In this document: piece after piece, positions 1-64,000 of the stretch
Layout of the letters: each line of letters begins with the position of its first letter
Position numbering within the stretch: the stretch's first letter is position 1
From: a virus
IMG/VR virus record: IMGVR_UViG_3300030098_005409
Direction: 5' to 3' (one strand)
DNA length: 64,000 nt
Translations under genes and position numbers: made by a program
The notes under the pieces: model-generated
The model's database searches: none
What the model saw: the letters and a program-made list of their open reading frames with translations, nothing else
Told to the model about the DNA's origin: nothing

Positions 1-42
1 GAGAATGTTTGAATTTACTGCTTCGTATCTTTTTGATGCCAT
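1..42 (-). CDS. 5' start of next gene, truncated by window edge (MASKRYEAVNSNIL...)
   Basis: ATG at 42 directly after TAG-TAA ending the upstream gene; open to the window edge; only 14 codons visible. Confidence 0.45.
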   Translation of the reverse strand, partial: MASKRYEAVNSNIL

Positions 43-44
43 TA

Positions 45-2876
45 CTAGTACCCGCCTCCACCGGAGCCGCCAGGAGCAGGGGATGTTGTCCTTCTCGGTG
101 CGACAGTTGCTGTCTCTGACCTTTGGCGCGAGCTTTCAGTCGGTTCCGACGTCGTTAAGGGTGCAGCTGGTCGACTTGAAAGATATTCAGACATCACCGC
201 TTCGGAGGCTCCTTTAATGTTGAGACTTTCATTAAATAGTTTTGTTACGTTTTTGTTTATTGTTTTCATTACGCGGTCAGAGCTAATATTTCCCGTCGTT
301 GTCCTTGGATCCTGATCTCCCAATATAAACATTTCGTCATATTTCTCTAATTTAAATTTGTTCGGCACGTTTAAGACATTGTTGGGTTCGGTAAGCCTAC
401 AAAGAACCGGGTTATTAGAATTCCTAAGTGTATCAAAATTTTGCGCCGTCATGGGCGCCCATGAGTCGCCATTACCCACAGAGTATTCTATCTTTACGAC
501 TGAATTAAAATTAAGGTTTTTTTCTAGAACATTAAGACTATCAAAGTTTTCTGGTGACTTTGTCAGTTGCTCGTAAGCCAGGGATCCAAAAATTGCCTCT
601 TCATTAACAGGCTTCACATTTTTGAAGTCAGTTGCTTTTTGTTGAATGGCAAATTGTATTAAGTTGTTATCAATATAGTCAGATCTGCGTCTGCTCATTT
701 GTTTTATTTTTGATTCTAAGCTTCCCGAAGCTGCAGCGGTGGCACTTTTATTATCTTTGACGAACACGCTGGTGCTTGAAAAATAATCTGATGAATCCGC
801 TCGGCCGCTACCCTTGTCTGACGGTTTCTGATTGTATATGCTTTTGAGAGGTATGGTGCCCGGGGCAAACATGATTCCACTAACACCCAGTAAAGATTGA
901 ATAGCATCAGATTGACTATCCTTTAGATTAGAATTGGCTTTAAAGTTTTTTGATTTTGTTGAAACTACTTCGTTAGCTTGTAACAAATCTAATGATTTAT
1001 TAAGTGAGTTTTCCTTTTGTACCTTGAATGATGTGGTATTGGTTTTAACCTCACTAGGCGAGATGAACCCAAATTTGTTTATCTCTATATTGTTTGTCAA
1101 CGCAACATCATATTTAGCTTCTTCGCTAATAATTCTGTTTTTAAACTGATCAAAACCAATTCTACTTAATCCTGAATCTGATTGTTGGACATCGTTTCCT
1201 AGGTAATCAAACCCCGCTTTGTTCGACAAAGAATTCAGGTAATTCTTTTTTATGTCCGAAACAACTTTGAGCTTTCTCACTAGGGGTTCGGATCCCGCGA
1301 TTGATGAATTAAAGTTTTGGCTCTTTTGAATTTTACCTGTCGACTTATTAGATGTTTTATGGATCATTACCTCCACAAAATCATTTAATATTTTATTGAA
1401 CTCCGACAGAGACTTTTGGCTAGCCGAATATGGGCTGGCGAATGTAAGCATGTTTTGTGCTATTAAGCCAACCGGGATAGGTCCGACGCGGGCGCCAAAA
1501 ACGAACTGTAAGATCGCTATGTAAGCCTCAAGAGATGACTTCCAACTTTTGTCGGCTGCTAGCTCCGCTTCTCTCGCTATAGTGTTTTGCTGAACATCAA
1601 AACCTTTTTTGCCGTAATTGTTGAATTTTAAATTATAAGATTGAGCGATTGTTATTTTATCTTGAAGGTCGCTAATCATTTCAGACACTATCTTTAATGA
1701 ATTATCATTTATTTCAATTTCAATATCGTAATGATAGTACCCTTCAATCTCATCCTGCATTTGATTATCCACTATTAGCAGTGGCATAATGTTCACTCCA
1801 TTATCAGATGCATTGGCTCGTATAACTTTAACCGAACCATCCGACAGGGTTCCGACCAATCTTCGGGGTGCCCTGCTGCTTATAGTCTGCTCGCCCACTG
1901 GTCTTATAGGCGTTAGGTAGTTGCCAAAGCTTGTAGATTCAATTTCATGCCGATAAACTTTTATGTCCAAAATATCTACAACTGATAATAGCGCCGTGTT
2001 GTTGTCGAACAAGTAAGATAGTGCGGCGTTACTTCTAACATACCGAAGGAAGTGGAAATCAGCACAGACTCTCACTGACCCGTTTTTTGTCCGAGAATAG
2101 CTTACATTATTGAAATACTCTCTTAAGGGCGCGGATTTACGAAGTTTTGAACTAATCAAGGAGTTTACAACAGAGGTGCGATAATCTTTAATTTTTTGAT
2201 TTGGTACCTCAAATTCTTCAAGTCTCGGATGGCGCTTATCGCTATGGGTGGAGCCCGCCATCAATCCTGTTTGACTGTGTCGATGGACCGGTCCTGTCCA
2301 GACATCCCCCTCGGTGCCGAAGCCTTCGACTGTTTCTAGTAATTTGTATATAACGGATGTTCTGTTTATAGTGCCGGCAGTCTTTACTCTTTCCACCAAA
2401 TAACGACTAATGTTAAAATTTGTGCCCAAATATAACTGCTGGTCAGTGATTATTTCACTGGTGAAGCACAAGATTGAGAGGTGTTGTAATGGAATTGTGC
2501 TTTTAATCACTATAGGTACATCCACTACTTTAGAAAAGATTGTGGAATCTTCTTTGCTGTTGAAGTATGTTCTAGATCCTTCTTTCGACAAATTATTAAT
2601 GTGAATATTCTTGATTAGATCAGACTTCCTATAGACATATTTTTTGACCATATCACCGATACTTAAGACAGACTCCTCATTTTCGCTGGTGATAGCAGAG
2701 ACATTAAGGTTGAACGTCGTGTTATAAGTTGGCGATGTTGTTTGCACAAGCACGCGAACAACTATATTAAATTCTCTTATCTGCTCCTCTTGCTGCTCGG
2801 AGGGCAAGATATCTATCTCCTTAATCAAAACAGTAGGCAGGTTTGTATCGTAGATGCCTTTTGAAATATTCAACAT
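45..2876 (-). CDS. large hypothetical protein, probably virion structural
   Basis: 943-codon ORF; ATG at 2876 overlaps the upstream stop (TAATG); lies in tail/baseplate block; no recognisable domain. Confidence 0.75.
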   Translation of the reverse strand: MLNISKGIYDTNLPTVLIKEIDILPSEQQEEQIREFNIVVRVLVQTTSPTYNTTFNLNVSAITSENEESVLSIGDMVKKYVYRKSDLIKNIHINNLSKEGSRTYFNSKEDSTIFSKVVDVPIVIKSTIPLQHLSILCFTSEIITDQQLYLGTNFNISRYLVERVKTAGTINRTSVIYKLLETVEGFGTEGDVWTGPVHRHSQTGLMAGSTHSDKRHPRLEEFEVPNQKIKDYRTSVVNSLISSKLRKSAPLREYFNNVSYSRTKNGSVRVCADFHFLRYVRSNAALSYLFDNNTALLSVVDILDIKVYRHEIESTSFGNYLTPIRPVGEQTISSRAPRRLVGTLSDGSVKVIRANASDNGVNIMPLLIVDNQMQDEIEGYYHYDIEIEINDNSLKIVSEMISDLQDKITIAQSYNLKFNNYGKKGFDVQQNTIAREAELAADKSWKSSLEAYIAILQFVFGARVGPIPVGLIAQNMLTFASPYSASQKSLSEFNKILNDFVEVMIHKTSNKSTGKIQKSQNFNSSIAGSEPLVRKLKVVSDIKKNYLNSLSNKAGFDYLGNDVQQSDSGLSRIGFDQFKNRIISEEAKYDVALTNNIEINKFGFISPSEVKTNTTSFKVQKENSLNKSLDLLQANEVVSTKSKNFKANSNLKDSQSDAIQSLLGVSGIMFAPGTIPLKSIYNQKPSDKGSGRADSSDYFSSTSVFVKDNKSATAAASGSLESKIKQMSRRRSDYIDNNLIQFAIQQKATDFKNVKPVNEEAIFGSLAYEQLTKSPENFDSLNVLEKNLNFNSVVKIEYSVGNGDSWAPMTAQNFDTLRNSNNPVLCRLTEPNNVLNVPNKFKLEKYDEMFILGDQDPRTTTGNISSDRVMKTINKNVTKLFNESLNIKGASEAVMSEYLSSRPAAPLTTSEPTESSRQRSETATVAPRRTTSPAPGGSGGGGY

Positions 2877-3859
2877 TAGCAAGGCTCCTCGTTATCAGAA
2901 GTATACAAATCTCTTGAGAGTTGAGTTCTGGCAATCGTACCTTTAAGGGTGCTATCTTTTATACCCAATCTTTGGATTACCTCGTTGGGCATCTCAGAGT
3001 CAACAAATATGTTTGCAAAGAATTCAACCTTTTGATCACTTAAGTCTTCGTCTAAGTTATCGGACGCGAGGAAGGTTTTTTGTGTATATGTGCCATCGGA
3101 ACCCGATAGGAAAACTTCGATTTCAAAATTTTCTTTCAAATTGTCAGTATTTCTCTCAACGACATCCAGAACTAAATAATCTTCCTGCAAGTACAAAGAA
3201 ACACCAGTATCATTATCTTCCGTTAAGCGAACTATTTTGGCCGCTTCCTCAGATGTAAAATCATCCATTTCGTCATCGGATGAATAAAAAGATTTGTAAT
3301 CTATCGTTACATCAATTTGTGGGATATTTCGTACAATACCGTCTGCCAAACTGGTATTGCTGGCTGTAAGGTTAACTGTCTGATAATACTGACTGGAGGA
3401 TATTTCATTCTCAAGCGCATTGATGTGCCATGCCGGCGCATATTGCGTCTTAAGGTCGCTGGTTCCTAATGGGTCAGACCCTAGAAAAAACTTTTGTGCA
3501 AACTGCGGGGTGTCCTGGAACACGTTTACAAAATCAACCGAGTTTTCTGATATAACATATTGTCCAGTGGCGCTATCTTTCTCTTGTAAGGGCCCGGAAA
3601 CATCATCCAGAAACTGATTGACCCTTGTTTCAGCCCCTGTTGTGCTTTTTTGAACTTTAAGAGCGGGTGTATCGAATCGTATTCTTCTGTCAGCGTGGTT
3701 CTGACCTTCAGAAAATCCGGCTGCCTCTGTATTGTACAGAATATCATCGTCAAAAAAAGCATAAAATGCTGGCTTAAAGCGTCCAAGCTCTAGCTTTTTC
3801 TTGCCATATTCAGTTAGCTTAAATTCTAACACCTCTTCTTTTTTATCAAAAAAGCTCAT
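2876..3859 (-). CDS. conserved phage structural protein (tail/baseplate region)
   Basis: 327 aa; N-terminus FFDKKEEVLEFKLTEYGKKKL...YAFFDDDILY resembles proteins I recall from large aquatic phages; ATGA overlap with upstream gene. Confidence 0.65.
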   Translation of the reverse strand: MSFFDKKEEVLEFKLTEYGKKKLELGRFKPAFYAFFDDDILYNTEAAGFSEGQNHADRRIRFDTPALKVQKSTTGAETRVNQFLDDVSGPLQEKDSATGQYVISENSVDFVNVFQDTPQFAQKFFLGSDPLGTSDLKTQYAPAWHINALENEISSSQYYQTVNLTASNTSLADGIVRNIPQIDVTIDYKSFYSSDDEMDDFTSEEAAKIVRLTEDNDTGVSLYLQEDYLVLDVVERNTDNLKENFEIEVFLSGSDGTYTQKTFLASDNLDEDLSDQKVEFFANIFVDSEMPNEVIQRLGIKDSTLKGTIARTQLSRDLYTSDNEEPC

Positions 3860-6800
3860 TCTATATCTTCCGAAATGTATCTTACTGTTTCGTCAATCTT
3901 AACTAGTTCAACAAGAGAGAAGTAATCGTAAGGCCAGTTATAGCTGTAGTCTCCCACGGTTTCTGGGAAGGCTGACGTATCTTCAGTGACAAGCGATCTT
4001 CGGTATTTGTCATAAGATTTTTGTGCGCGTTTCTTGACCTTGAAAACCATCCACCGAATCTCATCTGAATCGCTAGCCAAAAGCTCAAGAACTTGTTTAT
4101 CATCAATGACAACTTCTTTTTGCTCAAACTTATCTCCTATGTCCGGTGGCAGGTTCTGCCACATGTCAGTAATGTCCTTCTGTGTTAGAGTGGCTGAGAA
4201 TTCAAATCCGTACATTAAAATAGGTGTAACGGTTTGGTTTATCACAAAATCAAACTTTGGCGGGAACACATATTTTTGCAATAGTCTTACAGTATCAGAG
4301 TATTGTTGGTTGTCTTTGTTTATTGGGAAGAACTCTCTGCGGTTCGCAACAGTCTTGAAGGGGATAGCTATAACTGCCTCTTCTAGTAACCCCGCGGTCT
4401 TGGGGTTTCCTATTCTCTTCGGCACACCGGTTTCAAACCCAACAACCTCTGCTAGTGAAAATTGTCCTGCTGGGGCGCCCTCTTTAATTCTAAGGAAGAT
4501 CCCTTCATTTTCTTGAGTTGGAAGTCTGCCATACTGGTGCCACATCCCATTAGTTTTAATTTGCGCCGAGCTAGAGAGCCCGGAATCGACAAAGCTAGCT
4601 GGTTGACTAGCGACAGTTACATTAGCAAAATTCAAAACAGGTGTTTCAAACTTTGATTGTAGTAGCCAAACTTTCTTCTGCTCATTAGTGCCTTCTGGAA
4701 CCTCTGTGAAGAACTGCGCTACATTAAACGAATCTCCAATGTTAACACTAACCTTGTCTTCCACATCCCATGGGTACGTAGTGGTATAGGTTATCTTTGC
4801 ATTTGATAAAATTTCGTCTAAGGTAGGCAATCCAGTCCTCGGCGCCTCGAACACAAAGTCTACACTTGCTGCGCCGTGATAGTAAGGAGGTACAACATGA
4901 TTAAAACTAGCAGACTGGGCTGCGTAGGTGCCCACGTCAAGCCCTTGACCAATTGGGTATCCAAATGCAGATTCTCTGGCGTACAAATCAAAAGCAGATC
5001 GATCAACATTCAGATTTGAATCTAAGGTTCTAAACAGGTCCGCTCTCATACGATATACGGAACCACTGGTCACAGTGTGGAATTGATCTTCTCGCTTGGA
5101 TCTGAACGATGTTAAGCCATCCATGAAGAAATTAGTTGTTTCGCACAAGAAGTTATCAATTGCCAACTCATAAAATTTTTGACCAGCGTTAATCTTAAAA
5201 AAGTCGGAGCCAGAGATGGGCGGCGATAGGGCGTGACGATTGTATAGCTGATCTTGATTACCAATTCCAGTGTCATAAACCGCTCCAGATCCAGAAATAA
5301 ACCCTTTCTCTAAAAATGCCAAGGGTCTCTGTACTGTTTCAAATGGCAATTTTTGTATTTGATATCCACTATTTTTAGAATTTGTTGGATCATTGGAAAT
5401 TACATTTAATAGCTTGTCATACTGTACGGTTCCTTCTGGAAGATGAGTTTGGACGCAGCTAGCGGTCGGAATACTTTCGTTCGCCTTAATATCCGAGTCA
5501 TTTGAGCCCGTGTTGGTAAGGACATAATTACTGACCGCAAGTCCAGATTTAATTGTATTAAACAAAATCCCTGGAGCTACAAGAGGCTCAAGAAATGTCC
5601 GGTATACTGCCTCTCTTCGGGTCGCGGCGCTTCCTGCAGTATCAACCTCGATATGGTCTCCGTAGGACTTCGACAGAATAGTTGCTAGTTCCAACGTTCT
5701 TTCAGCGGGGTAAAAACCCTTGTAAGGAAGGAACTTAATCATCGCATTACAACTAAGGGATAATTTATCTCTTTTAATTTTTAGATCTTCAGATCTCTTA
5801 TCGTGTAATGAATCGTCTACAACACTAAAGTATTTGATAAAATCAGAATTCGTGTACGTTTTAAAGAAATCAGAATTTGAACTATCATATATGGATGCGC
5901 CGGTCAAATTAAAGATGTTGTCGACATCAGCCAAAAAATCTCCCGACTTTGTGTCAATATAGGTTTCAATTAATTCGCTTATTCTAAATTCCGGGACGAT
6001 TGAATGATCCTTGCCAATTACAGCAATTCTTTCTGAGTAAGATGAATACTCTTCGTATGGCTTCTTTCCTGACTGCTGGGCTGCTAGCCATTCTGCGTCA
6101 CCGGCGTATACATATGGACTACTGGCGGCGGCGCTGGAAGATCCTGCCGGGACACGCGAGGCATACACCGGGGAAGCCTGAATGAATTTGCTTGCACCGG
6201 AGAATCTCCCATAAAATCTTGAATAAACATTCAACAATTCGCCCGAACCGGAGGTCGAGAGAAGTGCGCTGGGCGAGACGCCAGCTTGCTGGGAGTACGT
6301 GGTAGTAAAGTCTAGGTGACCATCAAGAGGCCATATACTTTCTCCAAATATTTCTGCTCCTTGAGAGTTGACATGCGGAGTCGAGGTAAACACACTAACA
6401 AAAACTGAGGGAGTTCGCTCTGATCTTGTATCGTTCCAAATGTTGGCGATAGTATATTTAGTTCGTCTTCTTACGATATTCTTGTAAGTATTTATCTCAG
6501 AAGGATATGCTCTTTCCTTGTAATCAATAATTGTACTTAGCTGGCTAGACGTTACAAACTGGAATACTCTATTCAAAGAGTTATTTGTTAAATCTGGAGC
6601 AGGGATATTCAAACGATTGTTCAAAGACTCATTGGAGAAAAAGTCTAGTTCGTTTCCATACGTTACCATCAGTGAAACGTTGTTGAGCGGATCCGAGTTC
6701 TCTGTATTATCCTCAAGCATTACGCTTGTAGGCGCATAGCGGCTACTAACTGGTTGCTCGGTGTAATCAACAAAGCCATTAGATTTTAGACCACGAACAA

Positions 6801-9800
6801 ACTGGTACTTTGTACCATCGGTCAATATAACGGGTACTTGCGGTGGCGGGATTACCAAGCCGATCTGATTTGTCTCGCGTAAGGTTCTGGCAACTTTTGT
6901 TTCCCCAGTTCGGATCTGTTTCCAAGTTGGATACCCATATGGACCATTTCTGCTTGTGTTAACAAAATTAAAGTAATCTGCAGCCGTGTCGAGCGGGGGA
7001 GTAACCCAGTAATCATCATTATTGTATGAGGCGCTGGCATTTACTGCTAGAGGGAACCCAAGAATATGAGAAGAAGCAGTTAGCGGATCCAGAACACGAG
7101 TTGTTAATCCGACAAAAGTTAGATCACTATAGTCTGTTCCAGAGACTATCAATTCACCTAACGTGCTGGCGCTATAATAAGTTGGCGCCTGCAAGCCAAA
7201 AATTCTAGCACCAGAAGCCAATGATGCAGTGACCCAAGAGTATTGTTGCGTAGACTGAGGTATTGCGTGTTGCACAAACAGATTGTCAAACACTGAGCTG
7301 TTTGTCCCGCCCTCTTCAACAACTGTCTTGGTGTTTCTGTTAGTCTTGTGCCATGAGGGAGTTGTTACATAAGTTAACGACGGAACAGTTCCGAAAACCG
7401 GATCATGCCCAAAGGCGCCGGCATGTAGGGTCGCTAGCTGATTGAGGCCCCGGGGTTTATCAAGTTGGTCATTAGCCCTAATTGATCCGGTCAGGCTATT
7501 ATCAGTATTAGAGCCGGATAACCCTCTGTTGATGATACCAAGATTTCTATAAGGCAGTGCGTTATAGACAGATAGTTCTTCGTGTGCTGGGTCTCTATAT
7601 CCCCGGGACATAACTTCATATGAGCCGGGGGAGGAGAACAGATTTACAAAGATAGTCTTGTTAGAATTTGCACCTGTTCGATTGGGAAGTTGATATTCTA
7701 GGTCGCCGCCAACATTTTCTGTTGATGTTTCAGTAAGCGGGAACCGGCCCCTTGTCGCTAGCGTTTCGGGATTTGCTGCAAAACTGAATGATTGATCTTG
7801 AAAGAACAAATCGTTAATAGAGCGTCCAGAAGTTTGTATAACTTGATAGTTCTTTTGATAATTGCCGATCGGGTTATGCACCAGGGTGCCAGATAGTTTA
7901 GTGCCAACCGCTGCTGTCGTCATTAGAATATTTTTAATATTTACGGGTCGCTTAGCTGTTTCATCTCGGAAGCGCTCGGCGGTCGCCAAGTCTGGCAACC
8001 AGCCGTGAGGGGCTGCGCCGGCGGGGGAATCTGGGAACGGATAGTTGGGGGGAATAATTCCGAGAGCACCTACGGCTCCGGTAGGAATTTCGGCACTGCT
8101 CGTGTCCAAACCAAGAGCTAGCCTGAACCCTTCAGCACGACTTTCTCTTGTATCTGAACCAGCATTCAATTCAGTGTGACGATAGTAGCGACCTCCGACA
8201 AACTTTTCTGTGAATGGGCTTTGTGCCGGGATATCGGTGTCAAAAACGAAATCATGGTGAAGGTTAGTGATTGTCACTCCCGGCTTATAAGAACTAGAAA
8301 TTGTGGCATTAAAAGTTGTTTGCTCAGTTGTTTCATATAGACTGAACGGCGCCAGTTTATTGCCGTTCATCTTCAGCTTATCGTTATTTCCTCTGTTGAT
8401 ATCCGGATTAAGTCCAAATCCTAGTCTTTGTTTGTAATTTGGATAAAACTCGTCACTTGTGTCTAACAAACTTTCTACATCCGTATCAAACGACAACATA
8501 ATATTTATTGGGATGTTAGAGGATGCACTAACTGGACCATAAGGCTGTGTCGCCTGAAATGTGAAATTGACATCTTTATTCTGATGCTGCCCTACACCCC
8601 CTAAAACTTTAGAGCCACCAACAGAAAACCGATACGGCCTGAGGTTTTCTCGGACTGCTACCTGATCAATAACAGACAAGATCGCACCCCTAGAATTCTC
8701 CACGGCTGTGCTTTCGGCAATTGCTGGATTATCTCTTTCCGCTTTATTCTTCCACCAAAGATACTTCTTTTTCTGATCACCATCTTCCGGCGCATGCACA
8801 TACTTCCATTTTTGAACCAGATCTCGGGTCGACAAGCCAACTGTCCTTCTTCTTGGGGCGTGAGCGGGATAGAACCCTGTTCCTTGCGGGTCATCATCGG
8901 GTGATGAAATAGCATCTCCATAATCTACATTACTTTCAAGAGATGAAGAAAATACGTTGTTCTCAGAGTCTATGAACGGGAAAACATTTCTGTATTTGCT
9001 TCTTTCTAAGGCATGGCTCTCCACAACCGTTCGCACATTGTCAGCAAAATCGGCAGAGGCAGGAACAAGCTGGCCGAGCATAAAAGACAGAGAAGAATCA
9101 AACCATTTATAGAATTCGTAGAAACGATCAAAATCTATTTCATCATTTCCTACTTTTTCAAAGAATTTTTGTCTTACAAACTTGAGTGTCTTATACTCGT
9201 CGCGATAACGATTAACGGGATTCCCAATTAAGTTATTAAAGTCCCTTAATGTTCCAAACGTATTAATCATTTCTTCAGAGATAATCTTGCTCATACTCTT
9301 TTCAAAAGCAAAGAAATAATTTATTGGTCTAGAATCGATCTTAAACTCTTTTTGATCTTGAGCGCTTAAAACCTGAACCGTCTCAGCTGGCGCTATCGTC
9401 TCCAGTTCGTTGGGTCGGGCAATAACAACAAAGTCCTTCTTGATTGCTGACGTAGAAGACGCCTCAAAGCCAAAGCCTTTCGCAGTTACTTGTTTATTAA
9501 TGACGTCTCCTATCCATCCAAATCTAGATGCCGCTAGGGCCGCGGATCCGGAAGATTCATCCTGCACCGTAAATTCACCTGATGCATTCGAGCCCGTGTT
9601 TTGGCTAAATTCCCAATTAAATGCTAGTGTGTCTAGTTTTGATACTTCACCGTATGATGCGTCCGTATCCCACGGAAATGCATATTGACTTGGGTTCAGA
9701 GCACCATGATTTTCAGTATCTAGTGCATGTTCTTCTAGGGCTTTATCTTCAACGTAATCTAACCAGAAGCGACAAGAATTAATTCTTACGTCAGAAGTCT

Positions 9801-12339
9801 GGAGGATGGCGCCCGTAACATTTGTACGGTGAGAGCCTAGGAAAACTCTTCTTGAGCCGCTAATAAAAGAATCCGGGGGAGCACTAATAGTATCTGAAAC
9901 AGAAAACGTATTTATAACCTCCCCTGATCTTACCTCGACCCCGTGAAGGACTACTGTATAGTTTCCGGTGTCGGCTCCTCCAACAAAATCAGTCAAAGGG
10001 TGATTTTCGGGTTTTATTCTAACAGACAAATTCCAAGTAGAATCCGTGTAAAGGCTTTCGTATAAGGATGATGTTAATTCCGGGACATAACCGCCGGCGG
10101 TCCCAGTAAGCATAAAGTAGGCATTATCAGAATCTAGCTCGTCGCGAACCGAGAATACTTGAAAGTTAACCGCATCCGGGGTCATCCATGTTGTATCTGC
10201 CTCGTTGGAGGTTGCGCCGTGCACGCCAAAAATAGAGGAACTAATAGCATTTGTAAAGAAATAACCTCCGTCCTCAGATGCTAAAGGCTTTGTTGGGAAT
10301 GTAACATCTGCTTCTAGCGTAACCGCGTAACCGCCAGTTAACTCAGTTGCAGCTGCTATAACACCGGTTGAGCCCGGGGTAAGAGATGACGAAAATGAAT
10401 ATACAACAGCGTTTTTATTAGTATCATTATTAAAATTAACTAACTTGTCATTAACAAGAATATTTCTTCTATTTTCCCGGAACTCGTACTCAGTACCCTG
10501 AGCGTACATATTAAGCTTAATTAACTCGTCGTCAATTCCGAATGAGCGAATAAGGTTTCTAAAAGATTTTTCAGTTCCTTTAGATTTGTAAATGTAAGTT
10601 AAGTTGTTGTAGATATTCTGATAGATAATATTTTTAATATCATTTAAAGATTTATCATAAATCCTATCTTCACTTCTGTCGGCTAACTTCTCTAGCACAT
10701 CAGCATCAAGAAAGATCTCTGGGGATACAAAGCCATGTGAGTTTAGTTTCTTATAAGAATGGGGAAACGGTTTGTCACTCCCACTTATATATTCAACATT
10801 TTTTAAATTATTCAACTCCGAAGTTTGAATATGGAGAGTGTCAAAATAACTAGAAATAATTTGAGTCAAGTATTTTGTTTGCTTTTGACCCTCTGAGTCT
10901 TCTTCCGTAATCCACGCGGGAATTGAGTTATAGATAGAGGCGTTGTTGCCTACATCGTAAGCGGAGCCAGATTCTGCTAAATTTGTCTTAAGCGCGATGA
11001 CATCTGGATGATTTGATCTAATGATTGGGTCTAAAAATTCCTTTGTTGCTGCATTTGATAGAACTATGGCCGAGCCGGTGTTTCTGGAATTGGAGCCGTA
11101 GCCGGTCCAGGTGCCGTTTGTGACACGCCCAGCGTAATCAAGAACTACACTATCAGTTGCAGCTATCCCAGTGATACCCTCATTAAACTTATAGTAAACA
11201 CCTAATTTAGTATTAACATCTTCCTGGGTATCCGTTAACGGTTTTGGATCCGAGTTGGTTCCACCGCCAATCTGACTTATAAAATACCTTCCTACATCTT
11301 TAGCGCTTCTCTTGGTTTTCCAATACCTAAATTCGTCTAAGGAACCCGACAACTTACCAGAACCAGCAGGTACCGCTGTTCCCGAAGGCGCTGTTTGGAT
11401 GGCGCCGATGTAAGCTCGTAAAGCACCGGTGACTTCACCTATAATCTTAGTGCCAAGAAGTGCGGTGCGGTTAATCGTCCCATCAACATAGAATTTAGTT
11501 TTTATAGCACTGCTACGGTGATTCTGCAGCGAAATAGCATAATGGTGCCAATTTCCATCTGCCAAAGATGCAGTTGTAAAGGAAGTCGCGGAGATTGATT
11601 GTTGGTAAACACCAGTAGTACCAGACTGGGCTGTAACAAGAACCGGCGTGGTTCCGTCCGTTGAAGCAGACAGTTCGATTGTTAGGCGTCCATAAGATGT
11701 TGATCCAGAAGCTTCTCCGTTCCAAAGATCAAAAATCACTTCTTTTTCAGTTAAGTTAGAATAGAATTGACTTTTATTTAGCCAGAACTCAACTGTTACG
11801 CCATCTGCCAGATTATACTTAAGATTGCTTTCTCTATTTGTGCTAGTGTCGTAGTAGTTGGATCCAGTAAATTGCGATGAATATGGCGTCATGCCATTTG
11901 GATTTGGGTGAGGACCACCTTCAAGATAAATGTATTCTAAAGAAGATGGTAAGCCATAGCCAGAGGTCTTTGTTGTCGACCCCCATCCATCTGCAGATAT
12001 AATAGCATACCCATTCGTTCTGGGATAGAGGTTATCAAGGATATGCAGGTCAATAAAAGTTGATTCGTTCTCCCACTTTAGTCTTTCCCTCAAAGATCCA
12101 TCGTAGGGGTAAGTTTCATAAATTCTCTCAATTGACTGAACGTAATATTCTTCTGCCGAACCATACCGAGCAAAGTTAGCTGGATCTGAAAAATCTACAT
12201 TCGGAATGTATCGTTTTTCATGAATGATATCTTCTTTGTGATATCCAACTGACTCAACCTCTCCACCAATATCCTTTGCGGATTTGTTTGAGAGAGAGTT
12301 TATTTTTGTTGCTTTATCAAATAAGGTTTTGAAACTCAT
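3856..12339 (-). CDS. giant baseplate/tail protein with LamG/concanavalin-A-like domains
   Basis: 2827 aa; LamG-like segments (VTVEFWLNK...GNWHHYAISL...SGSLDEFRYW, plus a second around WNLSVRIK...INSCRFW); adjacent to gp6/gp25 homologues. Confidence 0.7.
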   Translation of the reverse strand: MSFKTLFDKATKINSLSNKSAKDIGGEVESVGYHKEDIIHEKRYIPNVDFSDPANFARYGSAEEYYVQSIERIYETYPYDGSLRERLKWENESTFIDLHILDNLYPRTNGYAIISADGWGSTTKTSGYGLPSSLEYIYLEGGPHPNPNGMTPYSSQFTGSNYYDTSTNRESNLKYNLADGVTVEFWLNKSQFYSNLTEKEVIFDLWNGEASGSTSYGRLTIELSASTDGTTPVLVTAQSGTTGVYQQSISATSFTTASLADGNWHHYAISLQNHRSSAIKTKFYVDGTINRTALLGTKIIGEVTGALRAYIGAIQTAPSGTAVPAGSGKLSGSLDEFRYWKTKRSAKDVGRYFISQIGGGTNSDPKPLTDTQEDVNTKLGVYYKFNEGITGIAATDSVVLDYAGRVTNGTWTGYGSNSRNTGSAIVLSNAATKEFLDPIIRSNHPDVIALKTNLAESGSAYDVGNNASIYNSIPAWITEEDSEGQKQTKYLTQIISSYFDTLHIQTSELNNLKNVEYISGSDKPFPHSYKKLNSHGFVSPEIFLDADVLEKLADRSEDRIYDKSLNDIKNIIYQNIYNNLTYIYKSKGTEKSFRNLIRSFGIDDELIKLNMYAQGTEYEFRENRRNILVNDKLVNFNNDTNKNAVVYSFSSSLTPGSTGVIAAATELTGGYAVTLEADVTFPTKPLASEDGGYFFTNAISSSIFGVHGATSNEADTTWMTPDAVNFQVFSVRDELDSDNAYFMLTGTAGGYVPELTSSLYESLYTDSTWNLSVRIKPENHPLTDFVGGADTGNYTVVLHGVEVRSGEVINTFSVSDTISAPPDSFISGSRRVFLGSHRTNVTGAILQTSDVRINSCRFWLDYVEDKALEEHALDTENHGALNPSQYAFPWDTDASYGEVSKLDTLAFNWEFSQNTGSNASGEFTVQDESSGSAALAASRFGWIGDVINKQVTAKGFGFEASSTSAIKKDFVVIARPNELETIAPAETVQVLSAQDQKEFKIDSRPINYFFAFEKSMSKIISEEMINTFGTLRDFNNLIGNPVNRYRDEYKTLKFVRQKFFEKVGNDEIDFDRFYEFYKWFDSSLSFMLGQLVPASADFADNVRTVVESHALERSKYRNVFPFIDSENNVFSSSLESNVDYGDAISSPDDDPQGTGFYPAHAPRRRTVGLSTRDLVQKWKYVHAPEDGDQKKKYLWWKNKAERDNPAIAESTAVENSRGAILSVIDQVAVRENLRPYRFSVGGSKVLGGVGQHQNKDVNFTFQATQPYGPVSASSNIPINIMLSFDTDVESLLDTSDEFYPNYKQRLGFGLNPDINRGNNDKLKMNGNKLAPFSLYETTEQTTFNATISSSYKPGVTITNLHHDFVFDTDIPAQSPFTEKFVGGRYYRHTELNAGSDTRESRAEGFRLALGLDTSSAEIPTGAVGALGIIPPNYPFPDSPAGAAPHGWLPDLATAERFRDETAKRPVNIKNILMTTAAVGTKLSGTLVHNPIGNYQKNYQVIQTSGRSINDLFFQDQSFSFAANPETLATRGRFPLTETSTENVGGDLEYQLPNRTGANSNKTIFVNLFSSPGSYEVMSRGYRDPAHEELSVYNALPYRNLGIINRGLSGSNTDNSLTGSIRANDQLDKPRGLNQLATLHAGAFGHDPVFGTVPSLTYVTTPSWHKTNRNTKTVVEEGGTNSSVFDNLFVQHAIPQSTQQYSWVTASLASGARIFGLQAPTYYSASTLGELIVSGTDYSDLTFVGLTTRVLDPLTASSHILGFPLAVNASASYNNDDYWVTPPLDTAADYFNFVNTSRNGPYGYPTWKQIRTGETKVARTLRETNQIGLVIPPPQVPVILTDGTKYQFVRGLKSNGFVDYTEQPVSSRYAPTSVMLEDNTENSDPLNNVSLMVTYGNELDFFSNESLNNRLNIPAPDLTNNSLNRVFQFVTSSQLSTIIDYKERAYPSEINTYKNIVRRRTKYTIANIWNDTRSERTPSVFVSVFTSTPHVNSQGAEIFGESIWPLDGHLDFTTTYSQQAGVSPSALLSTSGSGELLNVYSRFYGRFSGASKFIQASPVYASRVPAGSSSAAASSPYVYAGDAEWLAAQQSGKKPYEEYSSYSERIAVIGKDHSIVPEFRISELIETYIDTKSGDFLADVDNIFNLTGASIYDSSNSDFFKTYTNSDFIKYFSVVDDSLHDKRSEDLKIKRDKLSLSCNAMIKFLPYKGFYPAERTLELATILSKSYGDHIEVDTAGSAATRREAVYRTFLEPLVAPGILFNTIKSGLAVSNYVLTNTGSNDSDIKANESIPTASCVQTHLPEGTVQYDKLLNVISNDPTNSKNSGYQIQKLPFETVQRPLAFLEKGFISGSGAVYDTGIGNQDQLYNRHALSPPISGSDFFKINAGQKFYELAIDNFLCETTNFFMDGLTSFRSKREDQFHTVTSGSVYRMRADLFRTLDSNLNVDRSAFDLYARESAFGYPIGQGLDVGTYAAQSASFNHVVPPYYHGAASVDFVFEAPRTGLPTLDEILSNAKITYTTTYPWDVEDKVSVNIGDSFNVAQFFTEVPEGTNEQKKVWLLQSKFETPVLNFANVTVASQPASFVDSGLSSSAQIKTNGMWHQYGRLPTQENEGIFLRIKEGAPAGQFSLAEVVGFETGVPKRIGNPKTAGLLEEAVIAIPFKTVANRREFFPINKDNQQYSDTVRLLQKYVFPPKFDFVINQTVTPILMYGFEFSATLTQKDITDMWQNLPPDIGDKFEQKEVVIDDKQVLELLASDSDEIRWMVFKVKKRAQKSYDKYRRSLVTEDTSAFPETVGDYSYNWPYDYFSLVELVKIDETVRYISEDIE

Positions 12340-12343
12340 ACTT

Positions 12344-12351
12344 TAATTATT
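12344..12351 (-). promoter_or_regulatory. putative phage late-promoter motif variant AATAATTA
   Basis: 4 nt upstream of ATG 12339, no SD; overlaps the upstream stop. Confidence 0.3.
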
Positions 12352-13876
12352 ATTCAACTCTAAATTTAAACGTTTGAGGTTGCTCTTGCCAGCTACCAAT
12401 ACTATCATTGTAATAAGACAATCTTATTTCGTACATATAATCTGCCTCTAGCAAGGACATATCTAAATCGAAAAAATTACCCTCTTTGTCGTAAGATAGG
12501 TAAGTGCTCTGATTTGAACCTGTCCCATACGGAATGGCTGCTAAATTATCTGTGACGCGGTGAATAGAGAAAGAAGCGCTCTCAATAATATCGGTTGGGT
12601 TATTGGCAGTTGCTATTGTGTAAAGTGTTGGAGACCAATCTCTATCGCGGACGAAGAACCTAAACCTTGCCGTGTCTTGTGCAGAGTATGTTTTTTTAAG
12701 ATTTTTACAAGATGTAATTCTATTAAATGTTGGCGCGCTATCGTATGATGGCATTAACTCTGGAAAGAAGGACCCAGTAAAATATTCTACGCTGCCCGAG
12801 TGCCATACATCGTGTATCTCTTGTAAGGGCGTAGCGGCCGCTGTAAGGGCTATGTCGCAAGAATAGATGCCCACACTCGTGTGACTGCCCGTAGCGTTAA
12901 CGTCGCCCGTAGAGGAGACGCTACCGCCCCCTTGAAGAGAGAGCTTAGCGCCGACGGGAGATCCATTTGAACTTGAGTAAAATGAAACAAGTATATTATT
13001 TGTTCCAACTGATGGAATGTTGTTTAGACCGCGTCGACCGTAGTTATAAAGCTGCAGCGTGTTTAGGTTATCCGTTGCGGTAGCCCGGGATGAAGAGAAA
13101 TAAAAGTTTTCTCTGTCGTCCATTGTGCGCGAATCGTATCGTGCCTCTATGACCGGACGTTTGAAGAAATACTCAGTAGATCTCGCGAAAAACTTCTTGG
13201 TGTAATATGACTGTGTAGCACCATCGACGTTTTGAATCACAGAGCCCGAATTAGTTCCCAGAGAAGATGAAAAATACGCCTCCTGAGACGCAGTTAAGCG
13301 TATCCCAAAACCATAGTTGTTGGCAAAAGCCGGATCCGCACCAGAAATCCATCTTTCTACCACGTCACTAACATCTAATTCTAAGTTTTCATAGCCCTGT
13401 GGGAAACTAACATTATAGTTTGAGGCAGTTCTATAATCACCGCCAACACTTGTCCAAGAGGTGCTGGCGTTCGCTTTAACCCAATTGGACACACCCAAGT
13501 CCTGATAATTATCCATATCCAGCCCCGTCCCCTCTGTCCAAGAGCGTGAGACGGGCGCGACAATTAAATTAAAATCTTGCGGAAGTGTAAATGGATGCTC
13601 TGCATTAAACATCTTAAGATAGAACGATACCGATCCGGATGCCGGAATTATACCAGCTGTCCTGTCAGCTGAGATGGAAGAAATTGGAAACTGAATTAAA
13701 ACTCTTGATAGTTCCTGTGATTGGCCACTGGAGCCCGATTCTTGTCCATAAATTGAAAATACCTCAAGTGAATCCGCATACCCCATATTGGAGCCGGTAC
13801 CTCTTGTGGCGAGACTAGCCTCGTAAGCGTTTGTGATTGTATTATCAGCGCTAGCCGTGTATCTTAAGATAGCCAT
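12350..13876 (-). CDS. virion structural protein, DNRLRE/CBM96-like N-terminal domain plus Ig-like C-terminus
   Basis: 508 aa; ADNTIT...NMG..DSLEV...SRVLIQF pattern; lies between gp6-like and the giant baseplate gene. Confidence 0.55.
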   Translation of the reverse strand: MAILRYTASADNTITNAYEASLATRGTGSNMGYADSLEVFSIYGQESGSSGQSQELSRVLIQFPISSISADRTAGIIPASGSVSFYLKMFNAEHPFTLPQDFNLIVAPVSRSWTEGTGLDMDNYQDLGVSNWVKANASTSWTSVGGDYRTASNYNVSFPQGYENLELDVSDVVERWISGADPAFANNYGFGIRLTASQEAYFSSSLGTNSGSVIQNVDGATQSYYTKKFFARSTEYFFKRPVIEARYDSRTMDDRENFYFSSSRATATDNLNTLQLYNYGRRGLNNIPSVGTNNILVSFYSSSNGSPVGAKLSLQGGGSVSSTGDVNATGSHTSVGIYSCDIALTAAATPLQEIHDVWHSGSVEYFTGSFFPELMPSYDSAPTFNRITSCKNLKKTYSAQDTARFRFFVRDRDWSPTLYTIATANNPTDIIESASFSIHRVTDNLAAIPYGTGSNQSTYLSYDKEGNFFDLDMSLLEADYMYEIRLSYYNDSIGSWQEQPQTFKFRVE

Positions 13877-15669
13877 TATCTAATAGACCCCTTAATATCT
13901 ACATTTGGATACTTTAATTCAAAAATCACATTTGGCTGTGCTTCAATCATTCTACCATCTGACGACAAAGCCGCATCAAAATCATAGTTGGATTCTGAAT
14001 ATATCCCGCCTGACTTCAAGCCAACATCAACAGATGTAACGTCGACGACACCATTGACTTTTTGTAACTCTCTGTAAACATCTGTAATTCTTATCGGCTC
14101 TCCGATATCCTGCTTCATAGCAAACTTATTGGCCAGTTTTTGGTTACAATTGCTAATAACATCAAATCGATTCGCATTAATATCAGTTAGTATTTCATAA
14201 CTAATGTCAAAATTAACAATCTCAGCATCTAGAATGTCAACCGTATCAGATATCATTTTATATTGGGTAATCCAATTTTTTAAATTATTTTTAAGTGTTG
14301 TGTTGGCAGCGACCAACTTTCCAGCGCTGTTCTCCGACATTACATAAATGTTAACATTTCTCTTAAACTCATCTGGGTCTTTTAGGACGGCGACTCTCTT
14401 TATCATTCCAAATTTTGCTGGCATGCCATAGCAAATTGCTTGATAATCCTGTGCCGTGACAGCCCTATTCTGTGTTGCAAAATAACTAAATGCTCTTTGT
14501 CGAATCTCTTCGGATGAGGGCAGCGATACACTTCCAACAAACTGCTCTTCATTTGTTGCTTCCAAAGAGTTAATGACTGAATTTCTGTTGCCCAAAGATA
14601 ATGCTCCTTGGTTACCAAACTTAAAGTTAGCCGATGCTACACCTGTGATAGTATCAACGGCAGCATTAACATCTGATGTTGTGTTGAAACGATACTGAAT
14701 ATTTAATGTTGTATTCGATGGTCCAATGCCAAACTTATCTGTATCAATAAGCTTGGTAGGATCAAAGTCAGCATCAGTAGTGTAAGTTCTGCCGTTTAAA
14801 TCTAGCACAACCTCTGTTGGATCGACAACCGGATTAGTAAGTTCATTACTGTCAGATCCATACCCAAATTGTATAAATGTCTGGTTGTCAACTGTCTCGA
14901 CAACAAACCTTCTGGCCACTGGCGTAGCTTTCAGCAAATTAGGTACCGTCGTGCGTGTTGTCGTTGTGTTTCTTATTGCTTTATAGATAATGTTCTGCGA
15001 GAGGTGATCCACCTCAAAGTACTCATTGCCTTCAGAATCTGTCACGCTAATGATGTTGGATACATTTGTTACCCCTAAAGGAACTTTTCTAAATCTCTCA
15101 AAGCTTCCGATCGTAAAACTTTCAGTTCCGGACCTACCCGAAACAGCGGTTCCCATCGCTCTAATTACATATGTGAGGGGCGCACCAGTTGTAGAATCGG
15201 CAGAACCAACAACCACCTGATTGCCTTCTTTATCGAAGTCTACATCTTCTAAAAGGGAGTAAAACCCCCCGCCAGTCGACGTAAATGTGGAACCAGCCTG
15301 CAGGACGGGGATAAGTGCTGAATCCGGTCCTAAGCCAGTGCTGTCCGCAGGAACTTCAATAAAAAATGTCATTTTCCCATATGATGATGGGCTTGTCTGA
15401 AGTTTATATCCAAGCTGTCTGGCTAATTTTACAACATTCCTGTATTCAACGGCGCTGTCCAGGAATGTCTCGTTCATTTGATAATCAAGATAGAACGATA
15501 AAATATCCCCGACGTAAGACACGGTGTCAAGCATCAGAGATCCAAATGATGCTCTATTGAAGTCCTTGTAGGTGTTTGGATAGTATCTTTTGGCGAATTC
15601 TTCTAGATCTCGCCGGATCGATTCAAAATCTCTACTCGTATAATTGATTGCAACGTTCTTTTTGGACAT
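13876..15669 (-). CDS. baseplate wedge subunit (T4 gp6 / baseplate J-like)
   Basis: INYTSRDFESIRRDL...YKDF...LMLDTVSYVGDILSFYLD...ETFLDSA...ARQLGY; C-terminal RAVTAQDY motif. Confidence 0.9.
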   Translation of the reverse strand: MSKKNVAINYTSRDFESIRRDLEEFAKRYYPNTYKDFNRASFGSLMLDTVSYVGDILSFYLDYQMNETFLDSAVEYRNVVKLARQLGYKLQTSPSSYGKMTFFIEVPADSTGLGPDSALIPVLQAGSTFTSTGGGFYSLLEDVDFDKEGNQVVVGSADSTTGAPLTYVIRAMGTAVSGRSGTESFTIGSFERFRKVPLGVTNVSNIISVTDSEGNEYFEVDHLSQNIIYKAIRNTTTTRTTVPNLLKATPVARRFVVETVDNQTFIQFGYGSDSNELTNPVVDPTEVVLDLNGRTYTTDADFDPTKLIDTDKFGIGPSNTTLNIQYRFNTTSDVNAAVDTITGVASANFKFGNQGALSLGNRNSVINSLEATNEEQFVGSVSLPSSEEIRQRAFSYFATQNRAVTAQDYQAICYGMPAKFGMIKRVAVLKDPDEFKRNVNIYVMSENSAGKLVAANTTLKNNLKNWITQYKMISDTVDILDAEIVNFDISYEILTDINANRFDVISNCNQKLANKFAMKQDIGEPIRITDVYRELQKVNGVVDVTSVDVGLKSGGIYSESNYDFDAALSSDGRMIEAQPNVIFELKYPNVDIKGSIR

Positions 15670-15687
15670 CTACTTCTACACCTTTTA

Positions 15688-15695
15688 TAATTAGT
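15688..15695 (-). promoter_or_regulatory. putative late-promoter motif ACTAATTA
   Basis: recurring motif, upstream of gp6-like gene. Confidence 0.4.
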
Positions 15696-16092
15696 TAATA
15701 TTGTTATTAACCTCTACATTTAGAATCGCATTGGTTTGAAGTGGCAATATAGTGAACAATATAGAGACTGATAAGTTGTTAGGAAAAAGATCGGGGTTGC
15801 CTTCTGGGACTGTGAAGTCTATTCTATCAATCCCGATGTAGGGCAAGTATCTTTCAACTTGTTGTCTAATATTGCTATCAATCTCAGAATATGTCGACGC
15901 AGTGTTCTGCTCAAACAAATATTTTTTCAAGCCAACCCCAAAGTCGGTATCCATCATTCTCTCGCCAGGGTTTGTCAAGATAAGCATTTTTAAGTTTTGC
16001 TTTGCGAGAGAACTAAAGTCTGTGATTAATCCATACGGACCAAAAACGTTATCAAAAACTAGCGGTAGTTTTGGCGCCAAACCAGAAGCCAT
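15691..16092 (-). CDS. baseplate wedge gp25-like (GPW/gp25) protein
   Basis: QNLKMLILTNPGERMMDTDFGVGLKKYLFE is the gp25 family signature. Confidence 0.9.
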   Translation of the reverse strand: MASGLAPKLPLVFDNVFGPYGLITDFSSLAKQNLKMLILTNPGERMMDTDFGVGLKKYLFEQNTASTYSEIDSNIRQQVERYLPYIGIDRIDFTVPEGNPDLFPNNLSVSILFTILPLQTNAILNVEVNNNIN

Positions 16093-16108
16093 GTGCGATC
16101 CTCCTTCT

Positions 16109-16116
16109 TAAATAGT
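16109..16116 (-). promoter_or_regulatory. putative late-promoter motif ACTATTTA
   Basis: intergenic, followed by SD GGAGG and ATG 16092. Confidence 0.45.
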
Positions 16117-16129
16117 TGATTTATTTATT

Positions 16130-19100
16130 TTAGCACTCCTCGGAAGGTGGCGGTTCTGTTGCATCAACATTGTCATCCGAAAGGCCCTCATCAATCTTTA
16201 TCTTAAGCAGTTCAATTAATAGATACAGAATGCCCAGGGGAGACGGAGGCGCCATGAACATTCCTGCAATTGATCCCTTGAAATCAACTCCGTCTAGGCT
16301 AATTCTTGGACCAAATAAGGGTGCGCCGTCTCCCACGTCGGTTCCAGCAGCCGGGTGTCCGGGGGGGTAAGTCACAGACACAGTGTCTGTGAGAGTTTTA
16401 TTACCAATACTGTATAGGCAGAACAATAAAGATAAGACATCCTCTCCGTTAATATTTGCGGTCCTTATTGGAGAACTGGCTGGTAGGGCACTAATAGATG
16501 TTGTAATCGCCTGAGAAACCTTCAAAAAGGCATCCGCTGTTACGTCCTTAATTATCTTTGAGATTGCAATGTGTGGGTCGATAAGCTCAACTAAGCCCTT
16601 GAGAATTTGAATTGGAGTTTCCTTCAAAAACTTCAGGAATATCTCCCTTGCCATGGAATCCATATCCTGTTGTCCATTGTTAGCCAAAGTATTAGAATAT
16701 TCGTCATTCAATCCATCAGGCAGTGGTGGACGGGTGGAAGCATCCGTCATATTCATAAAGTTTATGATAGCGCGCTTCGTTCCTCTAAAAGAATCAATTA
16801 TGTCTGAGAAGAACAATTCTGTTAAGTAGAAGTTGTATAAAAGTGGACCCATGAAGATGGCATCCTGATTGAATACCTGTTGTTTGAAGATTTGATATTC
16901 TGGGCTACTCTTGATAACTCCTAATATATTCGCGGACATTCCCGTATTGATCTCGAATAACGTTGCCGTCTCGGGCGCCGAGAGGTCACCGTTCGCGAAC
17001 ACGCGGCGGCGCACATAGTTAAGCCTAACTAATCCAGCTGGGGTGTCGGGGGCAGAAAGAACATTCTGAAAATATATTGCAACATTAAAATCAGTATATG
17101 ACGAAGACAACCGCCGAGCCATAATAACTCTATCAGTGGTTTGGTACTCCTCTAGATTATAGACACCTATTACGTCTTCTAAGAAGACATCATCAAATGT
17201 TTTGTTTTTGCCCTGTGGGTCTATAATATTATTTATGGTACCAAGCGTAGATCTTTGTCCGGAATCCCAAGTGTAATATAATCTTTCCTCCACCAAGAAA
17301 CGGATAAGCGGCTCATAAACGTTTAAAGGAAAATTGGCCCTACCTTCAGCTTCATTCAACTCAAAACCTACTGGTATGTCATATGGAGGGTATGTGTGAG
17401 CAATACCCCCGTTGTTAATTGTTGACTGTCTAATTGACACTCTATCAAAATAATTGTATATTTCCCTCTCAAGAACAGAATTGCCATCAAGTCGCTCGGA
17501 CTCAATGGATTGGATGATTTCGCTAACCATAAACTCTTTTACAAAAGACAATTGCAATACAGAATTCATTTCAAAAGCCGAAAAAACAACAATGTTTTTA
17601 ATTATAAATTCATCTATCGCAGCCTGTATTAGCATTAGTATCAAACCGTAATATAAGGTATTTCTTGTTTTATCCTTTGTTGATCCCTGGTCGTAGCATG
17701 CAGCCGCTGCGAATTCTTTTTTCATTTGATCAAGAATGCCTTCAGCATCAAACAGATCACCAATATTTTCTGGGGGGCAGTTCGCGTTGTTCTTGAAAAA
17801 CTTAAGATTGTTTATCTTATCGGCGCTAAATGCTCCATTTTCTAAGATATAGTCAAATAAGTTGGCGAATAGAGTACCATAAGCCGGTATGAATTGTTCT
17901 TGGACGGTCGCTACTATACCTTCATTATCCAACGCCAAAAACGATCCGGCGCCGAGTTGCTGCTCAAAAGGATCTACAAATCTAAACACATACGGATTAA
18001 ATTCTTTCACAGCGTAAGCTGTGTTTGCTGGCAATGGAGGCGATTCGCCCGGGACGAGGTTCTCTATTTCTCCAACCAAAAGATCGTCAACTGAGTCTAA
18101 ATTGTAATTCAAACTTAAGTAGGTGCTCGCATTTGACTGATATTTCGGGTAGTTTATATATAGGCTCTGATTTGCGGCCGTCTGAGATGCGTAAGACCCA
18201 GAGAAATTACCCGAGTCTGGACTCTGTATGTTATACAGCAACCGGATTGAAATAGTTTCAAACGGTATCGGGCCGGTGTTATCATTAGATTCGTTGTAAA
18301 ATGAAAATATGGAACCACTCTCAATAAGCGCTGGAACTTGAAGGTTAGTGTTTAAAATTCCATACGGCTGAATTGCATTTTGGAATCTGCTCTTGAACGC
18401 CTCCGGGAAAATATACTGCGTGTGCAGCATGCCCTCACCCGCGGTCTGATCCTGAATTGATGTCACCTTTTCGTTAACTTCTTCAATAACTCCCGGGACT
18501 TCGCTCAAAGCCGAATCGATAGTACCAACCACCGTGCTAACATTGTTGATAATATTTTGAATCTTAGCATTGTCAATGTCTTGGCAGACTCCTGTCGACG
18601 CTGCCGATTCAATCGCACCAGCAGCGTCTCCAAAGAAGTCAAACATTTCTGTGATAAAGTTTAGAACTGCCGGGTCCATCTCAGCAGTTGGAGGCTCCAA
18701 GTCAGGAAACAAAGCAAGTGCTCCGGAAAGGTCTGGGTTTGGCACATTAGAAACTGTGGGTTCCAACAAAGATGTGCGCGCCGCTTCCAGTGAACCGGCC
18801 ATGTATGTTTTAGTGGTCCCCAGAATATTATTAAACAGGTTAGGCAAAATTGTGGTGGCTATTGGGTTTTCTAGATAATTTGGAGAATCCGGGCACAAAA
18901 ACTCAATCGGGGGTGGGAGGATCTCAATGCCATCTTCGGCAATCCTTATTAATTCGTCTAGTGCCGGTGTTGAATCGTAGAAATCTTCGTCCAGGCATAT
19001 ATTACAGTTTTCCACGACCTGTAAAATATTATTATTGATGATGTCGTTGCAGAATGTTACTGTGTCGACATACTGAGAAATTCTCGCAAAATAACTATTG

Positions 19101-21007
19101 ATAGATCCGATTGTATTGACGTTATTTCTGATTTGCGGCAAAGGATAATTTGAATTGAAGTCAAGAATTTTTGCATGTGTAGACGGCTCAACTTCCCTCT
19201 GAGAATTTAGTAAACGACAAACTTCTATGGGATTCAACACACTTGAGACATCTGAGAAATAAGAGTAAACCTGCTCTAGAGCTAAGCCATCTTGCGCAAA
19301 CTCAGCCTCCAAAAGCTCCTCAAGATTTGGGAAACTAACAGCTGCTCTTTGGTTGTCATCCCTTATCCTACTCCCGACATCAATAACACCCGTATTGCCT
19401 CTCAAGATAGCACCACAATTAAATTGTATTAATTCCACCAGTGATTTAATAACTGCGAAGGCGCCATTAGCAATTGCGCCCAAGACAATGTCTTTTATTT
19501 GATCTTTAATGTCCCCATTGATTGAAAACGGCTTCGCGAAGTTCTCAAACAGTTCAGCCAAATTTGGTCTTTTTATATTTATCTCTTTAGATGGAGGCAT
19601 TGGTTCTGTCTGAAGCGAACTAGCCTGCTGAATAATAGTGTTCCTAACTGACTGCGTAATTCTAGAGGCTGTAGCACCGAGGCCCAACGTTAAGCAAATA
19701 ATTGCTTCTTTTGCGAGGGCTTGAATTCCAAACTGGTTTAAAATCTGATTTACAATTTTTTGCTCTTTGGTAGCGTTGGGTCCAAATATCGGAACATTAA
19801 AATTCAGAACGGCGTCTATTGTGTCTACAATTTGAATTCCGGCATTGAGTTTCTTAGCTTTTTCTGCCTGAAGAATGTTCTTTTTTGTTTCTTCATTTTC
19901 AGCCTCTTCGATTTCTTTTAGTAACTCTTCTTTAGTTTTAAGCTTGCTGAACGTGTCCTCTAGCTGTTGTATGTTACTTACATCAATCAGATCATCTGAG
20001 GATCTGTTCCCAAAAATATTATTACCGGGAGTAATAGAGCCAGGAATATCCCCAATCTGTGGTGCGGTGAACGACCCTTCAATTCCAAGCGTCGAGAAAA
20101 AGTCTGTTATTGACTGCTGCTTTGTTAAGTTTGACTGTTGCTCCGATGATTCAATGATCTCTTTATAATTTTGAACTGTCTTTAAAGCCAAGGGGTCACT
20201 AAAAATTGGATTGTATTTAGAATTTGTAATAAACCCAATCTTTGCTTGCTTAGTTTCTCCACGAGTCACATTCAAAACAAAATAATCAACTCGCAGAATA
20301 TTTGAGTCTGCATCAAAGTACATTGTCAAATAATCGGTATCAAAGAAATTGCTCTCTTTAAGTTTAAAGTCCAAGCCCTCATATATGACACTCAGCAAAG
20401 CATTGACAATTCTATTGGTTGAGAAACCAAGAGTATTTGCGTCCAATGACAAAGGTATAATCCCCTTGAACAACGAAAGTCCGGCTGAGAAGTCACTAAT
20501 TGTTCCTGTCAGCTTGTCTAGAGAACTTGGCACATTTGCAAACTCAAAGCTTGTTGCCCCTGTCTCAGATCCTGCGTCTCTTTCATTGTTAAAGAACGCC
20601 AGAGCATCTAAGAAATCAGGTAACTTTTCTTCTTCTTCATACGCCTCTTTAAGGTCATAGATGTTTCCTTCTTGTAGTGATAGCTTATATGTGTTTTTGA
20701 TGTTAAATGGACCAGTTTTTTCCAAAAAAAGCGAATCTGAAATTGTATTGCGAAGTTCGTCATAGAAACCACTAAAACTAGCGAACTCAGCATTATTTCT
20801 GTCAACTACTAAAGGATAGTACTCTGGGAAATAATGCTCAATAAAATAGTCTGTGCATAGACGCTCTTGGGTATCTCTGGAACCGCGGGCGTCGACGTTT
20901 ACATAAAAGTTCATTATGTTGCCTACTTTATTGACAAATGGAATGCCCAGCAAAGTTTTAGAGATTAGAGACTGCAGCGATATAGCTTGTATTTCTGGGA
21001 TAGCCAT
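16130..21007 (-). CDS. large hypothetical protein, probably baseplate/tail-associated
   Basis: 1625-aa ORF between spike and gp25 genes; no recognisable domain. Confidence 0.7.
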   Translation of the reverse strand: MAIPEIQAISLQSLISKTLLGIPFVNKVGNIMNFYVNVDARGSRDTQERLCTDYFIEHYFPEYYPLVVDRNNAEFASFSGFYDELRNTISDSLFLEKTGPFNIKNTYKLSLQEGNIYDLKEAYEEEEKLPDFLDALAFFNNERDAGSETGATSFEFANVPSSLDKLTGTISDFSAGLSLFKGIIPLSLDANTLGFSTNRIVNALLSVIYEGLDFKLKESNFFDTDYLTMYFDADSNILRVDYFVLNVTRGETKQAKIGFITNSKYNPIFSDPLALKTVQNYKEIIESSEQQSNLTKQQSITDFFSTLGIEGSFTAPQIGDIPGSITPGNNIFGNRSSDDLIDVSNIQQLEDTFSKLKTKEELLKEIEEAENEETKKNILQAEKAKKLNAGIQIVDTIDAVLNFNVPIFGPNATKEQKIVNQILNQFGIQALAKEAIICLTLGLGATASRITQSVRNTIIQQASSLQTEPMPPSKEINIKRPNLAELFENFAKPFSINGDIKDQIKDIVLGAIANGAFAVIKSLVELIQFNCGAILRGNTGVIDVGSRIRDDNQRAAVSFPNLEELLEAEFAQDGLALEQVYSYFSDVSSVLNPIEVCRLLNSQREVEPSTHAKILDFNSNYPLPQIRNNVNTIGSINSYFARISQYVDTVTFCNDIINNNILQVVENCNICLDEDFYDSTPALDELIRIAEDGIEILPPPIEFLCPDSPNYLENPIATTILPNLFNNILGTTKTYMAGSLEAARTSLLEPTVSNVPNPDLSGALALFPDLEPPTAEMDPAVLNFITEMFDFFGDAAGAIESAASTGVCQDIDNAKIQNIINNVSTVVGTIDSALSEVPGVIEEVNEKVTSIQDQTAGEGMLHTQYIFPEAFKSRFQNAIQPYGILNTNLQVPALIESGSIFSFYNESNDNTGPIPFETISIRLLYNIQSPDSGNFSGSYASQTAANQSLYINYPKYQSNASTYLSLNYNLDSVDDLLVGEIENLVPGESPPLPANTAYAVKEFNPYVFRFVDPFEQQLGAGSFLALDNEGIVATVQEQFIPAYGTLFANLFDYILENGAFSADKINNLKFFKNNANCPPENIGDLFDAEGILDQMKKEFAAAACYDQGSTKDKTRNTLYYGLILMLIQAAIDEFIIKNIVVFSAFEMNSVLQLSFVKEFMVSEIIQSIESERLDGNSVLEREIYNYFDRVSIRQSTINNGGIAHTYPPYDIPVGFELNEAEGRANFPLNVYEPLIRFLVEERLYYTWDSGQRSTLGTINNIIDPQGKNKTFDDVFLEDVIGVYNLEEYQTTDRVIMARRLSSSYTDFNVAIYFQNVLSAPDTPAGLVRLNYVRRRVFANGDLSAPETATLFEINTGMSANILGVIKSSPEYQIFKQQVFNQDAIFMGPLLYNFYLTELFFSDIIDSFRGTKRAIINFMNMTDASTRPPLPDGLNDEYSNTLANNGQQDMDSMAREIFLKFLKETPIQILKGLVELIDPHIAISKIIKDVTADAFLKVSQAITTSISALPASSPIRTANINGEDVLSLLFCLYSIGNKTLTDTVSVTYPPGHPAAGTDVGDGAPLFGPRISLDGVDFKGSIAGMFMAPPSPLGILYLLIELLKIKIDEGLSDDNVDATEPPPSEEC

Positions 21008-21984
21008 TAGTTTGTCCTATTGTATAAACTTAGAATATACTTGTCGCCGGCAACTCCAGAGTTATCTAAGTAATCGTTAACAACCGCAACGGTGGTTAAG
21101 GGTATTTCAGCTATCATAGGCACTTGGCAATTTAAAGCAACATTAATCGAGTTCTCAACACCGGCCATCATAGTTTGTTTAAAATCAGGGGCGGTTTCAG
21201 TTCCATAAAATGGCGACATATGCGTGTGATTCTGGATTGCCCTGTTGAAGTTTTGCTGATATGAAATAAAGTTATCTAATATCGTACCAATATTTTCAAC
21301 GACCTGAAGAAGAGCATTCAGGCAATCTTTAAGATTTTCACCTTTTACCATCGGCTGCAGGTCTTCTGGATCATTCATAGCTATTAAATCAATCCCGTAT
21401 CCGCTCTTATCGGCGTTTGACAATTCGCCACCCTGTGAGTTGATTGAATCTGTTCGAGTGATAAGTCGGATATTCTCGCGACCAATAACTCTAATATTAT
21501 CTGCTTTGATGGCGATGCCAGATCTAGGCGTCACAGAAGAGGTCGACCCACCCCCCTGCCGGGGCTTTTTAAGTCTAAAGTAGCCATCGATATCTGCTTT
21601 TTGACTAACATATATCCTCGCTGAGTCTAAAACAAAGTTAGGATCAGCATAAAGCTTGTTACCTTTTCTGTCTCTACTTCGTGCGCTGTGTCCCAAAGTT
21701 CCGGCAACAATATCTATTGCGGCGCAATGAGACTGCCCCTTACCTCCTGTGCCAGAAAATCTGTTAGAGTTTCTATCTTTGCCTAATTTAATAGATGCGT
21801 TACCTTTTCTTATGACTCTCTCATTAGAAGTCAGAATTAGATCTGGTGTGTCATAGTTCTCTGTTTCTTTTGAGCCCACTCCACGAATATCAGCCTTTTC
21901 GGCTGGAGATGCGTTGTCCAACTTTCTTTTTTCAATTGGGTCTGTTGGGTTTTGTATAGCTGATGTTGTTTTTACTTTGGACAC
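21007..21984 (-). CDS. baseplate central spike (gp5-C / gpV / gp138-like)
   Basis: beta-rich ARIYVSQKADID...GIAIKADNIRVIGRENIRL segment; metal-binding HxH motif (QNHTH) near C-terminus; context. Confidence 0.6.
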   Translation of the reverse strand: MSKVKTTSAIQNPTDPIEKRKLDNASPAEKADIRGVGSKETENYDTPDLILTSNERVIRKGNASIKLGKDRNSNRFSGTGGKGQSHCAAIDIVAGTLGHSARSRDRKGNKLYADPNFVLDSARIYVSQKADIDGYFRLKKPRQGGGSTSSVTPRSGIAIKADNIRVIGRENIRLITRTDSINSQGGELSNADKSGYGIDLIAMNDPEDLQPMVKGENLKDCLNALLQVVENIGTILDNFISYQQNFNRAIQNHTHMSPFYGTETAPDFKQTMMAGVENSINVALNCQVPMIAEIPLTTVAVVNDYLDNSGVAGDKYILSLYNRTN

Positions 21985-21993
21985 TTATTTCTC

Positions 21994-23340
21994 CTAGGAC
22001 AGGGCACTTGGTCCCGCTGTTGCCGGTAGATCTTGCGGGTCTGCCTCAAATGTTACCTGTGCATCATTAAGTCCCTCTTGAGTCCAGCGTTTGGTATTTA
22101 CGGAGACGCCCTTAACTACTTTATTAAACCCAACCCAATCCAGATGCCAATGTTCGTTTGATACTCCAAAATTAAAATTAAAATTATCAGGAGCAAACTT
22201 ATTCAACCACTTAAATTCTGGTGAGTTCCCCGCTTGATCTCCGGTCCACCCGCTGCCCGGTCTGTCTATATCTACCGCGGAGCCCCAACCATGGTTGGAT
22301 GTACCAGGAATTGCCGCATATCCACGAAATTTACAGTTTTCATCATACTGTCCTGCGCCCTCGCCTTTTATGCCATTACCATGCGGTCCTTGGCACCCTG
22401 CCTGATCACCGCGAGCCCTAATCATCCGGACCGAAACTTGAGTGTTGTAGGGTCGATAGCCGCTACCTTTCAATTGTTTACCAAATTTTCTTTTATAGGC
22501 AGCAGTTAATCTAAGCCAATCATCCTTAGCATCTTTTATTATTTGGGCGCCCGAGGCTGGATCAGTATACAACAAACCGGTTTCTTCTAGCTCTCCATTA
22601 TTGATGGGTTGGCCTGTTGGAATATATATCGCGCTTTTCTGTTTGGCTCTATTAGACCAACTAAAATTGCCCGGATCGTCCTTAGAGACTGTGCCTCTAG
22701 GTCCCATAATCATAGGTTTTTTGTTCTTAAAGTCCAGCTTTATTGATGAATTTTGAAGATTAATATCAAATATTTTAGGTCCTACTTTTATGATCTGAGG
22801 GTTTTGGAACTTTTCGTCGGCATATATTATACTAACCAGTGTTCCGGGCAAAATAGCCAATTGACCGTTGGGTATGCTAGCATCAAGAGATAAAGACGCC
22901 TCTGGCAATGAATCAACACGATCAGCCAGAGACATGCCTGGAAGATTTAACTTCCCCGTTGTGTTGCCTTTTAGAAGCTCATCGATATCTATGAGAACTC
23001 TAGGGTCACCTTCGTGGACATAAACCTTATATTTGTAGTATACTGCTTCGCCAGTTAATTCTGGATTATCTGCTAGCGCAAGCTGTTTAGAAACATACTC
23101 CAAATTTTCCATCGGATTAGATATTACTGGTTGATCTCCGTAGTACGTGCCAAAAACAATACCACCGAAAACCGTTTTATTCGCCATAGCATCAGGAGTG
23201 AATGCTTCCTCCAGAACAGCTGATATGGCATCGGTTGTAGTTAGCGACCTCCTGTCCCCAGAAAGACCGTCAGCTGGTCTAAGGTCATTCAGAACGCCAT
23301 ATTGACTGAATATTTGTTGAGGTGTTATTTCGTTAGCCAT
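21994..23340 (-). CDS. tail-associated peptidoglycan hydrolase, peptidase M15B (VanY-like), with probable OB-fold N-terminus
   Basis: SGYR...PGTSNHGWGSAVDI (SxHxxGxAxD) and NEHWH (ExxH) zinc motifs. Confidence 0.85.
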   Translation of the reverse strand: MANEITPQQIFSQYGVLNDLRPADGLSGDRRSLTTTDAISAVLEEAFTPDAMANKTVFGGIVFGTYYGDQPVISNPMENLEYVSKQLALADNPELTGEAVYYKYKVYVHEGDPRVLIDIDELLKGNTTGKLNLPGMSLADRVDSLPEASLSLDASIPNGQLAILPGTLVSIIYADEKFQNPQIIKVGPKIFDINLQNSSIKLDFKNKKPMIMGPRGTVSKDDPGNFSWSNRAKQKSAIYIPTGQPINNGELEETGLLYTDPASGAQIIKDAKDDWLRLTAAYKRKFGKQLKGSGYRPYNTQVSVRMIRARGDQAGCQGPHGNGIKGEGAGQYDENCKFRGYAAIPGTSNHGWGSAVDIDRPGSGWTGDQAGNSPEFKWLNKFAPDNFNFNFGVSNEHWHLDWVGFNKVVKGVSVNTKRWTQEGLNDAQVTFEADPQDLPATAGPSALS

Positions 23341-23641
23341 CTTCTTTGTTCTCGTTTAACAAATCAAACAGTTGTTCTTTATCATCTTCTGTAAGACCAA
23401 CCTGATTTGTCTTTTGGCGTTGAAGAATGGCGGCGAGCTTCACCATCTGCTCGTTGGATCTTTGAAGATTTTCTACATACTTAGCGGCTATTGAGCCCAT
23501 TTCTCTTCTATCGGTGGGAGAGGCTTTCATATCAGCCATTACATCCATTAATAAGGACTTGGCCATCGCACGATCTTCTTTGATGTTTGTCGTGGTTTCT
23601 TCGATGTAGTGCTCTAAGCTTAGATCTCGCTGTTTTCCCAT
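23333..23641 (-). CDS. hypothetical helical protein
   Basis: 102-aa ORF in operon; overlaps both neighbours. Confidence 0.7.
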   Translation of the reverse strand: MGKQRDLSLEHYIEETTTNIKEDRAMAKSLLMDVMADMKASPTDRREMGSIAAKYVENLQRSNEQMVKLAAILQRQKTNQVGLTEDDKEQLFDLLNENKEDG

Positions 23642-24309
23642 TTTGTCTTAAACGTCCTGTATCTCTTCCGAAGCTTATTGAGGTTATTGACAACCTGCTT
23701 GGTGTTCAGCCCAGTAAGTTCGCGAAGATATAAGTAAATAGCTTTTTTGTTAAAAATTTCTATTTGTTCGGCTGAGTCTAGGAGAATGCGTACAGCCATA
23801 AGAACCTTTTTCTCGTTCTCTTTGACCATAAACGAATCCCAAGTGTCTATCTCGCTGTTCAAAGACATCCAAAATTCAACCTCAGATCTCTTATCATAAT
23901 AACTAAGCTCATCCGATACTAGGTTTTCATCCACTTCGTTAAGGACGTCCTCCATAAATATCTCTGTTTGAAGGCGTTTCTTGGTTCGCTTGACTTTGTG
24001 AATAAACCAGTTCTTGGTCACCACTGAGAAGTACGAGAAGGCTTTCGAGCCCTTATTGGGGTCATACTTGTTTAAAATTGTAGTTAGCCAAACTTTACAA
24101 TCTGCTCTGAGATAATCAATATTTGGCAACGTGGTGAAACGATAGGTATAGATTATCTTATCTACCATATCGTCAAATGCAGGCTGAATATACTCTTCGT
24201 ACAATTTTGATCGTAGTTCTCGATCCTCTGTCGAAGCGTATTTAACTATTGCGTCTTCGTGTACCTGCGTAAAGTAATGATTTTTCTTGCTCTTCTTCCG
24301 TCTCGGCAT
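23620..24309 (-). CDS. phage RNA polymerase sigma factor (T4 gp55-like, late transcription)
   Basis: NHYFT...DAIVKY...KYDPNKGSKAFSYFSVVTKNWFIHK region-2-like motif; no region 4 evident. Confidence 0.75.
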   Translation of the reverse strand: MPRRKKSKKNHYFTQVHEDAIVKYASTEDRELRSKLYEEYIQPAFDDMVDKIIYTYRFTTLPNIDYLRADCKVWLTTILNKYDPNKGSKAFSYFSVVTKNWFIHKVKRTKKRLQTEIFMEDVLNEVDENLVSDELSYYDKRSEVEFWMSLNSEIDTWDSFMVKENEKKVLMAVRILLDSAEQIEIFNKKAIYLYLRELTGLNTKQVVNNLNKLRKRYRTFKTKWENSEI

Positions 24310-24613
24310 TTAATGCTTCCTCTAGTTCTTGCTCTATTTCTTCGTCTATCGTATATTCAAATATCTCTCTAAATTCTGAGATTTCATCATTTACTTCTCT
24401 AATTCTAAACACTAATTCTTGAATTATGGGCTCACCGTGATAAGAATCCATACTATACATCTCTTTTACAAAGACTTGGAACGCTTTGGTAGTTAGAAAC
24501 AAATCGGATATATTTTCGGATATGAACATAAACTTCTGTAATAACCTGGACAAATACCACGCTAAAAGTGCATTTATTATTAATGAAGTAACGAGAACGA
24601 TATATATGAGCAT
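24242..24613 (-). CDS. hypothetical membrane-anchored protein
   Basis: N-terminal hydrophobic helix; 68-nt overlap with sigma factor start. Confidence 0.7.
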   Translation of the reverse strand: MLIYIVLVTSLIINALLAWYLSRLLQKFMFISENISDLFLTTKAFQVFVKEMYSMDSYHGEPIIQELVFRIREVNDEISEFREIFEYTIDEEIEQELEEALNAETEEEQEKSLLYAGTRRRNS

Positions 24614-24861
24614 TATCTATCTTTATTTAGTTTATCTTTTTGTTGTTGTAGCTCTTGGCGCGAATCTTTAATAAACTGCTCTGTAATTTGACCGGTTCTA
24701 TCTGATTTCGTTCCGGCTTTTTTCGTTGTAAAGTTTGTCAGCATTTTTACTAATGTGGAACCAGAGTCGCACACAGGGCATACGGACTGTGTTTCACTAG
24801 AAGGGTGATATATTACTGATATTTCGCTACACGCAGTACAACGATACTGATATCGCGGCAT
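24613..24861 (-). CDS. FmdB-family zinc-ribbon protein
   Basis: MPRYQYRCTAC...CPVC, two CxxC pairs. Confidence 0.85.
   Translation of the reverse strand: MPRYQYRCTACSEISVIYHPSSETQSVCPVCDSGSTLVKMLTNFTTKKAGTKSDRTGQITEQFIKDSRQELQQQKDKLNKDR
24624..24631 (-). promoter_or_regulatory. putative late-promoter motif ACTAAATA
   Basis: 10 nt upstream of ATG 24613, no SD; lies inside upstream CDS. Confidence 0.3.
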
Positions 24862-24863
24862 CT

Positions 24864-25022
24864 TTAGCGCTTTTCTAGTTCCTTAAGCCTTCTATCGATA
24901 TCGGCTAAGTGTTTTTCAAGATCTCTAGCCTGTTGTCCGATTGCAGTGCGAACGAGTTCATCAATAAGTTCGCGAACTTCACCTTCGGATAGATAGCGCT
25001 GCTGTGATGTTTTGTTAAACAT
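24864..25022 (-). CDS. 52-aa coiled-coil hypothetical protein (not in ORF track)
   Basis: GGAG SD then ATG; MFNKTSQQRYLSEGEVRELIDELVRTAIGQQARDLEKHLADIDRRLKELEKR; fills the gap exactly. Confidence 0.75.
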   Translation of the reverse strand: MFNKTSQQRYLSEGEVRELIDELVRTAIGQQARDLEKHLADIDRRLKELEKR

Positions 25023-25224
25023 GCTCCTGTTCCTCCTCATTTATTTGAACATCATTAAAATTAACGATTGGTGGGTTGGTTACAACCAACTCTGAGTGTG
25101 ACTGATCGTCAGGATTTACTTGGAAATCCATATCCTGTAGCACCGGGACAATGTCGGACTGCTCCATTAGTGATCTTTGCAGGGCCATCATTAGTGCTCC
25201 TACTGCTTGGTCTGATAATCTCAT
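25015..25224 (-). CDS. hypothetical protein
   Basis: 69 aa; GGAG SD upstream. Confidence 0.75.
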   Translation of the reverse strand: MRLSDQAVGALMMALQRSLMEQSDIVPVLQDMDFQVNPDDQSHSELVVTNPPIVNFNDVQINEEEQEHV

Positions 25225-25226
25225 AG

Positions 25227-26069
25227 TTATTTTACTCCTTTAACATATTCTTCTAAATCGTGTCTGGGGTTCCACCCAGTCATCTCGATGGTTTTTGATA
25301 TATCTGCTAGGGTCTCGCGGGCTTCGCCAGGACGCTGCGGTATGTACTGTTTTGTGCCTCCGAACATATCCGCCAATTCATTAATTGAATTGTTAGTTCC
25401 AGTTCCTAAGTTGTACACGTCTCCTCGCCAAGCGCCTTTGGAAATAGCAATCAGCCCAGCGCATATATCGTACACATGCGTAAAGTCTCGTCGTTGCTCT
25501 CCATCTCCAACAATCGTTAATGGCTTCCCGTTTTTTGTCTGCTCCTCAAAGATAGCTACAACTGGGGTGTATTGTCCTATTAAGGGATTGCGAGGTCCAT
25601 ACACATTAAAGAATCTGGCAATTCCTGTTGTTGTTCCATACACCTCAGAGTACATTTTACAAACTTCCTCTCCCTGCCATTTTGCGAAGGCATATGGATT
25701 CAAATACACGCCACCGTAAAAAGAACTTGACCCTGCGTATACTACTTTACAATTATTTTTTCTAGCATACTCGCAGACAATTGCTGTTCCAAGCGAATTG
25801 TTCTCACAGGTGTATAACGGGTCTTCAAAACTTGGCTGAATTCTTGACTCCGCAGCCAAATGAAATATGACATCTATATTTTTTACTACATCCGTTGTTA
25901 GAACATTTTGAAACTTATCAAAATAATACTCAACTTCGTCACGACAATACTCTTTCTTCCCGGAAGAAAGGTCATCCACAACAGTTACATTATATCCTTC
26001 TTTTACCAATATATCTACCAGATTGCTACCTATAAATCCGCAGCCGCCAGTTACCAATGCATTAATCAT
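25227..26069 (-). CDS. NAD-dependent epimerase/dehydratase (UDP-glucose 4-epimerase-like)
   Basis: TGGCGFIG Rossmann motif, GSSS, YAFAK (YxxxK), RFFNVYGP. Confidence 0.9.
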   Translation of the reverse strand: MINALVTGGCGFIGSNLVDILVKEGYNVTVVDDLSSGKKEYCRDEVEYYFDKFQNVLTTDVVKNIDVIFHLAAESRIQPSFEDPLYTCENNSLGTAIVCEYARKNNCKVVYAGSSSFYGGVYLNPYAFAKWQGEEVCKMYSEVYGTTTGIARFFNVYGPRNPLIGQYTPVVAIFEEQTKNGKPLTIVGDGEQRRDFTHVYDICAGLIAISKGAWRGDVYNLGTGTNNSINELADMFGGTKQYIPQRPGEARETLADISKTIEMTGWNPRHDLEEYVKGVK

Positions 26070-27000
26070 TCGTTTTTATTCCTCTCGCATTTTCATAATT
26101 TTTAGTAAACCATTCGCACACTACTTTAAGGGCTTCTTGAAAATTAGTATACTCGTTGGGAGCCCATCCCAAGTTCAGCAATTTCTCGTTGGACGATGGT
26201 TTTCTGAACTGACCGGATGGTCGGTTTACATCCCAAATAATTTCCCCACTATAACCAAGCACCGATGCTATTAATTTTGCAGCGTGTGCAATAGAATATT
26301 CCATGGTATTCCCAATATTGATGGGGTGTTTGCCATCATACTTATCTAATAAAAATACCAAAATTTTAGCGGCGTCATCAGAAAAAGTAAACTCTCTTAG
26401 CGGTGAACCATCGCCCCATAGCACTACTTCTTTATTAAACCTCTTCGCTTCATAAATTTTCCTTATCATCGCAGGCAAAACGTGAGATTGATTTAGGTCA
26501 AAGTTGTCATTTATTCCAAATAGATTGTTAGGAACCGCTGTAATGCAATTAAGACCATATTGTTCCCTATAAGCACGGGACTGTACATCCAGCATTCTTT
26601 TAGCGTAAGCATACGCGTAGTTTGAGTGATGTGGCGGCCCAGAATGAATCTGCTCTTCAGTCAAAGGATAGGCGGCATCATCTGGATATACACAAGTGCT
26701 TAGAGTTGACAAAACTTTTTTGGCGCCACATACTCTCGCGGCTTCCAAAACGTTTAAATTAATTTTAGCATTATCATGATAAAAAAGACCCTTTTCCCTC
26801 ATATTAGCCCCAAGTCCGCCGATGCGGCCGGCTAGATGGATTACAGCATCAGGCTGTACCTTCTTAAAAACATTCTTTGTTTCTCTGAAGCTTCTTAGGT
26901 CAACATCTTTACTTGACAGGTAGGTTGCATCAGGTAGTACCCCGTTTAGTGCGGTTCCTAAAAGTCCCGTGCCACCAGTAACTAAAATTTTATTATACAT
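26062..27000 (-). CDS. fcl: GDP-L-fucose synthase
   Basis: TGGTGLLG, HLAGRIGG, STCVYP, YAYAKR, PNNLFG, WGDGSPLREF. Confidence 0.9.
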   Translation of the reverse strand: MYNKILVTGGTGLLGTALNGVLPDATYLSSKDVDLRSFRETKNVFKKVQPDAVIHLAGRIGGLGANMREKGLFYHDNAKINLNVLEAARVCGAKKVLSTLSTCVYPDDAAYPLTEEQIHSGPPHHSNYAYAYAKRMLDVQSRAYREQYGLNCITAVPNNLFGINDNFDLNQSHVLPAMIRKIYEAKRFNKEVVLWGDGSPLREFTFSDDAAKILVFLLDKYDGKHPINIGNTMEYSIAHAAKLIASVLGYSGEIIWDVNRPSGQFRKPSSNEKLLNLGWAPNEYTNFQEALKVVCEWFTKNYENARGIKTND

Positions 27001-27036
27001 TGTAAAATATACCCGTATGACTAAAGGAAAAGGACA

Positions 27037-28005
27037 CTATAACTTATTCATCCAACTTTCTATCATCTCATCTAGCATTGTGTGAAAAGTGTACTCTGGC
27101 TCCCAACCTAGTACCTCTCTGGACTTGTCGGAGTCCCCTTTCAGGTACTTAAGCTCTTCTGGGCGCATAAATTTAGGATTTTGCACCACATACTCTTTCC
27201 AATCTAAGTCAAGTGAGGTAAAGACATACTCAACCAAATCCCTAACTGACCAAGTCTCTCCAGTTGAAACTATCCACTCGTCGGCCGTTGGATGATTTAC
27301 TATCTTATGCATTGCTTTCACATAATCTTTTGAATGACCCCAGTCTCTATACGAATCAAGATTGCCAAGCTCTAATTTATCTCGCAATCCTTTTTTAATT
27401 TCAACTGCACATTTTACAACCTTGTTAGTTACGAAGTTCGATCCTCTTCGCGGAGACTCATGATTAAACAAAATCCCGTTACAGGCGTGCAGACCATACG
27501 CATGTCTGTAGTGTCTAACTAAATTGTATGCCAATAACTTAGCGCACCCATATGGACTCACAGGAGTCATTGGCGTCGTGAGCCTCTGCACACCATCATC
27601 ATCTACTGAATTTCCAAACATCTCGGATGATGAGGCTTGATAAAACTTAGCTCGCGGACATACTGTTCGGTATACCTCTAGCATGTTAAGTACACCCAAA
27701 GCGTTTGTTTGTATGGTATATGATGGTACATCAAAGCTAACCCTTACGTGACTCATGGCAGCAAGATTGTAGATCTCATCTGGCATCACGTCGCTCATAA
27801 TTCGATGTAGAGAAGGATAGTCCGTTAAATCTCCATAATATGTTTTAATTTTAGATCTCACACTTTTAAGTCGACTGTCTTGGTTCTCAGACACAGACAA
27901 TCTCCTAATAATTCCGTGTACTTCATATCCTTTTTCTAGTAGGAACTCTGTGAGATAGCTCCCATCTTGTCCAGTGATTCCTGTTATTAACGCTTTCTTT
28001 TTCAT
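27037..28005 (-). CDS. gmd: GDP-mannose 4,6-dehydratase
   Basis: ITGITGQDGSYL, YNLAAMSHV, QASSSEMFG, SPYGCAK, GILFNHESPRRG, RDWGH. Confidence 0.97.
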   Translation of the reverse strand: MKKKALITGITGQDGSYLTEFLLEKGYEVHGIIRRLSVSENQDSRLKSVRSKIKTYYGDLTDYPSLHRIMSDVMPDEIYNLAAMSHVRVSFDVPSYTIQTNALGVLNMLEVYRTVCPRAKFYQASSSEMFGNSVDDDGVQRLTTPMTPVSPYGCAKLLAYNLVRHYRHAYGLHACNGILFNHESPRRGSNFVTNKVVKCAVEIKKGLRDKLELGNLDSYRDWGHSKDYVKAMHKIVNHPTADEWIVSTGETWSVRDLVEYVFTSLDLDWKEYVVQNPKFMRPEELKYLKGDSDKSREVLGWEPEYTFHTMLDEMIESWMNKL

Positions 28006-28706
28006 TTTCTAAAGACCTCTTTGTTAGATAAATCTGAATAGTTTTCCCAGCAGCCTGAGTCTTCGTTTATTTCTGGTAGCTGGTCCATTATTAGTAGCCC
28101 CCTAGCGGCATCTTCCGGTGTCATATACATATGCCACCCTAGCATTTCGAATTCGTCTTCTGGGTAGTATACCTCCAAATCCCTTCCGTCATAGGATGCT
28201 TTTTTAAGCCATTTATATGCGTTTGGGTCGTCCGTCAAGATCATACCGCCTTTGCCAATGCACAGCCTTTTCTTAATTTGGAAAGAGACAACTTGCAGAG
28301 CGTTACCCCCCACATACATTCCCTTTGTATATCTTACCGCACCATCATAAACGGGGTATGGTTTAAGTTGATAGATTCCGCTCCATTTTACATTTTCAAA
28401 TTCTAATTCGCAACCGGCGTGCTTCACTTGCATTGGAACTGATACGTAAGTTCTGCTAGGTATTGTTACTGTTCCACTAGCTTCACAGTACTTTAGAGAT
28501 AGAAAAATACCACTTGAGCAAGAATCAACTGCTATTCCGTATTTGCAGCCGGCATAATCAGCCATTTTTTGTTCAAAGGTCTCTATAATATCTCTGGGGT
28601 CATCCCATTCATAGCCGGCTCTTCTAACCATTTCTAGTTCAGGGCGATCCCACTCTTTAGGCGGTCGTCCTATGGGCCAACTGTCATATTTAACTGTCTG
28701 ATCCAT
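28002..28706 (-). CDS. short DegT/DnrJ/EryC1/StrS-family PLP aminotransferase (copy 1)
   Basis: FEQKMADY...AVDSCSSG...YDGA...SFQIKK..IGKGGMILTDD; only 234 aa. Confidence 0.8.
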   Translation of the reverse strand: MDQTVKYDSWPIGRPPKEWDRPELEMVRRAGYEWDDPRDIIETFEQKMADYAGCKYGIAVDSCSSGIFLSLKYCEASGTVTIPSRTYVSVPMQVKHAGCELEFENVKWSGIYQLKPYPVYDGAVRYTKGMYVGGNALQVVSFQIKKRLCIGKGGMILTDDPNAYKWLKKASYDGRDLEVYYPEDEFEMLGWHMYMTPEDAARGLLIMDQLPEINEDSGCWENYSDLSNKEVFRK

Positions 28707-28708
28707 TT

Positions 28709-29266
28709 TTACTTAATCGCCTGTAAGTTTTGCATAATATGAATTCCACTTTCTTTGCTCATGTGAGGGAAATAAGACTGACTTTGGTCATCGTAATTAA
28801 CATGAACATGATCTCTCCAGTCATAATCTTCCACATTTGTAAATCCACTGTCTTTTAAAGTCCTTAGCATTTCTGTCTTTGTGTATACTGTTTTATGATA
28901 GATTTTGTTAATTGGATTGTTATCTTCGTCAACAACATCCATTCTACCATAAAGAGGCCCTACTATTTTAGTTAAATCTTTGCCAGTTTTATAATATACA
29001 TCCAATAATTTGTCGAAATCAACCGTGGATATCCTTAGTATGCCACCCGGCTTTAATATGCGGTGCCATTCTTGCAAACACCGTGCTCCTTCGCGCCTGT
29101 CAAAGTACTGGAACGTGGCGCTTATATAGATTAGCGCGACACTATTGTCTTCAAACATACTTAAATCGCGAATGTCGGCTTTAAGATTTACATGCGGGTA
29201 ATCACTTAAATCAACATTATAAAACCCAGGTATATCTACCGCGCCACATCCTAAATGAAGTTTCAT
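28709..29266 (-). CDS. class I SAM-dependent methyltransferase
   Basis: LHLGCG motif I; EWHRILKPGG. Confidence 0.85.
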   Translation of the reverse strand: MKLHLGCGAVDIPGFYNVDLSDYPHVNLKADIRDLSMFEDNSVALIYISATFQYFDRREGARCLQEWHRILKPGGILRISTVDFDKLLDVYYKTGKDLTKIVGPLYGRMDVVDEDNNPINKIYHKTVYTKTEMLRTLKDSGFTNVEDYDWRDHVHVNYDDQSQSYFPHMSKESGIHIMQNLQAIK

Positions 29267-29890
29267 TTATTTTCCTTCCACAACAAAAATGCTCGATCTT
29301 CCAACTCGCCTCATTAGATCTGAGTCGTATCTCTTTAGGATTTGGGGCAAAAATTCGTTTCCATAGTCATACGTTCTACCGTATCTGGTGAACTGTAAGC
29401 CAGCGCTTGAGATTATGTCTTCCCAGAACTGCGGGCTCTCAAACCTTGTTCTATCACCTTCATCATCTAGGTTTTGTCTCAAATTGTTAGGCACATCAAA
29501 TACTATTCTTTTCGCCGCTTTACTTTGAATGTCTAAGATTTCTAGTATTTCCTCATCTTCAAAATGCTCCAAGACCCCCTGATGGATGATCGTATCTACT
29601 TTTCGCCTATACGTTTTTGAATTTAATATATTACCAACAAACAGATCGCCTCTCAAATGTTTATAGTGCTCTTGACAATTTTCAATTGCACTGGGCTCTA
29701 AATCAAATCCTGATACCTCATACCCCAAGTCTCTCAATAGCTCCAACGTTGTTCCGAAGCCAAACCCTGCTTCCATAATAGTCCCGCCATCTGGAGTGTG
29801 ATCTGTTATACACTCTATAAATTGCTCCTGTAGGATCGCTGTTCGAAACAGAGTGAATCTTTTTTCATTTAGCCATTTTTCCCATGCCAT
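29267..29890 (-). CDS. class I SAM-dependent methyltransferase
   Basis: MEAGFGFG motif I, GFDLE, HQGVLEHF. Confidence 0.8.
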   Translation of the reverse strand: MAWEKWLNEKRFTLFRTAILQEQFIECITDHTPDGGTIMEAGFGFGTTLELLRDLGYEVSGFDLEPSAIENCQEHYKHLRGDLFVGNILNSKTYRRKVDTIIHQGVLEHFEDEEILEILDIQSKAAKRIVFDVPNNLRQNLDDEGDRTRFESPQFWEDIISSAGLQFTRYGRTYDYGNEFLPQILKRYDSDLMRRVGRSSIFVVEGK

Positions 29891-29891
29891 A

Positions 29892-30305
29892 TTACACCTC
29901 TAATAAAACTTTGTCTTTTTCAACCCCTTGATATGGGCCTGTTTTGTATTCATAAACAATTGTGTTGTCCTTTAGGCACTCATAGTTGTGGCCGCCGCGG
30001 AATGTTATTGAGCAGTCTCCCTCATTGAGAGTACGGGTTGCGATAATAGTATCGTCTAAGTCGTATAAAATAGCCCTTATCTTTCCATCAATCACTACCC
30101 ATGATTCTTGAGCTATGTCGGTATACCTCTCTTGGTGTATGTGTTTGTGGGCCTTAAACGTTCTGCCGTTTTGCATCTTTATAGAGGCGACTTGCAAATA
30201 TTCCTCTTCAGGAGTAATATTGTCCCTAAAGGACACAATATCCTCTTTTCGATATATAATATGCAACAGAACGTCGTTTTCTAGTTTAGAAAATATTTTT
30301 TCCAC
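29892..30305 (-). CDS. cupin-fold protein (WbuC-like, sugar isomerase-like)
   Basis: AHKH...QES...GGHNY cupin metal ligands. Confidence 0.75.
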   Translation of the reverse strand: MEKIFSKLENDVLLHIIYRKEDIVSFRDNITPEEEYLQVASIKMQNGRTFKAHKHIHQERYTDIAQESWVVIDGKIRAILYDLDDTIIATRTLNEGDCSITFRGGHNYECLKDNTIVYEYKTGPYQGVEKDKVLLEV

Positions 30306-30973
30306 TACTGATCCTTATTTTTAAAAATCTCTAAATTAGAGAGATCATGGTATCGCCAAGACCCTCCACAGTCTTTATTCTCATCCGGTAAGTTTAAGAA
30401 TATTTTTATTCCGCGAGCAGCTTGCTCGGGGGGCATATACATATTCCAGCCAACCATTTCAATTTCATCCTGATCATATGGAACCTCTATATGGCGCCCC
30501 TCATATCTTGCGACCTTAAACCATCTTGCGGCCTCTGGGTCATCCGTCAGGATGATGCCACCCTTTCCAATATTGAGTATCTTTTTGATGTGAAAGGATA
30601 GACACTGATACGTTCCCGGGATGTACATCCCTTTCGTAAACCGCGTGGCGCCATCAATGATGGGGTACGGCTTAAGTTGATATGTACCAGACCACTCTAA
30701 ATCTTCAAATTCCAGGTCACATCCAGCATGCAGAATAGCCTGAGGCACCGAAACATAGCACTTAGAAGGAATTGTTATTTTGCCAGTAGCCTTGAGGTAT
30801 TTGAGGCATAAAAAAATGCCATCAGTGCAATTATCAACAGACACAGCATACTTGCTCCCCGCGTACTCAGCAACCATTTTTTCAAAGCTATCTACAATAT
30901 CCCACGGGTCATTTATGGTAAAGCCCATATTCTCAAGAACACCTATTGTTTCATCTAATGAATCTTCAAACAT
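30305..30973 (-). CDS. short DegT-family PLP aminotransferase (copy 2)
   Basis: FEKMVAEY...SVDNCTDG...IDGA...SFHIKK..IGKGGIILTDD; 222 aa; paralogue of 28002-28706. Confidence 0.8.
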   Translation of the reverse strand: MFEDSLDETIGVLENMGFTINDPWDIVDSFEKMVAEYAGSKYAVSVDNCTDGIFLCLKYLKATGKITIPSKCYVSVPQAILHAGCDLEFEDLEWSGTYQLKPYPIIDGATRFTKGMYIPGTYQCLSFHIKKILNIGKGGIILTDDPEAARWFKVARYEGRHIEVPYDQDEIEMVGWNMYMPPEQAARGIKIFLNLPDENKDCGGSWRYHDLSNLEIFKNKDQ

Positions 30974-30979
30974 ATTAAT

Positions 30980-31660
30980 TTACCTTCCCTCTGCAACGCA
31001 GTCGTAGTATTCTCCTATAATGAATTTCTTTTTTGTGGTGGCCGCTTTTGCAGTGTAAGAGCTATCGTAATATTTTTTAGGAAGAATTCTAAAATCAAAA
31101 CTTATTCTTGTCTTGCCTGTTTCATTAAATTTATTATAATGCAGACAGCGATTTCCATCCCACATAAATATGTCTCCATATTTTCCCTCCATAGGGTTAA
31201 AATCTTCCATCCCTGGGAAACTCTCAACCCATGGAGCATTGCTGCCATACATATCGGTTAGTGGCATCAGGAAACTTATTTCTCCATACGGATGTTGATG
31301 ATTCTCATCACTATCCTTGTGAACTGTTGTTATAGCCCTATTGCCAGGATAGTGAATCCTATAAGACGGAAAAGCTTGGTATATCAGACTCTTTTCCTTT
31401 GGAAACAGAGGGTGAATATAATCTTCTACAAAAGACCTATACATTTCCTTCATCTCAAGCCAGCCTAAGCCTAACTCATCATAAAATTTATTGTGTAGCG
31501 CACTTATCGTATCGCGGCCGAGGCCGGCTACATCATCTGGTATGTCATAGTATCCTGCCAGATCTTTATGAAGAGTGGATAAATCATCAACGTTATAGAG
31601 TTTCTCAATTGCTTCTTTAAACTTGTACTTTTCAGTTGAGAATTTTAATTTCTTATACAT
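30980..31660 (-). CDS. StrG-like 2OG-Fe(II) oxygenase
   Basis: YRIHYPGN...HKD (HxD)...GEISFLMPLT...LH..N.TGKTRISFDFR. Confidence 0.7.
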   Translation of the reverse strand: MYKKLKFSTEKYKFKEAIEKLYNVDDLSTLHKDLAGYYDIPDDVAGLGRDTISALHNKFYDELGLGWLEMKEMYRSFVEDYIHPLFPKEKSLIYQAFPSYRIHYPGNRAITTVHKDSDENHQHPYGEISFLMPLTDMYGSNAPWVESFPGMEDFNPMEGKYGDIFMWDGNRCLHYNKFNETGKTRISFDFRILPKKYYDSSYTAKAATTKKKFIIGEYYDCVAEGR

Positions 31661-33668
31661 GTTTTTTTAAAACCTCAATTTTTGCTTTACACGCAGCCAC
31701 CCGGCGACCCCACCATAGGCACTCTTTACCCCATTGAAAAAGATCACCATCATAATTTTTAGCTTTTACCCTAATTTCTTGCGGCTCCTCTACTAATTTA
31801 TGCCCAGAGTGGATAACGTCATGAATATTAAATCCTATTGTTTCTGTTAAAGGATATTGTCGAGTTGGGTCGACCACAGCCACATCTTGATATTTTATCA
31901 ACTCGTTTAGTAATTCATTATCCACATCATAACACGATATGATAAACTGTTTAATTTCTTTTTGAAAGGTGTCTTTGTTTTGAACTATCCGCATCGAAGT
32001 GGCTTCCTCAAAGTCCCACGCAAAGTTTTCTCTAACGTCGTCTAACACTCTCCCCCATGGGTGCTCAGCTTTCATCACCTGTTGCAAACTTTCTTTTGTC
32101 AACTGTAGCTCCTTTGCTAGGAACGAGTTGTCATCCGATGCTTTAATATATTCCATCAACGAAAGATAGAAGTCCTTAAACGATATATCTAAGTGTGAAT
32201 TTAAAAACCTAGACACAAATTGTAGATTACCAAGGTAATGAGCAAACATAAAAAACCAGCGATACACTGTACATTCCACGTATTCGTCCAGCGTCAGTGT
32301 TTTGCTTCCTACTACCATGTGTTCTCTTTCGAAATCATTTTGATCATTAATGTCAACATGAGAAAAAGCAGGATATGTTTCAATAATATTTAGATCATAT
32401 TTTTCAATATATTCTTTTTCCCCAAATGGAGTGTTTGGTAACGCTGTTAATGGGTAGATGCCAATATAGTTGTGTTGTCCCAATTCTATAACCTTAGAAA
32501 TTCCGTCAATAAAACTCTGTAATGTTTCTTCGGGGAGGCCCATAATTAATTCAACATAACTTGGCAATTCTTCTTGACTATACATTTTAAAAAATTCAGA
32601 CAGTTTGCCATTATCAACGTTTCTTCTACGTACAGCTTTGAGCGTTTCAGGATTCATAGACTGGAGTGCAATTGTGATACCTTTGTCCATATCTGCTTCG
32701 TAAAACAATTTGGCCAACGTTATAACAGAGTCAGCTTTATTCTTAGCCCAATCGCACCGGTGCTTTTCTGGATATCCTGTCTCCTTTTTCTTTTTCACAA
32801 AATATTTTGTAATTTCAAGATGATCTTTTAGCATTCCAAAGTTAGAGTCTGCGTTGTATACGAAAACAACCTTGTTATCTGACAGCCAATCAATCTCTTT
32901 GTAAACCTTTTCAAGACTTTGTGATTTAATTTTCTGGTAGTATTTCGTGCTTATTTCACAAAAAGTGCACTGAAATGGGCAACCCCTTGTTGTTTCAATT
33001 GCGGCTTCAATCTCATAAGGACAGTCCTTAACAAGTTCATCGAATAAGCCATCCAAATATGGACTCGGCATTGAATTAAGGTCTTGAATTCTTTGTCTAG
33101 GGAGGTTGACGTGCGTTGCATAGTCACTATCGTCCGCTGATATTTCGTCAAGTAGCTTTAGCCCATGACTTATTCGCCGTAGGCGCCCTTTGTTTTCAGA
33201 ACTTACCAATCTCATAGGAATAGAGCATCCGTCAATACTTTCCCAATTGGGACTAACTTTAAGATTTTCAATTAAAATTTCTTTAAATGTAATCTCTCCC
33301 TCGCCATGCACAGCGATATCTACATAGGGATGCTCCTTAAAAAAGTTTTGATTTCTATCCGACATTGGAACCTGCCAGCCACCGTATACGATCAGGCACT
33401 CCGGATATTTTTCTTTAATTTTTTTTGCTAACTGATTGTTAAACTTCCAATTCCAAACAAAACAATTAAAGCCGATAATGGAGGGGTTTTCTATCTTATT
33501 GAGAATGTCATCTAAGTCTTCTCTGTAATAGAACCAGCCCCCTAAATTATAGTTACTTTCTATCTGCTTGTCCGTTATACAATAAGACCATATAACGCCC
33601 GTGCTATACGGAAGTTTAATCTGTCCTGTTAAGACATCATTAATTTCAAATAAATATACATTTTTCAT
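31653..33668 (-). CDS. cobalamin-binding radical SAM enzyme
   Basis: N-terminal B12-binding domain (IIGFNCFVWN...IVYGG...GEGE) plus TRGCPFQCTFC (CxxxCxxC); start at ATGA overlap 33668. Confidence 0.9.
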   Translation of the reverse strand: MKNVYLFEINDVLTGQIKLPYSTGVIWSYCITDKQIESNYNLGGWFYYREDLDDILNKIENPSIIGFNCFVWNWKFNNQLAKKIKEKYPECLIVYGGWQVPMSDRNQNFFKEHPYVDIAVHGEGEITFKEILIENLKVSPNWESIDGCSIPMRLVSSENKGRLRRISHGLKLLDEISADDSDYATHVNLPRQRIQDLNSMPSPYLDGLFDELVKDCPYEIEAAIETTRGCPFQCTFCEISTKYYQKIKSQSLEKVYKEIDWLSDNKVVFVYNADSNFGMLKDHLEITKYFVKKKKETGYPEKHRCDWAKNKADSVITLAKLFYEADMDKGITIALQSMNPETLKAVRRRNVDNGKLSEFFKMYSQEELPSYVELIMGLPEETLQSFIDGISKVIELGQHNYIGIYPLTALPNTPFGEKEYIEKYDLNIIETYPAFSHVDINDQNDFEREHMVVGSKTLTLDEYVECTVYRWFFMFAHYLGNLQFVSRFLNSHLDISFKDFYLSLMEYIKASDDNSFLAKELQLTKESLQQVMKAEHPWGRVLDDVRENFAWDFEEATSMRIVQNKDTFQKEIKQFIISCYDVDNELLNELIKYQDVAVVDPTRQYPLTETIGFNIHDVIHSGHKLVEEPQEIRVKAKNYDGDLFQWGKECLWWGRRVAACKAKIEVLKKHV

Positions 33669-34360
33669 TGTGTGTGAATCCAAACTTCCTCGGCGCCGCA
33701 GTGCATTGACTTTTCATACTTCATGCTTTCTAATAATTTGCTAATTGGACCAGAATGATCATAACCCGTGCCCCTGACTTCTACATATATTATCTTGGGG
33801 CGATGAGGACCCAGGCCCATAAGACACTGTAAAGCATGCCCTTCAACATCTATATGCATTAAATCTATGGACGCAATGCCCTGTTCCTCGCAAAACTTTT
33901 CTATAGTTATACTTGGAACTTTAACGGGAGTTCTTATTTCCAGGGGCAGGCCGTCTGCTCTATCTGTGGAGCATAGCTCTTTGTCAATTGCTCCGCATGG
34001 AGCATAATTATCATTCTCACTATCGTAAGTTTCATAAAAGCTAACCTCTCCAATAGTATCAGAGATAGCATAGTTAAAAACTTTTAAGCCATATTGATTC
34101 AGTCCTTTCAAGTTATGAAAACAAGCTGGGGATGCCTCAATTGAATAAACATCGGCTGTGGGGAAGTGGTGCTTATATCTGATTCCATCCCCTCCATCAT
34201 ACGAACCGAATTCTAATATTGTTTGAACTTTTTTACACTGCTGATTAACAATTTGTATATTGAAGTTTGAGTGCCACAAGTCTCTGTTATTCCACGGATT
34301 AGAATAATTCTCTATCTTAATCCTGTTCCCTGGTAAAAATTCAACCTTACTTTGGCTCAT
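33665..34360 (-). CDS. FkbM-family methyltransferase
   Basis: LEFGSYDG, SIEAS, NYAISD, IDLMHIDVEG. Confidence 0.85.
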   Translation of the reverse strand: MSQSKVEFLPGNRIKIENYSNPWNNRDLWHSNFNIQIVNQQCKKVQTILEFGSYDGGDGIRYKHHFPTADVYSIEASPACFHNLKGLNQYGLKVFNYAISDTIGEVSFYETYDSENDNYAPCGAIDKELCSTDRADGLPLEIRTPVKVPSITIEKFCEEQGIASIDLMHIDVEGHALQCLMGLGPHRPKIIYVEVRGTGYDHSGPISKLLESMKYEKSMHCGAEEVWIHTQ

Positions 34361-34368
34361 GATTAGTA

Positions 34369-35169
34369 TTACTCCAGAATATCATATAAACCATCCGACC
34401 GAAGGCGGACATATCCAAGATCTACTAACTCAGAGATGGTCTCGTCCTCCACCTTTACTCCATATGATGAGTCTCTATTCATTTTACTTGATAAACCTAC
34501 ACAAGCTAGGTCTGTTATATGTTGTCCAGTTCGGTAATGAACTCCATCCATATTAGTTATGGCCCAGTTTTTATTAGAAGAAATAACCTTAGAATCATGG
34601 TTTTTAGCTAAATTTGACAAATGAGCTTCCCAATGATACGAATGCACGCCGGTACCCGGCTGTTGATTAATATTTAGCAAGTATTCCCTATTCCATATGG
34701 AGGCGCGAACACAAATTTTTAATTCTGCATCCTGATCAGCACAAATAATATCATATTCCGGAGTTTGTTTTATTACCGAATGGGCTCGGCCTGATGTTCC
34801 TCTCGTTAAATCAACCCTAGCTAAATTAGGGTTGATATGTACATCATATTCATTCAATATTGCTTTGTTAACTGGTCTGATCAAAAATTCATTTTCTTCC
34901 AGCCAAATAAAATAATCATCGTGGATTACATCCGTTAGCATCTGTGTAACATCATCGCTTAGAACCCACGAACCCGGTGGGTTCTGTTTTCCGAGTGAAA
35001 TAAAATTAAAATTACTTGGTAGGTCGAATTCAGGGTGTCTGTCAAACCCTAAGACAGTTACTTCCTTTTCCGGTCCCCAGTGCTTGTTAAAGAGATACGA
35101 AAATATCTTTAATATGTGTACGTATTTATTTGAGGTTGTGACGTAAATTTTTAGTTCATCTGCTTTCAT
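34369..35169 (-). CDS. hypothetical protein, glycosyltransferase-like (GT-A)
   Basis: YVTTSNKY...YFIWLEENEFL...ASIWNREYL; cluster context. Confidence 0.5.
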   Translation of the reverse strand: MKADELKIYVTTSNKYVHILKIFSYLFNKHWGPEKEVTVLGFDRHPEFDLPSNFNFISLGKQNPPGSWVLSDDVTQMLTDVIHDDYFIWLEENEFLIRPVNKAILNEYDVHINPNLARVDLTRGTSGRAHSVIKQTPEYDIICADQDAELKICVRASIWNREYLLNINQQPGTGVHSYHWEAHLSNLAKNHDSKVISSNKNWAITNMDGVHYRTGQHITDLACVGLSSKMNRDSSYGVKVEDETISELVDLGYVRLRSDGLYDILE

Positions 35170-36074
35170 GAATACTCTCCTTCTTGGTTTTTATCAATAA
35201 TATCCTTTATAAAAGGCCAAATGTTATATTTCTCTAAAACTAAATTCCTTGCATGGTCGATTGCATCTATATTAATTTTTGTTATTGGTCTATCAATTAT
35301 ATCAGAAAACTCTCTAAGAGCTTCAGTCGGATTTTCAATGTTTATTGTATGATAAGATTCCGTAGGATAAAGCTCTTCTATGTTAGGGCACCCCCAATAA
35401 ATAGGCATTGTCCAACATAAAAACGGCTCCCATACTCTAGTACAAAAATTTTTTAACCTACCATTCTCTAGCGAAAGGGAATAATGATAAGGCTGTAATC
35501 CTTCATATTTACATCTTTTAGGGGGACCGGTAAGGGGCAGACCCCCCTTATAAGATGGCCCAAAATCCTCTGCTTTTAAAGTTTTGCCATAAAAATCAAT
35601 TCGATCAGAATGTTGAGCGGCCGCCATTTTAGCAAAATTTAATCTCAGAGACTGACCAAGGGTGAACCTCTTGTTGGTCAATATGCAACTGACACTGTTA
35701 TGCCCTTGGGTGGTGCGTATTTTTTCAGGATATTTCATGTTCTTTAGCTCCGAGAAAGTTTTTTTTACCCACCAGAGTGCATAAGTGTAGTGGTTGTCAT
35801 AAGTGTAGATATGCTTCGCGTACGCGGGGGGCGTATATCGACGGACATGTGTTGGCTCTCTTTGTAAAAAAAAGGTTTTATCTAAATTAAGCCAATTAGG
35901 ATTAAAGCCACTCGGGAGCCCATCTAGGACAAAGCAATACTCCGCGTCGTTAAGATTAGATACTGCTACTATATCTTCCCAGACATATCCCCCATCAGGA
36001 TTTTGGGACCTGCAGTGCTCCAAATACTGCGCTGGGGTTTCCCCCCAGTTGTTAAGAAGAAGGACTTTTTTCAA
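35166..36074 (-). CDS. glycosyltransferase family 10 (alpha-1,3-fucosyltransferase-like)
   Basis: YHYSLSLEN......TRVWEPFL...PIYWGCPNI matches the GT10 alpha-1,3 motif; TTG start. Confidence 0.8.
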   Translation of the reverse strand: MKKVLLLNNWGETPAQYLEHCRSQNPDGGYVWEDIVAVSNLNDAEYCFVLDGLPSGFNPNWLNLDKTFFLQREPTHVRRYTPPAYAKHIYTYDNHYTYALWWVKKTFSELKNMKYPEKIRTTQGHNSVSCILTNKRFTLGQSLRLNFAKMAAAQHSDRIDFYGKTLKAEDFGPSYKGGLPLTGPPKRCKYEGLQPYHYSLSLENGRLKNFCTRVWEPFLCWTMPIYWGCPNIEELYPTESYHTINIENPTEALREFSDIIDRPITKINIDAIDHARNLVLEKYNIWPFIKDIIDKNQEGEYS

Positions 36075-36717
36075 GATATAATCTCACATCCGCGCCATAT
36101 AGGTCATTAAACTTTTTTGATACTCTCTTATTATTTCTTGCCCAGAGAACCAGTTCCTTCTTATACATCTTCGCAAAACTATTCATGTTAGGCAATATAA
36201 AATGTTGTCCTCGGCGCGCACAAAATTTAGAAAAATCCTGTGTAATGGTCTCAAAAAATAAATAATTATCTATTTCTACTTCGTTACCGGCGTCATCTGT
36301 AACAAAATAAGCCTGGGGCTTTAAATGGCCATCAAAAAAGCCATACTCTGCGATTTCATCCAGTAAACACTCAAATCGATCCGGTTCGTTATTCAATAAT
36401 ATAAATTTTTTATCAGCTACAGTATTATAAATGTTCTCGGGTCGATGGCCTCTGAGTACTTCATAGTAAGCAGATACAATCCTCTCTAAAGGGTCTCTTA
36501 AAACAACAAATGTTTCATATTCGTGAAAATTGTCTAGCTTGCAGAGGTCTGAATATGATGTTCTGTATGATCCTTTCATAAGAGGAGACTTCCTGATTGC
36601 AGTGCTAGCGTTTTTCGGGATCACAAAAAATATAACTTTATTAGTATGACTAACCCAACAATAGTCTTTAAGCTTGTTTTCAATTCTTAATCTAAAATTT
36701 TCGTAATCTTTGTTCAT
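36052..36717 (-). CDS. sulfotransferase (Sulfotransfer_2 family)
   Basis: IPKNAST (5'-PSB loop), LRDPLERIVSAY (3'-PB), HLKPQ; start at TAATG overlap. Confidence 0.8.
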   Translation of the reverse strand: MNKDYENFRLRIENKLKDYCWVSHTNKVIFFVIPKNASTAIRKSPLMKGSYRTSYSDLCKLDNFHEYETFVVLRDPLERIVSAYYEVLRGHRPENIYNTVADKKFILLNNEPDRFECLLDEIAEYGFFDGHLKPQAYFVTDDAGNEVEIDNYLFFETITQDFSKFCARRGQHFILPNMNSFAKMYKKELVLWARNNKRVSKKFNDLYGADVRLYLEKSPSS

Positions 36718-37586
36718 TAAAGACTCCACTTGTCCTTTTCTTCCCTAAAACGGCGGGCCCAATAACTCATAGTGGATTTATCCAAGCTAGACGTATTAAG
36801 TATTTTATCATACTGATCTATCAAAAAATCCTCTGTTATATCACTCAGATCATCATATACTAATATTGGTAAATCTAGGTAAAAATTAATATTTAGGTGT
36901 CTTGGTATTATAGGAATTGATCCTAAATAAATTGCTTGCCAGACGCGGCCGCAATCAACACCGTTGCCTAGTGGCGAAACCACGTATTTGTGATCATACA
37001 AGTTTTGATAGTACTCACCCATTTTGTTAAAATGGGATGAATTTTCATATTCACTTAAGGGTATATCACACGGCTTTTGTGTAACCCAGTCGTTGTCTTT
37101 AAAGTAATTATATACCTCTCTTCTGTGGCTTGGGTTTGTGTGTATGCCAAAATCTAGGTAAACTAAGTTTTTAAAGTTCTTCTCTACATTGTCTTCATCT
37201 ATAATAGTAAACTCTGGAGAGTCTTTAGCCTCAGCAAATTCTGACGTACCAATCCAAGTTGAGCTTGCTGATCCTAGTGGTATTGATTCTAGGATTGGAT
37301 GATCATAGGTTATATTAATACCGAACCACTTGACAATATTACTCGGTGCATTTCCAAATATTCTTTCATCAATTGGATAATCGCTATGATGTGTTACAAT
37401 TATATACTTGTTTTGCGTGTTTTTTCTGCACTCGTTAAGCAATCCAGCAACAAAATCTGTCTTACTAAACACAATATAGACTCCCGTTTGGTTTGGTAAA
37501 GCCTGTCCTGGTTTGTACACAATATCACATAATGTCTCAAATCTCTCGCCAACAATTCTATCTTGCTGCTCTACAGTACACTTCAT
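36717..37586 (-). CDS. exostosin/GT47-like glycosyltransferase
   Basis: KYVVSPLGNGVDCGRVWQAIYLGSIPI. Confidence 0.7.
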   Translation of the reverse strand: MKCTVEQQDRIVGERFETLCDIVYKPGQALPNQTGVYIVFSKTDFVAGLLNECRKNTQNKYIIVTHHSDYPIDERIFGNAPSNIVKWFGINITYDHPILESIPLGSASSTWIGTSEFAEAKDSPEFTIIDEDNVEKNFKNLVYLDFGIHTNPSHRREVYNYFKDNDWVTQKPCDIPLSEYENSSHFNKMGEYYQNLYDHKYVVSPLGNGVDCGRVWQAIYLGSIPIIPRHLNINFYLDLPILVYDDLSDITEDFLIDQYDKILNTSSLDKSTMSYWARRFREEKDKWSL

Positions 37587-38866
37587 TATATTACTCCACT
37601 TAATAGCTGAACATCAACCAAATCTTTTGGCTCTGATCTGTTTTTCTTCATCTGTCGAATTACTTCGGGGCTGGCAAACTTAAGGCCATTATAATAAAAA
37701 TGATTATTTGGGTTAAAGATAATATCATCTTTGTGGTGCTTGTAGTATTTAAGTTCTTCGTTATGACAGTTAATCTCAGTTAGTCCTGTGTCGATGTTGT
37801 CGCCAGCATATAGGAAATCTAAGTCTCTACAGTCACGTAAGCCGTATGCCGCCAGAACTGCGCTCGCGTCAACGCAAAAGTCATCGCGATCGTGGACACT
37901 ATTATTATGCCAGTTCCTGTATTCTTGAAAATAAAATTCAAAGTTTTTAAAATATGTTGGCTTAAGTTGATTTAAAAAATTAATACTATTTTGGTTAAAG
38001 ACGGCGCTAGCGATTCTTATAGTTTCATGGTGATGGTCATTAATGTGAACTGAATGATTTCCAACGTTGTAGAGATCCCTCACGTTTTGCTTTAGGGCCC
38101 TCAGAGTGTCTGGGTCATCAGTCTGCACCAAAAAAACATAAGTCGGGCCCGCAGCATCGTAACACTGCTCAGCCTTAGAATTAACGCCTTGAAAGCCTAC
38201 TTGCCAATTACCTGCCCAGGGCTCCCCGTCGTAAAGTGTTCTAATAAAATTAAAGGGGCCGTATTTATCTAGTGGCACCGCCTTTTCGCACACCACATCA
38301 GTGCTATTTACAATTATTTCTCTTGCTTTCTCAAACTTACAGAGGGCAGTAGGAAACAACGTAATTATAAAAGTGTTATTTTTTAATTTAGCATAATTTA
38401 AAGCCATGGCATCTAAATAAGTTTGGTTTAGGCCGCCTTCCACATATACATCACGATTTTTAAAAAAGTAGTAGCTACAGTCTAATTGCCCAGAATCGGG
38501 AGGAGCCTCATAACATGCTACCATTTTATCATCAAGTATGCTTGATGCAATACGATGAGCACCGTTAAGAGGAGATTTTGTACTCTTATCAACTGGAACA
38601 ATGGATCTGTTCTCATCAAATCCATCTCGTTGAATCGATTCAATAATGTTGTTGAACTCATTAACAAACTTTTCTTTGCTTTGTTTATTAATATCGCCAA
38701 ATTCAGAAAAGTTATTCCAAACTTGCAAGTGCGATAGGTACAGGTCTAAAGGGAACTCACTTTTTACATCTTTATACTTAGCATAATAGTGCTTGGCCGC
38801 TATGTCAAAACGAAATGGTGTTAACAAACTAAGAGCATTGCGGTAGAAAGTATCGTTTTTATTCAT
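37586..38866 (-). CDS. multidomain protein: ParB/Srx-like + NDK-like + nucleotidyltransferase-like
   Basis: PLNGAHRIAS (ParB/Srx DGxHR-like); NHSVHINDHHHET (NDK NxxHxSD-like); ASAVLAAYGLRDCRDLDF (GS-x-DxD-like). Confidence 0.5.
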   Translation of the reverse strand: MNKNDTFYRNALSLLTPFRFDIAAKHYYAKYKDVKSEFPLDLYLSHLQVWNNFSEFGDINKQSKEKFVNEFNNIIESIQRDGFDENRSIVPVDKSTKSPLNGAHRIASSILDDKMVACYEAPPDSGQLDCSYYFFKNRDVYVEGGLNQTYLDAMALNYAKLKNNTFIITLFPTALCKFEKAREIIVNSTDVVCEKAVPLDKYGPFNFIRTLYDGEPWAGNWQVGFQGVNSKAEQCYDAAGPTYVFLVQTDDPDTLRALKQNVRDLYNVGNHSVHINDHHHETIRIASAVFNQNSINFLNQLKPTYFKNFEFYFQEYRNWHNNSVHDRDDFCVDASAVLAAYGLRDCRDLDFLYAGDNIDTGLTEINCHNEELKYYKHHKDDIIFNPNNHFYYNGLKFASPEVIRQMKKNRSEPKDLVDVQLLSGVI

Positions 38867-38869
38867 TTT

Positions 38870-39631
38870 TTAAATCTCGCCAATCAAATCATATTGAGGT
38901 TTTGATCTAATCTGTCTGTCTAGAGCAAGTTGCAGTCTTGAGTTTACTTTAAAGTCGTTAATTGGATTGTCATTATTGTAAACATATAAGATATTAGATA
39001 TAAACTTATGCCGGTGGCCGGCCATTTCAAGCATGGGCATCATAAAGGCAACATCCCAAGCCATCCTATAAAAATTGCCCTCAGAATCTAGTAAGTCTTC
39101 TTTTTGTATCTTTTTCCACAAGCCATACTTAAATGTTCTAAGATGAGAGGAAATCCACTTTGGATAGCTTCTAAATGACCTATTTTCAACTACTTCTTCT
39201 GGAAAGTTGTGAGAGCCATTTGGAACAACTCTTCCGGCCACCAAGTCATTTAATTTGACATATTCGCCATAAGTTATATAACAATTTTCTTTATTGTAAA
39301 CAAAGTCAAGCGTATCTAATACTTTATCGTGGTATAGCCAATCATCCCCATCAACAGTCACTATAATGTCATGGTCATCCGGCTGAGACAACAGGATGCC
39401 TTCATAAATATTTTGTAGTGCAAATTTCTTTTCTGTATTTATATGCAGAATAAAACGATCATCATCCTTTATAAGCTCCTTGACTCTGCTTACTGTGTCA
39501 TCAGTTGAGATATCGTCTACTAGTATGCACTGAAAGTCTTCATACCCTTGGCTCTTAATGCTATTAATGTTCTTTTCTATCCATTGTTCTACGTTATACA
39601 TTGGAACAATGATCTTAAAATGGTTTTTCAT
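38870..39631 (-). CDS. glycosyltransferase family 2
   Basis: IIVPMYN, VDDISTD, VDGDDWL. Confidence 0.92.
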   Translation of the reverse strand: MKNHFKIIVPMYNVEQWIEKNINSIKSQGYEDFQCILVDDISTDDTVSRVKELIKDDDRFILHINTEKKFALQNIYEGILLSQPDDHDIIVTVDGDDWLYHDKVLDTLDFVYNKENCYITYGEYVKLNDLVAGRVVPNGSHNFPEEVVENRSFRSYPKWISSHLRTFKYGLWKKIQKEDLLDSEGNFYRMAWDVAFMMPMLEMAGHRHKFISNILYVYNNDNPINDFKVNSRLQLALDRQIRSKPQYDLIGEI

Positions 39632-39633
39632 TC

Positions 39634-40479
39634 TTAGTCCTTTATAAGTTCGACAAATTTTTCTTTGTACTCAATAAATTCTTCTACTTGATCAGGTGGG
39701 AAAACGCGAGACATAATTGTGACCGTGTCATCCCAAACTTTTCCTATGTACGGATCCCGATGCAAATGAACATCAATCGTTTTAGTGTTCATGCACTCAT
39801 TAAATGTTGGATCCCAAGCACCCCTATCAATACGCCCATTTCGAATCCCATACTTATTTCCGCCACGCTCAAACATCTGGCACCTATCTGGGTAGTAATC
39901 ACTTTGGAATACACTGCGAGTTAAAATCCACTCATCTAGATTCCATCCCGTGTCCCAATCAGCAGAGGGCGACAGATATTCCTCAAAACAAAGACGAACG
40001 TTTTCCTGAACTGATGTCTCTTGAATCCCTATCACCTTTTTCCATACTGACGCCTTCATGCCAATATTTCCAATCTTTAAACGGGTATAATTTAGCTCAT
40101 CCGGGTCATATATATGAATGTCTTTAGAGGCGCTTTGTTGGTTGAACCACATATAATCAATTACAAACTTATCCATATCGTCCGTAAGCAAGTAATCATC
40201 GTCTTTAAAGGCCGGATCTGCAGCTGCGTAAAGCCTACAGATCTGAGCTATATTGCAAGTACGATATCCCTCTATGGGGTTTAAGACATTTATCCGACCG
40301 CCAACTTTCTCTGTCGCCTCAAAAACCAGTTTTCTCAATTCTGGTGATATGCTGTCCTCCACCAAATAAACAACTGGTTGATAATCAATTTCTTTCCAGA
40401 ATGCACATGTCATTGGCACAAAAAAAAGATAGTCCGGATTTGAATCAACCGATAAAATGGAATGTTTATTATTTATCAT
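39634..40479 (-). CDS. hypothetical protein, glycosyltransferase-like
   Basis: YLLTDDMD DxD-like motif; cluster context. Confidence 0.5.
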   Translation of the reverse strand: MINNKHSILSVDSNPDYLFFVPMTCAFWKEIDYQPVVYLVEDSISPELRKLVFEATEKVGGRINVLNPIEGYRTCNIAQICRLYAAADPAFKDDDYLLTDDMDKFVIDYMWFNQQSASKDIHIYDPDELNYTRLKIGNIGMKASVWKKVIGIQETSVQENVRLCFEEYLSPSADWDTGWNLDEWILTRSVFQSDYYPDRCQMFERGGNKYGIRNGRIDRGAWDPTFNECMNTKTIDVHLHRDPYIGKVWDDTVTIMSRVFPPDQVEEFIEYKEKFVELIKD

Positions 40480-40480
40480 C

Positions 40481-42016
40481 TTATATTTTCTTAACCTCTA
40501 GAGGGCAATTTTGATTAGTCAAACACGCCCCAGATTTTAAATCAAATTCCCATCCATGTAATGAGCAAACAAGGTTTCCTGCTTCGTTGACATACCCTGA
40601 CTTTTTTAGATCCGCCAACATATGGGGGCAATATCGCTGAACCTTGTATTTTTGTTTATTATACTCTAATTCATACGTCTCATTAAGAAAATCTTTGCGT
40701 TCGGCATAAATTTTCTCCGAAATTAGTAATCGTTTTATATCAAAATTCTTTAACAATGTAAATAAAATTTCATTATATACATCGGGGTCGCGGTGACATT
40801 TAAAATTGGTACCAAGAAAAAACCTTTCAAAATCCACGTAACGCGATTTAAACAATTCACACATTGAATCGGGACATAAAGTAAACTCATAACTTATTTT
40901 TTGATTTTTAAGCGGCTCCACTATACCCTGAGAGAAGTCAACCACTATGTCTTCTACTTCATTAAAACTAAACAAAACATTAAAAGTCAATTGCGGCGCA
41001 TATACTTGAGATATTTTACAAATATTATTAACATGTTTAACAAATTTTTGCACCATTTTGGCATGCTCTACTTTAGTGTATGAGGGAATAGGGTATTCGT
41101 CTTGTACTTGACGCGCATATCTATCAATATATTGAGGTAGTTTATTATATACAGTGGTAAATTTTTTGCTATCAACAATGGTCTCTATTGTTTTAGCTAG
41201 TTTCACTTCATCACCGGGGCACAAGGTTTGCGCGTTAACACCTTGTGCATTCATTAAGCGCGATGCGTCATCTGATAAAATGAAAGGGTTTGACGCTTCC
41301 CTTCGGGTGTTATTCCAGTGATGCAAGGCACGATTACGGAAAAAGGGCGGGCCTGCATTAGGAACTGTCAGTTTTGCATTAACTGTCAAGGCATATTTTA
41401 TGGCTCGCTGGACAGCGTTATTCCTTTTTTGTATGCACTTATCTTTCAATTCTTGCTCATCGTAATCATACGTGCAGGGCCACCATATAGCGCTCGTTGC
41501 CTGCAATAACAACACATCCACATCTCCGATGTGTTCTTTAATTATACTATAGTCTAAATGGCAATCGTTGAGGTTGAGAATCTTGCGATTACCATCGTCC
41601 AAGAGTAAGCACGAGTCCTGATCCATGTAGCCATCGTCTTCCACAATTGTAATTTTCACATCCTTAAATATTTGAGTATCGTGCCTTGTCAGTTCTCTGA
41701 CGTCAGAAAAACCCATCTGTCCTAGAGTTGAGCGTAAAACAGGATCTTTAAACTTGGGTATTAAGATCGTTGTCGACCGGTCGGCTTGTTGCAAAACCCA
41801 TGGATCTAGATGATCCTCATGCGCATGGGAGATATAAATAAAATCCAAGTCTTCTAATAAATCTTTGTGCCACAGATCCCTATTTGATGGAAAGGGCAGC
41901 CATTGAGAAAAAAAAGCGCCGGATGGTCCAAACCACGGATCACAAATACAACGAAAGTCCGGGCCCTCAACTAACCAGCCGGCATGTCCAAGATATTTAA
42001 GATTATTTATCGGCAC
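40481..42016 (-). CDS. MBL-fold plus C-terminal Rieske [2Fe-2S] protein (Rv3818-like; CMP-Neu5Ac hydroxylase-related)
   Basis: LGHAGW...DPW...SHAHEDH (HxHxDH); CPH-x18-CSLH Rieske ligands; GTG start. Confidence 0.8.
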   Translation of the reverse strand: MPINNLKYLGHAGWLVEGPDFRCICDPWFGPSGAFFSQWLPFPSNRDLWHKDLLEDLDFIYISHAHEDHLDPWVLQQADRSTTILIPKFKDPVLRSTLGQMGFSDVRELTRHDTQIFKDVKITIVEDDGYMDQDSCLLLDDGNRKILNLNDCHLDYSIIKEHIGDVDVLLLQATSAIWWPCTYDYDEQELKDKCIQKRNNAVQRAIKYALTVNAKLTVPNAGPPFFRNRALHHWNNTRREASNPFILSDDASRLMNAQGVNAQTLCPGDEVKLAKTIETIVDSKKFTTVYNKLPQYIDRYARQVQDEYPIPSYTKVEHAKMVQKFVKHVNNICKISQVYAPQLTFNVLFSFNEVEDIVVDFSQGIVEPLKNQKISYEFTLCPDSMCELFKSRYVDFERFFLGTNFKCHRDPDVYNEILFTLLKNFDIKRLLISEKIYAERKDFLNETYELEYNKQKYKVQRYCPHMLADLKKSGYVNEAGNLVCSLHGWEFDLKSGACLTNQNCPLEVKKI

Positions 42017-42800
42017 TTAAAAACCTAAACTTACCGAATTTAGATTCGCGAGGAGATAAAACAATTTTGTTTGGGTCGGGCTTAAAAGAATTATCAAACT
42101 CATAAATTGTTTGCCAATCCCCATATTTTAATGTCATTTCATGATCATAGAATTGATGTCTGTTAAATTTGTGGATTAAGACTGATAATACAGATTGATC
42201 TTGCCTGTGTTCCACACAGGGGCCATTGGGCCCATCTGGGTATCTTATGGTAGTGTCCGGTAGCGCTATACTAGGATTAAGCATATATTCATACATCTCT
42301 GTAACGAAGTCGATATTGTCGACTGTTTTTTTATACACTTGAAATCCTGCCCAGTATTGAGGCATAATTCCAGCCCCAGGGACATTCATCACTTTCAAAC
42401 ACTCTCTAGTTGTCCATCGTTCGTTAAGAAGGTTGGGGTGATTATAACACATGAACAGCGATTCATCAGTAAGATCCTGCTCTAAAGTATCAGTGGGATT
42501 CACGAAGCAGTTAGCAGAATCAGAGTAAATTATTTCTGATGAGTGGTTCATCAAACAATCGTTTATGGCGTATACCTTGTAGAAAAATACTCTTGGCTCT
42601 AGTGCGTGATCACAAACAGGCTCAACTTCTATGAGCCGAACCTGTCCAGGGAAAAGTTTTTCAAAAATAGTCAGATCGGATAAATCGGTGTTAAAATAAT
42701 AAAGATAGACCTTTTTATCAAAAGAGTTAAGTTTATAGCTTTGGATAAGATTGAGCGCCTGCGGTATGAAAGGCTTACTTATGACCGTACACAGATCCAT
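42003..42800 (-). CDS. putative nucleotide-diphospho-sugar transferase
   Basis: YKVYAI...IYSDSAN...EHRQDQSVLSVL resembles the HRHDQS motif of viral GT-like proteins. Confidence 0.55.
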   Translation of the reverse strand: MDLCTVISKPFIPQALNLIQSYKLNSFDKKVYLYYFNTDLSDLTIFEKLFPGQVRLIEVEPVCDHALEPRVFFYKVYAINDCLMNHSSEIIYSDSANCFVNPTDTLEQDLTDESLFMCYNHPNLLNERWTTRECLKVMNVPGAGIMPQYWAGFQVYKKTVDNIDFVTEMYEYMLNPSIALPDTTIRYPDGPNGPCVEHRQDQSVLSVLIHKFNRHQFYDHEMTLKYGDWQTIYEFDNSFKPDPNKIVLSPRESKFGKFRFLSADK

Positions 42801-42806
42801 GAATTA

Positions 42807-44786
42807 TCAGCTGCTCGATTCTTGTTCTTGATACACGGCCAGATAGGTTTGGAATATCTCCCTTTCTTGCTTCTTTTTCCACGAGTTGTGTTCTACATTT
42901 GTAGAGACACCTTTAGGATTGAAATAATAAACTCCTAAAGTTTCAGGGTGCTTCTTGAATACGACACCTTCAAATGCACATCTCAGCCACATATCCCAGT
43001 CTGCAGCGCTGCGATATTTTTGATTAAAGTAGCCATACTTACTGTGCAGATCTTTCTTCCACATTGGGTTATTGTGTGGCAAATTACCTCTTAACATCGC
43101 TTCTTTAGAAAATTGTTCAAAATTATATTTCTGACTTGTGCTTTTATCTATATCTTCCCATTGCATATTGGGTTCATGAGTAATGTACGAATCATTATAC
43201 ACTAAGTCGACCCCGGGGCTAGAGAACAGAAGTTTTGCCTGTTTTTCTAGAGCGTCTGGGGCTCGACGGTCATCACAGTTAACATTAGTTACGTACTCCC
43301 CAGCCGACATCTTGATCGCCATATTCCAAGTTTCATAAAGGCCCGGGTCTTCTTCAAGCCTCTTGTATACAATATTGTTTGGATAACGCTCTACATACTT
43401 AAGAATAATTTCCTCTTCATCATCACCGGGTTCGTTTGCGTTCAAAATTATCCATTCGCACTTATCTTCAAACACAGTTTGTCTTGTAGTATCCTCAAGC
43501 AATTGTTCTATGTATTCGGATGCCTTATAGACAGAGGTTATTAAAGATATTTTTGGCAGATCCTCTGTATTAACGGCAACTATTTTTTCTCCATATACTA
43601 ACTCAGAAAACTGATGATACATATCTTTGTTTGTAAATTTGTTTAATATATGATCCTGTAAGACTCTTGCTTCCTTGCGGTAGTGAGTTTCTTTAGTCAG
43701 GACGTCTTTTAGGGCGTTCTTATACGACTTTTCTTTTGCAAAAGCCCACATAGAATCTTTTTGTATGACCCCATCCCACACGGCGCTGGGCTGTACTGTC
43801 TTAATATCGTAATCAACTTTCACGACGCGGGGGTAGTTTTTGCCCTTCTTGTTTGGCTTACAAATAAAATCCATCTGTCCGGACCAAGTTGTCGTAATTA
43901 ATGGCAATCCATGGTAGGCAGCTTCAAAAAGCGGGAGGCCATAACCTTCGCCGTGGCCAATATTAATCATTGCCTTCATTGTCGGATGTTTGTAGAGCCA
44001 CGCCAAGTTCCCAGGAGACACTTCACCATGAATTAGATATACAGAGCACTTACGATCCTTATAGGGGGCTAGAAGCGCCTCTAAGCGCGCCTGTGTATAC
44101 TCGCGGTCCATAACTGAATCAGACGCCGTGTTGGTTTTAACAACCAAGCCAACATTTTCCTCATCAATAAACGCCTCAACAAACCACTTAATAGTGTTAT
44201 CTAAATTCTTTCGCGGACCCCACTGGGCAACTGTAAGAAAATTTTTGCTGGTTTTGAAATCAACCTTCACCTCTTCGGATTCATGGAATCTAACAGGATA
44301 ATTAACCGTCGTGACGGGAACTTGTAGTCCCCAATTTTTATGTTCATTGCCACTATCATCTTTTATGTCATACTTTGTTTGTTCAAAGACTTTTTTTGAG
44401 TGATTTGAGACAACAATTATTTTATCAACCGTCTCGTTAGACTTAGCAATCCATTGTGGAGAGACCTTGGTTGTTTCAATTCCGGCCGTATACCCGATAT
44501 TCACGGGTGCAATTTTTTCAAACTCGTTTGGCACTGTGATCTGTAGTGAAACATCAAACTGACCTCCTTGTTGGATGTATTTTTGCGTCTTGAGTGTCGC
44601 TTCATGAATAAAGTTAGTTTCTTCATCATCGTTTGTAATTTGGCCTGTTCGACCCCACGGAATATTGATGATATATATATCAAAAAGATCCGGACGTGAT
44701 CGCAAAGATCTAAGAGCAAAACGAGATTGCTCTCCATAGCCCGATCGGGAAAGAACTGGACCTTTTATTAAAACTTTTTTTAACAT
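42807..44786 (-). CDS. fused glycosyltransferase (GT4/GT-B N-terminus + GT2 C-terminus)
   Basis: RSGYG...RKNL...HGEGYGLPLFEA (GT4); SLITSVYK...NVNCDD...DWDMWLR (GT2). Confidence 0.88.
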   Translation of the reverse strand: MLKKVLIKGPVLSRSGYGEQSRFALRSLRSRPDLFDIYIINIPWGRTGQITNDDEETNFIHEATLKTQKYIQQGGQFDVSLQITVPNEFEKIAPVNIGYTAGIETTKVSPQWIAKSNETVDKIIVVSNHSKKVFEQTKYDIKDDSGNEHKNWGLQVPVTTVNYPVRFHESEEVKVDFKTSKNFLTVAQWGPRKNLDNTIKWFVEAFIDEENVGLVVKTNTASDSVMDREYTQARLEALLAPYKDRKCSVYLIHGEVSPGNLAWLYKHPTMKAMINIGHGEGYGLPLFEAAYHGLPLITTTWSGQMDFICKPNKKGKNYPRVVKVDYDIKTVQPSAVWDGVIQKDSMWAFAKEKSYKNALKDVLTKETHYRKEARVLQDHILNKFTNKDMYHQFSELVYGEKIVAVNTEDLPKISLITSVYKASEYIEQLLEDTTRQTVFEDKCEWIILNANEPGDDEEEIILKYVERYPNNIVYKRLEEDPGLYETWNMAIKMSAGEYVTNVNCDDRRAPDALEKQAKLLFSSPGVDLVYNDSYITHEPNMQWEDIDKSTSQKYNFEQFSKEAMLRGNLPHNNPMWKKDLHSKYGYFNQKYRSAADWDMWLRCAFEGVVFKKHPETLGVYYFNPKGVSTNVEHNSWKKKQEREIFQTYLAVYQEQESSS

Positions 44787-46036
44787 TAAAACACCTTTAC
44801 TTCGTATGCATCATAGCCCTTGCGGGTTTCCCAAGAGCCTTTTTCTTCGTATATTGAGGTGAACAAATCATCCCATGTTTGAATAAACTTATCAAATCCA
44901 AATAAATCTTCTGACCATGCGCGGCCGGCGAGGCCAAGTTCTCGTCTGGCTTCAGGAGTCATTTCATAGAGTTCCACTAAAGCATTCACAAAGTCTTCTT
45001 TAGATAAACGATCTTCATAAATATATGGTACTTGTTGAGATCCGATTATTGCTTTTGATACCGGTTGTAGTCCAATCCCAAAGAACTTCTCACCATCAGT
45101 AACTTGATCCTGAAGGCCCCCAGTCATGTTAACTAGTATCGGTGTTCCACAGGATAAAGATTCCAATGTAGAAAGCCCAAATCCCTCGGCATCAGAAATA
45201 CACACAGTGAGATCTGCCATATTGTACATAGCAGCTAAATCTCCTGGTCCAACCTTATCTCGTGAAAATAAGACCTCTCCATTTGTCAGCCCTAATTCAT
45301 GAATTATAGCTTCCAAGTCTTGACCGTGCTGATCGTTGACATCGGTATGCATAATAAGACACGCTTTATCGTGTCCAACCTTATCTAAGAATTCCTTAAA
45401 CCACCAGATTAAGGTCCCTGATTGTTTCCGGCGCGCATTTCTGCTATTCCAAAAACAAACAAATTTATCATCTAAATTTTTAGAAGTTCTCCAGTTTTTT
45501 ACTTCTTGAGCAGCTGCCGGCTTGAATATATCCCCATCAACAGCGTGTGGGATGTAAGAGGAATCCACTTCCGGCGCCACGGTCGCGACTATATCATGCG
45601 TTACTTTTGAAATACAAGCAACGTGGTCGTTTGAAAGATAATACTTACGATTAAATTTCGGGTATGGGTAATTATCCCAAACGTGATAGTAGACCATTGG
45701 CACATGTGTTCTAACTTCGTTCTCAATCGCCCATAGCCACTCGTAAAACCTAGGGTCGGTCATAAACCACAAAATATCTGGCTTTTGCTGGTGAATCATC
45801 GCGCGAACCATATCATGGTTGCCATAGCCATCGACTGGCCATATAACCCAATCATCGCCCCACTGCTCAGTTCTCTGAGGGTTATGATTTGGATGTTTAA
45901 TCGCGCCTCCGAAGGAAACAAACTGGTACTTGCCAGTCTTAAGCATCCCTTCGATAATGTATTTTGTTTGAGTTCCCACACCACTTGGAGACAGTGGGTG
46001 ATCACTGATTGTGAATATCTTAATCTTATCTGACAT
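44786..46036 (-). CDS. glycosyltransferase family 4
   Basis: SDHP...SGVGTQ; RNARRKQ; AEGFGLSTLESLSCGTP. Confidence 0.9.
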   Translation of the reverse strand: MSDKIKIFTISDHPLSPSGVGTQTKYIIEGMLKTGKYQFVSFGGAIKHPNHNPQRTEQWGDDWVIWPVDGYGNHDMVRAMIHQQKPDILWFMTDPRFYEWLWAIENEVRTHVPMVYYHVWDNYPYPKFNRKYYLSNDHVACISKVTHDIVATVAPEVDSSYIPHAVDGDIFKPAAAQEVKNWRTSKNLDDKFVCFWNSRNARRKQSGTLIWWFKEFLDKVGHDKACLIMHTDVNDQHGQDLEAIIHELGLTNGEVLFSRDKVGPGDLAAMYNMADLTVCISDAEGFGLSTLESLSCGTPILVNMTGGLQDQVTDGEKFFGIGLQPVSKAIIGSQQVPYIYEDRLSKEDFVNALVELYEMTPEARRELGLAGRAWSEDLFGFDKFIQTWDDLFTSIYEEKGSWETRKGYDAYEVKVF

Positions 46037-46044
46037 TTAAGTTC

Positions 46045-46827
46045 CTATCTGCAGTGTTCAGTGTTGCGCAACGAACAAGGATACGGCTTTAAACAATGAA
46101 GTCGATTTTTAATTGAAAAGCCTTTTTGAATATTGTATATTGCTTGGTATAAAACTTTAAGGGCGTTCTCGGTTTTTTTGGCGCCACTTGTTACTCTAAA
46201 TATCTCGACTCTATTCTTTTTAGCCGTTCTTTTTAACAAAGCAAAGTGTGTCTCTACATCCTTAGGGTCTAGATTATGCTTCTGGCAAAAGAAATGCTTA
46301 TACAGGGTCAGTTGATAGGTAACCATCTTTTCAGCCTTCTTGCGGGAATCCCAGCCCCAGGAACAAGTCTTCCAATCAAAAAGATGGTACTTTTCTCCTA
46401 CTTTAACGACAGCGTCGACAAAACCTTTAAAGTGATACCCAAAGTTCTCTATCTCTTCGTACAGAAGCTCCTCGGAGGAATAAACGTCGTAGTCTCCAAA
46501 ATAGCTTTCAAGCGCGCCCTCAACTTCGGACAAAACCTCAGGGCCGGCCGTTCGCATTTGTTCAACATTCTTTTGATTTACTTCGATATTTTTTTCCGCA
46601 AGTTTTTCTAGTTCCTGATCAAAGCCGATCTGGAATATCTTTGCCTCGTCAATAACCTCGCGGAGAAGCTTCTTCTCGCACACATCGTGAACGGCAGTTC
46701 CGAATGCGGTGTATTCATTACCCTCAAATGAGGCAACCTTTTCAATCCAACTTTTTTTGTGGTAATGCGGGCAGTGGACCCAATCTTTTAGTTCGGAGTA
46801 TGATATATGTTTCTTAGTGGTCATCAT
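46045..46827 (-). CDS. PD-(D/E)XK nuclease, Cas4/RecB-like
   Basis: SYSEL..W..CP, FGTAVH, E...GFVD...DWKT, QLTLY; C-terminal Cys cluster. Confidence 0.88.
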   Translation of the reverse strand: MMTTKKHISYSELKDWVHCPHYHKKSWIEKVASFEGNEYTAFGTAVHDVCEKKLLREVIDEAKIFQIGFDQELEKLAEKNIEVNQKNVEQMRTAGPEVLSEVEGALESYFGDYDVYSSEELLYEEIENFGYHFKGFVDAVVKVGEKYHLFDWKTCSWGWDSRKKAEKMVTYQLTLYKHFFCQKHNLDPKDVETHFALLKRTAKKNRVEIFRVTSGAKKTENALKVLYQAIYNIQKGFSIKNRLHCLKPYPCSLRNTEHCR

Positions 46828-47443
46828 TCAGAGCATCTACTACTTTCTGGTACAGTACCGGACTAATTCTTTTAACATACTCTGGGCTTTCTGTAAAGTA
46901 CTTTTCAAAGCCATTAGCAAAATATTCTTCGATAGAGGTGGCGCCATACGGTGAGCAAAACAGACCCATCGTTATTGCCTGAAGCGTAGGATAACCAACC
47001 ACGTTGGCTAGAAAGTCATCAAACGCCTTATTATATTCCAGCATCTCATAACGAATACGGGGCATCTGATCGAAACCCTCGGCATTTAACAAGAAATACA
47101 ACTTTCTTCTTTTGCCCAAAAACTCAGTCAGCATCCTATCATCGTAGATAGCATGCGGATTTCCGACTTCAACAGCGTGAGCCACTTCGTGCACAAAGTT
47201 TTCAATCATATCCTCGTTTGTAGGCTCGTCTAGCTTCATGTAAATGGCGCCGTGGTTGTAAGCAGCGTTACGACCATCAAGAGCCGGATTTTCTGAGATG
47301 TAACAAACATCAACATTTTGTAACACAGACTTTGGCAACATCCGCTCTATCTGATAGCAAAATAAAGGAATGTCTACGGCCGGTTCTGTTTCACCGTAGA
47401 CAAACACCGGAATACTGTGGATGTAATACTCTCTGCTATACAT
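46814..47443 (-). CDS. zincin-like metallopeptidase domain protein
   Basis: HEVAH plus downstream EEYFA; start moved to ATG 47443 overlapping upstream stop. Confidence 0.6.
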   Translation of the reverse strand: MYSREYYIHSIPVFVYGETEPAVDIPLFCYQIERMLPKSVLQNVDVCYISENPALDGRNAAYNHGAIYMKLDEPTNEDMIENFVHEVAHAVEVGNPHAIYDDRMLTEFLGKRRKLYFLLNAEGFDQMPRIRYEMLEYNKAFDDFLANVVGYPTLQAITMGLFCSPYGATSIEEYFANGFEKYFTESPEYVKRISPVLYQKVVDALNDDH

Positions 47444-47672
47444 TTTGCTTTTCCATCGTTTCAACGTCGGCTAGTGCCTGTTCGTATCCACGAAGAAAAT
47501 TCTCTTCTGCAACTGCTAGCAGAAATTCTGGGAATTCGGCTGCAAAGACCTCAACTGCCATATCAACAGTTACATCTTCAGACCGAGCTAACCTCTCGCC
47601 AATATAATTAACGACCAGTTCTTTGAGTCCCGTCTCAGAACTCACAGTTTCATTTAAATCTATATTTTCCAT
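47436..47672 (-). CDS. hypothetical protein
   Basis: GAGG SD before MENIDL; 78 aa. Confidence 0.7.
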   Translation of the reverse strand: MENIDLNETVSSETGLKELVVNYIGERLARSEDVTVDMAVEVFAAEFPEFLLAVAEENFLRGYEQALADVETMEKQNV

Positions 47673-47679
47673 TTTAACC

Positions 47680-48999
47680 TCACAAATTTTGTGCGGCGAA
47701 TGTAGCAACTCTTGAACGCTCGCCCTTTAGAAGAGTTACGTGAGCAGCCAACTCAAAGTCTTTAAATTTCTCAACAGCATGAGTCAAGCCGTTCGTAGTA
47801 GCATCTATGTAAACGTTATCAATCTGTTCTACATCGCCCGTCAGCACAATCTTGGTTCCTTCACCAACTCTTGTTATTATAGTCTTTAATTCGTGAGTTG
47901 TCAAGTTTTGTGCCTCATCAATGATAATAAAAGCCTTTCCAATAGAACGACCGCGGATATAAGTGATCGCTTCAATCTCAATCGTGCCCTTCTCCAAGTA
48001 CATGTCAAGCGTAACCTTGTCATTGCCCATTAGAGTCTGAAGATTATCCTGAATCGGCATCAACCAGGGAGACATTTTTTCTTCCATCGTACCCGGTAAG
48101 AAGCCAATGTCCTTTCCTAGCGGCTGTACGGGTCTAGAAACGATTACACGGGTGTAGGTGGATGTTCTCTCGTCTAAGGTCTGTTCAAGGGCCGCAGCGA
48201 TCGCACAGAGCGTCTTACCGCTACCTGCTTTACCAATGGCTGTGATAACCTCAATGTCTGGGTCCATAAGGGCGTCTATCAAAAACGACTGCTCTTTGTT
48301 TCTCGGCTTGATGCCCCACACGCCCCTCTTTTCTTTTCGCAGCTGCCGTACGGGCGTATGTTCATTGATAAATCTTCCCAACGCAGTCTTTTTTTCATTT
48401 GCATTAGAAATAAGCATTACATACTCATTTGTTTTAAGATTAGTGTCTTCGAGATAAACGTCTTTTTTATCATAAAACTGATCTATTATTCCATCATCTA
48501 CTAAAACCTCTGAAAACCCAGTGTATATACTATCGCTATCATCGACAATCTGTTGATTTTGGAAATCCTCACACGGCAGCCCAATAGCATCTGCGGTAAC
48601 TCGCATGTTAATGTCGCGAGAAACAAGAATAACTTTTCTTTCAGATTCTCTTGCGACTGCTCTCGCAGTCGCGATAATAAGATGATCAGGGATCTTAATA
48701 TCTAAATCTTGTGGCAGATCATCTCTGTCTATATCTGCGGCAGATACTGATTTAACAATCCCCAGTCCTTGGCGAATGCGGACACCTTTTTTAAGGTTAC
48801 CCTTAGAGCGAAGTTCGTCCCAAATGCGTATAATCTTCCGCGCCTGGACTCCTACAAGGTCCTGACGCTTCTTGTGTTTGTCAATTTCCTCAAATACTTT
48901 TAAAGGGACATATACATCATTGTTTTTAAAAGCGTATATTGCGTCTGCGTTCGTTAAATAAACACTAGTATCTAACACATAAATCTTCTTACGGCTCAT
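47680..48999 (-). CDS. phoH: PhoH-family ATPase with N-terminal PIN domain (PhoH2/YlaK type)
   Basis: PIN: VLDTSV...EEID...PDHLI...SRD; PhoH: GKAGSGKT, GFLPG, RGRS, DEAQN, GDVEQID. Confidence 0.95.
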   Translation of the reverse strand: MSRKKIYVLDTSVYLTNADAIYAFKNNDVYVPLKVFEEIDKHKKRQDLVGVQARKIIRIWDELRSKGNLKKGVRIRQGLGIVKSVSAADIDRDDLPQDLDIKIPDHLIIATARAVARESERKVILVSRDINMRVTADAIGLPCEDFQNQQIVDDSDSIYTGFSEVLVDDGIIDQFYDKKDVYLEDTNLKTNEYVMLISNANEKKTALGRFINEHTPVRQLRKEKRGVWGIKPRNKEQSFLIDALMDPDIEVITAIGKAGSGKTLCAIAAALEQTLDERTSTYTRVIVSRPVQPLGKDIGFLPGTMEEKMSPWLMPIQDNLQTLMGNDKVTLDMYLEKGTIEIEAITYIRGRSIGKAFIIIDEAQNLTTHELKTIITRVGEGTKIVLTGDVEQIDNVYIDATTNGLTHAVEKFKDFELAAHVTLLKGERSRVATFAAQNL

Positions 49000-49017
49000 T
49001 ACAACCCTATTCTAAAC

Positions 49018-49025
49018 TAAATAGA
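49018..49025 (-). promoter_or_regulatory. putative late-promoter motif TCTATTTA
   Basis: intergenic, upstream of phoH. Confidence 0.35.
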
Positions 49026-49033
49026 CACCTCTT

Positions 49034-49531
49034 TTAATAGTTTCCAACTTTTGCTATATCGCCGGATGCTAAAACCTCGACTTTTGATGGCTTTAGATCA
49101 TCCTCGGACAAAGGTGGTGGCTCCATCCCTGCATCTGATACGAGTGTTGAGGAGCTTTGAATCTTACCGCCGCCTACACCCCAAAGCATCTCAATACCTA
49201 ACTCTTCGCATACATTCATCTCTGGTGTGTTGTTCGTCTTCCGATCGCCGCCGTTAGCAAAATAATCTGGTTTAATCCTCCGGAGAGCCTCACACACGGT
49301 ACCATCCCTATCATCAACGTTGGTTGTTTCTCCGGTTCCAGTGAAGCCTTCCAGAATTTCACATCGCTCATCAAATGGCATAAAAATATAGCCTTTCTTT
49401 CGCATCAGCCAATCATCCGAGTTAACAACAACCACTACGTGACCATATCGAGATGCCTCCTGAATCATCCTTAGGTGTCCAATATGAACCGGATCAAAAC
49501 CTCCGGACACACAAATAGTTTTCTTACTCAT
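49034..49531 (-). CDS. cytidylyltransferase-like (HIGH motif; TagD/RfaE family)
   Basis: SGGFDPVHIGH, VNSD, GGDR, KIQSSS; start at ATG 49531 overlapping upstream stop. Confidence 0.9.
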   Translation of the reverse strand: MSKKTICVSGGFDPVHIGHLRMIQEASRYGHVVVVVNSDDWLMRKKGYIFMPFDERCEILEGFTGTGETTNVDDRDGTVCEALRRIKPDYFANGGDRKTNNTPEMNVCEELGIEMLWGVGGGKIQSSSTLVSDAGMEPPPLSEDDLKPSKVEVLASGDIAKVGNY

Positions 49532-49763
49532 CTTCATCTGTCTCCGTCCGTGAAAGGAAGTTTCTTTCAATAGCACCGATTGCTTCTTCGGCATATGCCA
49601 GATTTCCAATTGCTGTGGCTATTTCATTTACAACACTTGGGTGCTTAGCAACTCCGATAGGGTTGTTCAAATATAACTCAATAACCGCGATTGCCTCTTG
49701 TCTATCTGCTTCAAAGCGAGCAAGGGTTGCTCGCACTAATTGTTCAGCCATCATATTACTCAT
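49524..49763 (-). CDS. hypothetical protein
   Basis: AGGAG SD before ATG 49763; the longer ORF-track start lies inside tRNA-Pro and is spurious. Confidence 0.75.
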   Translation of the reverse strand: MSNMMAEQLVRATLARFEADRQEAIAVIELYLNNPIGVAKHPSVVNEIATAIGNLAYAEEAIGAIERNFLSRTETDEDE

Positions 49764-49782
49764 TTTTTCTCCTATTATAAAA

Positions 49783-49860
49783 TGGTCGGGGCGGTAGGAT
49801 TCGAACCTACGACCCCCTGCTCCCAAAGCAGGTGCGCTAACCAGACTGCGCTACGCCCCG
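49783..49860 (-). tRNA. trnP: tRNA-Pro(UGG)
   Basis: full cloverleaf CGGGGCG/CGCCCCG, anticodon arm CCTGC-TTTGGGA-GCAGG, GGTTCGAAT, encoded CCA. Confidence 0.97.
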
Positions 49861-50292
49861 AATAATCTCCCATGTTTGATCTGGCAATAACTCAACCTCA
49901 GCCAAGAACTTGCCGGGATCTATTTTAATCCATTGATTGTCAGCTATTAAGGATAAAAAGTAAGTACCATCTTTTCTTTCATATAGAAAGTACTTATTTC
50001 CTATTACCGGCTGGATATTGAAATCTGCTTCGTAAATAATTTTAGACACATCCACTCGTTCTTTTACTTCTTTTACTTGTTCCATAATTAATTCAGCTTG
50101 CTTTCTTAGTTTATCTATTTCTTTTTCAGCATACCTCTCGGCTGCTGAGATGGCACGTCCCTTGATTGAGGACATGTCATTTGGTCTAATCGCGGGCGCT
50201 GCGGTATTCGTTCCATATGGCTTAATATTAGCATCAAATTCTTCTGTTTCATAGTTGTATACAACGTTGTCAGGAAATTTTTCTTTTGACAT
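49837..50292 (-). CDS. DUF2452-like protein; last 8 codons overlap tRNA-Pro
   Basis: PYGTNTAAPAI...YEADFNIQPVIGNKYFLYERKDG..FLSLI...W recalled as DUF2452. Confidence 0.7.
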   Translation of the reverse strand: MSKEKFPDNVVYNYETEEFDANIKPYGTNTAAPAIRPNDMSSIKGRAISAAERYAEKEIDKLRKQAELIMEQVKEVKERVDVSKIIYEADFNIQPVIGNKYFLYERKDGTYFLSLIADNQWIKIDPGKFLAEVELLPDQTWEIIRGVAQSG

Positions 50293-50296
50293 TCTC

Positions 50297-50704
50297 TTAC
50301 CATCGATGGTCTTTACCAGACCAGTCCTTAAACTCTTCTTTGCCTCCTCTTACACTCCAATCGGAATCTATTGTTAGTTTTGATGATAGTCCGCCTCTGG
50401 GATTGAAGTCCATTTCTATTCGAAGCCTGTTAGGGTCATAAACACTAATCAAGTCGTCATATACAACATTTATTAATCTTTCGTATGAAAGAAGTCGGTT
50501 TCGAAAATCTTGAAAATATTTTTTCAAAGACTTTAATTCAATAATGGTGTCTTTTGGATAAAAGACAATCCAGGCGGTTGCAAAATCGGGCTGATCTTTA
50601 ACTCCAATAAACGTAATTTCTGGATTTTTAATATTAATCTCATATCCATCCCCTGACGGATTTGGTAGAGTTTTTAGAATTGTTTTATCACTCCACTGTC
50701 TCAT
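50297..50704 (-). CDS. queF: QueF-like T-fold protein lacking the catalytic cysteine
   Basis: PNP...PE.T....QPDFA...ELKSLK.Y...FRN....E...DDL...P...F.PRGG; no Cys anywhere in the protein. Confidence 0.8.
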   Translation of the reverse strand: MRQWSDKTILKTLPNPSGDGYEINIKNPEITFIGVKDQPDFATAWIVFYPKDTIIELKSLKKYFQDFRNRLLSYERLINVVYDDLISVYDPNRLRIEMDFNPRGGLSSKLTIDSDWSVRGGKEEFKDWSGKDHRW

Positions 50705-50729
50705 ACTACTAATGCCTCAATATATCTCA

Positions 50730-50805
50730 TGGTGGAGATGACAGGATTCGAACCTGCGACCTGATGCGTGCAAGGCAACTGCTCTCCCAACTGAGCTACA
50801 TCCCC
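50730..50805 (-). tRNA. trnA: tRNA-Ala(UGC)
   Basis: GGGGATG/CATCTCC acceptor stem with G3:U70, anticodon TGC, encoded CCA; U28:U42 mismatch. Confidence 0.95.
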
Positions 50806-50810
50806 ATATA

Positions 50811-50886
<76 letters not shown>

Positions 50887-50899
50887 AAACTATTTGTAT

Positions 50900-50928
50900 A
50901 TTATACAAGATTCACCTTCATAATTCAA
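50900..50928 (-). promoter_or_regulatory. sigma70-type promoter for the tRNA-Thr/Ala operon
   Basis: TTGAAT-17 nt-TATAAT, 13 nt upstream of tRNA-Thr. Confidence 0.75.
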
Positions 50929-50958
50929 TACTATTTTGATAAATAAGTTCTAAGATAT

Positions 50959-51228
50959 CTACTCTGGATCATAAAGATCTTCGTCTTCATATTCGAAGTG
51001 CTCTGGCTCTTCCGTGTAAAGAACAATTGTGTAGAGTCCATTCCAATCAGTTGGAATTAATCTTCTTAAGATTCTTGAATCTTCTCGGGTGTCGGCATGA
51101 ACATACAAAGCCATACCGAGAGTGCTTTGACTGACATCATAAATACCTCTGTCGCCAAATTGAGTAATGGCTTTGAGAATTAGTTCTCGCTTTTCTGCTT
51201 TTGAGAAACGACTCTTTTTACTAGACAC
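50959..51228 (-). CDS. hypothetical protein
   Basis: 89 aa; coupled to upstream gene. Confidence 0.65.
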   Translation of the reverse strand: MSSKKSRFSKAEKRELILKAITQFGDRGIYDVSQSTLGMALYVHADTREDSRILRRLIPTDWNGLYTIVLYTEEPEHFEYEDEDLYDPE

Positions 51229-51416
51229 TAGTTTTTCTTTCTTCTAGTCTTTTTGTGAAGCTTTTCAAATAAAAGCTTTTTCCAAAGTGTTCCCTCTATT
51301 TCTTCTTCAGACATATTCAAAGAATACAAGCCAGCAAGAATCAAACGAATTTCACGATTTGATAGATATACTGTTTTTAAGAACGCTGGAATCTTTTTAT
51401 TGTTCTGGTCTGCCAT
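51228..51416 (-). CDS. hypothetical protein
   Basis: 62 aa. Confidence 0.6.
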   Translation of the reverse strand: MADQNNKKIPAFLKTVYLSNREIRLILAGLYSLNMSEEEIEGTLWKKLLFEKLHKKTRRKKN

Positions 51417-51443
51417 ATGTGTTTTCTCTGTTTGTTTCTAGTG

Positions 51444-51451
51444 TAAATAGT
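51444..51451 (-). promoter_or_regulatory. putative late-promoter motif ACTATTTA
   Basis: intergenic copy of recurring motif. Confidence 0.4.
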
Positions 51452-51471
51452 TCCTGCAATGGCAAAAACTA

Positions 51472-52062
51472 CTAATCGTTGCTGGCGCGTAATCCCTCTG
51501 AATCCCAGCCGCCTTGCTCCCATTTTTCATTCATTATGTGATTAATCTTATTAAAGTGCATAAATCCCAAAGCGTGCCCGAGTTCGTGTTCGAGCACTGT
51601 TTCTCTTATATCTCGACGCATATAGATTTTAGCATACTGAATTTTATTTGTTAGGTTATCAACGTAAAAATGTGTCTGGGCTAAAGCCTTGTCTTCCATC
51701 GGAACTCCTGACGTTACTAAATGAATGACAACATATCCCACCGGCTCGTCCATCATGCACTTGTTTAAGGGGTCGTGCTTGTACTGGGTTGAAAAGAACC
51801 TATATCCCAAGCGCTTCCAGAAGTTTACAGCCTTAACAATCTGCCTTTGACTTATTGGGGCATGTTCACAAACTATAATCGTTGGCGTAAGACTCCACGT
51901 GGCTACTTGTGATGGGCTGTTATGAACAAGCGGTACCCGCTTATGATTACTATCAAAATCACTTGCTGCTGCAGTTGTGAACAGAAATAGAGAACCGATC
52001 CACAGTGCTATGACAAGCACTATAAACAAACCGGTCCAGTCTAGATGAGAGTGGTTCTTCAT
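51472..52062 (-). CDS. membrane-anchored/secreted matrixin-like zinc metalloprotease (metzincin)
   Basis: N-terminal hydrophobic helix; HELGHALGFMH (HExxHxxGxxH) plus Met-turn HIM. Confidence 0.85.
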   Translation of the reverse strand: MKNHSHLDWTGLFIVLVIALWIGSLFLFTTAAASDFDSNHKRVPLVHNSPSQVATWSLTPTIIVCEHAPISQRQIVKAVNFWKRLGYRFFSTQYKHDPLNKCMMDEPVGYVVIHLVTSGVPMEDKALAQTHFYVDNLTNKIQYAKIYMRRDIRETVLEHELGHALGFMHFNKINHIMNEKWEQGGWDSEGLRASND

Positions 52063-52066
52063 ACAA

Positions 52067-52074
52067 TATTTAGT
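52067..52074 (-). promoter_or_regulatory. putative late-promoter motif ACTAAATA
   Basis: 4 nt upstream of ATG 52062, no SD. Confidence 0.35.
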
Positions 52075-52588
52075 TGAAAAAACCAATTTTATGATAAACG
52101 GTTCCCAAAACTCTTATTGAATTTCCTTCGGGATCTGGCACATACAGAGTCAGCGCTTGATGAGCATCATTAGGTGGGCGCCATATTATCTGCAACGCAT
52201 TAACCTCTGGTTCCCATATAGAGTCAAATTCGTTGCCTATATTATTTTCATAGTGATTGTAACAATTATAATTATTATTAGTAAGACTAGAAATTAAAGT
52301 ATCATGTAAATTATAACCTGAATTAAGAATAATGTCTCTGCCACAGATTGAAAAGAACTGTTTTTCTTCTGTATCTCTTTCAATAGCCAGACTGACAAAT
52401 CCAGAGATAAGATCTGTGTCTAGATTTTTATCGCACCAGAAGAGTAGAGTGTTTGGTCCTTGATTTCTACTCCACCAGCAGTCCATGGTTGCATATTGTT
52501 CTCCATATTCCTCTATTCTAGTATCTTCTTCACCTATATTAGAACAAGAACAAAGCAGAAACAATAAACAAATTACAATCTTATTCAC
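52070..52588 (-). CDS. putative lipoprotein
   Basis: MNKIVICLLFLLCSCSN signal peptide II/lipobox-like; GTG start. Confidence 0.65.
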   Translation of the reverse strand: MNKIVICLLFLLCSCSNIGEEDTRIEEYGEQYATMDCWWSRNQGPNTLLFWCDKNLDTDLISGFVSLAIERDTEEKQFFSICGRDIILNSGYNLHDTLISSLTNNNYNCYNHYENNIGNEFDSIWEPEVNALQIIWRPPNDAHQALTLYVPDPEGNSIRVLGTVYHKIGFFN

Positions 52589-52603
52589 CTTATATTAATT
52601 ATT

Positions 52604-52632
52604 ATTATATTAATATTAATTGTATATTGCAA
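52604..52632 (-). promoter_or_regulatory. sigma70-type promoter upstream of lipoprotein gene
   Basis: TTGCAA-17 nt-TATAAT just downstream of the tmRNA 3' end. Confidence 0.65.
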
Positions 52633-52647
52633 GCAAAATTTATATTT

Positions 52648-52960
52648 TGGTGGAGGTGGTGGGAATCGAACCCACGTCCAAAGCATATCCAACTTCAAGT
52701 CATTCACAGGTATAGTTTGTTTCTCTAAACAAACAAAGTATCAAATTCGATTCAATCCGCTCAAAAAAGCAAAAGCGTTTTTTTGGTTGTGTTCTTCTTG
52801 GACACCCGGCGAAGAACAACCGGGGATTAAGCAGCTAGTGCTAAACCGTAATCTGCGTCGTTTGCAGTTATATGTTTCTAACTAAAGTTTTATGTGATTG
52901 AGTTAGCTGTCACAACCTGCACTATCCATCTTCCTTACCCTGTCGAAACCTGTCACCCCC
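52648..52960 (-). ncRNA. ssrA: tmRNA (313 nt), tag (A)ANDADYGLALAA
   Basis: 5' GGGGGTG...TTCGAC; 3' GACGTGGGTTCGATTCCCACCACCTCCACCA; G3:U pair; tag ORF 52865-52827 after ATAACT. Confidence 0.95.
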
Positions 52961-52992
52961 TATTTTTATCTTGACAAGCTCAGAGAAATCCT

Positions 52993-53331
52993 TTACTCTT
53001 TGTCTATGCCAAATTTCCTCTTTATATCTATCCACGAACTTGGATTAACGCCCAATATTCTTCTTATCTCTGCATTAGTGTCAGCAACACTAATAACTGC
53101 ATTATACAGAGCTTCCTTAGAAATATCAACTATTTTCGACCAAAGATTAAAGCCGTACAGCTTACCATTAGTAAGCTTTATGGAACACTCTAACTTTAAT
53201 CCTATAACTTCTTCAAGAGTTAAAGCAGATAACATTATTTCAAACGCCTCAGAGGACTTACCTTCCTTGCGTAATGTATTTGATAGTGATTTGTTTCTAC
53301 TAAAACCCTTTTCTATATTAGGGTTTGTCAT
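52993..53331 (-). CDS. hypothetical protein
   Basis: 112 aa. Confidence 0.7.
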   Translation of the reverse strand: MTNPNIEKGFSRNKSLSNTLRKEGKSSEAFEIMLSALTLEEVIGLKLECSIKLTNGKLYGFNLWSKIVDISKEALYNAVISVADTNAEIRRILGVNPSSWIDIKRKFGIDKE

Positions 53332-53334
53332 ATT

Positions 53335-54171
53335 CTACTGTTCTAAAAGTTTGTCTACTAAACTTTCTAAATTAATTTCCATTCCTTCTTCCAACTCAAA
53401 ATCAGGAATGTCTGTCTCAGGTTCGCCTTCTTCTGGTGCAGCCACCGGCTCATCTGGCTGCGCATCTTGTGCTGCTTGTGGCTCCTCTGGGCTCGTCGCC
53501 AACTCTCCTTCAAACTTATCAAAATATAGCGCAAGGTTCTTCAGAAGGTATTCTTCAAACATTTTAATATCATTGGGGTTATCAAGATTATCGTATGCTA
53601 CTAGGATGTTTTTCTCGATATCTTGGAAGTCGTCATATGCCCTGTTACGACCGGTCTTATCTTCACCCTCAATACCAAACTCTTCTCTTTCATCGGGCTC
53701 TTCTGCTGGCTCTTCTACTTTATCTTCAACGTCAATAAACGCTGGATCATCCTCAGGCTTGTCGGAAATAGTTATATCGACATCCTCTTCCACAGCCTCA
53801 ATCTCTTCGTCTTCGCCGGCTTCCTTACGGGACTCTTCAGGTGCAAGAGACATCTCAACAGCATTGAGGATATGGGCTCTATATGAATCTCTCTGTTGCT
53901 TGTCGGTGGTAAGAGACTTATATCCTGTTTCAATAACAGATAATAAGTTAGAGTTCTTAAGAAGATCTTCTAAGGTATTAATGCCTGTACTTTCATGTTT
54001 CGCCACGGACGCAACATTACTCTTCTCGGATAGTAAAGTTCGAATGACAGAACGAAGCTCATTTTCTTCGTTTAATCTTTTTGTTTCTCTTCTACCTAAA
54101 ACGTGGCGAATGGCTTTGCGCACATTCTCACGGAGCATTAGCTCTTCTGCAAATTCTTTACGATCAATCAT
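53335..54171 (-). CDS. acidic hypothetical protein, candidate head scaffold/internal protein
   Basis: 278 aa; E/D/P-rich; LRxxIRxLLxE helices. Confidence 0.7.
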   Translation of the reverse strand: MIDRKEFAEELMLRENVRKAIRHVLGRRETKRLNEENELRSVIRTLLSEKSNVASVAKHESTGINTLEDLLKNSNLLSVIETGYKSLTTDKQQRDSYRAHILNAVEMSLAPEESRKEAGEDEEIEAVEEDVDITISDKPEDDPAFIDVEDKVEEPAEEPDEREEFGIEGEDKTGRNRAYDDFQDIEKNILVAYDNLDNPNDIKMFEEYLLKNLALYFDKFEGELATSPEEPQAAQDAQPDEPVAAPEEGEPETDIPDFELEEGMEINLESLVDKLLEQ

Positions 54172-54173
54172 TT

Positions 54174-56333
54174 TTAGCCCACCGATATTCCTAGTAAATA
54201 GTCCATTACTTCAGTAACTAGCTCTTCATCTTCTTTAATGAAGTTCTTGGGATGCCTCTTCTTTTTCTTCTCAGAACCGGCCACTTTCGGCGCGCGCATC
54301 CCAAGGGGTAGAGAATAACCAGCGACGTTGCCACCGGCCATTGAAGACATTTCCTCAAGCTTTCCTTGGAGTATATCATATATTTCCTGATTATAAAATC
54401 CCATAATAGCTTCAAAATCTTCTTGAGAGGCACCCTTGAGAGCCTTTCTTAAAGTAGTTCCTGACATCTCACCAAATCCTGGGACATCAATCTCAACGTG
54501 CGGAGCTACTGCGATGTAACCATGCTTGTCAAGCCCCACAAGTTCTTCTCCGGGCCTGTATGTCTTGTAGTAAGCAGGAGTGCCTCTTTTGGTCATGCCG
54601 TCTAGATTGGCAAACCTGGGACTATCACGCATATCTTTGCCGCCAACAGCGAAAACAACAGCCGTTGATTCTGGGTCGAAGTTCTGAGTAAGTTCCACCG
54701 CCTGATATGGGTTCCTGCTCATCACAATCTTATCAGCAGGCACGCCGTGGGCGACCATAATCTTTTTCTTTTCTTCAAAGTCTAGGGGAGACTTAGGACC
54801 CATCTTATTGGAAGTTACGATAAAAGTATTCTCGTCGCCAAATTGATCAGCAAGCGCTTTATAAGTTGCATAATGGTGACGACCCATAGGCTGGAATCGT
54901 CCGGGATAAATGGCGATAACTTTCTTCTGATCTTGTTCATTCAGAGCCCAATTGACTGCCTCAGCCAAAGCAATCTTTACTTGACTTGCCTCACGAACCA
55001 AAGAAGTGATAGGAGCACCGCCAAGAAGGTTTTCATAAAGATCTTGATTCTTATTTATAACAGAGGGGAGATTACGAGACCACTCCAAAAGAGGCTTGGT
55101 CACAGAGAAACCATCAGATCCCCAGTATACAGTAAGACTTTCGGTTTGCTGGAACTTGGCGCCCTTATCAACAGCAAAGTTTGCCTTGCTGAATTCTAGA
55201 CGATCAACAAATTTGACACCGTTACCGATGTGATCAACAGCAACATAACCCTCTGGATTACTTGCGACAAGATCGCCTGAGCCATCGTCAATAAAATGCT
55301 TTGTGTTATACACAGCGTTGTTATACTTGGCGATGAATATATTTTTTGCCTCGAATAGAAGCCGCGAGACTTTGAAAAGGTTGAGGATATCTTCTTGCTT
55401 GCTATCGAAGGCTGCAAGCATTTCTTGACCTTTTTGGGTTGCTCGCATTTTTCCTTTTTCAGACTTTAGCTTATCAATTCTTTTTTCTAGACGACCTGAA
55501 TACCAACGCTTGAAACCTAAGAAAGATTTAGCTGGATCCTCAAGGAATTGACCACCCTTGATTTCAGAGTTAATGTAGATGTTAAGAAGATCCATCGGCA
55601 GACCTTCATAGTCAATCTTTTCATTGACCTGATCCGCGGCTGAAACTAATTCCTTCACCTTTGCTTCTTCATCTTCAGTTAAAGTAACAGTTCCAGTATC
55701 GTCTGTAAAATAAGCATCATCAACCCATACACCGGGAACCTTATTTAGACCACTTACATCAGCGCCGAAAGAAGCGCCACCGTCCAAACTATCATAAGTT
55801 GTATGAAAAACAATACCGAACTTTGATTCAGCGATCTCTTGTCCAAGCTTGGATTCAACTGGTGCGGCATAAGTAATAGTATTTGGCTTGAAAGCATAAT
55901 GAGGCTCGCCATCAACGTCGATGGTGCTAATCATCTCATCGTCAAACATAAAGTCTCCCTGGAGAATCTTTTGGATTCCTAGGGGAGGCAAGTATTGAAG
56001 TGCTTTTGTAAGCTTATCGACCAAACCCGGAGCGTGTCCGTGATTTCTCCGAACATCTTCGGGGGTATAGTTTATCTTTGGTTCTTTATTGAAGATAGAT
56101 TTGGTTCCAACAAAGAACTTACCATTTTCTGGATTAATACCAGCAAAAATAGCCGGCGCGCCATCCCACTTGACAGAGGTCTTTACTCTTGAATCAACAT
56201 TACCTTTTAACTCTTCTAACAACTCAAGCAGAAAAGCCCGAGCCATATCATATCCCTTTGGACCCTGTGTTAAAACAAGCTCTTCCAGGTGAGTTAAGTG
56301 TGTGTTTGCTTTGCCTTCATCCAGAAGAGACAT
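54174..56333 (-). CDS. fusion of ligase-type nucleotidyltransferase domain (DUF6267-like as recalled) and HIGH-class cytidylyltransferase-like domain
   Basis: VKWDGAP (KxDG), PEGYV, VKFVDR; C-terminal half YPGRFQPMGRHH...MSGTTLR. Confidence 0.7.
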   Translation of the reverse strand: MSLLDEGKANTHLTHLEELVLTQGPKGYDMARAFLLELLEELKGNVDSRVKTSVKWDGAPAIFAGINPENGKFFVGTKSIFNKEPKINYTPEDVRRNHGHAPGLVDKLTKALQYLPPLGIQKILQGDFMFDDEMISTIDVDGEPHYAFKPNTITYAAPVESKLGQEIAESKFGIVFHTTYDSLDGGASFGADVSGLNKVPGVWVDDAYFTDDTGTVTLTEDEEAKVKELVSAADQVNEKIDYEGLPMDLLNIYINSEIKGGQFLEDPAKSFLGFKRWYSGRLEKRIDKLKSEKGKMRATQKGQEMLAAFDSKQEDILNLFKVSRLLFEAKNIFIAKYNNAVYNTKHFIDDGSGDLVASNPEGYVAVDHIGNGVKFVDRLEFSKANFAVDKGAKFQQTESLTVYWGSDGFSVTKPLLEWSRNLPSVINKNQDLYENLLGGAPITSLVREASQVKIALAEAVNWALNEQDQKKVIAIYPGRFQPMGRHHYATYKALADQFGDENTFIVTSNKMGPKSPLDFEEKKKIMVAHGVPADKIVMSRNPYQAVELTQNFDPESTAVVFAVGGKDMRDSPRFANLDGMTKRGTPAYYKTYRPGEELVGLDKHGYIAVAPHVEIDVPGFGEMSGTTLRKALKGASQEDFEAIMGFYNQEIYDILQGKLEEMSSMAGGNVAGYSLPLGMRAPKVAGSEKKKKRHPKNFIKEDEELVTEVMDYLLGISVG

Positions 56334-56336
56334 TGT

Positions 56337-56585
56337 TTACTTATCCTTGTTTTCTTCTAATATAGTAACCTGCTCTTCAAGAATGCTAACGCGCTCTTGA
56401 AGACGGCGCATGTGTCGTCTCACTTCTTTAAGACTTTGCCTAGCCATCTCAATCCGTCGCTCGTCAGTGCGGCTACGTGGAGATATATTCTGGAGAACCT
56501 CAGAGATAGACTGAAGATAGCTAGACACACTTGGTCCTTTGCCTTCATTTTGAATAAACTGGCGCGTTAGACGACGAAAGTCCAC
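56337..56585 (-). CDS. hypothetical coiled-coil protein
   Basis: 82 aa; heptad C-terminus. Confidence 0.7.
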   Translation of the reverse strand: MDFRRLTRQFIQNEGKGPSVSSYLQSISEVLQNISPRSRTDERRIEMARQSLKEVRRHMRRLQERVSILEEQVTILEENKDK

Positions 56586-56588
56586 GGC

Positions 56589-56828
56589 CTATTCCTTAGC
56601 GACTTTAGGTGTCGATGCTCTCTTTTTAGCGGCAGTCTTCTTTGTAGCAGGCTTGACAGTCCTCTTTATGGCTGGCTTGACAGCCTCTTCTACGACGGGT
56701 GCTGGTTCTGGCTCAACAACCGGTGCTGGTGCTTTCTTTGCTGCTGCCTCTTTTGCTGCTGCCTCTGCGGCTGCTTTCTTTGCCGCGGCCTCTGCTCTTC
56801 TTCTGCGTTTTATGTGTGGTGCTACCAT
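56589..56828 (-). CDS. Lys/Ala/Pro-rich histone-H1-like small protein
   Basis: AAKKAA, KPAIK, KPATKKTAAKK repeats. Confidence 0.6.
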   Translation of the reverse strand: MVAPHIKRRRRAEAAAKKAAAEAAAKEAAAKKAPAPVVEPEPAPVVEEAVKPAIKRTVKPATKKTAAKKRASTPKVAKE

Positions 56829-56829
56829 T

Positions 56830-57633
56830 TTACTTAGACTCCTTTCTAACTCTTTCTAAGATTCTGCGGGTGATTTGCTTTGCCTCGTGGACAGAGATCA
56901 TCTTTGGTGCTGCTGTTTCCTCAACAGCCTCCTCGATCTCATCCTCAGCGCGACCGCAATGGGCTTCATCAAGATCCATATCTTTTGCCATTGAGGGGCG
57001 ATTTCCTTCTTCATCGCCGTGCTCCTTAGCATCTTTTGCGGCCTGCTTCATTGGCTCTTCTTTATCGCCATCCTTGTCTAGATCTAGGAAGTCTGGCTTG
57101 GCGGCTTCATTAAGAAGTCCCCACTTTTTCATCAACTTAGTGTTGATTTCGTTGTTTTTCCACTCTTTAAGTGACATTTTTGGTTCTCCTGTTTTTGAAA
57201 AATCAATCTCCACATTAATTTTTCCTGTTTTAATTAGGTCTTCAAAGTCCCTAAATATTAAATTTCCTTTTTCATATGCCTCTCGCTCCATTTCTCTAAG
57301 GTGCGGATCTTTCTGGGCATATCCTTCATAAGTAGGATTGTCCCTTGTAAAATCACCTCGGCAGTTCTGTGCGTGATGAACTAACTCGTGAGATAAAGAC
57401 CTTAAGATATCTTTTGGGTGTCTGCCGTCCGTGTAAAGAACAATCTGATAGTTCTCGGGGTCGTAATAAGCAGTTTTGCCCAGCATTCTACCAGCGTTAT
57501 CTTGATCGCTTTGAAAAACAATCGTTGCGCCCTTATCAAAACCTAGCTGTTTTTGCGAATAAGGAAAAAAGTTATCCACCATCTGCTCAAGATGATAGAC
57601 ATTTGCTGGTGTGTTGTTGATGCTTTTATGCAT
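56830..57633 (-). CDS. zincin-like domain plus acidic tail with EF-hand-like motif
   Basis: SHELVHHAQ (HExxH); DLDKDGDKEE. Confidence 0.65.
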   Translation of the reverse strand: MHKSINNTPANVYHLEQMVDNFFPYSQKQLGFDKGATIVFQSDQDNAGRMLGKTAYYDPENYQIVLYTDGRHPKDILRSLSHELVHHAQNCRGDFTRDNPTYEGYAQKDPHLREMEREAYEKGNLIFRDFEDLIKTGKINVEIDFSKTGEPKMSLKEWKNNEINTKLMKKWGLLNEAAKPDFLDLDKDGDKEEPMKQAAKDAKEHGDEEGNRPSMAKDMDLDEAHCGRAEDEIEEAVEETAAPKMISVHEAKQITRRILERVRKESK

Positions 57634-57636
57634 TGT

Positions 57637-57957
57637 CTAATAAATAGTTGAAAAAAGAAGAAAAAGAGCGCCCGATAAATGGTAAGCAAATACAAGAAGA
57701 TAGATTATATTCAACCCCAAAAGAATATTGAAGATCATTTTTTGAAATTTTATTCTGAAAAAATAAAGAATGTAAATTCCAACGATACTGAGCCCTAATT
57801 TAGCAAAGACAAATAGTGCCGGGGAACACTGTAAAAAGTAATTCATAATTGGGTTGGCTTCGGTAGCCAATCCAGTCTGCACCCAGAGTAAAGTTGCGAG
57901 GAGATCAAAAAGAATCAAAATAGTCAGTGAGTGAATCAGTCTAACTATTTTTTGCAA
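57637..57957 (-). CDS. DUF5658-like membrane protein
   Basis: D..AT...G.A.EANPIM...K signature; three to four hydrophobic helices. Confidence 0.7.
   Translation of the reverse strand: MQKIVRLIHSLTILILFDLLATLLWVQTGLATEANPIMNYFLQCSPALFVFAKLGLSIVGIYILYFFRIKFQKMIFNILLGLNIIYLLVFAYHLSGALFLLFSTIY
57641..57648 (-). promoter_or_regulatory. putative late-promoter motif ACTATTTA
   Basis: 7 nt upstream of ATG 57633, no SD. Confidence 0.4.
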
Positions 57958-57960
57958 TTT

Positions 57961-58155
57961 CTATCTCTTCAGTGCTTTGTCCAAAGCGTCTCTAACACCC
58001 TCAGCAGCCAGCCATTTAGGCTGTTGCCAAAACGGCACCAGCATGTGTCCAAGCATTCCTAATCCTGCTAAAAGCAACAAACCAGATAATCTTGATGAAC
58101 GCTTAAGGTGCGCCAACCAGCCTTCGTCTTTAAAATGTGCCCAATCCCAACTCAT
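57961..58155 (-). CDS. small membrane protein (DUF6356-like as recalled)
   Basis: W.AHL..S..LSGLLL.AG...LGHMLVPF. Confidence 0.55.
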   Translation of the reverse strand: MSWDWAHFKDEGWLAHLKRSSRLSGLLLLAGLGMLGHMLVPFWQQPKWLAAEGVRDALDKALKR

Positions 58156-58478
58156 TATAATTTACCTTTCCCTGGACCTTTTTCGTATGAAATACTCTTG
58201 AATGCTTTTTCAAGATAATCTGCTGCTTTGGTGATCTTTGATTGAACCCAAGGCTCAAGGTTTTCGTCATCATGGAGCATATCGTGAAGTTGCTGTGCTT
58301 GCGCAGCCATATGGTAAAGTGACCGCTTGGCCATGTTGCCTTCGTATCCGTCTGGATCCTTCTCGTAGTTGTTGGAGGCTGGATCCAGCGTATTCATCTG
58401 TGGCATTTCAAGCAAAACAGAAGAGCCGTTCAACTCTTCAGCAATCATCTTTTTAAGTTCGTTTTTTGAGATTTTCAT
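58155..58478 (-). CDS. conserved phage protein, candidate head-internal
   Basis: MKISKNELKKMIAEEL leader; EGNMAK..LY...LHDML...LEPWVQSKITKAADYL module. Confidence 0.75.
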   Translation of the reverse strand: MKISKNELKKMIAEELNGSSVLLEMPQMNTLDPASNNYEKDPDGYEGNMAKRSLYHMAAQAQQLHDMLHDDENLEPWVQSKITKAADYLEKAFKSISYEKGPGKGKL

Positions 58479-59185
58479 TATTTCTGTTCCTGTTGTTTAG
58501 CAGAGACTTTCAAAAGGTTTTTAAGAACAGCCTGCAGTGCGTTACGATATCTTATAAGGTCATCTTTTTCAGCTATATCAGTTAAGATCTTTTCAATCTG
58601 CACCAACATACCTCTTTCTTTATCATCAACCCCTCCTAAAGCATCGCCTTTTGCAATTGCTTTGGATTTTTCCAGTTCGCCTTTCGCTTGTGTTTGTTGA
58701 GTAACAATTCCGCTCCCAAAACCTTTAAGGGCATCATCTTGCTCCTCAAGCCCAACACCGCCACCAAAATCAGCATAACCCATGCTGTAGTAATTCATAG
58801 CTCCGGATCCACCGGTGCCATATGGCTGCTGACTCTTGGCAGGAGCCACGACTCTTTGGTCAGGCATTGGATGAGCGCCAGCATCTTCTAGGTCGTTCAG
58901 AGCCTTTCTAAGGCACGCAGACGCCTTGAAAGCGTGCTCATAGGCGCCGTCATAGATCGGCTCATCAAGAGCCTCTACGAGCTTCTCAGTAGCCTCTCTA
59001 GCCACGAGAGCGAGATCATATAAGTTGTTTGCCTCTGGATCTCCTTTGTCCTGCTCCGGAGTCTCTGTATCGGCAGCAGGCATTCTGTGTGGAACGCCTT
59101 CAGGAGCAGATGGCTCGTTAATTCCGCCGCCTGTAAACATAGCTTCTTTTACAAGCGCTTGAAGTTGTTTATAATCAATAGTCAT
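58478..59185 (-). CDS. hypothetical protein, candidate head-internal
   Basis: 235 aa; leader ends LVKE. Confidence 0.7.
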   Translation of the reverse strand: MTIDYKQLQALVKEAMFTGGGINEPSAPEGVPHRMPAADTETPEQDKGDPEANNLYDLALVAREATEKLVEALDEPIYDGAYEHAFKASACLRKALNDLEDAGAHPMPDQRVVAPAKSQQPYGTGGSGAMNYYSMGYADFGGGVGLEEQDDALKGFGSGIVTQQTQAKGELEKSKAIAKGDALGGVDDKERGMLVQIEKILTDIAEKDDLIRYRNALQAVLKNLLKVSAKQQEQK

Positions 59186-59186
59186 T

Positions 59187-60344
59187 TTATCCCTTTACCA
59201 AGAAGCGATCAAATGTGCCCTTAAGATCGGCTAACTTATTTTCCTCTAGATTTCTCATCTTATCTTTTGCGACCGCCGCACGACCGCGACCCTGAGCAAG
59301 ATCTTTGGTTTTTTCAAGCTCTTGTGCCGCAGACCGGTCCGCACTTAGCTCCTCACCGGCTGCAAGCTGCAATTTGTCGTGGTGCTTCTCTGAGGGTAAA
59401 CCAGCCTTCTCGAACTTTTTAAGCATTCTGCGTAGGAGAACAAGATCGTCAAGTGCTGTCAGCGGACCAAGGAATTCAAGACCCATAAAAGTCCCGGCAT
59501 CAACAGGAGAAACGAAATTAAGAATAGCAAAAGCAGCTAAGAGTCGAAGTTTTGTTGGCGTGTCACGGTCGACGCTGGCCATAAACATGGCAGCCAAGTC
59601 GCGCCCACCGGGAAGATTTAGAAGCGCTTTCAAAACTGGGTTGCCTTTAGCTTCCTGTAGATCGCCGGTACCTAGCTTGTCGAGTAGTACATTTAAAACC
59701 TTGTCCTGCTCATCTTCTGGCATTGCTTCAATCGCATCTTCGGCAGTCTCAACTGGGTCTTTTGCCTCATCTAAGTCTTCCTTCTTAGAATCTTCTTTAG
59801 CGGCTTTTCTTGCTTTTTTGTTGGCGGCTTTCTTTTCGTCCTTGGTGGCATCTGGTGGTGTTTTTGCAACCTTAGAAGCTCTACCCATTGCCTCTTGTAG
59901 AGCTTCCTGAAGTTCTGTGTTAGACGACAATATAGACAAAAACTGCTCTCTAACGGCATCAACAATTAGGGCTGCAACCTCATCCGCTTGGTCTTTAATG
60001 ATTTTAGCAAATGCTCTTTGCATGAGTCCTTCAATTACATCTCCGTCAAATGGGATATCTGGCACAATCTTGGAGGCAATATCGTCTGCGTTCTCAATAA
60101 GGTGCGATTCTATCTGACGCGCAGCAATTCGTAAGAACAAACCAGCTGCAGCGTCCAGTACTGCTCCAGCGCTAGTGTTCTTAAAGGTTTCACTAGCAGC
60201 ATACCTCAGTGGCTCTTTAAAGTCCCCTATGTTTTTTAGTACGCCCTTTGCAGTAGCGGTTAAACTATTTTCGTTTTTCAACTCTTCCGAGACCATTTGT
60301 GCTATTTGGTCGATTATTCTTTTGTCCATGGTGGATTCTCCCAT
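59187..60344 (-). CDS. multimodular protein with DUF1232/YkvA-like hydrophobic segment
   Basis: AILNFVSPVD...ALDDLVLLRRML; alternative start 60329 has GGAG SD. Confidence 0.65.
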   Translation of the reverse strand: MGESTMDKRIIDQIAQMVSEELKNENSLTATAKGVLKNIGDFKEPLRYAASETFKNTSAGAVLDAAAGLFLRIAARQIESHLIENADDIASKIVPDIPFDGDVIEGLMQRAFAKIIKDQADEVAALIVDAVREQFLSILSSNTELQEALQEAMGRASKVAKTPPDATKDEKKAANKKARKAAKEDSKKEDLDEAKDPVETAEDAIEAMPEDEQDKVLNVLLDKLGTGDLQEAKGNPVLKALLNLPGGRDLAAMFMASVDRDTPTKLRLLAAFAILNFVSPVDAGTFMGLEFLGPLTALDDLVLLRRMLKKFEKAGLPSEKHHDKLQLAAGEELSADRSAAQELEKTKDLAQGRGRAAVAKDKMRNLEENKLADLKGTFDRFLVKG

Positions 60345-60348
60345 ATGT

Positions 60349-60356
60349 TAATTAGT
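60349..60356 (-). promoter_or_regulatory. putative late-promoter motif ACTAATTA
   Basis: 4 nt upstream of ATG 60344; includes upstream stop. Confidence 0.35.
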
Positions 60357-61335
60357 CTTTTTTCTTTTGTAATCGTTTAGTTTTTTCTTTTGATGCTTCT
60401 TTTCTTTTCTCAGCGTGATCAAGAACTTTCTTCAATCTGGCTTTGGTCTTAGGGTCCTTAGCATTCTGATAGGCAGCCCGTACACGCTGATGGATAAGAT
60501 TAATAATCTGTGACTGACGCTTGTGAGACTTTGATTTGAAGGATTTCTTTGATAAGGTATCCTTTACATCTTGAACTGTTCGGAACTTTACTGACACTGT
60601 ATCACTTGGATCCTCGTCGGTGTAAAGTCTGCGTCCTGAACCTTTTGGTTTCTTGCCAGTTCCAGTCTTAGGATCCTTACCTTCTTCGGCCTTGATACAA
60701 TTTCTGTACGTCTTGCCGTACATCTTCTTAGTTTTGCGTTTGGGGTGAGTTTTATAACCCTTCTGGCAACGTTCTTGCAGTCCATCAGGCTCCATATATG
60801 GATGATCTTTAAGATACTTTTTCATCTTAGGTGCTGGTTCAATCCCAGCTTCTTGAAGTTTATTCGCCCACATAGACAGCATTGTCTCACGTATTTCCTC
60901 ATCTCCCCGGACAAAGTTTGCTTTTATGCCTGCTTCTTTGGCCGCCGCAATCTCTTCTTCGTCATCATCCCAATGTTCGATAACACCAAGAGATAAAAGA
61001 GTTTCAGCTTTCAAATCTCCATTTGTGTAGTGGATAGACTTGACGGGAAGATTCATACCGGCAACCAACTCTTCTGGCTCTGGTGCTGTATCCCATGGAT
61101 ACTTGTCTCCTGTGCGTTTCGATCGGGAAGTAACAATATAAACAGTTTCACCGGCAGCTGCGAGTTCTCTTAGTTTGGCGATGTTCTCTTCGTGGGGCTT
61201 GTCGTATATGGTGCTGAATTCAGGATCTTCAGGATCTGTCTTATACTTGATAAGTGTCTCGTCATAATCAAACGAGTAAGCGCCTTTCTTTTCTTCGTTT
61301 AGGAAGTTCTTCCAGTTTTCAAGTAGGAGTTTCAT
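60352..61335 (-). CDS. tagged protein: HAD phosphatase domain plus basic C-terminal modules
   Basis: MKLLLENWKNFLNE; FDYDET (DxDxT), IVTSR, K, WDDD. Confidence 0.75.
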   Translation of the reverse strand: MKLLLENWKNFLNEEKKGAYSFDYDETLIKYKTDPEDPEFSTIYDKPHEENIAKLRELAAAGETVYIVTSRSKRTGDKYPWDTAPEPEELVAGMNLPVKSIHYTNGDLKAETLLSLGVIEHWDDDEEEIAAAKEAGIKANFVRGDEEIRETMLSMWANKLQEAGIEPAPKMKKYLKDHPYMEPDGLQERCQKGYKTHPKRKTKKMYGKTYRNCIKAEEGKDPKTGTGKKPKGSGRRLYTDEDPSDTVSVKFRTVQDVKDTLSKKSFKSKSHKRQSQIINLIHQRVRAAYQNAKDPKTKARLKKVLDHAEKRKEASKEKTKRLQKKKD

Positions 61336-61742
61336 TTCTTAGATACCTTCCAGCCGCCCATCATACCTCCAGGCATATCATATTCTTCAACATTTACAGA
61401 ATCATCCTGCTGCAGTCTTGTCCAGATTTTGGTGCCAGCCGGCGATTGCGATGGATCACTATATAGCACCCCCACATGATCGAGAAGCCACTTATAGAAA
61501 TCAGTCATATAGAAAGCAGCGTCTGATTCTTTTTTTGCATATTTGACTCTCACGCCATCTTCGTGAGGAACTACGTCCAACGTAGCTTTTGTTTTCCCCT
61601 CGGGATCCATTACAGAATAAACTATAACGTCGCCGCCGAAAGGACTAGATTCGCTAGACTGCAACACCTGATGTTTTCCAAAAGAACCCACTTCCTGGTT
61701 TTCTACCAAATACTTCCGCCAGTTTTCAAGGATTAGTTTCAT
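61332..61742 (-). CDS. tagged protein with possible GNAT-like domain
   Basis: MKLILENWRKYLVE; LYSDPSQSPAGTKIWTRL. Confidence 0.6.
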   Translation of the reverse strand: MKLILENWRKYLVENQEVGSFGKHQVLQSSESSPFGGDVIVYSVMDPEGKTKATLDVVPHEDGVRVKYAKKESDAAFYMTDFYKWLLDHVGVLYSDPSQSPAGTKIWTRLQQDDSVNVEEYDMPGGMMGGWKVSKK

Positions 61743-61744
61743 GA

Positions 61745-62182
61745 CTAGTCCTTCCCGATATTACTTCTGTCCTGCCATTCGTGAGATGTTTCATCTGTAT
61801 CAATAGGGCCACCCGCAGCCCATGTATAGCACGTGCGCGCGCTGTGGCATTTAAAATGATGCATCCAGCAATAACCTAGCCGACCTTCTTCATCTTCAAT
61901 GGGCCCTGGAAAGCATTCGTCCATTCTTGGCGAGATATCAAACGCCGCGCAATTATTGCACATTGATTGTTTTGCAACCTCAACGGTTGTGTTCCAGTGC
62001 TCTGCCAGTCTATCATAGTATGCTTCATCAGCAAGATTAAGGGGTCCGTATTGAATGTGCTCTGCTTTGATGGCAGAATCACGGTTCTTTGTGTTTAATT
62101 CTAAATCCTGTGTGGCAGGGGGGCAAATGTATTTCTTTGCCTCTGTCAAAAACCTTTTCCAGTTTTCAAGTAGGAGTTTCAC
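61745..62182 (-). CDS. tagged Cys-rich protein (possible Fe-S/HiPIP-like or Zn-binding)
   Basis: MKLLLENWKRFLTE (GTG start); CNNC...GYC......C.....CYTW; 7 Cys. Confidence 0.7.
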   Translation of the reverse strand: MKLLLENWKRFLTEAKKYICPPATQDLELNTKNRDSAIKAEHIQYGPLNLADEAYYDRLAEHWNTTVEVAKQSMCNNCAAFDISPRMDECFPGPIEDEEGRLGYCWMHHFKCHSARTCYTWAAGGPIDTDETSHEWQDRSNIGKD

Positions 62183-62565
62183 TCTACTCCTCCAAACATT
62201 TTCTTAAACTTCTCGGGTGTCTCAGCTTCCTCGGAGACATCAAGGATCTTTGCCTTTATTGTTTCAACCTCTTGATTGATTGCTTTTTGTAGCCGATGGT
62301 TGCCATCCAAAACATACTTGAGCTGCCCATCTTTCTTGATGACTATAATAGGAAACTCTAAGCTCGCTGCTGCTACTCGCTCCTCACCTCTGGTTGGAAG
62401 AGGGGGTATTTGTTTGGAAAGTTCTAAAACATTAATGTCAATAGTTTTGTCTCCCAAGAAATCATCTATCTCTCCAAGTGTAACCTTTCCCTCATCATTT
62501 TCCCACGATGTATCGCGCCAACTTTCTGTAAGATACTGCCGCCAGTTTTCAAGGATAAGTTTCAT
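62179..62565 (-). CDS. tagged ParB/Srx-like domain protein
   Basis: MKLILENWRQYLTE; FPIIV...VLDGNHRLQKA; start set at the tag Met. Confidence 0.75.
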   Translation of the reverse strand: MKLILENWRQYLTESWRDTSWENDEGKVTLGEIDDFLGDKTIDINVLELSKQIPPLPTRGEERVAAASLEFPIIVIKKDGQLKYVLDGNHRLQKAINQEVETIKAKILDVSEEAETPEKFKKMFGGVE

Positions 62566-62570
62566 TTGTT

Positions 62571-63485
62571 TTACCACTTCTTACAGGACCAGTAGCGTGC
62601 CTTTGTTTTGGGTCCTGGGTTATCACAGTTGTGTCGAGCCCGGAAAGACTTGCGTCTCTTTGGATTAGACTTCTTGATTCTCATCTTCTTATCACCGAAA
62701 TTAACCTTCTTTACATTTCCGGTTTTCGGATCTTTGACATAAACTTTGAATTTTTTAACATCTCCACGCGTGGGTTTGTTGAGAGTAACCTTGCGACCCT
62801 GGTATTCTGCCTCGTAGACAAGATCAGGGCAGCCACAGGTAGCTGTATCTAGTTGTTCTACCAAGCAAGCAACACACGCTGGGGTACCGTCATCAAGGAA
62901 AGCTTCTGTTAAGTAAGGAAGAATATCGTTCTCCAAAAGATGACGATTAACCTCTTCTGCGATAATGCCATACAATTCGTCTCTGTTCATATCAAGATTC
63001 TCCTTCTTGGCGCCTTTCTTGCCCCAAGACTTGCCTTTTCCTTTTTCCTTACAAGCCCCCGGAGTTGGGCGGCAAGCAGGGTACTTAGAGCGCTTCTCGC
63101 CCTTCTCGCGGCCACAAGACTTATAGCCACCCTTGCCGTCTGGGGCATTACAATCAACCCAGCCACTCTTCTTTCCCTTGGCGCCTTTGCGTCCAAACCA
63201 ATCTCGGAGGCTACTTTCTTTACTAGATTCAGTTCCGGCTTTTTTCTTTTTGGCTTCTTCAAGAAGGTCTTCATACTCTGTGTTCTCTGCAAGATCGGCA
63301 TCTTCGATCTCCTCTTTGACACCCTTCCAGATTTTACCGGCTCGACAGCGCACAACGGCGCCGGAAGCATATGCTGAGGGCCATACATCATATTTACGTT
63401 TAGCGATTCTTGTGCAACGATCATCTTTTTCTTCGATGATGTCTTCTTCTAGATAAGAACTCCAGCTTTCAAATAAGTACTTCAT
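62571..63485 (-). CDS. tagged multimodular basic Cys-containing protein
   Basis: MKYLFESWSSYLEE; modules DRC..IAKRKYDVWPSAYASG, GWVDC...CGR...YPACRP, KKFKVYVK...NFG...RRKSFRARHNC. Confidence 0.75.
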   Translation of the reverse strand: MKYLFESWSSYLEEDIIEEKDDRCTRIAKRKYDVWPSAYASGAVVRCRAGKIWKGVKEEIEDADLAENTEYEDLLEEAKKKKAGTESSKESSLRDWFGRKGAKGKKSGWVDCNAPDGKGGYKSCGREKGEKRSKYPACRPTPGACKEKGKGKSWGKKGAKKENLDMNRDELYGIIAEEVNRHLLENDILPYLTEAFLDDGTPACVACLVEQLDTATCGCPDLVYEAEYQGRKVTLNKPTRGDVKKFKVYVKDPKTGNVKKVNFGDKKMRIKKSNPKRRKSFRARHNCDNPGPKTKARYWSCKKW

Positions 63486-63486
63486 T

Positions 63487-63771
63487 CTATTCTTTACCCT
63501 TCCCTTGCATCCTAAGTAGTCTATCTTCGGCGTATTTTGCCCTCATATCGCCCAAGCCACGGTCAATTTTTTCAAGAGCTTGGGCTAACATCTTTTCTTG
63601 GGTGGTTAATTTAGAGACAATCATCTCTTGATGATACTGCCGTGCTTCTTTAGCAGCCTTGTCTTCTTCCTTCTTGTCCTTGCGCTGTTGCCAGTTCATA
63701 AACAGCAAAGAAGCAGTCCATAATCCGAGGACTCCATACTGCGCTAACCCTTTTATTATCTCAAGTTCCAC
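63487..63771 (-). CDS. holin-like protein (BhlA/UviB-type topology)
   Basis: single N-terminal TM (LAQYGVLGLWTASLLF) followed by charged coiled coil; GTG start. Confidence 0.55.
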   Translation of the reverse strand: MELEIIKGLAQYGVLGLWTASLLFMNWQQRKDKKEEDKAAKEARQYHQEMIVSKLTTQEKMLAQALEKIDRGLGDMRAKYAEDRLLRMQGKGKE

Positions 63772-63775
63772 TCAA

Positions 63776-63783
63776 TAATTAGT
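63776..63783 (-). promoter_or_regulatory. putative late-promoter motif ACTAATTA
   Basis: intergenic, 4 nt upstream of GTG 63771, no SD. Confidence 0.45.
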
Positions 63784-63790
63784 GACCTTC

Positions 63791-64000
63791 TTAGAGGAGA
63801 TGTTTTTTGTCTTTAATATTTTTATACTTTTCTGCTTCTGGATGAGGGTCTATAGAATACTCAATTTCCGGGGCAGTCCGGGAAAGCCTCTCGTTAATCT
63901 GTATAAATTCTACTTGGTCAGCCGGAATTTCAAAGTCCCCATATATTGCATCCACAGGACACATTGGTTCACAGGCATCACAATTTATGCAAATCTCAGG
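63791..64000 (-). CDS. fdxA: 7Fe-type ferredoxin (FdxA / Azotobacter FdI-like), 5'-truncated
   Basis: manual translation PEICINCDACEPMCPVDAIYGDFEIPADQVEFIQINERLSRTAPEIEYSIDPHPEAEKYKNIKDKKHLL: CxxCxxCxxxCP plus FdI-like C-terminal extension. Confidence 0.9.
   Translation of the reverse strand, partial: PEICINCDACEPMCPVDAIYGDFEIPADQVEFIQINERLSRTAPEIEYSIDPHPEAEKYKNIKDKKHLL

What the first reader, a model, noticed from the sequence alone, without database searches (positions are those of the whole stretch)
50297..50704. QueF homologue with no cysteine: a non-catalytic deazaguanine binder?
Seen: the unimodular QueF framework is intact (QPDFA, ELKSLK, FRN, substrate Glu in SYE, PRGG). However, EFTSLCP reads EITFIGV and the protein has no Cys at all. 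Known: both QueF nitrile reductase and QueF-L amidinotransferase need a Cys thioimide. No other que/dpd genes are in the window, and the gene sits among tRNAs. Inference: neofunctionalised as a preQ0/CDG sponge (e.g. against QueC-dependent Qat/type IV CBASS deazaguanylation, or to alter host tRNA queuosine), or a dominant-negative subunit.
Basis: partly seen in the sequence, partly recalled or inferred. Interest (0 to 1): 0.7.

Follow-up and report, generated by a model that had tools for sequence, protein, structure and literature searches.

The report
Cysteine-less QueF relative, methyl-cycle enzyme
This small phage gene looks like the queuosine enzyme QueF but belongs to a large, undescribed cysteine-less sister family that sits with methionine and SAM-cycle genes in bacteria and other phages, so it is more likely a folate-handling enzyme that supports methyl-group supply than a deazaguanine sponge.

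Summary
Window 50297-50704 (-) encodes a 135-aa unimodular QueF-fold protein with no cysteine. The thioimide Cys is Gly, while the NADPH motif, the general-acid Asp and the substrate-anchoring Glu are kept.

The Cys loss is not unique to this contig. The same E-x-T-F-x-G motif and an extra conserved C-terminal tail define a family with over 100 metagenomic clusters, about 40 viral contigs and about 350 bacterial species.

- **Bacteria:** the gene lies between the two halves of split metH, or in methionine operons, behind SAM riboswitches. In Flavobacteriales, 18 of 21 carriers lack MetF, against 24 of 180 non-carriers.
- **Other phages:** it lies next to metK and/or ahcY in eight separate gene contexts.
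- **Queuosine link:** no queC was found in related phage records, and some carrier bacteria have no QueC at all.

My best reading is an NAD(P)H-dependent folate oxidoreductase of the methionine/SAM cycle, most likely MetF-like. Here it would serve as an auxiliary gene in a phage rich in SAM-using enzymes.

This is inference only. 22 of 50 carriers keep MetF, and candidate-phyla-radiation (CPR) carriers have no methionine synthase. The sponge and dominant-negative ideas are not supported. This scan has met the same family on other DNA several times.

The parts
50297..50704 (-). CDS of the cysteine-less QueF-like protein (QueFL), 135 aa plus stop
   Evidence: ORF list and translation; PF14489 and TIGR03139 matches; QueF T-fold model; purifying selection
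50603..50605 (-). GGA codon for Gly34, at the position of the QueF thioimide cysteine (B. subtilis Cys55)
   Evidence: Alignment to 4f8b/4fgc; sequence read; Gly is invariant in viral, cellular and CPR members
50582..50593 (-). QPDF (residues 38-41), holding the Asp that is the general acid/base in QueF and QueF-L
   Evidence: role of the Asp from PMC5485725
50513..50539 (-). ELKSLKKYF (residues 56-64), the QueF motif tied to NADPH use in QueF
   Evidence: E56, L57, S59 and K61 invariant and K58 nearly so; the motif's role is established knowledge of QueF
50480..50488 (-). SYE (residues 73-75). Glu75 is the equivalent of Glu97, the anchor for the 2-amino-4-oxopyrimidine ring. Tyr replaces His96.
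50300..50368 (-). Family-specific C-terminal tail IDSDWxxRGGxExFKDWxGxxxW (residues 113-135), absent from Cys-bearing QueF
   Evidence: Alignment A1; conserved in viral, cellular and CPR sets; low pLDDT in the monomer model
50730..50886 (-). tRNA-Ala(TGC) and tRNA-Thr(TGT) directly upstream on the same strand. These are context, not a functional partner.
49837..50292 (-). DUF2452-like ORF starting 4 nt after the QueFL stop. Full-length in one of the five syntenic relatives (L002); the other four have only a shorter, weakly similar ORF or none; absent from other QueFL contexts.
28709..34360 (-). Possible SAM consumers of this phage: two class-I methyltransferases (28709-29266, 29267-29890), a 676-aa radical-SAM protein (31653-33683) and an FkbM methyltransferase (33665-34360). 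They lie inside a glycan-building cluster. The link to QueFL is inferred.

Best explanation
The gene encodes a member of a conserved, cysteine-less sister family of unimodular QueF that has left queuosine and 7-deazaguanine metabolism. It keeps the T-fold pocket that anchors a 2-amino-4-oxopyrimidine ring (Glu75), the general-acid Asp40 and the NADPH motif. I therefore read it as an NAD(P)H-dependent oxidoreductase acting on a folate or pterin in the methionine/SAM (activated methyl) cycle. The most likely reaction is direct hydride transfer between NAD(P)H and the N5-iminium carbon of 5,10-methylene-THF, giving 5-methyl-THF. That would make it a flavin-free functional analogue of MetF. With the pyrimidine rings superposed, that carbon lies roughly where the nitrile carbon of preQ0 sits in QueF, and an iminium needs no covalent thiol activation. 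In the phage it would be an auxiliary metabolic gene that keeps 5-methyl-THF, then methionine, then SAM flowing for the phage's SAM-using enzymes. What is shown: the fold, the motifs, the family-wide Cys loss, the gene contexts, the riboswitch control and the distribution. What is inferred: the substrate, the reaction, its direction and the benefit to the phage. I put about 0.7 on a link to the methyl cycle and not to queuosine, and about 0.35 on MetF-like chemistry specifically.
For: - **Family-wide trait:** 120 of 120 closest protein clusters and 80 of 80 bacterial loci carry E-x-T-F-x-G in place of the Cys motif. The invariant residues are the same in viral, bacterial and CPR sets.
- **Bacterial context:** metH is adjacent in 27 of 80 loci. 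In Flavobacteriales and relatives the order is metH-N, QueFL, metH-C on one strand. In Niastella-type genomes the order is O-acetylhomoserine sulfhydrylase-type PLP enzyme, QueFL, homoserine dehydrogenase.
- **Regulation:** a SAM riboswitch (RF00162, 72-87 bits) lies just upstream of these operons in 7 of 7 such loci scanned.
- **Distribution:** of 201 Flavobacteriales genomes, 18 of 21 carriers have no PF02219 MetF, against 24 of 180 non-carriers (Fisher p = 1.5e-11, not corrected for phylogeny). Among 50 wider carriers, 16 of 18 with metH-adjacent QueFL lack MetF. 45 of these 50 have a MetH homocysteine domain.
- **Phages:** of 41 viral loci, metK is adjacent in L099, L102-L105, L111, L114 and the giant-virus contig L132. 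ahcY is adjacent in L099, L102-L105, L114, L115, L126 and L127. An FkbM methyltransferase overlaps the QueFL start in L011, and a DNA methylase lies nearby in L102.
- **Not queuosine:** no QueC in five related phage records. G001 and G002 carry QueFL but no real QueC. G004 and G005 carry a normal bimodular QueF plus QueC in addition to QueFL.
- **Not DHFR:** CPR carriers all have canonical DHFR.
- **This phage:** the window holds three SAM methyltransferases and a radical-SAM enzyme.
Against: - No biochemical data exist. Everything about the substrate is guilt by association plus geometry.
- 22 of 50 carriers keep MetF, including 9 of the 11 cultured ones in my sample. Marinilabiliaceae keep a metH-metF cluster and have QueFL elsewhere. 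Earlier checks of this scan (e1-1361939, e1-5294965) also reported that most cultured carriers keep MetF.
- Five CPR carriers have no MetH, MetE or MetF, so 5-methyl-THF would have no known consumer there.
- In four carrier-free Flavobacteriales, metF is not next to metH, so there is no positional replacement.
- In this window's own lineage QueFL lies among tRNAs with no metK or ahcY.
- The T-fold pocket binds purines as readily as pterins.
- The MetF anticorrelation is not phylogenetically corrected, and many carriers are incomplete MAGs.
Confidence: 0.45

Rival explanations
1. The protein is a different reductase or repair enzyme of the same cycle. Examples are reducing oxidised 5-methyl-dihydrofolate or a quinonoid dihydropterin back to the usable form, or running methyl-THF to methylene-THF to release salvaged 5-methyl-THF for thymidylate synthesis.
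For: This fits co-occurrence with MetF in 22 of 50 carriers. It also fits CPR carriers, which have ThyA and DHFR but no methionine synthase or MetF. ThyX is present in 2 of 5 related phage records. The motifs and contexts are the same as for the best explanation.
Against: It does not by itself explain why 18 of 21 Flavobacteriales carriers lack MetF although they have metH. Oxidising methyl-THF with NAD(P)+ is thermodynamically uphill (established knowledge).
Confidence: 0.25
2. One reading: a non-catalytic preQ0/CDG/guanine binder, acting as a sponge against QueC-dependent defence or queuosine supply, or a dominant-negative subunit that poisons host QueF.
For: The thioimide Cys is missing while the ring-anchoring Glu and Asp remain. 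No que/dpd genes were found in the window or in related phages. The gene occurs in many phages.
Against: The same protein is chromosomal in about 350 bacterial species under SAM-riboswitch control in methionine operons. Its invariant NADPH motif has no use in a sponge. Some carriers lack QueC and any other QueF. Its phage neighbours are metK and ahcY, not defence-related genes. It is only 31-38% identical to true QueF, so mixed decamers are unlikely.
Confidence: 0.05
3. It is still a preQ0 reductase that works without the cysteine, by direct hydride transfer to the nitrile.
For: It scores over the TIGR03139 cut-off. In G001-G003 it is the only QueF-family gene, and G003 does have QueC.
Against: G001 and G002 have no QueC. 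G004 and G005 have a full bimodular QueF next to or alongside QueC in addition to QueFL. Related phages have no QueC. SAM-riboswitch and metH context is not expected for a Q gene. Both studied enzymes of the fold need the Cys (PMC5485725).
Confidence: 0.04
4. It is a non-enzymatic regulator or carrier of the methionine cycle, for example a folate- or purine-binding partner of MetH.
For: It is inserted between the two halves of split metH. A ferredoxin gene follows QueFL directly in several phages, which might relate to MetH reactivation.
Against: The catalytic Asp and the NADPH motif are invariant. CPR and some other carriers have no MetH at all. A MetH partner would not be expected to be enriched where MetF is missing.
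Confidence: 0.1

Closest known systems
Unimodular QueF (YkvM type), NADPH-dependent 7-cyano-7-deazaguanine reductase, EC 1.7.1.13 (B. subtilis; PDB 4f8b, 4fgc, 5udg)
   Same: Same T-fold (TM 0.78, 31-34% identity). It shares the QueF/NADPH motif, the QPDF Asp, the ring-anchoring Glu and the RGG segment, and passes the PF14489 and TIGR03139 thresholds.
   Different: The catalytic Cys55 is Gly and His96 is Tyr. There is an extra invariant C-terminal tail. It has no genomic tie to queC/D/E/tgt and is instead tied to metH, SAM riboswitches, metK and ahcY. In a quick tree the Cys-bearing sequences group on one side of a single branch; support is moderate (SH-aLRT 91 for their clade) and the branch uniting the Cys-less side is weak.
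QueF-L, archaeosine synthase of Crenarchaeota (PDB 5jyx, 5k0p), and phage QueF/QueF-L of Dp-1 and HVTV-1
   Same: Same tunnel fold. Phage-encoded homologues exist and are annotated alike.
   Different: QueF-L keeps the Cys and Asp and forms a thioimide (PMC5485725). The characterised phage enzymes sit with preQ0-pathway genes and yield dPreQ1 (PMC6884629). The window protein has no Cys and no such genes nearby.
MetF / MTHFR (PF02219), and the flavin-independent Mfr of mycobacteria
   Same: The proposed reaction, the link to metH, SAM-riboswitch control and partial phyletic complementarity are shared. Direct hydride transfer without flavin has a precedent in Mfr (PMC11094777, abstract listed).
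   Different: There is no sequence or fold relation: MetF and Mfr are TIM barrels, and this is a 135-aa T-fold. The activity is untested, and many carriers also keep MetF.
Viral SAM-cycle auxiliary genes (metK, ahcY)
   Same: Adjacent to QueFL in eight separate viral gene contexts.
   Different: This window's lineage carries QueFL alone. None was found in the window itself, in the loci fetched from five syntenic relatives, or in the whole records of three of them.

Membership tests
QueF nitrile reductase (EC 1.7.1.13) | T-fold / PF14489 domain | tested here: met
   PF14489 at 2.5e-21; TM 0.78 to 4f8b/4fgc
QueF nitrile reductase (EC 1.7.1.13) | Catalytic cysteine that forms the thioimide with preQ0 (B. 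subtilis Cys55) | tested here: not met
   Gly34 at the aligned position and no Cys in the whole protein; Gly is invariant across the family
QueF nitrile reductase (EC 1.7.1.13) | QueF motif E(S/L)K(S/A)hK(L/Y)(Y/F/W), tied to NADPH use | tested here: met
   ELKSLKKYF at residues 56-64, conserved
QueF nitrile reductase (EC 1.7.1.13) | Substrate-anchoring Glu and general-acid Asp | tested here: met
   Glu75 (SYE) and Asp40 (QPDF) align to Glu97 and Asp62
QueF nitrile reductase (EC 1.7.1.13) | Occurs together with the preQ0 pathway (queC/D/E, tgt or dpdA) | tested here: not met
   No QueC in five related phage records; none listed in the window; carriers G001 and G002 lack QueC
QueF nitrile reductase (EC 1.7.1.13) | Reduces preQ0 to preQ1 with NADPH | not testable with these tools
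   Needs an enzyme assay
QueF-L amidinotransferase | Conserved Cys (Cys21) forming a thioimide, with no NADPH motif | tested here: not met
   No Cys and the NADPH motif is present; definition from PMC5485725
MetF / MTHFR, as a functional analogue and not a homologue | FAD-binding TIM barrel (PF02219) | tested here: not met
   No PF02219 match; only QueF-type families match
MetF / MTHFR, as a functional analogue and not a homologue | Gene context and regulation with methionine synthase and SAM | tested here: met
   Met for the family: metH adjacent in 27 of 80 loci and SAM riboswitch in 7 of 7 such operons scanned. Not met in this window itself.
MetF / MTHFR, as a functional analogue and not a homologue | Present where MetF is absent but a methyl-THF consumer exists | tested here: inconclusive
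   18 of 21 Flavobacteriales carriers lack MetF, against 24 of 180 non-carriers. But 22 of 50 wider carriers keep MetF, and CPR carriers have no methionine synthase.
MetF / MTHFR, as a functional analogue and not a homologue | Converts 5,10-methylene-THF to 5-methyl-THF | not testable with these tools
   Needs an assay or metF complementation
Phage anti-defence sponge proteins | Phage-restricted distribution, with sequestration and no catalysis | tested here: not met
   About 350 bacterial species carry it as a chromosomal gene in regulated metabolic operons. Binding itself was not tested.

The most novel reading that the evidence does not exclude
The family is a new, flavin-free class of methylenetetrahydrofolate reductase built on the QueF T-fold. 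It replaces MetF in several bacterial lineages and is carried by large phages and giant viruses, often with metK and ahcY, as a 135-aa module that keeps the host methyl cycle running during infection.
Probability: 0.35. Interest if true: 0.85.

Novelty: new variant of a known kind. Interest (0 to 1): 0.6.

Why it matters
Databases label this family 7-cyano-7-deazaguanine reductase or preQ1 synthase, and it passes the NCBIfam equivalog cut-off. Hundreds of bacterial and viral genes are therefore probably misnamed, and queuosine or 7-deazaguanine DNA modification would be wrongly predicted for their carriers.

If the family handles methyl-folate, three things would follow:
- It would fill the missing MetF step in MetH-containing bacteria that lack MetF.
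- It would add a new chemistry to the T-fold superfamily.
- It would complete a virus-encoded SAM-cycle set (metK, ahcY and this gene), which bears on how phages pay for DNA, glycan and RNA methylation.

I found no paper describing a cysteine-less QueF branch or linking QueF-like proteins to folate or methionine metabolism.

Tried and rejected
- **Positional replacement of metF not supported:** in four carrier-free Flavobacteriales, metH is not within 7 kb of metF.
- **Domain fusions uninformative:** only a few Lar-QueFL fusions and one likely chimeric FliM fusion turned up.
- **metK in this lineage:** none was found in the window, in the fetched loci of the five syntenic relatives, or in the whole records of three of them (L002, L003, L005).
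- **CPR neighbourhoods uninformative**.
- **Radical-SAM ORF is not QueE:** it is 676 aa and lies in a glycan cluster.
- **Tree is limited:** it is a quick one with weak inner support. I use it only for the grouping of Cys-bearing against Cys-less sequences and the nearness of viral and CPR sequences.
- **Window family scan incomplete:** it showed 25 of 31 families.

Full report
**1. The observation**

Window 50297-50704 (-) is an intact 135-aa ORF with an ATG start, a GAGG about 12 nt upstream and no cysteine. It matches PF14489 QueF at 2.5e-21. It even passes the TIGR03139 'preQ1 synthase' equivalog cut-off, 93 against 86.9 bits.

Against B. subtilis QueF (4f8b/4fgc), PEFTSLCPKTGQPDF aligns with PEITFIGVK-DQPDF. 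The thioimide Cys55 is therefore Gly34, encoded by GGA at 50603-50605. The QPDF Asp, the ELKSLKKYF motif, FRN, the Glu of SYE (Glu97 equivalent, with His96 replaced by Tyr) and PRGG are all kept.

An AlphaFold2 model (pLDDT 81) gives the QueF T-fold, TM 0.78 to 4fgc/4f8b. The last 23 residues are poorly defined in the monomer.

Synonymous codon differences outnumber non-synonymous ones, 59-74 against 16-31, versus five syntenic phage relatives. The gene is therefore functional.

**2. The setting**

The window is part of a large tailed phage with nearly all genes on the minus strand. It has baseplate and tape-measure-like genes, a PIN-PhoH fusion, a tmRNA, three tRNAs and a large glycan-building cluster. 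It has no close cultured relative.

Five IMG/VR contigs are syntenic, up to 148 kb and estimated 82% complete. QueFL lies 25 nt downstream of tRNA-Ala. Four nt after its stop comes a DUF2452-like ORF that is found only in this lineage.

**3. The Cys loss defines a family**

All 120 closest protein clusters (63-85% identity) carry E-x-T-F-x-G-(V/A) in place of the Cys motif, and 108 of them have no Cys at all. They also share an invariant C-terminal tail, IDSDWxxRGGxExFKDWxGxxxW, which true QueF lacks.

A scan of one genome per prokaryotic species found 350 relatives. They occur in Bacteroidota, Syntrophorhabdaceae, Kangiellaceae, Nitrospirota, Bacillota and candidate-phyla-radiation (CPR) bacteria, among others, at 59-69% identity to the phage protein.

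About 40 viral contigs carry the gene, including jumbo phages and a giant-virus MAG. In a quick tree the Cys-bearing QueFs group on one side of a single branch, with moderate support (SH-aLRT 91 for their clade). The viral sequences sit close to the CPR and a few other bacterial ones. Inner supports are weak.

The invariant residues are the same in viral, bacterial and CPR sets, so one biochemical activity is expected.

**4. What the family goes with in bacteria**

- **metH:** it is adjacent in 27 of 80 loci. In Crocinitomicaceae, Flammeovirgaceae and other Flavobacteriales-type genomes the order is metH-N (homocysteine domain), QueFL, metH-C (pterin, B12 and activation domains) on one strand.
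- **Methionine biosynthesis:** in Niastella and Longitalea the order is a Cys/Met PLP enzyme, QueFL, homoserine dehydrogenase.
- **SAM riboswitch:** Rfam finds one (72-87 bits) directly upstream of these operons in 7 of 7 such loci scanned.
- **Independence from queuosine:** two carriers (G001, G002) have no real QueC. Two others (G004, G005) have a normal bimodular QueF and QueC besides QueFL. One (G003) has QueC and only QueFL.

**5. Test of the MetF-replacement idea**

- **Flavobacteriales sample:** of 201 genomes, 21 carry QueFL. Eighteen of those lack PF02219 MetF, against 24 of 180 non-carriers (Fisher p = 1.5e-11, not corrected for shared ancestry).
- **Wider sample:** of 50 non-CPR carriers, 28 lack MetF and 45 have a MetH homocysteine domain. 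Of the 18 with metH-adjacent QueFL, 16 lack MetF.
- **Against the idea:** 22 of 50 carriers keep MetF, including 9 of the 11 cultured ones. Marinilabiliaceae keep a metH-metF cluster and have QueFL elsewhere.
- **CPR carriers:** five of them have DHFR (5/5) and ThyA (4/5) but no MetH, MetE or MetF.

MetF replacement therefore fits some lineages and not others. A DHFR role is excluded by the CPR data. The reverse reaction, or a repair reaction, remains open.

**6. What it goes with in viruses**

Clustering the neighbours of 41 viral loci gave three recurrent partners.

- **SAM synthetase (metK):** next to QueFL in L099, L102-L105, L111, L114 and the giant-virus contig L132.
- **S-adenosylhomocysteine hydrolase (ahcY):** next to QueFL in L099, L102-L105, L114, L115, L126 and L127.
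- **Others:** a small ferredoxin follows QueFL in several loci, an FkbM methyltransferase overlaps its start in L011, and a DNA methylase is nearby in L102.

That makes eight separate viral gene contexts of roughly twenty. It is an association independent of the bacterial one and points to the same cycle.

Five related phage records have no QueC, two have ThyX, and none has ThyA or metK. In the window's own lineage QueFL stands alone. However, the window encodes three SAM-dependent methyltransferases and a 676-aa radical-SAM protein in its glycan cluster, so SAM demand is plausible.

**7. Mechanism**

Shown:
- a QueF T-fold with the ring-anchoring Glu, the general-acid Asp and the NADPH motif, all invariant;
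- Gly in place of the nucleophile;
- a new invariant tail.

Inferred:
- The ligand still has a 2-amino-4-oxopyrimidine ring, as in a pterin or folate, or possibly a purine.
- With that ring placed as in QueF, the N5-methylene iminium carbon of 5,10-methylene-THF falls roughly where the preQ0 nitrile carbon lies.
- An iminium accepts hydride directly, so the thiol is not needed.
- The Asp could protonate N10 to open the imidazolidine ring.
- The tail, rich in Arg, Trp and Asp, could hold the p-aminobenzoyl-glutamate part at a subunit interface.

Flavin-free direct hydride transfer to methylene-THF has a precedent in mycobacterial Mfr (PMC11094777, abstract listed).

**8. Comparison with what is known**

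Both studied enzymes of this fold, QueF and QueF-L, depend on the Cys and the Asp (PMC5485725). Characterised phage QueF and QueF-L sit with preQ0-pathway genes and give dPreQ1 (PMC6884629).

The window protein fails the defining Cys test and the pathway-context test, so it should not be filed as QueF or QueF-L. It is not homologous to MetF. Searches of the held literature found nothing on a Cys-less QueF branch, or on a QueF-like protein in folate or methionine metabolism.

**9. Earlier notes of this scan**

The same family was flagged on other DNA several times. Follow-up agents proposed a methyl-folate role. Later checks upheld the metH neighbourhood but found that most cultured carriers keep MetF, and priced the folate-reductase claim low.

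My counts agree on both points. They add a strong lineage-specific anticorrelation in Flavobacteriales and the CPR counter-example. I have set my odds accordingly.

**10. Verdict**

My best reading is an NAD(P)H-dependent folate oxidoreductase of the methionine/SAM cycle carried as a phage auxiliary gene. I give about 0.7 to the cycle link, about 0.35 to MetF-like chemistry, and 0.45 overall as stated. The family is undescribed and widely misannotated, and the question is directly testable with a simple assay and metF complementation.

Noticed in passing
window 52648-52960 (-): A full-length tmRNA gene (133 bits, tag peptide ANDADYGLALAA) is encoded by the phage, 2 kb from the tRNA cluster.
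   Followed up: no
window 49783-50292 (-): The DUF2452-like ORF (49837-50292) ends 24 nt inside tRNA-Pro (49783-49860). Its stop codon therefore lies within the tRNA, as another first-stage note (e1-5805819) also says. I checked only the coordinates.
   Followed up: partly
window 47680-48999 (-): A PIN_4 domain is fused to PhoH (439 aa). It is conserved next to a cytidylyltransferase-like gene (49034-49609) in many QueFL-carrying phages.
   Followed up: partly
window about 25000-46100 (-): A large glycan-building and decorating cluster. It holds three GDP-mannose-dehydratase/epimerase-type genes, two DegT aminotransferases, several glycosyltransferases, a sulfotransferase (36052-36729), three SAM methyltransferases and a 676-aa radical-SAM protein (31653-33683).
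   Followed up: partly
window 3856-12339 (-) and 16130-21007 (-): Two giant ORFs of 2827 and 1625 aa lie in the tail/baseplate region. They were not characterised.
   Followed up: no
L124-L128, L130 (about 6400-6670 in each): A 4Fe-4S single-cluster ferredoxin gene of about 78-109 aa directly follows QueFL in several marine phages. In L126 and L127 it is followed by ahcY.
   Followed up: partly
L131 4992-5330; L132 2059-2394 and 5136-6365: Giant-virus MAG contigs carry a shorter, tail-less QueFL (about 120 aa). In L132 a SAM synthetase gene lies about 3 kb away.
   Followed up: partly
L013-L015, L018, L021 (genomes G206-G210): CPR bacteria carry QueFL at 61-68% identity to the phage protein. 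They have no MetH, MetE or MetF but do have DHFR and ThyA. This is unexplained by the methionine reading.
   Followed up: partly
P0126, P0271, P0272: Rare proteins fuse a Lar restriction-alleviation domain to QueFL. They are probably phage gene fusions or gene-calling artefacts.
   Followed up: no

Follow-up and report, generated by a model that had tools for sequence, protein, structure and literature searches.

Five consecutive genes run on the minus strand from position 63485 down to 60352 of a 64,000-nucleotide stretch of viral DNA (hereafter, the window), and their products share one N-terminus, MK[LY][LI][LF]E[NS]W..[FY]L.E, after which they diverge completely (Table 1). The first-pass annotation had quoted these five N-termini and described the divergence behind them; the former match the sequence exactly and the latter is borne out by it. 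Adjacent genes either adjoin directly or share 4 nt, with almost no intergenic DNA in the array, and DNA similarity among them sets in at the start codon and fades past codon 14. A six-frame regular-expression search of the window finds copies of this shared N-terminus, which we call the tag, in these five genes only, each at the start of an open reading frame (ORF).

Table 1. The tagged array and its downstream neighbours, with positions counted from the first letter of the window.
Feature	Position	Strand	Description
Tagged gene 5, 304 aa	62571..63485	minus	diverged tag MKYLFESWSSYLEE; start at 63485
Tagged gene 4, 128 aa	62179..62565	minus	tag MKLILENWRQYLTE, then ParB/Srx-like domain with DGNHR motif
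Tagged gene 3, 145 aa	61745..62182	minus	GTG start; tag MKLLLENWKRFLTE, then Cys-rich domain
Tagged gene 2, 136 aa	61332..61742	minus	tag MKLILENWRKYLVE; payload without known family
Tagged gene 1, 327 aa	60352..61335	minus	tag MKLLLENWKNFLNE, HAD phosphatase domain (DxDxT), lysine-rich C-terminal half
Tag-coding units, 42 nt each (n = 5)	61294-61335, 61701-61742, 62141-62182, 62524-62565, 63444-63485	minus	
Two acidic proteins, 235 aa and 385 aa	58478..60344	minus	between the array and the 107-aa gene
107-aa gene	58155..58478	minus	downstream of the array; second leader type MKISKNELKKMIAEEL

Most of the domain calls previously made for the parts behind the tag can be upheld. The HAD assignment of tagged gene 1 agrees with a match to phrog_415 (E 1.2e-08) and with the DxDxT motif, present as FDYDET; HAD is the commonest payload family, with 29 members. 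Tagged gene 4, whose ORF extends to a GTG at 62577 and whose start we take by homology to be the ATG at 62565, matches phrog_17560 (E 6.6e-10) and ParB-like PHROGs (2e-4 to 2.5e-3) and contains DGNHR, as befits a ParB/Srx-like protein. The Cys-rich domain of tagged gene 3 keeps six invariant cysteines across 8 relatives and belongs to the second commonest payload family (15 members). This domain has no Pfam match; its distant phage homologues are annotated by their depositors as HiPIP, and the AlphaFold2 model of the family has a mean pLDDT of 41, too low for a fold search. The protein of tagged gene 5, termed a basic Cys module, is indeed basic (pI 9.3, 68 Lys plus Arg) and combines an N-proximal Cys/WPSAYASG region with a C-terminal phrog_7595 domain. 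Its orthologue in G001, an 81-kb syntenic relative of the window with 75–86% nucleotide identity, has the N-terminus MKKLLESWDRFLNE. The GNAT-like call on tagged gene 2 survives only as a weak lead from a language model, in which GNAT clusters rank 13 and 30 with scores of 0.92–0.93; no HMM match accompanies it. Sequence searches of the PDB with payloads 2 and 3 returned no match.

Downstream of the array, the leader of the 107-aa gene matches the N-termini of scaffold-slot proteins that lie beside the protease gene in relatives; the remainder of the protein does not. The two acidic proteins in between have N-termini with a loose resemblance to this second leader, and their membership in the system is uncertain. 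None of the array's neighbours in the window is a conserved modifying-enzyme gene of the kind expected beside a RiPP-like leader with an adjacent maturase.

At larger scale, the tag keeps strictly to protein starts. When the window and 1.1 Mb of loci were searched with a relaxed motif that did not demand a start codon, 273 of 274 copies lay at an ORF N-terminus, and strong matches to an HMM of the tag, a check proposed in the first-pass annotation, are all N-terminal among 688 ORFs. The 14-residue consensus is MKLLLENWRKYLNE. Its conservation ends sharply at Glu14, and from position 15 nothing is kept. Across all 269 copies, an aliphatic residue fills position 12 (P3) in 97% and Glu fills position 14 (P1) in 91%, with position 13 (P2) free, so that the label described earlier as ending in L-x-E is confirmed in the wider form aliphatic-x-Glu. 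Among the 112 copies fixed only at residues 1–8, 88% have Y/F at position 11, 92% have I/L/V/M at position 12 and 78% have Glu at position 14, position 13 being again free. This ending matches the site of the T4 head protease gp21, which cleaves after L/I-x-E (PMC9026906), as the first-pass annotation had correctly stated.

The tag had also been described as amphipathic, and the hydrophobic moment of the consensus, 0.55, a value attained by 4% of shuffles, agrees; a low-confidence model renders residues 2–16 as a helix. Sec and Tat signal peptides have a hydrophobic core of about ten or more residues after a basic N-region. The tag does not fit this pattern: it is amphipathic, and the residues at positions 2, 6, 7, 9, 10, 13 and 14 are charged or polar. 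We also dropped the idea that the tag mimics a conserved LLENQxK segment in the capsid protein propeptide, to which the tag HMM gives no score. When residues 24–199 of the clade's protease (11-row alignment) were co-folded with the N-terminal 40 residues of the Cys-rich cargo (8-row alignment), the score was 0.00, which speaks neither for nor against binding.

Behind this constant leader, the proteins vary widely. By payload, the 239 complete tagged ORFs make up 101 families (61 are singletons), a spread that bears out the earlier description of a portable tag on a swappable set of payloads; outside the tag, the mean column identity of family representatives is 5%. Pfam matches among the payloads include kinases, nucleotidyltransferases, NUDIX, Zeta toxin, HAD, GNAT, a papain-like toxin fold and HNH, with no core replication or structural enzymes among them. 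Acidic families make up 74 of the 101, and five have a membrane-like segment. The several toxin-like families (Zeta toxin, the papain-like toxin fold, HNH and kinases), together with a tag that ends in a protease-type motif, could suggest a timing or turnover signal, that is, an N-terminal degron or a pro-peptide that holds potentially toxic effectors inactive or short-lived until a protease of the phage or the host removes it in the cytoplasm. We consider this very unlikely: a single 14-residue helix would hardly inhibit 101 unrelated folds, and the only protease of matching specificity known in the lineage is the prohead protease, whose activity in T4 is restricted to the prohead interior (PMC9026906).

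The tag looks virus-only, in that one DNA pattern for it occurs in at least 120 IMG/VR viral contigs, whereas 596 Gb of prokaryote genomes contain it in only 5 MAG contigs. Of 13 large tag-bearing contigs, 11 encode PF03420 (gp21 Peptidase_S77), as do all seven tag-bearing genomes that are at least 90% complete (184–206 kb), and G001 likewise encodes a gp21-type S77 protease. The window itself stops short of the head module, and the link to the protease is made through relatives. All 36 mid-size tag-bearing contigs are fragments of 12–55% by CheckV, consistent with genomes of about 180–200 kb, with no complete small genome among them; nor does any complete tag-bearing genome among those examined do without the S77 protease. 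Judged from these genomes, the tag is confined to T4-like phages of about 180–205 kb with a gp21-type S77 protease, a lineage that is uncultured and marine. Its DNA patterns gave zero or chance-level matches in the cultured phages Melnitz and Flavobacterium phage immuto. The closest protease from a cultured phage shares no more than 48% identity with that of the clade. A tblastn search of cultured phages with a 21-aa tag query returned nothing, although such a search has low power at this length. An exact 53-nt string from the window has no match in IMG/VR. The motif strings were not found as protein sequence in the literature searched, and the term 'capsid targeting' was not found among the matches listed in a literature search on the tag.

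Comparison of the window with G001 reveals whole-gene gains and swaps that occur exactly at the tag. Tagged gene 2 is wholly missing from G001, with the breakpoint inside the tag, and in place of the tagged gene 4 cassette G001 has a different tagged payload of 76 aa. The first nine codons of the tag (about 27 nt) are conserved as DNA, a feature that the first-pass annotation had overlooked and which points to recombination at the tag. Codons 3–5, 9 and 10 are skewed towards CTC (55%), CTA (69%), CTT (84%), CGA (56%) and AAG (67%), against background frequencies of 8–30%; this is far more uniform than the protein needs, so part of the conservation is at the DNA level. Folding energies do not support mRNA structure that hides the ribosome-binding site as its cause: the minimum free energy of the −30 to +30 region is −6.10 for 238 tagged starts versus −6.46 for 400 control starts (p = 0.43), and pairing probabilities differ only slightly between the two sets.

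Might the tag, then, be mainly a DNA-level cassette junction, a unit of about 27 nt at gene starts used by homologous recombination, with the peptide largely a passenger? The codon skew, the breakpoints within tags for both the indel and the swap between the window and G001, the tag remnants that immediately precede tagged genes in 3 of 238 contexts, and the T4 genes ipII and ipIII, whose tag DNA is identical at 30 of 30 nt on the T4 record, all fit such a junction. As a full account we find it improbable, because codons 11–14 show synonymous usage at background frequencies and still keep their residues (Y/F, aliphatic and E), and diverged variants such as MKYLFESWSSYLEE and MKKLLESWDRFLNE hold the same residue pattern with different DNA. 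Moreover, nothing is conserved upstream of the tag's ATG, and the unit is always in frame at the start codon. A recombining junction is compatible with a function of the peptide and is no replacement for it.

For that function, the closest counterpart is the capsid targeting sequence (CTS) of T4, MKTYQEFIAE, found on the internal proteins IPII and IPIII (Mullaney and Black 1996, reviewed in PMC9026906, PMC9958956 and PMC3012670). The first-pass annotation had given it correctly, and on the T4 record both ipII and ipIII open with these residues. Like the CTS, the tag starts with M-K, has Glu at position 6 with an aromatic residue just after it, and ends in aliphatic-x-Glu. As with the CTS, the proteins that it heads are otherwise unrelated and come from a T4-type phage that encodes an S77 prohead protease, and in both cases paralogous tags are near-identical in coding DNA. 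The differences are also clear: the tag has 14 residues, including a conserved Trp8 and Arg9, rather than 10; it is carried by at least 101 payload families instead of three internal proteins; and most of these payloads are acidic enzymes, in contrast to the small basic internal proteins of T4. An alignment of the two peptides takes a 4-residue insertion, and they are too short for statistics. Furthermore, the role of the CTS was established by fusions and suppressor scanning, whereas that of the tag is predicted from sequence.

Internal-protein loci of T-even phages are hypervariable, encoding diverse defence-countering proteins of which only the CTS is conserved (PMC3012670). The tagged loci behave in the same way, in that only the leader is kept while payload genes vary between close relatives; the window and G001 differ by the gain or loss of one cassette and the swap of another, in each case with the break at the tag. 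The scale and the types of payload set the tagged loci apart.

We conclude that the tag is probably this uncultured marine lineage's counterpart of the T4 capsid targeting sequence. The T4-type capsid address label proposed in the first-pass annotation agrees with every feature that can be checked in sequence (terminal position, amphipathicity, the aliphatic-x-Glu end, portability, the S77 lineage and cassette exchange at the tag); targeting to the head, cleavage by the protease and injection with the DNA are what we infer from these features. The tag would form a short amphipathic helix through which its carrier protein gains affinity for the scaffolding core as the prohead assembles. It would then be removed by the gp21-type (S77) prohead protease, which would cut after Glu14, at aliphatic-x-Glu, and possibly also after Glu6, at L-L-E. 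Once freed, the payloads would stay inside the head and pass into the host together with the DNA; those of the window would be a HAD phosphatase, a ParB/Srx-like protein, a Cys-rich protein, a basic protein and one protein of no known family. The tags may also act as recombination sites at which payload genes are gained, lost and swapped, because their first 27 nt or so are conserved as DNA as well.

The tag also has likenesses among T4 prohead core proteins. Their pro-segments are cut by gp21 (slash marks the cut) in gp21 itself (MNEPQLLIE/TW), gp22 (MLKEQLIAE/A) and gp24 (MAKINELLRE/S), the first two as they start on the T4 record. In its first half (KLLLE-NW) the tag is similar to LLIE-TW of the gp21 pro-segment, and the N-terminus of the clade's own protease, MSKxLLRE[YF][YF]EL, resembles that same half; the second leader, on the 107-aa gene (..KKMIAEE), resembles ..QLIAE of gp22. 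These likenesses are between very short motifs, which the tag HMM misses. In G001, a 164-aa protein encoded before the protease carries the tag or its second half, as does a 182-aa protein of the relative G004; in the gp22 slot, the same holds for a 356-aa protein of G004 and a 297-aa protein of another relative, G008. The gp22-slot proteins of four other head modules carry the second leader type.

The main rival to capsid targeting is that the tag is an uncleaved docking helix for a partner outside the prohead, such as a phage or host hub protein, a chaperone, the membrane or the nucleoid, where it would gather accessory enzymes. A portable, strictly terminal amphipathic helix would suit this role, and most payloads are acidic soluble enzymes able to act in the cytoplasm. 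The array lies outside the head module, which synteny with G001 places about 20 kb past the low-coordinate end of the window, and it shows no late-promoter signal of the T4 type: the T4 late-promoter motif TATAAATA, a consensus that is T4's and may not be this lineage's, is not enriched (4 found versus 4.9 expected). Tagged genes are also not clearly enriched near the protease, at about 4 of some 70 head-module ORFs against an estimated genome-wide density of about 4%. Docking, however, leaves unexplained the exact end of conservation at a Glu that follows aliphatic-x, the presence of a tag or half-tag on scaffold-slot proteins next to the protease, and the likeness of the tag to the N-termini of T4 core proteins. 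Moreover, no candidate partner gene was found adjoining the arrays. On balance, we regard a docking helix as unlikely.

Cleavage of many head-internal proteins after Glu by a gp21-type protease has a precedent in giant phages: in phiKZ, 201phi2-1 and SPN3US, head and ejection proteins are cleaved after S/A-x-E by a gp21-like protease (PMC9026906). Their cargo has no single portable leader, and their cleavage sites were mapped by mass spectrometry, whereas the tag has been read from genes.

How proteins localize to the scaffolding core is described in reviews as "mysterious", and the core's structure is unresolved (PMC9958956). The T4 CTS is known on a few internal proteins; here there are hundreds of tagged proteins in about 100 families, which, if the tag is a capsid targeting sequence, would form a rich data set for the residues that a targeting signal requires. 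They would also provide a catalogue of candidate injected effectors, for host take-over or counter-defence, in abundant uncultured ocean phages, and T4-type capsids would gain a second, orthogonal tag for cargo loading. Annotation would shift as well, as genes regarded as auxiliary metabolic or hypothetical may encode virion cargo.

More tentatively, the clade may pre-load a large, fast-evolving arsenal of enzymes, of at least 100 families, by means of one tag and inject it with the DNA; the tag would be bipartite, its first half mimicking the protease pro-segment, and its DNA would be a shuffling site. We hold this extended reading to be possible rather than probable; if true, it would be a phage counterpart of the effector repertoires of secretion systems. 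The families sampled for such an arsenal include kinases, nucleotidyltransferases, phosphatases, toxin-like folds and ParB/Srx nucleases.

The tagged array consists of five abutting, consecutive genes, which begin MKYLFESWSSYLEE, MKLILENWRQYLTE, MKLLLENWKRFLTE (GTG start), MKLILENWRKYLVE and MKLLLENWKNFLNE and form a polycistronic block without interruption. A six-frame regular-expression search of the 64-kb window found this 14-residue tag (ENW tag) only at the starts of these five ORFs, bearing out the common N-terminus reported in the first-pass annotation. The shared tag is real and highly non-random: DNA similarity among the genes sets in at the start codon and is lost past codon 14, and the proteins are unrelated beyond it. 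Their remainders, or payloads (genes 1–5, numbered from 61335 to 63485), are of five kinds. One is a HAD phosphatase whose tail is rich in lysine (phrog_415, E = 1.2e-08; DxDxT motif); another resembles ParB/Srx (phrog_17560, 6.6e-10; DGNHR motif); a third is rich in Cys, six of them invariant; a fourth is basic and has a phrog_7595 domain at its C-terminus; and the 136-aa payload of gene 2 matches no known family. These matches, motifs and cysteines uphold the payload types assigned earlier except ‘GNAT-like’ for gene 2, a weak assignment whose sole basis is a language-model lead. Four of the tags alternate between LLL/K9/F11 (genes 1 and 3) and LIL/R9/Y11 (genes 2 and 4), a pattern that, with four items only, is expected by chance one time in three.

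The tag proved portable across diverse payloads, as the annotation had proposed. Grouped by payload, 239 complete tagged ORFs gave 101 families, of which 61 have a single member, and the three commonest (HAD, Cys-rich and ParB/Srx) are all represented in the window. Pfam matches are few among family representatives (kinases, nucleotidyltransferases, NUDIX, Zeta toxin, HAD, GNAT, papain-like toxin fold and HNH). Payload 2 has seven database homologues, all of which were recovered; each of the three whose sequence was read also bears the tag. Some genomes hold arrays of 6–12 tagged genes. With a relaxed protein motif that requires no start codon, 273 of 274 copies in the fetched loci and the window lie at ORF N-termini; the lone exception stands at an ORF's C-terminal end, immediately ahead of the next tagged gene. 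Extra copies or remnants in such a position, seen in 3 of 238 contexts, could be recombination scars or C-terminal tags. Across eight genomes, a strict motif occurs 2–7 times per genome, on the coding strand every time, and a reversed-pattern control gave zero. A degenerate DNA pattern of the tag matches IMG/VR viral contigs in at least 120 stretches; across prokaryote genomes totalling 596 Gb it matches only five short MAG contigs, probably misbinned phage DNA. A 116-kb MAG contig bearing the tag (L158, NHHP01000006.1, labelled Ca. Pelagibacter sp. TMED166) is likewise probably a piece of a phage genome that was misbinned, rather than host DNA. None of the papers searched was found to describe this tag.

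Among 112 copies fixed at residues 1–8 only, to guard against circularity, position 9 is R in 88%, position 11 Y/F in 88%, position 12 I/L/V/M in 92% and position 14 E in 78%; position 13 is variable and conservation is absent from position 15 onward. Taking all 269 copies together, 97% have an aliphatic residue at position 12 and 91% have Glu at position 14; the tag thus ends in aliphatic-x-Glu, and L4-L5-E6 forms a second such site. Hydrophobic residues 4, 5, 8, 11 and 12 share one helical face, with a hydrophobic moment of 0.55 that 4% of shuffles reach. These features fit the amphipathic label ending in L-x-E described earlier. Codons 3–5, 9 and 10 are much more uniform than the amino acids demand (CTC 55%, CTA 69%, CTT 84%, CGA 56%, AAG 67%; background 8–30%), whereas codons 11–14 follow background synonymous frequencies, which argues for conservation at the protein level in the second half of the tag and at both protein and DNA level in the first. 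No conservation was found upstream of the ATG of tagged genes. mRNA structure was tested as a cause of the DNA conservation and was unsupported.

Cassettes have been exchanged between the window and G001, a syntenic 81-kb contig (75–86% nucleotide identity) encoding terminase, portal and S77 protease. Payload gene 2 is missing from G001, where one tag aligns to both window tags flanking that gene, placing the breakpoint within the tag repeat. G001 also has a different 76-aa tagged payload instead of payload 4 (ParB/Srx), and its payload 1 is without the basic tail. T-even internal-protein loci offer a parallel. A mainly DNA-level cassette junction would fit this breakpoint and the uniform early codons; set beside a second half kept as protein, we consider it improbable.

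We lean towards a reading, drawn from sequence comparison, in which the tag is a lineage-specific, much expanded counterpart of the capsid targeting sequence (CTS) of T4 internal proteins: it would direct payloads to the head, as the T4 CTS does, and its coding DNA would also serve as a recombination junction. The CTS given in the annotation, MKTYQEFIAE, is indeed the start of ipII and ipIII on the T4 record (30/30 nucleotides identical); ipI begins MKTFKEF, and gp21, gp22 and gp24 begin MNEPQLLIE|TW, MLKEQLIAE|A and MAKINELLRE|S. Cleavage by the prohead protease gp21 after L/I-x-E, also given there, agrees with a review (PMC9026906). According to reviews, the first 10 residues of IPIII are enough to target it to the head; positions 4 and 7 are important for this targeting, 8 and 10 for processing. 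T-even internal proteins are diverse, with the CTS alone conserved (PMC3012670). Common to CTS and tag are M1, K2, E6, an aromatic residue right after E6 and the terminal aliphatic-x-E, with one additional helical turn in the tag. Acidic payloads predominate (74 of the 101 families), unlike T4 internal proteins, and membrane-like segments occur in five families.

Of 13 large contigs bearing the tag, 11 encode the gp21-type S77 protease (PF03420), among them all seven that are at least 90% complete (184–206 kb), and all four complete genomes checked also encode a gp23-type capsid protein. The 36 mid-size tag-bearing contigs are all fragments (CheckV 12–55%), which fits genomes of about 180–200 kb, and no complete small genome was among the tag-bearing contigs. 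Even the closest proteases from cultured phages do not exceed 48% identity, and the tag was not found in Methylophilales phage Melnitz or Flavobacterium phage immuto. The clade protease itself begins MSKxLLRE[YF][YF]EL, similar to the first half of the tag. That the tag is a pro-peptide or degron acting in the cytoplasm seems to us very improbable.

In the 11 head modules examined, variable proteins on either side of the protease bear one of two leaders: the ENW tag or its second half (164 aa in G001; 182 and 356 aa in G004 and 297 aa in G008, two further tag-bearing contigs) or, in four other modules, a second leader (..L..II.EE). The universal ~145-aa protein after the protease begins MKKSELKKLIKPLIKECIKE. 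A 107-aa window gene right downstream of the array begins MKISKNELKKMIAEEL and shares the second leader, and nothing else, with the G001 scaffold-slot protein. Such leaders link the tag to head assembly suggestively only. By synteny with G001, the head module lies ~20 kb past the window's low-coordinate end, some 60–70 kb from the array; tagged ORFs, ~4 among ~70 head-module ORFs, show no clear enrichment over genome-wide density, nor is there any enrichment of the T4 late-promoter motif. Docking to some other partner would suit this dispersal, although the leaders flanking the protease make us think it unlikely.

Coordinates of features in the window and at other loci (L, locus handles)
Feature	Location	Strand	Remarks
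Giant ORFs	3856-12339 (2827 aa); 16130-21007 (1625 aa)	-	either side of baseplate wedge gene
Baseplate wedge gene	13876-15669	-	
448-aa protein	21994-23340	-	VanY D-Ala-D-Ala carboxypeptidase domain, E 2.8e-11; weak tape-measure PHROG match
Sugar-modification island	26062-28005; 42807-46036	-	two nucleotide-sugar epimerases, two glycosyltransferases
PhoH-like gene	47680-48999	-	after sugar-modification island
tRNA-Pro, tRNA-Ala, tRNA-Thr	49783-50886		adjoining tmRNA gene
tmRNA gene	52648-52960	-	Rfam RF00023, 133 bits
719-aa protein	54174-56333	-	DUF6267 (E 4e-96) and cytidylyltransferase-like part
Tagged array	63485-60352	-	five genes
Alternating ENW tags	61294-62565	-	genes 1–4
Payload gene 2	61332-61742		136 aa
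Extra tag copies or remnants	L020 (contig G003 74911-74988); L021 near 10719; L024 near 4805		
DSL-LC01 region	L152, 63051-68722		Cys-rich payload homologue
Membrane protein, ~105 aa	L122:1019-1336		MELLYFIL..YGLTQILVYG
S21 homologue	L122:2887-3108	+	phrog_21469, E 4.9e-07

Further observations concern head modules. Ten of 11 head modules encode the conserved ~105-aa membrane protein, always immediately upstream of the prohead protease gene; T4 has no gene in this slot. In relatives, a ribosomal protein S21 homologue lies inside the head-morphogenesis module, immediately after a scaffold-like gene, and occupies the same slot at four other loci (L123, L124, L128 and L131). In Actinomycetia phage DSL-LC01, the C-terminal portion of a 244-aa protein is distantly homologous to the Cys-rich payload, and the gene for that protein immediately precedes three genes that carry the annotation capsid maturation protease.

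The window is part of the genome of an uncultured marine phage; a search for a close cultured relative found none. Its minus strand carries all long ORFs, among them those for the baseplate wedge, the giant pair, the sugar-modification island and PhoH; the window also encodes three tRNAs and a tmRNA. The giant ORFs probably encode fibre or baseplate-associated proteins (a PHROG scan of the 1625-aa ORF gave no family), and the 448-aa protein may be a tail-associated cell-wall hydrolase. Relatives of the 719-aa protein occur in 469 phage records (tblastn), mostly cyanophages, pelagiphage HTVC008M and Melnitz. The phage-encoded tmRNA is full-length, and its ARAGORN tag peptide, ANDADYGLALAA, might aid a guess at the host.
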